A stretch of DNA of 24,098 nt. Origin: an uncultured bacterium. Its GTDB lineage: Bacteria; SAR324; NAC60-12. The DNA is taken from assembly GCA_964010765.1 (NCBI GenBank), contig CAXGMD010000052.1, positions 1 through 24,098 of the forward strand, written 5' to 3'. The notes under the pieces were generated by a model. It was given only the letters and a program-made list of their open reading frames with translations. It was not told the DNA's origin and did no database searches. Shown in pieces: positions 1 through 24,098 of this stretch; position 1 is the first letter of the stretch, and every line of letters begins with the position of its first letter. Both the position numbers and the translations under genes were made by a program.

Positions 1-14
1 TATTGGATTTAGCC

Positions 15-281
15 ATGAATGTTGCCGTACATCAACTCAAAGCCAATCTGTCTCGACTGTTAGCGAGGGCGCAATCTGGAGAAGTGATTGAGGTGACCTC
101 ACATCGGAAACCCATCGCCCGCATTGTCGGTGTCCCCGAACCAACTGGAGCACCCCTCGATTCTCTGAGGTCTTCTGGAGCGCTGAGTTGGAATGGCAAA
201 AAGCCTGTGCTTGAAGAGCCTCTTGCCTTGACCGATGCTGGCAAATCCATCAGCAGTTTGATCTTGGGAGATCGCCGGTGA
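15..281 (+). CDS. Phd/YefM-family type II antitoxin
   Basis: N-terminus MNVAVHQLKANLSRLLARAQSGEVIEVTSHRKPIARIV fits the Phd/YefM pattern; stop overlaps the start of the downstream PIN gene (GTGA 278-281). ATG at 15 preferred over TTG at 3. Confidence 0.9.
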   Translation: MNVAVHQLKANLSRLLARAQSGEVIEVTSHRKPIARIVGVPEPTGAPLDSLRSSGALSWNGKKPVLEEPLALTDAGKSISSLILGDRR

Positions 282-730
282 TTCTGTTTTGTGACACTTC
301 TGCGCTGATCAAGCTCTATGTTCAGGAGGATTGGATTTCGGCAATGCGAGGAGCTGTCAACGAAGCCTCGGTGGTCGCGGTTTGTCGAGTTGCCTGGACA
401 GAAGCGATGTCTGCGCTGGCTCGCAGAGGAAGAGAATTTCCAGAGGAACTGCCCCTGTTGGAAAGAGTTCGGGATCACTTTCGCAAGGACTGGGAGAGCT
501 ATGCCAAGGTTGAGGTCAGCCAAGCCTTGGTGGAACAGGCTGGAGAATTTGCAGAGATCTTTGCGCTGCGGGCTTACGACAGCATCCAATTGGCGGCCGC
601 TAACGTCCTGCAAACAGAAATGCCCGGGAATGTGAGTTTCGCCTGTTTTGATCAGCGTCTACAAAAAGCGGCTCAAGTGCTGGGTCTGCTGCCTCTCGAC
701 CTGGATCGTTTAAACCAGATTTCTTCCTGA
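278..730 (+). CDS. vapC: VapC-family PIN-domain ribonuclease toxin
   Basis: MILFCDTSALIKLY start with the acidic PIN residues in WTEAM, LRAYDSIQLAAA and ACFDQRL; coupled to the upstream antitoxin. Confidence 0.92.
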   Translation: MILFCDTSALIKLYVQEDWISAMRGAVNEASVVAVCRVAWTEAMSALARRGREFPEELPLLERVRDHFRKDWESYAKVEVSQALVEQAGEFAEIFALRAYDSIQLAAANVLQTEMPGNVSFACFDQRLQKAAQVLGLLPLDLDRLNQISS

Positions 731-857
731 AAAACGTTGGCCACGCTTCCTCCACAGTTCCAGATGCTACCTTAGCCTAAGACGACCAAGTGGCTGAAGA
801 CCGGATGAGAGAAGTCCTGCAAGGCTCTCATTTTCCTCACTTTTCTTCATCTGCACC

Positions 858-910
858 AACCCCTCACCCACCACTGACGTGGTCCCCCCTCTCCCAATGG
901 GCGAGGGTTT
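858..910. repeat. REP-like composite palindrome
   Basis: CCCTCACCC (861-869), hairpin ACCAC-TGAC-GTGGT (870-883), then CCCTCTCCC-AAT-GGGCGAGGG (887-907, one mismatch). Single copy in the window. Confidence 0.7.
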
Positions 911-957
911 TTGAGGCCTCATTGAATCCAAATTTACTTGCGAATCGGCGAAGGTTC

Positions 958-1118
958 TCAGAACTTTGGGTGGGAATTTTTCAGCTTCTCAAAGCGCTCT
1001 TGGCTCTCCAACTGGCAAATTTCCTGACGCAAAGACGCTTTTTTAGGCATAGGTCCGGTAGGTTGAACTCAAGGGTCAGTGAGAAAAACAGAGATTTCGG
1101 TTTACTCCAGAAAAAGTC
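958..1118 (-). pseudogene. Possible frameshifted transposase relic (ISNCY/IS5-like C-terminal part)
   Basis: Manual translation gives DFFWSKPKSLFFSLTLEFNLPD, then after a frameshift MPKKASLRQEICQLESQERFEKLKNSHPKF*. Resembles from memory the DKGFWS...PKKG...ES...F.KL...HS segment of such transposases; no search run. Confidence 0.4.
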
Positions 1119-1250
1119 AGCAAGCTTGAAAAATCCGACTACTCTGTCAAAGGATCATCATAAAAAATCTGTGCATCCCATAGCTCCCCAAAGGAGCCAG
1201 CATCCACACTTATCAAAAACTGACAACCAGAGAAATTCAGCGCGAGCACC

Positions 1251-1865
1251 TTGTATTTTGACAGAGGACCGCAGCACCTTTCAGAGTCAGATCCAGTTCT
1301 GCGAGTAGTGATCCAGCACCTGCAACCACAACCTCCGGAACCACGAGAGGCTAATTTTGAGTCGTTGATCCGCATCATTGCAGGACAGCAGCTCTCCAGC
1401 GCTGCGGCCTACACCATCTATCGCAGGTTGAAGCAAAAGTTTGAGGATTCCGTCATCACGCCTGCCATGATCCTTGGTTCCTCCAAGGAAGAACTGCTGA
1501 CCTGTGGACTCTCCAACGCCAAGGCACGGTACATCACGCTGATCGCCCAAGCATTTGAAGAGCAGCCCAACCGGATCGAAGAGTTGAGGGAAATGTCTGC
1601 TGAAGACGTGCTGGAGACACTACAAAGATTTAAGGGCATTGGCATCTGGAGCGCCAGCATCTTTGCGCTGTTTTACCTCCACCATCCGGATGTCTTTGTC
1701 TGGGGAGATGTCAGTCTGAAAAAAGCGATCCGACTGCTGTACGAGGAAGAAGAGCTGAGCGAACCGAAAATAGAGGCAGTCATTCAGCCGTGGCGGCCTT
1801 ATCGCAGTACAGCCTGCCTGGTCTTGTGGAAATGGCTGGATGAAGGAGCCATTCGGTTTTCGTAG
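1251..1865 (+). CDS. DNA-3-methyladenine glycosylase II family (AlkA-like, HhH-GPD)
   Basis: FESLIRIIAGQQLSSAAA, CGLSNAKARYI, HhH motif FKGIGIWSA, catalytic region DVFVWGD, C-terminal WRPYRSTA. TTG start; an in-frame stop lies at 1221-1223. Confidence 0.92.
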   Translation: MYFDRGPQHLSESDPVLRVVIQHLQPQPPEPREANFESLIRIIAGQQLSSAAAYTIYRRLKQKFEDSVITPAMILGSSKEELLTCGLSNAKARYITLIAQAFEEQPNRIEELREMSAEDVLETLQRFKGIGIWSASIFALFYLHHPDVFVWGDVSLKKAIRLLYEEEELSEPKIEAVIQPWRPYRSTACLVLWKWLDEGAIRFS

Positions 1866-1963
1866 AAGACGAGGTTCAGCAGTTGGGACCCAAAAGATTG
1901 GCAGGAATTGGAGAAGAGTCTCGTTGTTGGGTTGGTGAAAATAAAGAGGACGCTCGTTGTGAT

Positions 1964-2611
1964 TTAGAAGCTATAACCAACACTTAAAAATAGTACATTT
2001 TTTGGGGAATACTTATTTACGTCGCTCTCAAAATCCGCCTGACAAGCGCTGCTGCATTCCCAGTCATTGCCAAGTTCATAGTTTATCGATGGTTCACCAG
2101 TGATTAATCTGACAAAAGTGATTGATGCCGTCAGCCCACTGTTGAAAGTCCAGTTTTTACCAATTCCAAGATTATATCCATCTTCCGGATAATCTACCCT
2201 GTAAACGGCCTTTCTTTCACCATTCTGTTTGCTGTAGATCTCCTTCTTCGCTTCCCAATTCCTGTTGACCAATCCAGTTTGGAAAAACAAACCATCCACC
2301 GATACAAGGTAGTATCTGATATTCAGATAGGAGGTCTGACTGTCAAACCCTGATTTTTCAGTAGCCGAACCATCATTTGAATCTTCAGACATATCCCCAG
2401 AGAGAGATTGACCTTCAAGACTAAGCCACAGGTGTTTAATAAATTGGTAACTGAAACTAAGCCCAGGACCTAGGTTTGAAAGCACAATCGCTTGGCTTTG
2501 AAAATCCTTGTCGTTTAATGAGGAAGCATTTGAATTTAATGGAGTGACTGTGCAAAACAATAAAACCCCAATGCTAGTGCATAGAATCTTTATGAATTTT
2601 TGACTAATCAT
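1964..2611 (-). CDS. Predicted exported outer-membrane beta-barrel protein
   Basis: Signal peptide from ATG 2611 (MISQKFIKILCTSIGVLLFCTVTPLNSNA), alternating hydrophobic strands (GLSFSYQF, YLNIRYY, YNLGIGKNW) and a C-terminal aromatic beta-signal LSVGYSF. Confidence 0.7.
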   Translation of the reverse strand: MISQKFIKILCTSIGVLLFCTVTPLNSNASSLNDKDFQSQAIVLSNLGPGLSFSYQFIKHLWLSLEGQSLSGDMSEDSNDGSATEKSGFDSQTSYLNIRYYLVSVDGLFFQTGLVNRNWEAKKEIYSKQNGERKAVYRVDYPEDGYNLGIGKNWTFNSGLTASITFVRLITGEPSINYELGNDWECSSACQADFESDVNKYSPKNVLFLSVGYSF

Positions 2612-2815
2612 TTCTCTTTTTCTGTTTGTGTACACAACATCCGTATGGTTACTCCTACAGCACAAAATTTTCTGCTGCACAAATCAAAGAAGAATTTAAC
2701 ATCCATCAAGTTACAGTATCCGTTCTATCGATATCAACAGTGGAACTATCCTATTTCACACCACTCCAATGATGCGTGGAAATAATCCTACGTATTGCTG
2801 ACAAATAAGAATGCG

Positions 2816-3505
2816 CTAAACTAATTCAAAATCCTGCCAAGGCTTGGTCTGTGGAGGAGGACTGGTGAAGTGGAGAGTTTCACGAAGGGTAGGGTGCTGG
2901 AGCTGTAGTTGATGTGACCAAAGCGCAGGCCCCGATAGCTTGCGAGCCTGCCCGTACTTGTGATCGCCCAGAAGGGGATATCCACAATGTGCCAGTTGCA
3001 CCCGAATCTGGTGAGAGCGTCCCGTTTCCAATTGGATGCATAGTAGGCTCTTGTTTGCATGAACGGCAGTCCGCTCATAGTGGAGAATCGCTTGCTTGGC
3101 CGGGGGGACTCCGGATTCAACGACCCGAACGGTGTTGCTGTGATGATCCTTCTGTAGCCAATCGGTGAGGGTCCCCTCCGGGGGATCGACCACGCCAGCG
3201 ACCACAGCCAGGTAGGTTTTCTGTAAAGTCCGTTGACGAGCCTGATCTGCCAATCGGGACGCCGCCTTGGAGGTCTTGGCAAAGACCATCACTCCACCCA
3301 CAGGGCGATCCAGGCGCTGCACCAATCCCAAGAACACCTGGCCAGGTTTCTGGTCACGTTGCTTGATCCAGTTCCTGAGCAGGCTCAACAGGTCCGGGCT
3401 ACCACTGTGATCTGCCTGAGAGAGTAGGTTGGTCGGCTTTTCAACGACCAGCAGATGGTTGTCTTCAAACAACAGTTGGGGCGTAAAGCTCAAGGTGACC
3501 CGCAC
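2816..3505 (-). CDS. RluA-family pseudouridine synthase
   Basis: LFEDNHLLVVEKP, catalytic QRLDRPVGGVMVFAKT, KTYLAVV, LETGRSHQIRVQLA, PLLGDHKYG; no S4 domain. Confidence 0.95.
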   Translation of the reverse strand: MRVTLSFTPQLLFEDNHLLVVEKPTNLLSQADHSGSPDLLSLLRNWIKQRDQKPGQVFLGLVQRLDRPVGGVMVFAKTSKAASRLADQARQRTLQKTYLAVVAGVVDPPEGTLTDWLQKDHHSNTVRVVESGVPPAKQAILHYERTAVHANKSLLCIQLETGRSHQIRVQLAHCGYPLLGDHKYGQARKLSGPALWSHQLQLQHPTLRETLHFTSPPPQTKPWQDFELV

Positions 3506-3526
3506 TTTTTAGTGAGAACGAAAAAT

Positions 3527-4207
3527 ATGGAACTGCACACTGATTTTTCACAACGAGTGATCTTGCATACCGAACAAATGCCCTGGTCGCCTTCCCCAGC
3601 TGCTGGCGTGGAGCGACGCCAACTGGACCGCCAGGGAGAAGAAGTCGCACGAGCCACGAGCATTGTGCGTTATGCTCCCGGTAGTTACTTCGCAGCCCAC
3701 ACACACGGAGGCGGTGAAGAGATTTTTGTGCTGGAGGGTGTCTTCTCCGATGAGCACGGGCACTATCCACCCGGGAGCTACCTGCGCAATCCGCCCGGAA
3801 CCACTCACACTCCTTTTTCGGAGCCGGGCTGTGTCATCTTCGTCAAGCTCTGGCAGTTCAATCCCGGTGACGCACAAACCGTCTGTCAACACACCGAACA
3901 GGGTAGCTGGAGCCCCGGACGTCAGGAAGGCATTCAGGTTCAGCTTCTTCATGAATTTCAAGGTGTCCGAACCGTGCTGATGCGCCTGGAGCCTGACCTA
4001 CAAGTACAGCTTCACTCCCATCCGAGTGGAGAAGAGATTCTTGTGCTGGAAGGTGACTTTGCCGATGAGCACGGCAAATACTCCAAGGGGAGCTGGCTAC
4101 GCAGCCCTCCCGGTTCCTGCCACTCTCCAAAGATTGGTCCAAATGGAGCCCTGCTCTATTTGAAGTCTGGACACCTGGTGGCCCCGGTGCTGCCGTTGCC
4201 AAACTGA
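3527..4207 (+). CDS. ChrR-like tandem cupin protein
   Basis: EEVARATSIVRYAPGSYFAAHTHGGGEEIFVLEG and a second cupin HSHPSGEEILVLEG...WLRSPPGSCH; ATG 3527 (MELHTDF) avoids overlap with the divergent gene. Confidence 0.9.
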   Translation: MELHTDFSQRVILHTEQMPWSPSPAAGVERRQLDRQGEEVARATSIVRYAPGSYFAAHTHGGGEEIFVLEGVFSDEHGHYPPGSYLRNPPGTTHTPFSEPGCVIFVKLWQFNPGDAQTVCQHTEQGSWSPGRQEGIQVQLLHEFQGVRTVLMRLEPDLQVQLHSHPSGEEILVLEGDFADEHGKYSKGSWLRSPPGSCHSPKIGPNGALLYLKSGHLVAPVLPLPN

Positions 4208-4221
4208 TGGGCATTGTCTCC

Positions 4222-5088
4222 TCAGAACAAGCTCAGTTGTTCACCGGGCTGAGGAACTTCCCCAGCAAAATCGGGCAGCGTCGGTAACTCCGGAAGCTGC
4301 TCCTGCAGAAAGCCATGGAAATCTCGCGCAAGTTGAGGAGCCAATATGTCATCCGGGGTGTGCAGAAAAACAAAGGGAGTGAACCCTTGGCGCATCCAAT
4401 TGGCTACTCGCTGGGCCCAATCCCGTAAAACTGGATAATTGACCTCATTTTGGGGATCTCCAACAAAACGCAGCAGCGGTAGCTCATTCGTTGCTGTGAA
4501 GCGCACGGGCACCTTGGGCTTGCGGCGCTTTGCCTCGATGGTAGCGGAGTCATTTTGCTGAGAAGCCATCAGCTTGTGGGTGTCAAAGAGGACCCGAGCC
4601 ATCTGGCGTTGACGCAAAAACGCATCCAACTCTTGCTCTATTTTCTGCTCGTCGAAGTAAGCTAGGTTGCGTACCTCCACCGCGTAGCGAAAGTCTGAAG
4701 GCAATTGGAGCAGGAATTGTTGCAGTTGTGGCCAACGGTTGCGACCAAAGTCTGCAGAAAGTTGCAGTTGAATCGGGCCAATTCGTTCCTCCAGGGGAGC
4801 AATCCGCTCGAAGAATTCCCTTGTCAATTCGGTCGTGTTTTCCAATTTGCGGTCGTGACTGATGCTGCGGGGAAACTTGAAGCAGAAGCGGAAGTCGGGG
4901 GGAGTTGACTCTTTCCAACGCTCAACGACATCTGGGCGAGGCAACGCGTAGAAGGTGGTGTTTCCTTCCACCGTGCTGAAGACCCGAGCGTAGCCTGCTA
5001 GAAAATCTGTAGGTCGGGTTCGTGTTGGCAGCAGACTGCCCTTCCATTCAGGGCGTGACCACTCAGGGCATCCGAGAAAATAGTGCAT
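4222..5088 (-). CDS. DUF72 (YecE-like) protein
   Basis: LGCPEWSRPEW, YARVFSTVEGNTTFYALP, FRFCFKFPRSISH, YAVEVRN, FVFLHTPD. Confidence 0.92.
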   Translation of the reverse strand: MHYFLGCPEWSRPEWKGSLLPTRTRPTDFLAGYARVFSTVEGNTTFYALPRPDVVERWKESTPPDFRFCFKFPRSISHDRKLENTTELTREFFERIAPLEERIGPIQLQLSADFGRNRWPQLQQFLLQLPSDFRYAVEVRNLAYFDEQKIEQELDAFLRQRQMARVLFDTHKLMASQQNDSATIEAKRRKPKVPVRFTATNELPLLRFVGDPQNEVNYPVLRDWAQRVANWMRQGFTPFVFLHTPDDILAPQLARDFHGFLQEQLPELPTLPDFAGEVPQPGEQLSLF

Positions 5089-5330
5089 CCGGTGGCTTTT
5101 CCGAGAGAAATGCTAGATTTGAAGCTTGATACCAGGATGAATGGCAGAGCGATTGCGTATCTTTGCTGCATCTTAAAAGGCGACATATCAGGGATCAAGT
5201 AGGAAGTCGAATGCGTTCAAAACTACGGCACACAGCCACTTGCGACCGATTCTTTCCCTCGTTACACTTGTGATCTTGAGCCGCTGTTTGATCTGCGGTC
5301 AAATACTTATATGATTCTAGGAGATTCAGA

Positions 5331-5711
5331 ATGGCAGACACATTGACACCAGAGATGCGTGAAGGCATGCCGGAGCCAGAAGGGTATCGGGTCAATAGCA
5401 TACCCGATGAGAACGATATCGTCTTTGGCAAGGGTCCGATCACCGAAGAGACTGCGCGCAATATGATCCTTGACTACCCCGACAGCGTTCTCAAGTTTCT
5501 ACAGGGGAAAGACTTGGATGAACGACCTCTCTCTCCAGATATCAGTGGAATTCATGCGATCTGGCGAGAACGTGGTCTGCGGAAGGATATTTTGCAAAAA
5601 TATTTTTTGCATTTTATGGATTGGCCCGATGGGATTCCCTCGGCAACCATGCTGGACTTGCTGAGTGACGTGCGAGACAAGATTCGCAATCTTGGTAAGC
5701 CGAAGAAATAA
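5331..5711 (+). CDS. Hypothetical cytoplasmic protein (126 aa)
   Basis: AGGAG at 5319-5323 before ATG; fills the gap between DUF72 and hsp20; no recognised motif. Confidence 0.75.
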   Translation: MADTLTPEMREGMPEPEGYRVNSIPDENDIVFGKGPITEETARNMILDYPDSVLKFLQGKDLDERPLSPDISGIHAIWRERGLRKDILQKYFLHFMDWPDGIPSATMLDLLSDVRDKIRNLGKPKK

Positions 5712-5723
5712 GCTGTAAGCAGA

Positions 5724-5748
5724 GGAGGCCAGCCCTACGCTGACCCCC
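5724..5748 (-). terminator. Probable terminator hairpin between convergent hypothetical gene and hsp20
   Basis: Minus-strand RNA GGGGGUCAGC-GUAGG-GCUGGCCUCC forms 10 bp with two G-U pairs; the following UCUGCUU is a weak U tract. Confidence 0.55.
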
Positions 5749-5793
5749 TGAATGGGGCCAATGCTTCATTCATCAGCCCACCGTGGCACCAAC

Positions 5794-6225
5794 TCAGTTG
5801 ATCGGGATTTGGCGCATCTCGGCCTGCTGCTGCTTAGGCAGACGCAGGTGCAGCACTCCATCCTTCATCTCGGCATGACTACCTTCCATGGCCACTGCCT
5901 GTGGCAACTGAATCCGGCGCTGAAAATTACCGTAATTGCGCTCTACACGCAACACACCTTCTCGATTCTCTTCATGAGAACTCTTCTTCTCTCCCTGAAT
6001 CGTCAGCACTCGTCCATTCAAGGAAATCTTCACGTCTTCCTTGTTCAACCCCGGTAGCTCGACCTGAAGTTGATAGGTGGTTTCATCTTCCTGCAGATCC
6101 AACGCAGGTGAAAAACGTCGTGTGGCTGTTTCTCCAAAAACTTCTGGCCAAGCGGACTCACTAAAGAATTCTTCCATGAGGTTGCGGAACGGAACGGTGC
6201 TGTTGCGGATGGTGACGGGGTACAT
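5794..6225 (-). CDS. Hsp20/alpha-crystallin small heat-shock protein
   Basis: PALDLQEDETTYQLQVELPGLNKEDVKI, LTIQGEK, RVERNYGNFQRRIQLP, AEMKDGVLHLRLPK; AGGAG six nt before ATG 6225. Confidence 0.96.
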   Translation of the reverse strand: MYPVTIRNSTVPFRNLMEEFFSESAWPEVFGETATRRFSPALDLQEDETTYQLQVELPGLNKEDVKISLNGRVLTIQGEKKSSHEENREGVLRVERNYGNFQRRIQLPQAVAMEGSHAEMKDGVLHLRLPKQQQAEMRQIPIN

Positions 6226-6293
6226 GCTGCTCTCCTGAAAAGAGGAAGTATTTTGAGGAGCACCCAAATCATCTTGATGTGCTCCGTTATTTG

Positions 6294-6320
6294 TTAGCAC
6301 TCACTTTAATAGAGTGCTAA
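6294..6320. promoter_or_regulatory. CIRCE operator (HrcA site)
   Basis: Exact consensus TTAGCACTC-ACTTTAATA-GAGTGCTAA; the palindrome extends to 13-bp arms (6290-6324); lies upstream of hsp20. Confidence 0.97.
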
Positions 6321-6331
6321 CAAACTGTCAA
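6303..6331 (-). promoter_or_regulatory. Sigma70-type promoter of hsp20
   Basis: TTGACA (6331-6326), 17-nt spacer, TAAAGT (6308-6303); the -10 box lies inside the CIRCE spacer. Confidence 0.85.
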
Positions 6332-6372
6332 GAAAAAATTTTTACTAGGCGAGCAAACCGCTCAATGACTAG

Positions 6373-7080
6373 TCAATCGACGAGGCGATCGGGATCTTCC
6401 TTAGGTCGGTTGGGATTCTCTCGGAAGAGTTGACGGCGGGTAGTTGGGTTGAGGAAATCTTCCTCACGCAGACCTTGCTGGCGACTAATTTGGGAGACAA
6501 TGGCCTTGACGAAGGCGCGTTGTTCCAGTCGCTCTTCCATCTGCCGACGCAGCTTGAGGATATCGCGGACGCTGTATTCGCGGTCAGGGATTTCTTCTTC
6601 CTCATCAACAATTGACTGCGTATCTCCCTGCAGGACAAGGCGGTGATAGCTCTCAAGGAAAATCAGAAAATCAATGAGTAGCGGAGTCGGACGACCCTGG
6701 CTACTCTGAATCAGGTTGCGGCGCAGCGTCTGGGGTTGAGGGGCATTCTGATTCAGTTGCTGAAAAACACGACGAATCTTGCGTAGCAATTGTTGTTGGG
6801 ACGTCTGGGCATCCCATCGGGAACGTGTCGCAAAATCAAGAAACTGCTGCAGTCGCGGTCGTGGCGCCAACTGGGGCCACCAGAAAAGATTCAGACCAAA
6901 AAAGCGCTGCAGGACTTGTTCACAGCGTTCCAACTCTGCGAGCTGGCAGTCTTCGAAGAAGAAACCGTGCTGATAGAGCAATTGACAGAGTTGGAGCAGT
7001 TGAGAGGTTGCGGCAGGGAGCTGGCGATCCTGCTGCTGTTGGAAAATTGCACCTGGTTGGGCTGGTCGACGCAGCATCAT
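6373..7080 (-). CDS. Hypothetical helical, Gln-rich protein (about 235 aa)
   Basis: Longest ORF filling the gap between hsp20 and the TPR gene on the same strand; no recognised motif; start uncertain. Confidence 0.7.
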   Translation of the reverse strand: MMLRRPAQPGAIFQQQQDRQLPAATSQLLQLCQLLYQHGFFFEDCQLAELERCEQVLQRFFGLNLFWWPQLAPRPRLQQFLDFATRSRWDAQTSQQQLLRKIRRVFQQLNQNAPQPQTLRRNLIQSSQGRPTPLLIDFLIFLESYHRLVLQGDTQSIVDEEEEIPDREYSVRDILKLRRQMEERLEQRAFVKAIVSQISRQQGLREEDFLNPTTRRQLFRENPNRPKEDPDRLVD

Positions 7081-7158
7081 TGATTCTAGAAGGAGCGCAG
7101 ACGTTTAGGTCTGGGATAAATGAACAGTAGGAATGGAGCGTTGCCCTGAGGCCATTAT

Positions 7159-7842
7159 TCAATCCCAACCTGGTATGGAGGTCTTGGCTGGACCACTTGG
7201 TACTGGACGTCGGATCGAAGTGTTCATTTGGGGAGTTGGCTGTCCAGCCTGTGCTCCTGGATTAGTATTCAGTTGTTGCTGGAGTTGCTGTTTGACTTGC
7301 TGAATCATGCCAGGTGGAGGTGTTGCTCCAGCAGCTGCCATGGCTGCCTGTCCCCCAGCTGCAGAGATCGGTCGTTGAGGTGCAGATGGAGTTGGTGCCT
7401 CTGTCTTGGCAACTGGTTTTGGATCTTCAGGAGACTGCTGCTGGATCAGGATCTGGTAGCGATTGTAGTGACGGTTGGCTTTGTCGCTGTTGCGCATTCG
7501 GTAGTAGACCAGTGCCGTATTGTAATGAGCGTCTGGTTGATCAGGCTCCATCTCCAGTACATTCTCAAAAGAATCCAGAGCTTGTTCGTAGTCTCCTACT
7601 TGGAAATAGGCCAACCCTAGATTGTAAAAGAAGCTTGGTGTCTCATCATCCAGCACGATGGCCTGGCGGTAGTTCCAGATGGCTGTTGGATAGTCCCGCT
7701 TTTGGTAAGCAGTGTTGCCATCACGGAAATAATTCAGAGCCGAGCGCGGGGTCGGGGTTTCGAGAGAACTACAGCCACTGAGCAGCATCATCGGGACGAT
7801 GATCCAGCGGAACAAAAAACGTGGGAATTGGGTTGCGGGCAT
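7159..7842 (-). CDS. TPR-repeat lipoprotein with P/Q/A-rich tail
   Basis: Lipobox LSGC after a hydrophobic stretch (start ATG 7842); about three TPRs (YFRDGNTAYQKRDYPTAI, FYNLGLAYFQVGDYEQAL, HYNTALVYYRM); low-complexity C-terminus. Confidence 0.85.
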   Translation of the reverse strand: MPATQFPRFLFRWIIVPMMLLSGCSSLETPTPRSALNYFRDGNTAYQKRDYPTAIWNYRQAIVLDDETPSFFYNLGLAYFQVGDYEQALDSFENVLEMEPDQPDAHYNTALVYYRMRNSDKANRHYNRYQILIQQQSPEDPKPVAKTEAPTPSAPQRPISAAGGQAAMAAAGATPPPGMIQQVKQQLQQQLNTNPGAQAGQPTPQMNTSIRRPVPSGPAKTSIPGWD

Positions 7843-7951
7843 GACTTGCGTATCCCTTGCATGGTCCGGGAAATTCACTGGCATTTTCGCCGATAGGTTC
7901 ATTACGATAGGTTCACTTGCTCATGCACAATCCATACTTGAAGGAGGCACG

Positions 7952-8359
7952 ATGAAGTGTGGAAATTGGTTTGTCGCCGCATTATTACTGCTGAGTTGCT
8001 TCGTTGCTCTTCCGTCCCTACAGGCTCAAAACATGACAGAGGAAGAGGCTGAGGCAGCCCGCATCGAACAACGTTTCCTCACCGAGTTGGAGACCCTGCT
8101 CAAGGCAGCACGTGATGCACAGTTCCCCGAAGAGGAAGTGCGCTCCATCACGGTACAGCGTGAAGGGAAGACGATCAACGCCTTTGAATATCTGGAACAA
8201 GCGAAGCGTCAACAGGCTCGCAAGGAAAGCCGACGTGTGGTGCTGAGGGATCGCTACCTGACAGTTCAGGACATCATGGGTGAACTGAAATCACAGGAGT
8301 CTGGCAAGTTGGACTCACTGCGAGAAGAGCTCGTCTTCATTGGTGCTGAAGAGAAATGA
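7952..8359 (+). CDS. Exported hypothetical protein
   Basis: AAGGAGG before ATG 7952; signal peptide MKCGNWFVAALLLLSCFVALPSLQA; ATGA overlap with the next gene. Confidence 0.8.
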   Translation: MKCGNWFVAALLLLSCFVALPSLQAQNMTEEEAEAARIEQRFLTELETLLKAARDAQFPEEEVRSITVQREGKTINAFEYLEQAKRQQARKESRRVVLRDRYLTVQDIMGELKSQESGKLDSLREELVFIGAEEK

Positions 8360-9075
8360 TCCCGCTGCTCTGCGTAGCTGGTGCCAGAGGAGTGGGCAAG
8401 ACTTCTGTGGCCGTGGCCCTAGTCTCCCTGCTGCAGCAACACCTTGGAAGAGTGATCGCTTGGAAACCATTGGATGTCAATGGTATTGGGTATCAGATTC
8501 AGGACACCGATAGCGATGGGGAACGCCTGCACCGAGCCACTAACATGTCGGAGCACATCAACCTGCTGAATCCCTACTTGCTCAATGAAGACTTGCCTCC
8601 ACTATTAGCAGCACAACGGGACGGTATAAAAGTCGACGAGAAAGTACTGAGTCAGCGTTTAGAGTTGTTACGAAGACGCTCTGATGCAGTGTTGATGGAG
8701 AGCCTTGCTGAATTGTTAAGCCTTTGGACCACCAAGCATAGTGGACTGGAATTGCTGCAACAATGGCAGGCCAGAATCCTCTGGGTTAGTGGAATCGGGC
8801 GTGAGAGCCTGGAGCAGACGCTACAAGCGGTCACCCTACTTCAGCAAGCTGGGATCTCCTGTCAGTTGCTTCTCAACAACACAACCAACGAATTAAACGC
8901 TGATCTGCTCCAGTACCAATGGATGATGCTTGAAGAACGACTTGACCTGCGCGTGCTGGGCCTGCTCCCCTATAGGATCGAAGAAAATCGTCGCAATGCT
9001 AAATGGTTGTCGGACAACCTGGAGACGACTTTTCTCGATCAGTTGCTGCCTCCACCAGTCAGCCCTACTGTCTGA
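8356..9075 (+). CDS. Divergent dethiobiotin synthase (BioD)-like P-loop protein
   Basis: GARGVGKT P-loop, WKP, DSDGERL, NPYLL...PPLLAAQRDG, LLLNN and VLGLLPY in BioD order; EGAGG and LGxINH are not conserved. Confidence 0.75.
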   Translation: MIPLLCVAGARGVGKTSVAVALVSLLQQHLGRVIAWKPLDVNGIGYQIQDTDSDGERLHRATNMSEHINLLNPYLLNEDLPPLLAAQRDGIKVDEKVLSQRLELLRRRSDAVLMESLAELLSLWTTKHSGLELLQQWQARILWVSGIGRESLEQTLQAVTLLQQAGISCQLLLNNTTNELNADLLQYQWMMLEERLDLRVLGLLPYRIEENRRNAKWLSDNLETTFLDQLLPPPVSPTV

Positions 9076-9143
9076 ACACCTCACTTCAGATTCTATGAAA
9101 TTTCACGGCCGGACACCGCCGGCTTGCTCTTGGCAGGACCCCA

Positions 9144-9566
9144 ATGGACGTATTCAAGCGCTATCTGATCATTTTTGTCACCACCAGTACCTTCCTCTAC
9201 TTTTTTGTCATCTGGTATGAGAGTCAGAATCCAGGAGTAGCGGTTCCCCATAATTTGAGCGAGACTGGGGAAGAATCGATTGCAATCAACCTACAGCCCG
9301 AAAATGCTTACGAAAAGTGTGTGCAATTGCAGGCTCGCCAATTTCTGGACTATACTTTTGAAGCCTCAGAGCCACTGGTATTCAATATACATTACCACGT
9401 TGGCAAAGAAGACTTCTACCCGGAGCAACAAACCATTGCCACACTGAAAAGCTCATTTGAAGCCAAGGAGTCCCGGATCTACTGCCTGATGTGGGGTAAC
9501 TCCAGTGACCAGCAGGTTCGCCTGCGCTACGAATTTCGCGCCCGGCCACTAACAGCCTCCAACTGA
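9144..9566 (+). CDS. Membrane-anchored beta-rich hypothetical protein
   Basis: N-terminal TM helix YLIIFVTTSTFLYFFVIWY; periplasmic domain with a Cys pair (YEKC, YCLMWGN) and FNIHYH; CAGGA upstream of ATG. Confidence 0.75.
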   Translation: MDVFKRYLIIFVTTSTFLYFFVIWYESQNPGVAVPHNLSETGEESIAINLQPENAYEKCVQLQARQFLDYTFEASEPLVFNIHYHVGKEDFYPEQQTIATLKSSFEAKESRIYCLMWGNSSDQQVRLRYEFRARPLTASN

Positions 9567-9573
9567 GTGTTGC

Positions 9574-10455
9574 ATGTCCGCACTGACCTTTTTCGCAGGA
9601 GCCCTCGCTGGGGCTCTGACCTGGAATTTCACGGCCCCACTGCTTGAAAAGAAAGCCTGTTTCAACCCCAATCCCAATCAGGATGGACGTTGGGACGTAC
9701 AGCCTGAGGCAGAGGAAATTCGCATCCTGCTGCTCGGAGATACTGGCTCCGGTGATGAGCATCAGCAAGATGTAGCTACTGCCAGTGCTCGCACCTGTGA
9801 CAAGTTGGGCTGTGATCTGGTTCTAATGCTGGGAGACAACTTCATTCAGCATGGCGTCTCCAGCGTTGATGATCCACAGTGGATCAGTAAATTCGAAGAG
9901 ATGTATACCCAGCAGGTGCCTTTCTATCCGATCCTTGGCAATCATGATCTGCAGGGCAAGTGGCGACCCCAAGTAGCCTATACTGAACGCAACAAACGCT
10001 GGCGCATGCCGAATGTCAACTATTCGCTGGTGGCGGGTCCTGCTTACATTCAATGCATCAACACCTCCTGTACGCTTTGTGCGCTCTGGACACTGTTCAA
10101 ACGCAAAGAACGCCCTTGGCGCCTGGTTTGTGGGCATCGTCCGCTAGCCACAGGTGGCAGACATCGAGGCGTGACCTGGCTTGAACGCTTATTGATTGAG
10201 CGTTCTGGGCCCCAGTTCTTTCTATCTGGGCACAACCACATGCTGGAACACCTCAAGATCGGTGAGATTGACCAGGTGGTTGCCGGTGGTGGAGGAAGCC
10301 CGCTCAATCACACTGCCAAAAAACCCAACCCCCACCAGATCTTCCTGCATCTCGGTCATGGCTATGCCTGGATGCATCTGACATCGACCCAAGCCACGGT
10401 ACGCTATTTCGACGACCAAGGTCAGGAAGTCTACCAGTTTACACGAAACGCCTGA
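9574..10455 (+). CDS. Calcineurin-like metallophosphoesterase, purple/tartrate-resistant acid phosphatase type
   Basis: Motifs GDTG, GDNF, GNHD, VCGH, SGHNH in order; hydrophobic N-terminus. Confidence 0.9.
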   Translation: MSALTFFAGALAGALTWNFTAPLLEKKACFNPNPNQDGRWDVQPEAEEIRILLLGDTGSGDEHQQDVATASARTCDKLGCDLVLMLGDNFIQHGVSSVDDPQWISKFEEMYTQQVPFYPILGNHDLQGKWRPQVAYTERNKRWRMPNVNYSLVAGPAYIQCINTSCTLCALWTLFKRKERPWRLVCGHRPLATGGRHRGVTWLERLLIERSGPQFFLSGHNHMLEHLKIGEIDQVVAGGGGSPLNHTAKKPNPHQIFLHLGHGYAWMHLTSTQATVRYFDDQGQEVYQFTRNA

Positions 10456-10499
10456 GGCCGCTTCTCACCACCTGTCTTGTCGCTGTTGAAGGATTTTTT

Positions 10500-11207
10500 A
10501 TGGACACACCACCAACGATTTTTCCACTTTGGGAACTGCCAATGCTGCCTATCGCTGGTCGAGCCGAGCGATTTCCAGTTCACCGCATTTTCTGCATCGG
10601 CCGCAACTACGCAGAGCATGTAAGGGAGATGGGCAATGATCCAGCCGGCAAACCCATTTTTTTCACCAAGCCCTCTTCCAGCTTACGACACAATGGGAAC
10701 CAGATCCCCTACCCACTGGCAACCGAGAATTTTCATCACGAGGTGGAGTTGGTTGTCGCCTTGGACAAGGGAGGCACCAACATTCCCATCGAGCAGGCCC
10801 AGGATCACATCTATGGCTATGCAGTGGGGGTCGATCTGACCCGACGTGATCTACAGGAGATCGCCAAGGCCAAGGGTCAGCCCTGGGACGCCAGCAAAGC
10901 CTTCGATGACTCCGCGCCTTGTTCAGAATTACACGAAGCTGCACAAATAGGGCATCCCAGCCGGGGAGCAATTTGGCTCAGTGTAAACGGTGAAATGCGG
11001 CAGCAAGGAGATCTGAACCAGCTAATCTGGAATGTTCCGGAAATCATCAGTGCTCTCTCTCAGTCTTTCCACCTGCAGGCAGGTGATTTGATCTTCACAG
11101 GTACCCCCTCCGGAGTAGGACCTCTAGAGATTGGAGATCAAGTAGAAGCTGTCGTCGAAGGTATCAGTGTTCTACGCTTCGAGATCGTGGACGTAGCGGA
11201 TGCCTGA
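10500..11207 (+). CDS. Fumarylacetoacetate hydrolase family (acylpyruvase/fumarylpyruvate hydrolase-like)
   Basis: RIFCIGRNYAEH, FFTKP, HHEVELVV, VDLTRRDLQ, PWDASKAFD, GDLIFTGTPSGVG. Confidence 0.95.
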   Translation: MDTPPTIFPLWELPMLPIAGRAERFPVHRIFCIGRNYAEHVREMGNDPAGKPIFFTKPSSSLRHNGNQIPYPLATENFHHEVELVVALDKGGTNIPIEQAQDHIYGYAVGVDLTRRDLQEIAKAKGQPWDASKAFDDSAPCSELHEAAQIGHPSRGAIWLSVNGEMRQQGDLNQLIWNVPEIISALSQSFHLQAGDLIFTGTPSGVGPLEIGDQVEAVVEGISVLRFEIVDVADA

Positions 11208-12549
11208 ACGTGGTGAAGTCGCAATTGTCGGCAGTGGACTAGCTGGATCCGAAGCTGCCTGGCAACTGGCCCAACTCGGTCAGCGGGTAGACCTTTATGA
11301 AATGCGACCACAACGCCCGACTCCAGCCCACAAGACAAGCGACTGTGCCGAACTTGTCTGTAGCAACTCCTTCAAGAGCCGCTCGCTGGAGAATGCGCAC
11401 GGACTACTCAAAGCAGAACTGAATCAGTTCGGCTCCCTCATCCTGCAGACCGCAGAACGCTTTGCTGTGCCAGCTGGGCAGGCCTTGGCGATTGACCGTC
11501 AACCTTTCTCTGCCTCGATCACCCAGCAGCTGTCAAATCACCCAAATATCAAACTGCTACGAGAGGAAGTTGAAGATCTTGGCAAGCTGTTGGATCGTTA
11601 TGCTGCGGTCCTTGTAGCTACCGGCCCGCTGACCTCTGATGCTCTGAGTGAATCACTGCAGCAGTTGATCGGGATCGGGCATCTCTCTTTCTATGACGCA
11701 ATTGCTCCAGTAGTGACAACTGAATCCATCAACTCTCAAGTGGCTTTTCGGGCATCCCGCTATGACAAGGGAGAGGCTGATTATCTCAACTGTCCCTTCT
11801 CCCAGCAGCAGTACGAGGATTTTGTGGCAGCCATCCTGGCGGCGGACAAGGTGCCAATGCACCAGTTTGAGGATGTACGACCCTTCGAAGGTTGCCTGCC
11901 TATCGAGGTAATGGCGGAGCGAGGGCTCGACACTCTGCGCTTTGGCCCAATGAAGCCAGTGGGGCTACCCCATCCAGAAACTGGAGAACTGTTTCACGCC
12001 GTTGTTCAATTACGCCAAGAGAATGCACTAGGAACCCTCTACAATCTGGTTGGCTTCCAAACAAAAATGACTTGGACCGCACAACAACAAATTTTTCGAA
12101 CGATTCCAGGGTTGGAAGAAGCTGAATTTGTCCGCCTGGGTTCCATTCATCGCAACACTTTCCTGAACAGTCCCAAATTGCTGACCAGCCGGCTGCAGTT
12201 GCAGCAAGAGCCCAGGCTGTTCTTTGCTGGTCAGTTGACTGGAGTGGAGGGTTACACAGAATCAACTTCGATGGGATTGGCTGCCGCCTATTTCCTACAC
12301 CACGAACTCCAGGGAGACTCACTCCTAGAGTTGCCTGGCACTACGATGATGGGAGGCCTGATTCGTTACCTGACCACTACGGATCCCAAGCACTTCCAAC
12401 CAATGAACGCCAATTTTGGTCTACTGGAACCCCCTCAGCAACGCATTCCCAAGCCCCAGCGTAAAGCCTGGCTGGCCGAACGAGCCATGAGAGAGCTGCA
12501 GCAGTGGCGGGAGTCCTGCGAACTTAGAGCCTCAGTGACTGCTGTATGA
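11200..12549 (+). CDS. trmFO: Folate/FAD-dependent tRNA m5U54 methyltransferase
   Basis: GSGLAGSEAAWQ, AELVCSNSF, FEGCLPIEVMA, FGPMKPVGL, YNLVGFQT, FAGQLTGVEGY, FQPMNANFG. Confidence 0.97.
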   Translation: MPERGEVAIVGSGLAGSEAAWQLAQLGQRVDLYEMRPQRPTPAHKTSDCAELVCSNSFKSRSLENAHGLLKAELNQFGSLILQTAERFAVPAGQALAIDRQPFSASITQQLSNHPNIKLLREEVEDLGKLLDRYAAVLVATGPLTSDALSESLQQLIGIGHLSFYDAIAPVVTTESINSQVAFRASRYDKGEADYLNCPFSQQQYEDFVAAILAADKVPMHQFEDVRPFEGCLPIEVMAERGLDTLRFGPMKPVGLPHPETGELFHAVVQLRQENALGTLYNLVGFQTKMTWTAQQQIFRTIPGLEEAEFVRLGSIHRNTFLNSPKLLTSRLQLQQEPRLFFAGQLTGVEGYTESTSMGLAAAYFLHHELQGDSLLELPGTTMMGGLIRYLTTTDPKHFQPMNANFGLLEPPQQRIPKPQRKAWLAERAMRELQQWRESCELRASVTAV

Positions 12550-13352
12550 CTTGGTTCGAAGCTTCGATTTTAGGGCTGGTGCAAGGACTGACAGAATTTT
12601 TACCGATCAGCAGTACTGCCCACTTACGGATTGTCCCAGAATTGCTGGGCTGGGAAGATCCCGGTGCGGCTTTCTCCGCTGTGATCCAGCTGGGAACCCT
12701 GCTAGCGGTCCTGCTGTACTTCCGCAAAGACGTACTGGAGTTGATCACTGCGGCCTTGCGGAGTCTCTGGAATCGAAACCTGATGGAGACCCAAAGCTCA
12801 CGGCTTGCGTGGGCGATTGCTGTTGGGAATCTACCAATCATTGTGCTGGGATTGGGATTCAAGGATTTTATCGAGACAGATGCCCGAAGCCTCTGGATCA
12901 TTGGAGGAGCGCTGATTCTCCTCGGCTTGGGACTCTATGCTGCGGAACGCTTCGCCTCTGGCAGTCGTGATGCCAGCCAGCTGAGCTTTCGGCAGATTCA
13001 ATGGATCGGGCTTTGTCAGGCCTTGGCCTTGATTCCAGGTTGTTCCCGCTCTGGCTCAACGATCATGGGGGGTCTGCTTGTGGGTATGGATCGAGCAGAG
13101 GCGGCTCGGTTTTCTTTTCTGCTGGGCTTACCTGCCATCCTGGGAAGTGGACTTTTTCAACTCAAGGCGCTTGCAGAAACAGGTTTGGGAGAATCTGGGC
13201 TCCTCAATATCGGTCTCGGCGTATTCTTCGCATTTCTGAGTGGCTATCTTTCTATTGAATTCCTGCTGCGCTTTCTGCGGCACTATGGCACTCTGCTGTT
13301 TGTGATCTATCGTATTTTGCTGGGAGCAGTGGTCCTGTTCCTGGCTGTCTGA
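12546..13352 (+). CDS. uppP: Undecaprenyl-diphosphate phosphatase (BacA)
   Basis: LGLVQGLTEFLPISSTAH, IQLGT, ALIPGCSRSGSTI, AARFSFLL, FVIYRI. Confidence 0.97.
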   Translation: MTWFEASILGLVQGLTEFLPISSTAHLRIVPELLGWEDPGAAFSAVIQLGTLLAVLLYFRKDVLELITAALRSLWNRNLMETQSSRLAWAIAVGNLPIIVLGLGFKDFIETDARSLWIIGGALILLGLGLYAAERFASGSRDASQLSFRQIQWIGLCQALALIPGCSRSGSTIMGGLLVGMDRAEAARFSFLLGLPAILGSGLFQLKALAETGLGESGLLNIGLGVFFAFLSGYLSIEFLLRFLRHYGTLLFVIYRILLGAVVLFLAV

Positions 13353-13364
13353 GAGAGAAGACCG

Positions 13365-13571
13365 ATGTCCATCACGCGTATGCTGTTATCTTTGAGCCTG
13401 ATTCTAGGTGCCTGTACAACCTTCAATCAGGAAAACTACACGGAGTGCCTCCCCCTAGTCGAAATCGACCGTCAGACAGCCCGAGCGCAGAAAGATTACA
13501 GTTATGATGCCGTCAATTTCAGCTATTGCCGCGCCCCAGCACGCTACAAAAATCAGTTGGAAGAGGAATGA
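13365..13571 (+). CDS. Small lipoprotein
   Basis: MSITRMLLSLSLILGAC lipobox; two further Cys; purine-rich RBS; directly follows uppP. Confidence 0.75.
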   Translation: MSITRMLLSLSLILGACTTFNQENYTECLPLVEIDRQTARAQKDYSYDAVNFSYCRAPARYKNQLEEE

Positions 13572-13608
13572 GCAAAAAATGGTATTATTTGTGGAATAAT
13601 CCATTTGC
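13572..13608 (+). terminator. AT-rich imperfect inverted repeat at operon end
   Basis: AAATGG-T-ATTATT-TGTGG-AATAAT-CCATTT right after the lipoprotein stop; could be a terminator or an operator. Confidence 0.4.
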
Positions 13609-13790
13609 CCTTTGAAATCTGATTTGTTAGGTTGCCCACATACAAAAAATTTAATCATTTCCGCAACAAACTGCTCTTTGGCAAAGACACCCATCTTTTC
13701 CAAATTACATGAGTAGGTGGAATCATTATGAATCCGTCTTTCGGATTTTTTCTTCTTCCCTCATTGAAGAATTTGCCAACAGGAGAACTC

Positions 13791-14429
13791 ATGAAGTTGA
13801 AGAACTTGTTTGCCGCTGGTGCCGCAGTTGTTCTGGGCTTAGGTCTGGCCGCTAGCGTACAAGCCGCCGGTGATCCAGCCAAAGGTCAGGCTCTATATGC
13901 AACCTGTGCTTCCTGCCACGGAGCCAATGGAGAAGGCAACCAAGCCCTCAATGCTCCAGCCATTGCCGGACAGCAAGACTGGTATCTGACCCGACAATTG
14001 AAGAACTATCAGGATGGTATTCGTGGCACACACGCCAAGGATGTTTACGGCATGCAGATGCGTCCAATGTCGATGGTGGTGATGGGTGATGACAAGGTTG
14101 CGGACGTGGTGGCCTACATCACTAGTCTGCCAGATCCGGGAAATACAGCTGTCACGTTAGGTGGTGACCCTGCTGCTGGTCAGGCCAATTACATGGTTTG
14201 TGCCTCCTGCCATGGGATGAAGGGCGAAGGAAATCAAGCCCTCAATTCGCCAAGAATTGCTGGACAATTTGATTGGTACACTCATCGTCAGTTGATGAAC
14301 TGGAAAAATGGAATCCGTGGCACTCACCCAAAAGATATGTATGGTGCTCAGATGGTTGGAATGGCTGCCACACTGCCTGATGAAAATGCAGTTAAGAACG
14401 TTGCCGCTTACATTGCTAACCTGAAGTAG
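13791..14429 (+). CDS. Periplasmic diheme cytochrome c (c4 family)
   Basis: AGGAG before ATG 13791, signal peptide ending VQA, two CASCH motifs each followed by P.IAGQ..WY..RQL and a QM candidate axial ligand. Confidence 0.95.
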   Translation: MKLKNLFAAGAAVVLGLGLAASVQAAGDPAKGQALYATCASCHGANGEGNQALNAPAIAGQQDWYLTRQLKNYQDGIRGTHAKDVYGMQMRPMSMVVMGDDKVADVVAYITSLPDPGNTAVTLGGDPAAGQANYMVCASCHGMKGEGNQALNSPRIAGQFDWYTHRQLMNWKNGIRGTHPKDMYGAQMVGMAATLPDENAVKNVAAYIANLK

Positions 14430-14444
14430 GCTACTCGTCTGGTT

Positions 14445-14473
14445 TCCGGATCTCACTGTGGAGATCCGGATTT
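14445..14473 (+). terminator. Probable intrinsic terminator after cytochrome c4
   Basis: Perfect 10-bp stem TCCGGATCTC-ACTGTG-GAGATCCGGA followed by TTT. Confidence 0.75.
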
Positions 14474-14607
14474 CCCCACCTGTTCGATCATTTATTCTCC
14501 TGCAATTTCTGTTACGACCGATTCCCCACTTGTTCTGATCTGTCTGCTTCGCTATTATTTCGCTCTTTGTCCATTGCTCCATTTCGTTTTTTCTGAAGAG
14601 GTTCCCC

Positions 14608-16302
14608 ATGAGTGACTCTCCACGATCATCTGGTCATCGCAAGTATTCGTCTCAGGTCACAGAAGGTATTGAGCGCGCTGCCAGTCGAGGCATGCTGTAC
14701 GGTGTTGGCTTCCAAAAGTCTGATTTTCAAAAGTCCCAGATTGGCATCGCTTCGACTTGGGGCATGGTCACTCCGTGTAACATGCACATCAACCGCCTGG
14801 CAGAGGATGCAGCCCGAGGCGTAGAGGATGCGGGAGGCAAGGCCATGCAGTTTAACACGATCACGATCAGTGATGGCATTTCGATGGGAACCGAAGGCAT
14901 GAAATACTCCTTGGTTTCCCGGGAAGTGATCGCAGATTCGATTGAAACCGTGATTGGTTGCCAAGCCTATGATGGACTCGTTGCCATCGGTGGTTGCGAT
15001 AAGAATATGCCGGGCTGCATGATCGCTTTGGCTCGGTTGAATCGTCCTGCGATCTTCGTTTATGGCGGCACCATCATGCCAGGTCGGGTGAACAACAAGA
15101 ACGCTGATATCGTCACGATCTTTGAAGCCGTTGGACAGCGTGCTTCAAATAATATCAGCGATGAACAGCTGGAAGAAATTGAAGCCAAGTCGATTCCAGG
15201 TGCAGGATCTTGTGGTGGGATGTACACAGCCAACACGATGGCCTCAGCAATTGAAGCAATGGGGATGAGCCTACCGAACAGCTCCGCCATGGCAGCCATT
15301 TCTCCAGAAAAAGCCGAGGACTGCTTCCGTTCTGGAATTGCAGCACAAAAATTGGTCGAGCAGAACATCTGTCCACGCGACATTATGACCAAGAAGGCTT
15401 TTGAAAATGCAATCACGGTTGTGACGGCTCTTGGTGGCTCAACCAATGCGGTATTGCATCTGCTGGCGATGGCACATGCTGCGGAAGTGGATTTGACCCT
15501 GGAAGACTTTCAGCGGATAGGAGCCAAAACCCCAGTACTGGCCGACCTAAGACCCAGCGGTCGCTTCCTGATGGTCGATCTGGTCAACATTGGTGGCCTA
15601 CAACCACTGCTCAAGCGTCTATTGAACGCTGGCATACTACACGGCGACTGTATGACAGTCACCGGCAAAACCATGGCAGAAAATCTGAAAGGGATCGAAG
15701 ACTATCCAGCAGGACAGGAAGTTGTGATGCCCTTCGACAAACCGATCAAACCCAATGGACATTTGGTCATTTTACGGGGGAATCTGGCTCCAGAAGGTGC
15801 GGTTGCCAAGATCTCCGGTAAAGAAGGTCTCAATTTCTCAGGAACCGCTCGGGTCTTTGATTCTGAGGAAGAAGCTCTTCGGCGAATCCTGGATGGAACG
15901 GTCATCAAGGGAGATGTGATTGTCATTCGTTACGAAGGTCCACGTGGTGCTCCGGGAATGCGTGAGATGCTCTCACCCACATCCGCCATCATGGGCCGTG
16001 GACTTGGTAAGGAGGTGGCTTTGATCACTGACGGACGCTTCTCTGGAGGAAGCCACGGTTTTGTGATCGGCCATGTTACTCCAGAAGCGTATGCTGGAGG
16101 TCCCCTGGCCATCGTACAGGACGGTGATCCGATCACCATTGACGCTGAAAAGTGCCAACTCAACCTAGATCTGCCGGAAGCAGAAATTCAGCGACGCCTA
16201 CAGAACTGGCAAACACCCGCGCCAAGATATGAGCGTGGTGTCTTGGCCAAGTATGCTCGCAGTGTCAGTTCAGCCTCTTTGGGTGCCGTTACTGACCTCT
16301 AG
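14608..16302 (+). CDS. ilvD: Dihydroxy-acid dehydratase
   Basis: [68 protein letters not shown]. Confidence 0.98.
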
Positions 16303-16374
16303 GCTTAATCTTCAAGCAGCTGGAGATGTTATCACCTCATCCGGCTGCATCTTCCTTCGCTCATTCTCCTACAA

Positions 16375-18303
16375 ATGTCTTCCCTGCCACACCTCGTGCT
16401 GGGAACCAGTGGTCACGTCGATCATGGAAAAACCACACTGGTTCAGGCACTGACTGGTATCAATACAGATCGCCTAGCCGAAGAAAAACGCCGGGGGATT
16501 ACAATCGACCTGGGCTTTGCTCACATGGAACTGGAAAGTATTCGGATTGCTTTCGTTGACGTTCCTGGGCACGAGCGCTTTGTTCATAACATGCTGGCTG
16601 GAATCAGCGGATTGGATGCAGTGCTCCTTGTCATCGCAGCAGATGAAGGAGTGATGCCCCAGACTCGAGAGCATCTGCATATCTGCCGATTATTGGGAGT
16701 CCAGCGGGGCCTGCTGGTCCTGACCCGGTGTGATAAGGTGGATGATCCAGAAATGCTGGATCTCTGTGCGGATGAAGTTCGTGAGTTGGTAAAAGACACA
16801 TTCCTGGCTGAGGCACCACTACTCCGGACCTCTGCTAAAACTGGGGAAGGTCTGGATGAACTGAGAAACGCTCTGCTGCAAATAGCCTCCGAGACCCACC
16901 GTACAAACAGTGACCGTCCCTTTCGGCTGGATGTGGATCGATCTTTTGGCATCAAGGGATTCGGCACCGTTGTTACAGGAACCGTTCGCAGCGGAAATCT
17001 GAAACTGGAAGAAGAAGTGTGGCAATGGCCACTACAACATCCACGGCGTATACGCAGTCTACAAGTTCATGGAACCCCAGTGGAACAAATCTGGGCTGGT
17101 GAACGAGCCGCAATCAATCTGTCCCAGATTTCTGTCGAAGAAATCCAGCGGGGCGATCAATTGGCAGCTACCAACTCCTTGCTGACTTCTTACTTGCTCG
17201 ATGGAGAGCTTGAGGTACTGGAAGATGTATCATCCCCTTTGCGTCATCGGGAAAGAGTGCAGCTGCATCTCGGCAGTGCGTCAGTTCCTGCACGCTTGAT
17301 CCCCTTGGAAGAAGCCCAACTGGCTCTGGGAGAAACCGGGCTGGTTCAACTCCGTCTCGAACGAGAATTGAGCAGTCGACATGGTGATCGATTTTTGATT
17401 CGAGGCAGAAGCCCCTTGCGTACTTTGGGAGGGGGAACTGTACTCGATGCTGCAACAAACAAATCACGCAGGTTACGGCAGGAGCGGGCACAGCGGTTGC
17501 GTCAATTGAGTCAAGGCTCACTCTCTGAACAGATTCAGTCTGCTACGTGGCTTCAAGGACTCCGTGGGACCAGCCTAGCGGAGTTGGCACTGAGGACACC
17601 TGGATCAGCCAAGGCTCTTCAGAAAGAGGTCGCTGGCTTGCTGAGCCGACAAGTGTTGGTACAGGCCGGTCAACCCCAGGCTTTGTTATTCCATCCAGAA
17701 CATCTGGAACGTGTTGGGCGTTTTGTACAGCGTCAACTGGAGCAACAACACCAAGAATTTCCTGAGCGTGAGGGACTACCTGTAGCTGCCTTGCAGGGGA
17801 AATTACAGCGTATCTTTCTCCTAACTGGAGTGAGCGAAGGACTGCTAAAATTTTTTGAACGCCAACAACTTTGCAGTCGTCGTGGTGAATTCTATGCCTT
17901 GCCTAGTCACCAAGCCCAGCAGGGAAAAACAGCCGTCACTCAGCTGGAAGCTTTGCTGGAATTACTGAAAGAGGGGGGCTTTCAACCGTTACGACAGACA
18001 CAACTACTGGAACAAGCTGGCTTGGATGAACGAACGGCCCTGCCCTTGCTCAAGCAGGCAGCTTTTCACAAGCAGTTGGTTCGAGTTGCTGAAGATCTCT
18101 GGTACTTGCCTCCACAACTCGAACGCTTACGTGAACAGCTACAACAGTGGTTTTCCACTCATGAGACGATCAGTGTGATTGAGTGCAAGGAATTACTACA
18201 GACTGGACGCCGGCATGCACTGGAGCTTCTGGAGTATGCGGATCGTCAGTATTGGACACGACGGATTGACAATCATCGGGTTCCTGCAAAACTATTGTAC
18301 TGA
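16375..18303 (+). CDS. selB: Selenocysteine-specific elongation factor
   Basis: GHVDHGKT, EEKRRGITIDLGFAH, DVPGHERFVHNMLAG, PQTREHL, DRSFGIKGFGTVVTGT and a C-terminal winged-helix signature GRRHALELLEYADRQYWTRR; 642 aa. Confidence 0.96.
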   Translation: MSSLPHLVLGTSGHVDHGKTTLVQALTGINTDRLAEEKRRGITIDLGFAHMELESIRIAFVDVPGHERFVHNMLAGISGLDAVLLVIAADEGVMPQTREHLHICRLLGVQRGLLVLTRCDKVDDPEMLDLCADEVRELVKDTFLAEAPLLRTSAKTGEGLDELRNALLQIASETHRTNSDRPFRLDVDRSFGIKGFGTVVTGTVRSGNLKLEEEVWQWPLQHPRRIRSLQVHGTPVEQIWAGERAAINLSQISVEEIQRGDQLAATNSLLTSYLLDGELEVLEDVSSPLRHRERVQLHLGSASVPARLIPLEEAQLALGETGLVQLRLERELSSRHGDRFLIRGRSPLRTLGGGTVLDAATNKSRRLRQERAQRLRQLSQGSLSEQIQSATWLQGLRGTSLAELALRTPGSAKALQKEVAGLLSRQVLVQAGQPQALLFHPEHLERVGRFVQRQLEQQHQEFPEREGLPVAALQGKLQRIFLLTGVSEGLLKFFERQQLCSRRGEFYALPSHQAQQGKTAVTQLEALLELLKEGGFQPLRQTQLLEQAGLDERTALPLLKQAAFHKQLVRVAEDLWYLPPQLERLREQLQQWFSTHETISVIECKELLQTGRRHALELLEYADRQYWTRRIDNHRVPAKLLY

Positions 18304-18333
18304 AAGTTGTTTCACGTAAGATCCACTATTCTT

Positions 18334-18498
18334 ATGAGGTTTCGAATGCAATGGCTCGCACCCCAGTCTCGCTTTTTGCTCAAAAACTTGTTCAAACGCA
18401 ACTATGATCACCTGCGACCCAGGGCACAGAAGACAATCAATTGGACCGTTCTGGGCGTGGATGTCGCGGCCATCTGGTTGCTCCTGTCAATGCTATAA
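18334..18498 (+). CDS. Small basic protein with C-terminal TM helix
   Basis: Fills the selB to lpoA-like gap; ends INWTVLGVDVAAIWLLLSML; start may be 18307, 18334 or 18346. Confidence 0.55.
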   Translation: MRFRMQWLAPQSRFLLKNLFKRNYDHLRPRAQKTINWTVLGVDVAAIWLLLSML

Positions 18499-20767
18499 GC
18501 TCCTGCTGCTTTTTCTGCTTTGGTTCGTTGGCGCTGGCTCTCTTGCAGCACAAAGTCTGCTGAGTCAGCCGCAGGAACTGGAGCAAGGTCTGCAACAGCT
18601 TTTTCCTCCGATCTCTGCCCCTGCTGAGTCAGTTTCTGCTGTTCAAACCGAACAGTCCCCATCTGGAGTAGTGTTTCCCTACCGCTACAGGGGAAATATC
18701 CCGGAACTGGATGCTTTGCTTCCAGCAGATCCAGAATTGGCTGCGGAGGAATTGATTCGCCAACAAGCCTTGTTGCCGGAAGAAGAGAAAGAATACTACC
18801 GCTTACGCATCGGGGCAGCTCAAACAGATCGTTCAAACATAGGCAGCTTCGCAAAAGCTTTTCTCTCCCACTATCCTCGTAGTCGCTACCGTGATCAGGT
18901 TTTTCTGATCTGGTTGGAGCAAAGTCCAGTCTGGACGCCGACCTTGGAAGCCGCAGCATCTATTTTCGTGCAAGATGCTGATTCTCAGCAACTACGCTAC
19001 TACTTATCACTACGTGGCCGAACAGCTGAAAATCAGGGTAATCTAGCCGAGGCCTTGCGCTATCGCCTAGAGGAAGCACGCTTACTGGATAATGAGCAGC
19101 AAAAAGAATTCAGTAAAACCTTGGAGAACCTGTTTGAAAAAATCTCCAATTCCCGTGTGCTTGAGCAATTCAGTAATGAGTTTGCCGACGTCCCCTCTAT
19201 TCAGCAGGCGCTCCCCCAACTACGCTTGGACAGGCTTGTGAAGGAGAGGAATTATGCAGAGGGACTATTGCTCTGTGAGCAGCTACTGCAAGAAGCCAAC
19301 CTGAAGGGAGATCGTACAGAGTTCCTGCGCCTAGAGAACTTACAGGAGTTCCTGCGACGTCGTGCTCAACTCAAACCCTATCGAGTTGGTGTGCTGCTGC
19401 CGTTGACGACGACCATTCCTACCGCAGCACGCCTGACACAGCAGACGATTGAAGGATTGCGGCTAGCTTTACAAGAAGCTCCTCCCCTCCCAAAGGACAA
19501 CTACACTGTAGAGCCCATAGAGCCTTTGGTTGATAACCTCACGAAATCAACTCCAGCTGACAATACCAGCGTGGCCACGGAATCAGAGATGGTGGTTTCC
19601 ACTTCGACAGACAATATCACTCCTGAAAGTGATTTCGCAGATCCAGTGACATTTTCTCGGGTAGATAACCTGACTGCTCCTCAGCCAGACAATCAAACTG
19701 AGATCGCCAAGGCGGAACCCCTACAACTTCCCCTACCACCTCGGTGGGAATTTGTGTTCCGTGACACGAAACTGGATCCCGATACCACTCGGCAGGGCTT
19801 CCGTGAATTGGTAGAAGATGAGCACGTGATGGCGGTCATTGGCCCACTGGCTCGTAGAACCTCTGAAGCAGCAGCGGCGGAAGCGGAAGCATTCAAAGTA
19901 CCGATGATTTCACTCTCAGTGACCACCAGTATCGCTGATTTGGGAGACTATGTTTTCCGCAACAACATCAGCTGGGAACAAGAAGTAGAGGCGCTGCTGG
20001 ATTACGCTACCGAGTACCTACAGGCACGCCGCTTTGTTGTACTCTATCCAGACAGTCGGGAGGGACGTGAGAAGCTAAGAGTCTTCTGGGAACAAGCCAA
20101 AGCGATTGGTGCCCAAATTCAGAATATTCAGCGCTACGAAAACAGCCAGAACAGCTTCGTGGATGAGTTTGAGTCTTTCACCGGCATCCGTCGCTATCGA
20201 ACTGATGAAGAAGATGCCCTGATTGAAAAACAAAAAGACCGGGGAATACCGGAGCAGAACTTTGACGCGATCTTCCTGATTGCTGGTGACCAGACCCAGG
20301 ACCTGGAGATTATCTTCCCCTATCTGGAAGTCTACGGTCTCGAAGATTCGCTGATTTTGGGAGACAGCGGCTGGAACAATCCTCTGCTACTCTTTGCCCC
20401 CAAACGGGAAACCATCCGTCACGTTGTCTTCACTGATAGTTTCTTTCCTCGCAGTGAAGCCCAAGAGGTACAGCACTTTGTCGCAGAGCACGAGCGGTTC
20501 TTCTATCGCTACCAAGGATATATTGGCCCAACTGCTTACACAGCCTATGCGTACGATACTGCGAAGCTGTTGTTGCAACTGCTGACTCAACCTGCGAACC
20601 AGGATCCGGATGCCCTAAGGGAGGCTTTGCTGAACCAACCACCCACTCAAGGTGTCGCCGGGCGCTTTGAATTCCAGCCCAATGGCGAGGTCTGGCACCA
20701 AATGAACTTCTGGACGATGGGTCGAGACCGTTTCGTCCCAATTTCTCTGCCTACTGCGGAAGACTGA
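18461..20767 (+). CDS. LpoA/LppC-like penicillin-binding-protein activator (helical N-domain plus periplasmic-binding-protein type 1 domain)
   Basis: Signal peptide KLLLLFLLWFVGAGSLAA; FLSHYPRSRY helical repeat; RVGVLLPLT, VFRDT, AVIGPL, YVFRN, FDAIFL, AYAYD, GVAGRFEF. Start uncertain (18404 or 18461). Confidence 0.8.
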   Translation: MSRPSGCSCQCYKLLLLFLLWFVGAGSLAAQSLLSQPQELEQGLQQLFPPISAPAESVSAVQTEQSPSGVVFPYRYRGNIPELDALLPADPELAAEELIRQQALLPEEEKEYYRLRIGAAQTDRSNIGSFAKAFLSHYPRSRYRDQVFLIWLEQSPVWTPTLEAAASIFVQDADSQQLRYYLSLRGRTAENQGNLAEALRYRLEEARLLDNEQQKEFSKTLENLFEKISNSRVLEQFSNEFADVPSIQQALPQLRLDRLVKERNYAEGLLLCEQLLQEANLKGDRTEFLRLENLQEFLRRRAQLKPYRVGVLLPLTTTIPTAARLTQQTIEGLRLALQEAPPLPKDNYTVEPIEPLVDNLTKSTPADNTSVATESEMVVSTSTDNITPESDFADPVTFSRVDNLTAPQPDNQTEIAKAEPLQLPLPPRWEFVFRDTKLDPDTTRQGFRELVEDEHVMAVIGPLARRTSEAAAAEAEAFKVPMISLSVTTSIADLGDYVFRNNISWEQEVEALLDYATEYLQARRFVVLYPDSREGREKLRVFWEQAKAIGAQIQNIQRYENSQNSFVDEFESFTGIRRYRTDEEDALIEKQKDRGIPEQNFDAIFLIAGDQTQDLEIIFPYLEVYGLEDSLILGDSGWNNPLLLFAPKRETIRHVVFTDSFFPRSEAQEVQHFVAEHERFFYRYQGYIGPTAYTAYAYDTAKLLLQLLTQPANQDPDALREALLNQPPTQGVAGRFEFQPNGEVWHQMNFWTMGRDRFVPISLPTAED

Positions 20768-21876
20768 TGCAAGAATTGACTGTAAATCTGCCTGGTCGAA
20801 GTTACCAAATCACCATTGGAACCAACCACTGGTCTGCATCTTTGACCAAAATACTCCGAGAGCGGAATGCTCGTCAGGTGGTTGTGGTGACCAATGATGC
20901 TTTGCAACGGCTGTATCCAGACCTACTCGCTACGGAACTTCAACAAAATGGCTTTGAGACTGCCACCTGTGTAATCCCTGATGGGGAGCAACACAAAACC
21001 CTCGCTGACCTGACAAGAATTTATGACTTCCTGCTGGAGCGCTCTGCCAACCGAAAGACCTGGTTGATCGCCTTTGGAGGTGGGGTGATTGGAGACATGA
21101 CTGGTTTTGCCGCCGGAACTTTCATGCGTGGTATTCCCTTCGTACAGATTCCGACTACCCTGCTTGCCAATGTTGACAGCAGTGTTGGAGGTAAAACTGC
21201 CGTCAATCATCCGCTAGGCAAAAACATGGTTGGCGTCTTCAAGCAACCAGAGTATGTCTGTATTGATCTAGAATTTCTCAAGACGTTGCCGATTCGAGAG
21301 CTACGGGCGGGTTACTTTGAACTGGCCAAACATGGACTGATCCACGACCATTCGCTCTTCGAATTCCTACAACAGCAAACACTGGAACCACTGGATTTTG
21401 AATTTCTTGAAGAAGCCGTCACCCGATCCTGTGACGTCAAGCGCCGGGTTGTCGAAGAGGATGAGCACGAAACCGGACTACGAGCTACGCTCAACTTTGG
21501 CCACACTCTGGGACACCTGATCGAAACCCACGCCGGCTACGGACAGTGGCTGCACGGGGAGGCTGTTGGTACTGGAATGCTCTTTGCGACCTATGTGTCC
21601 TGGCAGGAAGGCCATTTGACCGAAGAAAATTATCAACGCATCCGTGACTTTCTGTTGCCCCTGCTTCCCGAGGTCACCCTACCACAGCTGGATGCCATGG
21701 CGTTCAGAGCCTTGTTGCTTCACGACAAGAAAGCCGAGAACCAGGCTGTCAATTTCATCCTGTTACGCAGTTTGGGGGAATGTTTCATTCAGCGCCAAAT
21801 GTCTGTTGAAACGCTTTGGAAGCACTTCGGCCACTTCCTGGAAACCTTTCCTCGGGCCTGCCGCCTTGCAGCTTGA
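20767..21876 (+). CDS. aroB: 3-dehydroquinate synthase
   Basis: IPDGEQHKT, AFGGGVIGDMTGF, IPTTLLANVDSSVGGKTAVN, LNFGHTLGH, LHGEAV, HDKK. Confidence 0.98.
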   Translation: MQELTVNLPGRSYQITIGTNHWSASLTKILRERNARQVVVVTNDALQRLYPDLLATELQQNGFETATCVIPDGEQHKTLADLTRIYDFLLERSANRKTWLIAFGGGVIGDMTGFAAGTFMRGIPFVQIPTTLLANVDSSVGGKTAVNHPLGKNMVGVFKQPEYVCIDLEFLKTLPIRELRAGYFELAKHGLIHDHSLFEFLQQQTLEPLDFEFLEEAVTRSCDVKRRVVEEDEHETGLRATLNFGHTLGHLIETHAGYGQWLHGEAVGTGMLFATYVSWQEGHLTEENYQRIRDFLLPLLPEVTLPQLDAMAFRALLLHDKKAENQAVNFILLRSLGECFIQRQMSVETLWKHFGHFLETFPRACRLAA

Positions 21877-21908
21877 GTTGGCCACTTCACATTGACTAGA
21901 GATTCCGC

Positions 21909-22763
21909 ATGGAGCTGCTCGAAAGCCGCATCTATACCTTCGTTGATTCGACCAAACGCTTCGCCTTTTATTTCCTCGAAGGACAGCAACTGATTCAGGA
22001 ACTGGCTTTGATCCATCCTCTACAGGGAGGTGGCTTTGCTTACTTTCGGGATGTTGTGCTGAGTTTCATGCCCATGCTGGCCTTGCTCAAGCACGGAGAA
22101 CAGCTGGGCCTGTACCTCGACGCTGAAGATCCGTATCTTCGGGTGAAACTCGAAATCACAGCAGGAGGACATGTTCGTTGCTTGCTGATGCCAGAAGACC
22201 TCAAGGAGTTTCCAGAGCGCATCACGGGTATTGTTCGAGTGCGCAAGAGCTTCCAGAACGCCAAGGAGCCCTACAATTCAATCATTGAAGTCAACGGAGT
22301 TTCTCTACGTAATATCATCAATCAGGTGTTAGAGCGCTCCTACCAGTTCAATAGCCTGGTACGGGTTTCCCAAAATAGTGATCAAAGCTATCTAGTTCTG
22401 CAACTGCCTGGGCTGCCGGGAGATACCGAGATTGATCATACCAGCGAAGCCTTGCTGCACTGTGATGAACTCTACGGACCACGCCTAGCGGACCTGATGA
22501 ATCGTGGACTACAGCAACCAGAAGAACTCGCCGTCTACTTTCAGGAATTACAGTTCCAGCCAATGGGAGCCCGCACGGTTCAGTATCACTGTAATTGCTC
22601 CCAGGAACGCATGCTAGCAAACCTACAATCGCTCTATATCAACGAAGGAGAAGCTCTCTTCGAACCGGGTCAGGCACACCTGGAAGTTACCTGCGAATAC
22701 TGCAAGAGTCGCTTTGAAATTGCCCGGACAGAGATTGAAGCCATCTCACCGCTCTACAACTGA
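21909..22763 (+). CDS. hslO: Hsp33 redox-regulated chaperone
   Basis: C-terminal zinc motif CNCSQERM...VTCEYC; 284 aa; divergent N-domain. Confidence 0.85.
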   Translation: MELLESRIYTFVDSTKRFAFYFLEGQQLIQELALIHPLQGGGFAYFRDVVLSFMPMLALLKHGEQLGLYLDAEDPYLRVKLEITAGGHVRCLLMPEDLKEFPERITGIVRVRKSFQNAKEPYNSIIEVNGVSLRNIINQVLERSYQFNSLVRVSQNSDQSYLVLQLPGLPGDTEIDHTSEALLHCDELYGPRLADLMNRGLQQPEELAVYFQELQFQPMGARTVQYHCNCSQERMLANLQSLYINEGEALFEPGQAHLEVTCEYCKSRFEIARTEIEAISPLYN

Positions 22764-22769
22764 GCCTCC

Positions 22770-24062
22770 ATGCCGCTAGCTTTGATCGAACGCTGGCAGA
22801 AAAATCCGATCCACCAGGCACTGGCCCAGCATCCCTACCGTGAATATGCACTCAGCAACATCCCCAACCTGCTGGGACTCTGGATACAACGCACTACAGT
22901 TGGTTGGCTCACCTGGGAGATGACCCATTCCGGTTTCTGGCTGGGAGCGATTTCAATGGCCGAACTGGCTCCCTCCCTACTGCTGGCTCCTGTAGCAGGA
23001 GTTTTTGCAGACCGCTACAGCCGCATCAAGGTACTTCGAATTACCCAGGGACTGATTTTCCTCCAGGCCTTGCTCTTCTGCCTACTGTTGCTCAATGAGT
23101 TGCTAACACTCCCTGCTTTACTTGGTTTGGTTTTGATTCAGGGGGTAGTCACGAGCTTCGCTCAGCCTTCACGGATGGCACTGGTCTCTTCAATGGTACC
23201 TCGCCAACACTTAACATCTGCTGTTTCACTCAACGCAATCATCTTCAACCTGGCAAGATTTCTTGGACCCATGCTGGCGGGAGCTGGGCTGGTATGGCTG
23301 AGCCCGACCATTTTATTGGGCTTCAGCGCAACCGGCTACTGCTGGTTCTGGGGAGTACTGTGGTATTTAAAGATTCAGGAAGAGCACGTAGAGCAGGTTC
23401 GTCAAACTGCACCAACCGGGCTGATTCAAAGCATCCGCGCAGGCTTACACTATGCTCGTCAACATCCCTTGCTAGGGCCCTGGTTAGCCATTTTTATCAT
23501 ACTCTGCCTTGGCATTCGACAACTTGCAGAGCTACTTCCGGGGGTCTCAGATCTGTTGTTTCGCCAAGGAGTAGAGGGATTGGCTTTGCTCTCTTCTGGG
23601 CTGGGACTTGGAGCCGTTGCTGGTAGCCTCTGGATGAGTCAGCAACCTCACGAAGCGCTGCTAAGAATTTTCCGCTTTTCTGCCTGGGGCTTGTGTTTGC
23701 TGCTGGCCATTCTTTCCTGGAGTCCATCGTTTGTGCTTGCTGTGATCGTTGTGGCGGGATGTGGTTTGTTGCTGATGGTGAGTGGCATCTCAACCCAAAC
23801 CATGCTGCAGTTGGAGGTAGAGTCACAGTTCCGTGGGCGTCTGCTCAGTCTTTATGGTCTGGTTCTTCGGGGAGGGCCAGCTATCGGTGCTTTGTTGGTC
23901 GGGACCACAGCTGACTGGATCGGGCTGGAATGGCCCCTGACGATTGCTGCCGCCTTAACGGGCTTGGTACTCTGGTGCATGCAGGCTCAGATCCCCAATG
24001 ATACCACTCAGCCTCCTGGCAAAATGCCTTTTATAACAGCGCCACCCTCATCACCCGCTTGA
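22770..24062 (+). CDS. MFS transporter
   Basis: Highly hydrophobic with about 12 segments; AGVFADRYSR motif A, AVSLNAIIFNLARFLGP, FRGRLLSLY. Confidence 0.93.
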   Translation: MPLALIERWQKNPIHQALAQHPYREYALSNIPNLLGLWIQRTTVGWLTWEMTHSGFWLGAISMAELAPSLLLAPVAGVFADRYSRIKVLRITQGLIFLQALLFCLLLLNELLTLPALLGLVLIQGVVTSFAQPSRMALVSSMVPRQHLTSAVSLNAIIFNLARFLGPMLAGAGLVWLSPTILLGFSATGYCWFWGVLWYLKIQEEHVEQVRQTAPTGLIQSIRAGLHYARQHPLLGPWLAIFIILCLGIRQLAELLPGVSDLLFRQGVEGLALLSSGLGLGAVAGSLWMSQQPHEALLRIFRFSAWGLCLLLAILSWSPSFVLAVIVVAGCGLLLMVSGISTQTMLQLEVESQFRGRLLSLYGLVLRGGPAIGALLVGTTADWIGLEWPLTIAAALTGLVLWCMQAQIPNDTTQPPGKMPFITAPPSSPA

Positions 24063-24098
24063 TTCCTCGTTCTGATTCAACTCTATCCTAAAAAAAAC

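Follow-up and report, generated by a model that had tools for sequence, protein, structure and literature searches.

D-N-x-S/T arrays in exported proteins of a pelagic SAR324 clade: a probable lineage-specific signal for protein N-glycosylation

Introduction

To our knowledge, bacterial N-glycosylation has been described in detail almost solely from Campylobacter-type systems, which act on D/E-X-N-X-S/T, and from a few relaxed Desulfovibrio enzymes. The SAR324 lineage considered here has been reported as abundant in the dark ocean. In the oligosaccharyltransferase (OST) PglB of C. lari, R331 pairs with the Asp at position −2 of the acceptor, according to the accessible part of one study (PMC4894442). 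For PglB homologs of Desulfovibrio, D/E at −2 is dispensable, and an equivalent of R331 is missing in some of them, with S358 at this position in DdPglB and Y381 in DvPglB, as far as the available sections of the article describe (Ollis et al. 2015, PMC4894442). In the same sections, these enzymes are presented, on the basis of a library screen of DgPglB, as relaxed at −2, −1, and +1, with no preference for Asp at −1 described (PMC4894442). The literature searched yielded no precedent for a sequon rule with Asp at −1 and nothing relevant that ties SAR324 to PglB, STT3, OST, or N-glycosylation. The window analyzed here, that is, the whole stretch of 24,098 nucleotides from an uncultured SAR324 bacterium, encodes an exported protein with an array of six D-N-x-S/T motifs, which is compared below with proteins and genomes across SAR324; the motif probably represents a previously undescribed N-glycosylation signal particular to this lineage.

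Results

Domain organization of the array-bearing protein

The open reading frame and its domains are as follows.

18404-20767, + strand: ORF P0001, 787 aa, exported; helical, TPR-like N-domain followed by a C-domain with the type I periplasmic-binding-protein (PBP) fold
18404-18550, + strand: signal peptide, residues 1 or 20 to 49 (sequence, heuristic classifier, ortholog starts)
18701-19369, + strand: all-helical TPR-like repeat domain, residues about 100-322 (AlphaFold2 model)
19382-19474, + strand: strand 1 and helix 1 of the PBP fold, residues 327-357, 5' of the insert (AlphaFold2 model)
19499-19729, + strand: disordered insert, residues 366-442, separating helix 1 of the PBP fold from strand 2 (pLDDT <50)
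19748-20743, + strand: rest of the type I periplasmic-binding fold, residues 449-780 (Pfam PF13458, E 4.3e-25; Foldseek)

The signal peptide, called from the sequence and with our own heuristic classifier, not SignalP, ends in GAGSLAA/QS without a lipobox Cys, and the mature chain starts with Q-S/A-x-x in 28/28 aligned orthologs. The N-domain (AlphaFold2 model mf955915cdd25, mean pLDDT 80.4) matched TPR proteins only weakly in Foldseek (best E 0.037), with LpoA of H. influenzae (5vbg) in 21st place (E 0.12, TMq 0.36), while the C-domain was nearest to LivJ/LivK binding proteins (LivK 3td9, E 1.3e-22). Peripla_BP_6 and ANF_receptor were the only Pfam families matched at E ≤ 0.01; LppC (PF04348) had no match, and NCBIfam returned 0 families. 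The initial annotation had named the protein an LpoA-like cell-wall regulator, a label that these data do not establish: LppC and NCBIfam matches and a lipobox are missing, the C-domain is closer to LivJ/LivK, and LpoA ranks low. The models place a TPR-like N-domain and a PBP-fold C-domain in the protein, but this architecture alone is unspecific for LpoA, and the likeness is one of architecture and nothing more.

The insert was rightly placed inside the PBP1 domain: Peripla_BP_6 covers residues 449-770, starting from profile position 44, and in the AlphaFold2 model of residues 318-787 a strand (327-332) and a helix (339-357) are followed by the next strand only at 449-454; residues 366-442, in between, lack secondary structure and have pLDDT <50. 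T, S, P, E, and D abound in the insert. Its length and sequence differ from genus to genus among the orthologs, and the 77-residue sequon-bearing form is confined to genus g1.

Composition of the array

Six motifs lie in and at the edge of this insert.

19496-19507, + strand: DNYT, residues 365-368; DNLT or DNHT in congeners, DTYT in G008, NNHT in G004
19532-19543, + strand: DNLT, residues 377-380; unchanged in 7/7 close orthologs
19559-19570, + strand: DNTS, residues 386-389; DNAS in G004
19610-19621, + strand: DNIT, residues 403-406; unchanged in 7/7 close orthologs
19664-19675, + strand: DNLT, residues 421-424; DNQT in 5/7 close orthologs
19688-19699, + strand: DNQT, residues 429-432; unchanged in 7/7 close orthologs

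The translation of 18404-20767 (+) matches the six sites exactly as first reported, and the 68 codons that they span contain no other Asn, every one having Asp at −1 and Ser/Thr at +2; the motif Asn are likewise every Asn of the 77-residue disordered insert. The irregular spacing (12, 9, 17, 18, and 8 codons) and the varied motif codons (GAC/GAT, AAC/AAT) were confirmed. The array had also been described as other than a DNA tandem repeat, and Tandem Repeats Finder indeed reported nothing at a score of at least 30; a repeat search found just two short imperfect pairs, one of 22 nt at 73% and one of 15 nt at 87%, which corresponds to the two V-D-N-L-T. The residues at −2 are K, V, A, T, V, and P (D/E in 0/6), and all six sites satisfy N-x-S/T with x other than Pro. 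Within P0001, Asp at −1 and the sequon are coupled (6/1/1/21, Fisher p 9.9e-5). Shuffling the 83-residue linker 200,000 times never gave more than three motifs, a number reached 15 times. Similarly, 50 within-protein shuffles of the 3,511 gene calls produced no protein with at least four motifs per 70 aa, a density found in three real proteins of the genome, which reach 4, 5, and 6.

Conservation among orthologs

Among seven close orthologs, variable columns amount to 2/18 at the motif positions (D, N, S/T) versus 33/71 at x and spacer positions (x 3/6, spacers 30/65; Fisher p 0.0065), with 108/720 in the rest of the protein. This alignment indicates purifying selection on D, N, and S/T within a fast-evolving loop and sustains the earlier suggestion that the array was selected at the protein level. 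The ortholog alignment that had been proposed as a check gave the expected picture, in which motifs are kept or re-emerge elsewhere in the sequence and spacers drift. In 15 orthologs from genera g1, g2, g4, g11, and g12, 52/60 DN dipeptides are DNx[ST] (12/15, at differing positions, when seven near-identical g1 sequences are left out), and in 15 orthologs from outside these genera the count is 0/9. The DNx[ST] sites lie in the insert in G001, G009, G019, and G024 and in the N-terminal region in g4.

Distribution in other proteins

Coupling of Asp at −1 to the sequon is absent from the cytoplasmic proteins of this genome, where the sequon fraction among DN is 0.110 versus a baseline of 0.107, and is pronounced in the exported proteins C69:796-9192 (53/12/37/136, p 1.7e-17), C22:34812-39611 (p 3.8e-8), and C98:4457 (p 1e-3). 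The proposed enrichment in exported over cytoplasmic proteins stands for a handful of exported proteins but not in general, since the values are 0.115 versus 0.117 once the seven richest are removed, a post hoc exclusion. An acidic residue at −2 occurs at 0.10-0.13 of sequons in every protein class, the genome-wide baseline. The domains of array-rich proteins are unrelated (Big_5, LamG, and Kelch; Calx-beta; RCC1). The largest array belongs to a 3,833-aa protein of G020, in which 249-250 of 334-335 Asn (75%) are in N-x-S/T and 219-220 of these sequons have Asp at −1, with 225 DN overall (the higher figures count one residue further along the protein); in four G011 proteins, 74/81 DN are within sequons. 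Across eight array-rich proteins, Pro occurs at +1 in 3/515 N-x-[ST] versus 15.9 expected, and Pro exclusion is a hallmark of OST sequons in the part of the source available (PMC8342417). At +2, Ser is about as frequent as Thr in most array-rich proteins. A few SS-DN-x-S/T sequences stand directly behind a lipobox Cys. Lipoprotein tethers as enriched carriers were rejected, as 83 lipobox candidates, with 129 Asn in all, contained 16 sequons, of which 3 were DNx[ST]. No glycosylation enzyme was found among 18 ORFs around four array-rich loci of G000.

Distribution across SAR324

In all, 88 genomes of the SAR324 phylum were searched for a triple-motif DNA pattern, with reversed-pattern controls. 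Repeated, above-control matches were confined to genera g1, g2, g4, g11, and g12, whereas the 43 genomes of other families had 0-1 matches each, with reversed-pattern controls of 0-4 per strand, mostly 0-1; no arrays were found in out-of-clade SAR324 genomes with sizes up to 12 Mb. In a single-protein tree, these genera group as one clade (support 98/99). It is established that the motif is real and under selection and that it is confined to exported proteins and a single clade. The OST profile matched 14/36 genomes of these genera and, in the other 52 SAR324 genomes, a single distant homolog. Because the five genera are one clade, the co-occurrence of OST and arrays is a single evolutionary event rather than a replicated association, and within the clade OST detection follows motif counts only loosely. 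Five non-SAR324 genomes with related OSTs had 0-1 matches and no arrays.

Some candidate comparisons were set aside. Genus g4 offered a natural experiment, with 13 matches in G011, whose OST is intact, and 0 each in G058 (split OST) and G021 (cut OST). It was rejected because contig ends truncate the G058 and G021 orthologs of the G011 array-rich proteins. The G008 homolog of the C69 protein consists of the first 190 residues alone, at a contig start. The 'STT3' matches in g11 are PMT_2-type GT-C proteins without WWDxG, whose distribution does not track the arrays.

The PglB-like OST

The suggestion that this lineage may have an OST was well placed, as an STT3/PglB-type enzyme with intact catalytic motifs occurs in the clade. 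One copy (P0002) matches PF02516 with 34.2 bits (cut-off 24.5) and PF21436 with 25.7 bits (cut-off 23), and another (L085:10001-12220) gives 27.7 and 29.2 bits, respectively. The OST profile aligns with residues 100-711 of C. lari PglB (5OGL) at E 1.1e-46. The enzyme keeps D76 (=D56), D212/D214 (=D154/D156), E344 of TISE (=E319), and WWDYG (507-511), and D76, D212-T-D214, T-I-S-E344, and W507-W-D-Y-G are invariant or conserved across nine sequences. It has DGGS in place of DGGK and MxxK600 in place of MxxI. C. lari R331 aligns with Q356, in a column that is Gln or Gly, never Arg, in five SAR324 OSTs. Basic residues specific to the SAR324 enzymes relative to four outgroup OSTs are K235, K260, R400, R539, and K620, none of which is put forward as the reader of Asp at −1. 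A complex prediction of the OST with the insert (alignment residues 40-130) scored 0.00 twice, which speaks neither for nor against binding.

OST locus in this organism

In a scan that took in nine ORFs from 11200 to 24062, the window showed no glycosylation gene, as first noted. The genome-wide search for STT3/PglB gave a divided answer: five different searches found none in this assembly, a 92.4% complete MAG, whereas the five array-bearing genera have the PglB-like OST. The refuting outcome that had been set out beforehand did not come about. GT41 (HMW1C/NGT, PF13844) had 0 matches in this genome at E ≤ 0.01. The OST was found in 3/8 congeners of genus g1, and the five without a detected OST include one that is 99% complete and has all six motifs. 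In G008, rmlA/rmlC are joined to cysNC and an OST segment of ~6.7 kb is missing; its P0001 ortholog keeps 5/6 motifs at 94% protein identity. The OST gene has cysNC on one side and rmlC/rmlA on the other, next to a class A PBP gene and outside any pgl operon, and cysD and cysNC, upstream of it, are also missing from this MAG. An OST in G000 at the G001-type locus was considered and rejected: the aldehyde dehydrogenase gene is followed there directly by the PriA N-terminus, so the OST position of G001 is not shared.

Seven metagenome contigs carry a full-length OST with 91-93% identity to the congener enzyme. Contig C241 of this genome is matched over its whole length (96.9-98.5%) in 7/7 of them, the matching DNA starting ~2.1 kb downstream of the OST, and C254 (95.7-98.9%) and the end of C107 (96.5-99.5%) are matched further downstream in 6/7. 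Since the contigs were retrieved via the OST itself, the frequency of OST-less variants is not readable from them. Short contigs covering the OST gene are also present in four runs in which 100% of the sampled words of the window were found. An intact OST within the clade and beside conspecific DNA is thereby established, and these conspecific contigs suggest that the present organism carries the gene as well.

Discussion

The motif marks surface proteins of just that SAR324 branch that owns a PglB-like OST and is therefore probably an N-glycosylation signal. That D-N-x-S/T is the acceptor sequon of this particular OST has, in our judgment, about an even chance. In the proposed mechanism, the six motifs would be acceptor sites for Asn-linked glycosylation, placed in a disordered and solvent-exposed loop of a Sec-exported protein, and a single-subunit PglB-like OST facing the periplasm would move a glycan from its lipid carrier onto each Asn. 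The Ser/Thr at +2 would be read by the WWDYG and MxxK pocket of the enzyme, and Asp directly at −1, not at −2 as in Campylobacter, would be favored either by the enzyme or by selection on its substrates; the glycans may shield or stiffen the fast-evolving loop. Both the reading of Asp at −1 by the OST and the actual modification of the sites are what we infer from sequence. A fuller version, to which somewhat less than even weight is given, is that a pelagic SAR324 clade runs N-glycosylation with a D-N-x-S/T code in which the acid has shifted to −1, by means of a PglB-like OST without the Arg that reads −2 and with a Lys in the Ser/Thr pocket as in eukaryotes and archaea, and that it hyperglycosylates very large surface proteins that evolve fast (about 220 sites at most in a single protein) and also loops of housekeeping periplasmic proteins such as P0001.

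Alternative explanations were weighed against this reading. The T/S/P/E/D-rich composition of the insert could suggest a chance by-product of a D/N/S/T-rich low-complexity linker, which is hardly credible: shuffles of the same composition never exceeded three motifs, Asp precedes 6/6 Asn, and the motif is kept while spacers change, so that shuffles and ortholog conservation together refute a chance origin. A sugar-free structural or physicochemical role, in which the motif forms Asx/ST turns or binds Ca2+ or water, is rather unlikely. It would fit the occurrence of the motif at turn positions of known repeats, for example, RCC1 'LLDNKSVQCWG', at a position occupied by D-G in other proteins, and Calx-beta-like 'DNDT', as well as the about equal use of Ser and Thr at +2 and the fact that the OST association rests on a single clade; against it stand the predicted lack of structure in the insert, the absence of coupling in cytoplasmic proteins, the exclusion of Pro at +1, the unrelated carrier domains, and the lack of arrays both in large out-of-clade SAR324 genomes and in out-of-clade orthologs.

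The sites might also be relics, unmodified now and kept for lack of time after loss of the OST island in this strain as in G008. This is distinctly unlikely, although the OST is missing from the assembly, an OST-less allele of the locus is known in the genus, and the genome that bears this allele has lost one motif (DTYT). The surroundings of the gene, including the core genes cysD and cysNC, are simply unassembled in this MAG, OST contigs adjoin DNA up to 99.5% identical to this genome, and the motif columns are far more conserved than their surroundings across seven congeners. Another modification or partner, such as O-glycosylation of the Ser/Thr at +2 by a different membrane glycosyltransferase, or a processing or sorting signal, is quite improbable. 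Many array-bearing genomes do lack a detected OST, PMT_2-type GT-C proteins of 732-758 aa occur in the family with a 564-aa relative in this genome, and the O-glycosylation motif of Bacteroidetes likewise starts with Asp. The PMT_2 protein is patchy, however, being missing from g12 and most of g2 and a pseudogene in G054; GT41/NGT is missing from this genome, and no glycosyltransferase neighbors the array-rich loci. In addition, a motif that is exactly N-x-S/T with Pro excluded fits an OST rather than another modification.

If N-glycosylation at D-N-x-S/T is true, a natural OST with a different and sharp extended sequon would widen the known acceptor codes, offer glycoengineers an orthogonal tag, and show that the acidic determinant is able to shift along the peptide. 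A major uncultured ocean lineage would then coat its surface proteins with N-glycans, with a bearing on phage and grazer interactions and on marine organic matter. The OST and its substrates lie in regions broken by metagenome assemblers, which would explain why such a system stayed unnoticed; as this case shows, glycosylation islands and their substrates are systematically missing from MAGs. The sequences in hand make the prediction directly testable.

Comparison with known systems

In its two-domain layout, P0001 resembles LpoA (H. influenzae/E. coli, PBP1A activator; PDB 5VBG) but differs in a C-domain closest to LivJ/LivK and in the lack of a lipobox and of LppC or NCBIfam matches. The SAR324 OST is, like the PglB of Campylobacter jejuni and C. 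lari (3RCE, 5OGL, 6GXC; D/E-X1-N-X2-S/T), a single-subunit enzyme of the STT3 family with the DXD, TIXE, WWDYG, and DGG(K/S) motifs, and in both systems N-x-S/T and a nearby acidic residue lie in flexible exported segments. The acidic residue is at −2 in Campylobacter and at −1 in SAR324; R331 and I572 of the MI motif in Campylobacter are replaced by Gln and Lys (MxxK); and the SAR324 gene lies outside any pgl operon. The Desulfovibrio enzymes (former Deltaproteobacteria) share with the SAR324 system sites without a −2 acid and, in some cases, the lack of R331, but natural D-N-x-S/T arrays like those seen in SAR324 are not reported for them in the available part of the source (PMC4894442).

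Archaeal AglB systems, with their heavily N-glycosylated S-layer and surface proteins, resemble the SAR324 clade in how densely sequons are packed into very large surface proteins (75% of Asn in the G020 protein). We know of no −1 Asp rule for the archaeal sequon. A Lys at the DK/MI pocket position is likewise common to AglB and the SAR324 OST, following the motif definitions in the accessible part of the source (PMC8342417), and the SAR324 system differs in its bacterial host and in an enzyme that is closest to PglB.

Motif array in the 787-residue protein

Translation of the open reading frame (ORF) under study places six D-N-x-S/T motifs where the initial annotation had described them:

18404-20767, + strand, ORF of 787 residues
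19496, + strand, DNYT, residue 365
19532, + strand, DNLT, residue 377
19559, + strand, DNTS, residue 386
19610, + strand, DNIT, residue 403
19664, + strand, DNLT, residue 421
19688, + strand, DNQT, residue 429

The six-motif observation is confirmed, as are its accompanying claims: no other Asn occurs in these 68 codons, the Asp and Asn codons differ among the sites, and the array is not a DNA tandem repeat (none by Tandem Repeats Finder and only two short imperfect pairs in a repeat search). In the whole protein, sequons (N-x-S/T) are found at 6/7 Asp-Asn (DN) dipeptides vs. 1/22 other Asn (Fisher p 9.9e-5).

The Pfam domain Peripla_BP_6 matches residues 449-770, beginning at profile position 44, and an NCBIfam search of the protein gave no match. 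In an AlphaFold2 model (residues 318-787; 27 aligned sequences, mean pLDDT 79.7), a strand (327-332) and a helix (339-357) precede an insert with pLDDT <50 and without secondary structure (366-442), after which a type I binding-protein fold continues; this places the array in a predicted disordered insert that separates helix 1 from strand 2. Among solved structures, binding proteins of the LivK/LivJ type come closest (3td9, E 1.3e-22), and residues 50-329 are predicted to form TPR-like helical repeats with weak structure matches (best E 0.037; Haemophilus influenzae LpoA 5vbg at rank 21, E 0.12). The N-terminus carries a signal peptide without a lipobox, and Q-S/A opens the mature chain in 28/28 aligned orthologs. 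The earlier label "LpoA-like" therefore describes a likeness of architecture to the H. influenzae protein, not a demonstrated membership.

The neighboring genes selB (100 nt upstream), aroB, hslO, an MFS transporter gene and ilvD are unrelated to glycosylation, in line with the earlier reading. The ORF and aroB are probably co-transcribed, because the stop codon and the aroB ATG (20767) overlap by one base (window 20764-20770). The window also holds a BacA undecaprenyl-diphosphatase gene (12546-13352; Pfam E 8.4e-82); BacA recycles the lipid carrier common to all periplasmic glycan transfers, and its gene is consequently not specific evidence.

Conservation among orthologs

An ortholog is present in 40/41 related genomes, and seven close congeners (87-97% identity) retain five or six motifs. 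The expectation that motifs persist while spacers drift was borne out in their inserts, where variable columns amount to 2/18 at D, N and S/T positions, 3/6 at x positions and 30/65 in spacers (motif vs. x plus spacer positions, Fisher p 0.0065), with 108/720 elsewhere in the protein. Change in the loop is roughly threefold faster than outside it, and the motif positions are nonetheless held. In a distant congener (45% identity), the insert is unalignable and has DNRS, ENAT, DNAS and DNTT. In whole orthologs from five SAR324 genera (g1, which includes the window's genome, g2, g4, g11, and g12; 15 sequences), DNx[ST] accounts for 52/60 DN, or 12/15 at differing positions once seven near-identical sequences are left out, vs. 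0/9 in 15 orthologs from other genera and another family (f2).

Asp(-1) coupling and array-rich proteins

The window's genome is a 3.86-Mb MAG of 266 contigs, 92.4% complete, in which 3,511 own gene calls were sorted by a home-made signal-peptide/lipobox classifier, both being heuristics. Genome-wide, x-S/T follows 17.0% of DN and 11.4% of all Asn. The proposed enrichment in exported over cytoplasmic proteins held in part: cytoplasmic proteins have no coupling (sequon after DN 0.110 vs. 0.107) and the excess is confined to exported classes (signal-peptide class 0.249, lipoproteins 0.518), and few proteins carry it. Once the seven proteins holding five or more motifs are removed post hoc, the signal-peptide class falls to 0.115 and lipoproteins remain at 11/39. 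The tethers of lipoproteins show no general enrichment in DNx[ST]. Four small lipoprotein-like proteins (G000:C16:24182, C98:9084, C105:7816, and C86:8824 of this genome) have a Gly/Ser tether past the lipobox Cys and then directly DNTT, DNSS, DNAT or DNST.

Proteins picked out by per-protein Fisher tests of D(-1) vs. sequon
C69:796-9192, 2,799 aa, p 1.7e-17
C22:34812-39611, 1,600 aa, p 3.8e-8
Window protein (18404-20767), 787 aa, p 9.9e-5
C98:4457-6310, 618 aa, p 1e-3

Array-rich proteins carry unrelated domains (Big_5, Laminin_G_3 and Kelch; Calx-beta; RCC1). The exported C69 protein (- strand; L074:796-9192), with Asp(-1) in 53/90 sequons, looks like a hypervariable surface protein, because its homologs, most of which are truncated at contig ends, share only 40-78% identity between congeners that reach ~95% in housekeeping orthologs. 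A 3,833-aa repeat protein of another SAR324 genome, G020 (L062:8098-19596, - strand; G020:C30), without a Pfam domain above cut-off, places 249 of its 334 Asn (~75%) in N-x-S/T, with Asp(-1) in 219 of these sequons and Pro at +1 in none (250 of 335, and 220, if counted one residue further); nearly all of its 225 DN lie in sequons. Similarly, DN falls in sequons in 24/25, 17/17, 20/25, and 13/14 cases in four proteins of genome G011, and in none in their neighbors.

Distribution of arrays and oligosaccharyltransferase

A DNA pattern requiring three DNx[ST] at intervals of 5-15 codons has four non-overlapping matches in the window's genome (C69 twice, C22, and the window), where equivalent EN and ND patterns have zero. 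The scan covered 88 genomes of the SAR324 phylum, alongside a profile search for an STT3/PglB-type oligosaccharyltransferase (OST).

Pattern matches per genome and genomes with OST by profile
g1: 0-22; OST 3/9
g2: 64-83; OST 3/3
g4: 13 in one genome, 0 in two; OST 3/3
g11: 0-23; OST 3/18
g12: 8-20; OST 2/3
Seven other genera of the family: 0-1 (one 12-Mb genome 5, reversed control 8); OST 0/9
43 genomes of other families: 0-1; OST one distant homolog

The five genera form one clade (support 98/99 in the tree of the 787-aa protein), and the OST-array association is therefore a single event that is not to be counted as replicated. Outside SAR324, the pattern matched 0-1 times in each of five genomes whose OSTs are related (22-34% identity).

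Probable presence of the OST in the window's organism

The suggested STT3/PglB search was negative in the window's assembly, by both PF02516 and the OST profile, and positive in relatives, where PF02516 matches ORFs of 742-878 aa, those of g1, g2, and g4 bearing WWDYG or WWDFG. In one congener, the OST lies between cysD/cysNC and DUF29-rmlC-rmlA-PBP1A, and in G008 these flanks abut, the ~6.7-kb segment being absent (L045:8092-14770 vs. L051:1532-1826); a true OST-less allele therefore exists. The segment is a strain-variable island flanked by rmlC and cysNC, beside sulfate-activation and dTDP-rhamnose genes. The window's assembly is missing this entire region, cysD and cysNC with it, and has only the 2.1-kb contig C241 (rmlA, PBP1A); the OST gene is split or cut by a contig end in 5/14 OST-positive genomes. 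Four runs in which 100% of the window's sampled words are present also have short contigs over the OST gene (up to ~1 kb long, sharing about 87-95% identity with the congener). On seven metagenome contigs, a full-length OST is followed by DNA matching three contigs of the window's genome: all of C241 (96.9-98.5%, 7/7, with the match starting ~2.1 kb from the OST), all of C254 (95.7-98.9%, 6/7) and the end of C107 (96.5-99.5%, 6/7). Since the OST was the bait that retrieved these seven, they establish no more than the existence of conspecific genomes that carry it. The best of the seven contigs reads UDP-sugar dehydrogenase, acetyltransferase, cysD, cysNC, OST, DUF29, rmlC, rmlA, PBP1A, valS, and dapB. 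The window's strain likely has the OST.

Interpretation

The most economical explanation, with about an even chance of being right, is N-glycosylation: the clade's OST would take D-N-x-S/T as its acceptor sequon, and the disordered insert of the 787-aa protein would receive N-glycans. A literature search of limited coverage returned neither a sequon with Asp at -1 nor SAR324 N-glycosylation. A structural motif that stays unmodified is rather unlikely; Pro at +1 was counted in 3/515 sequons vs. 15.9 expected in eight pooled proteins whose repeats make the counts non-independent. That the motifs are relics in a strain without the OST is unlikely; the OST-less allele of G008 speaks for it and the conspecific OST-bearing contigs against it. 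Another modification or a binding partner is quite improbable; the window's genome has no GT41 enzyme, and the 18 ORFs beside four array-rich loci include no glycosylation enzyme. Chance is very improbable: shuffling the 83-residue segment 200,000 times gave at most three motifs.

Comparison with known oligosaccharyltransferases

A 740-aa SAR324 OST (P0002; L032:1120-3339) scores past the Pfam thresholds of STT3 and STT3-PglB_core, and a nine-sequence OST profile matches Campylobacter lari PglB (5OGL) with E 1.1e-46. With motifs listed after PMC8342417, the profile alignment pairs SAR324 D76 with C. lari D56, D212/D214 with D154/D156, E344 of T-I-S-E with E319, WWDYG 507-511 with WWDYG 457-461, DGGS with DGGK, Q356 with R331, and K600 with I572. 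R331 is the proposed partner of the -2 Asp (PMC4894442). With Q356 in its place and the motifs kept, the SAR324 OST looks catalytically intact and looks unable to read -2 the Campylobacter way, which agrees with an acidic -2 residue at 0/6 sites in the 787-aa protein and with the baseline level of [DE] at -2 genome-wide. Comparison of OST sequences revealed no Asp(-1)-reading residue.

Several related genes were also observed. A Deferribacterales MAG has tandem PglB-like genes (L056:973-2970 and 2974-4614; WWDYG and WWDFG), the second reaching the contig end. In G058, the OST (L078:635-3080; G058:C22) falls into two reading frames that overlap, one of 321 aa and one of 629 aa, through a frameshift or else a misassembly. 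Some SAR324 genera encode PMT_2-type GT-C glycosyltransferases of 732-758 aa (L060:882-3077, - strand; L061:2543-4816, + strand), and several stop codons interrupt that of G054 (G054:C3:678032-680207).

At the position of I572 in the MI motif of C. lari PglB, all nine OSTs of the alignment carry Lys (P0002 residue 600); they come from MAGs of SAR324, Deferribacterales and Aquificales, and this Lys resembles the DK-type pocket reported from eukaryotes and some archaea.
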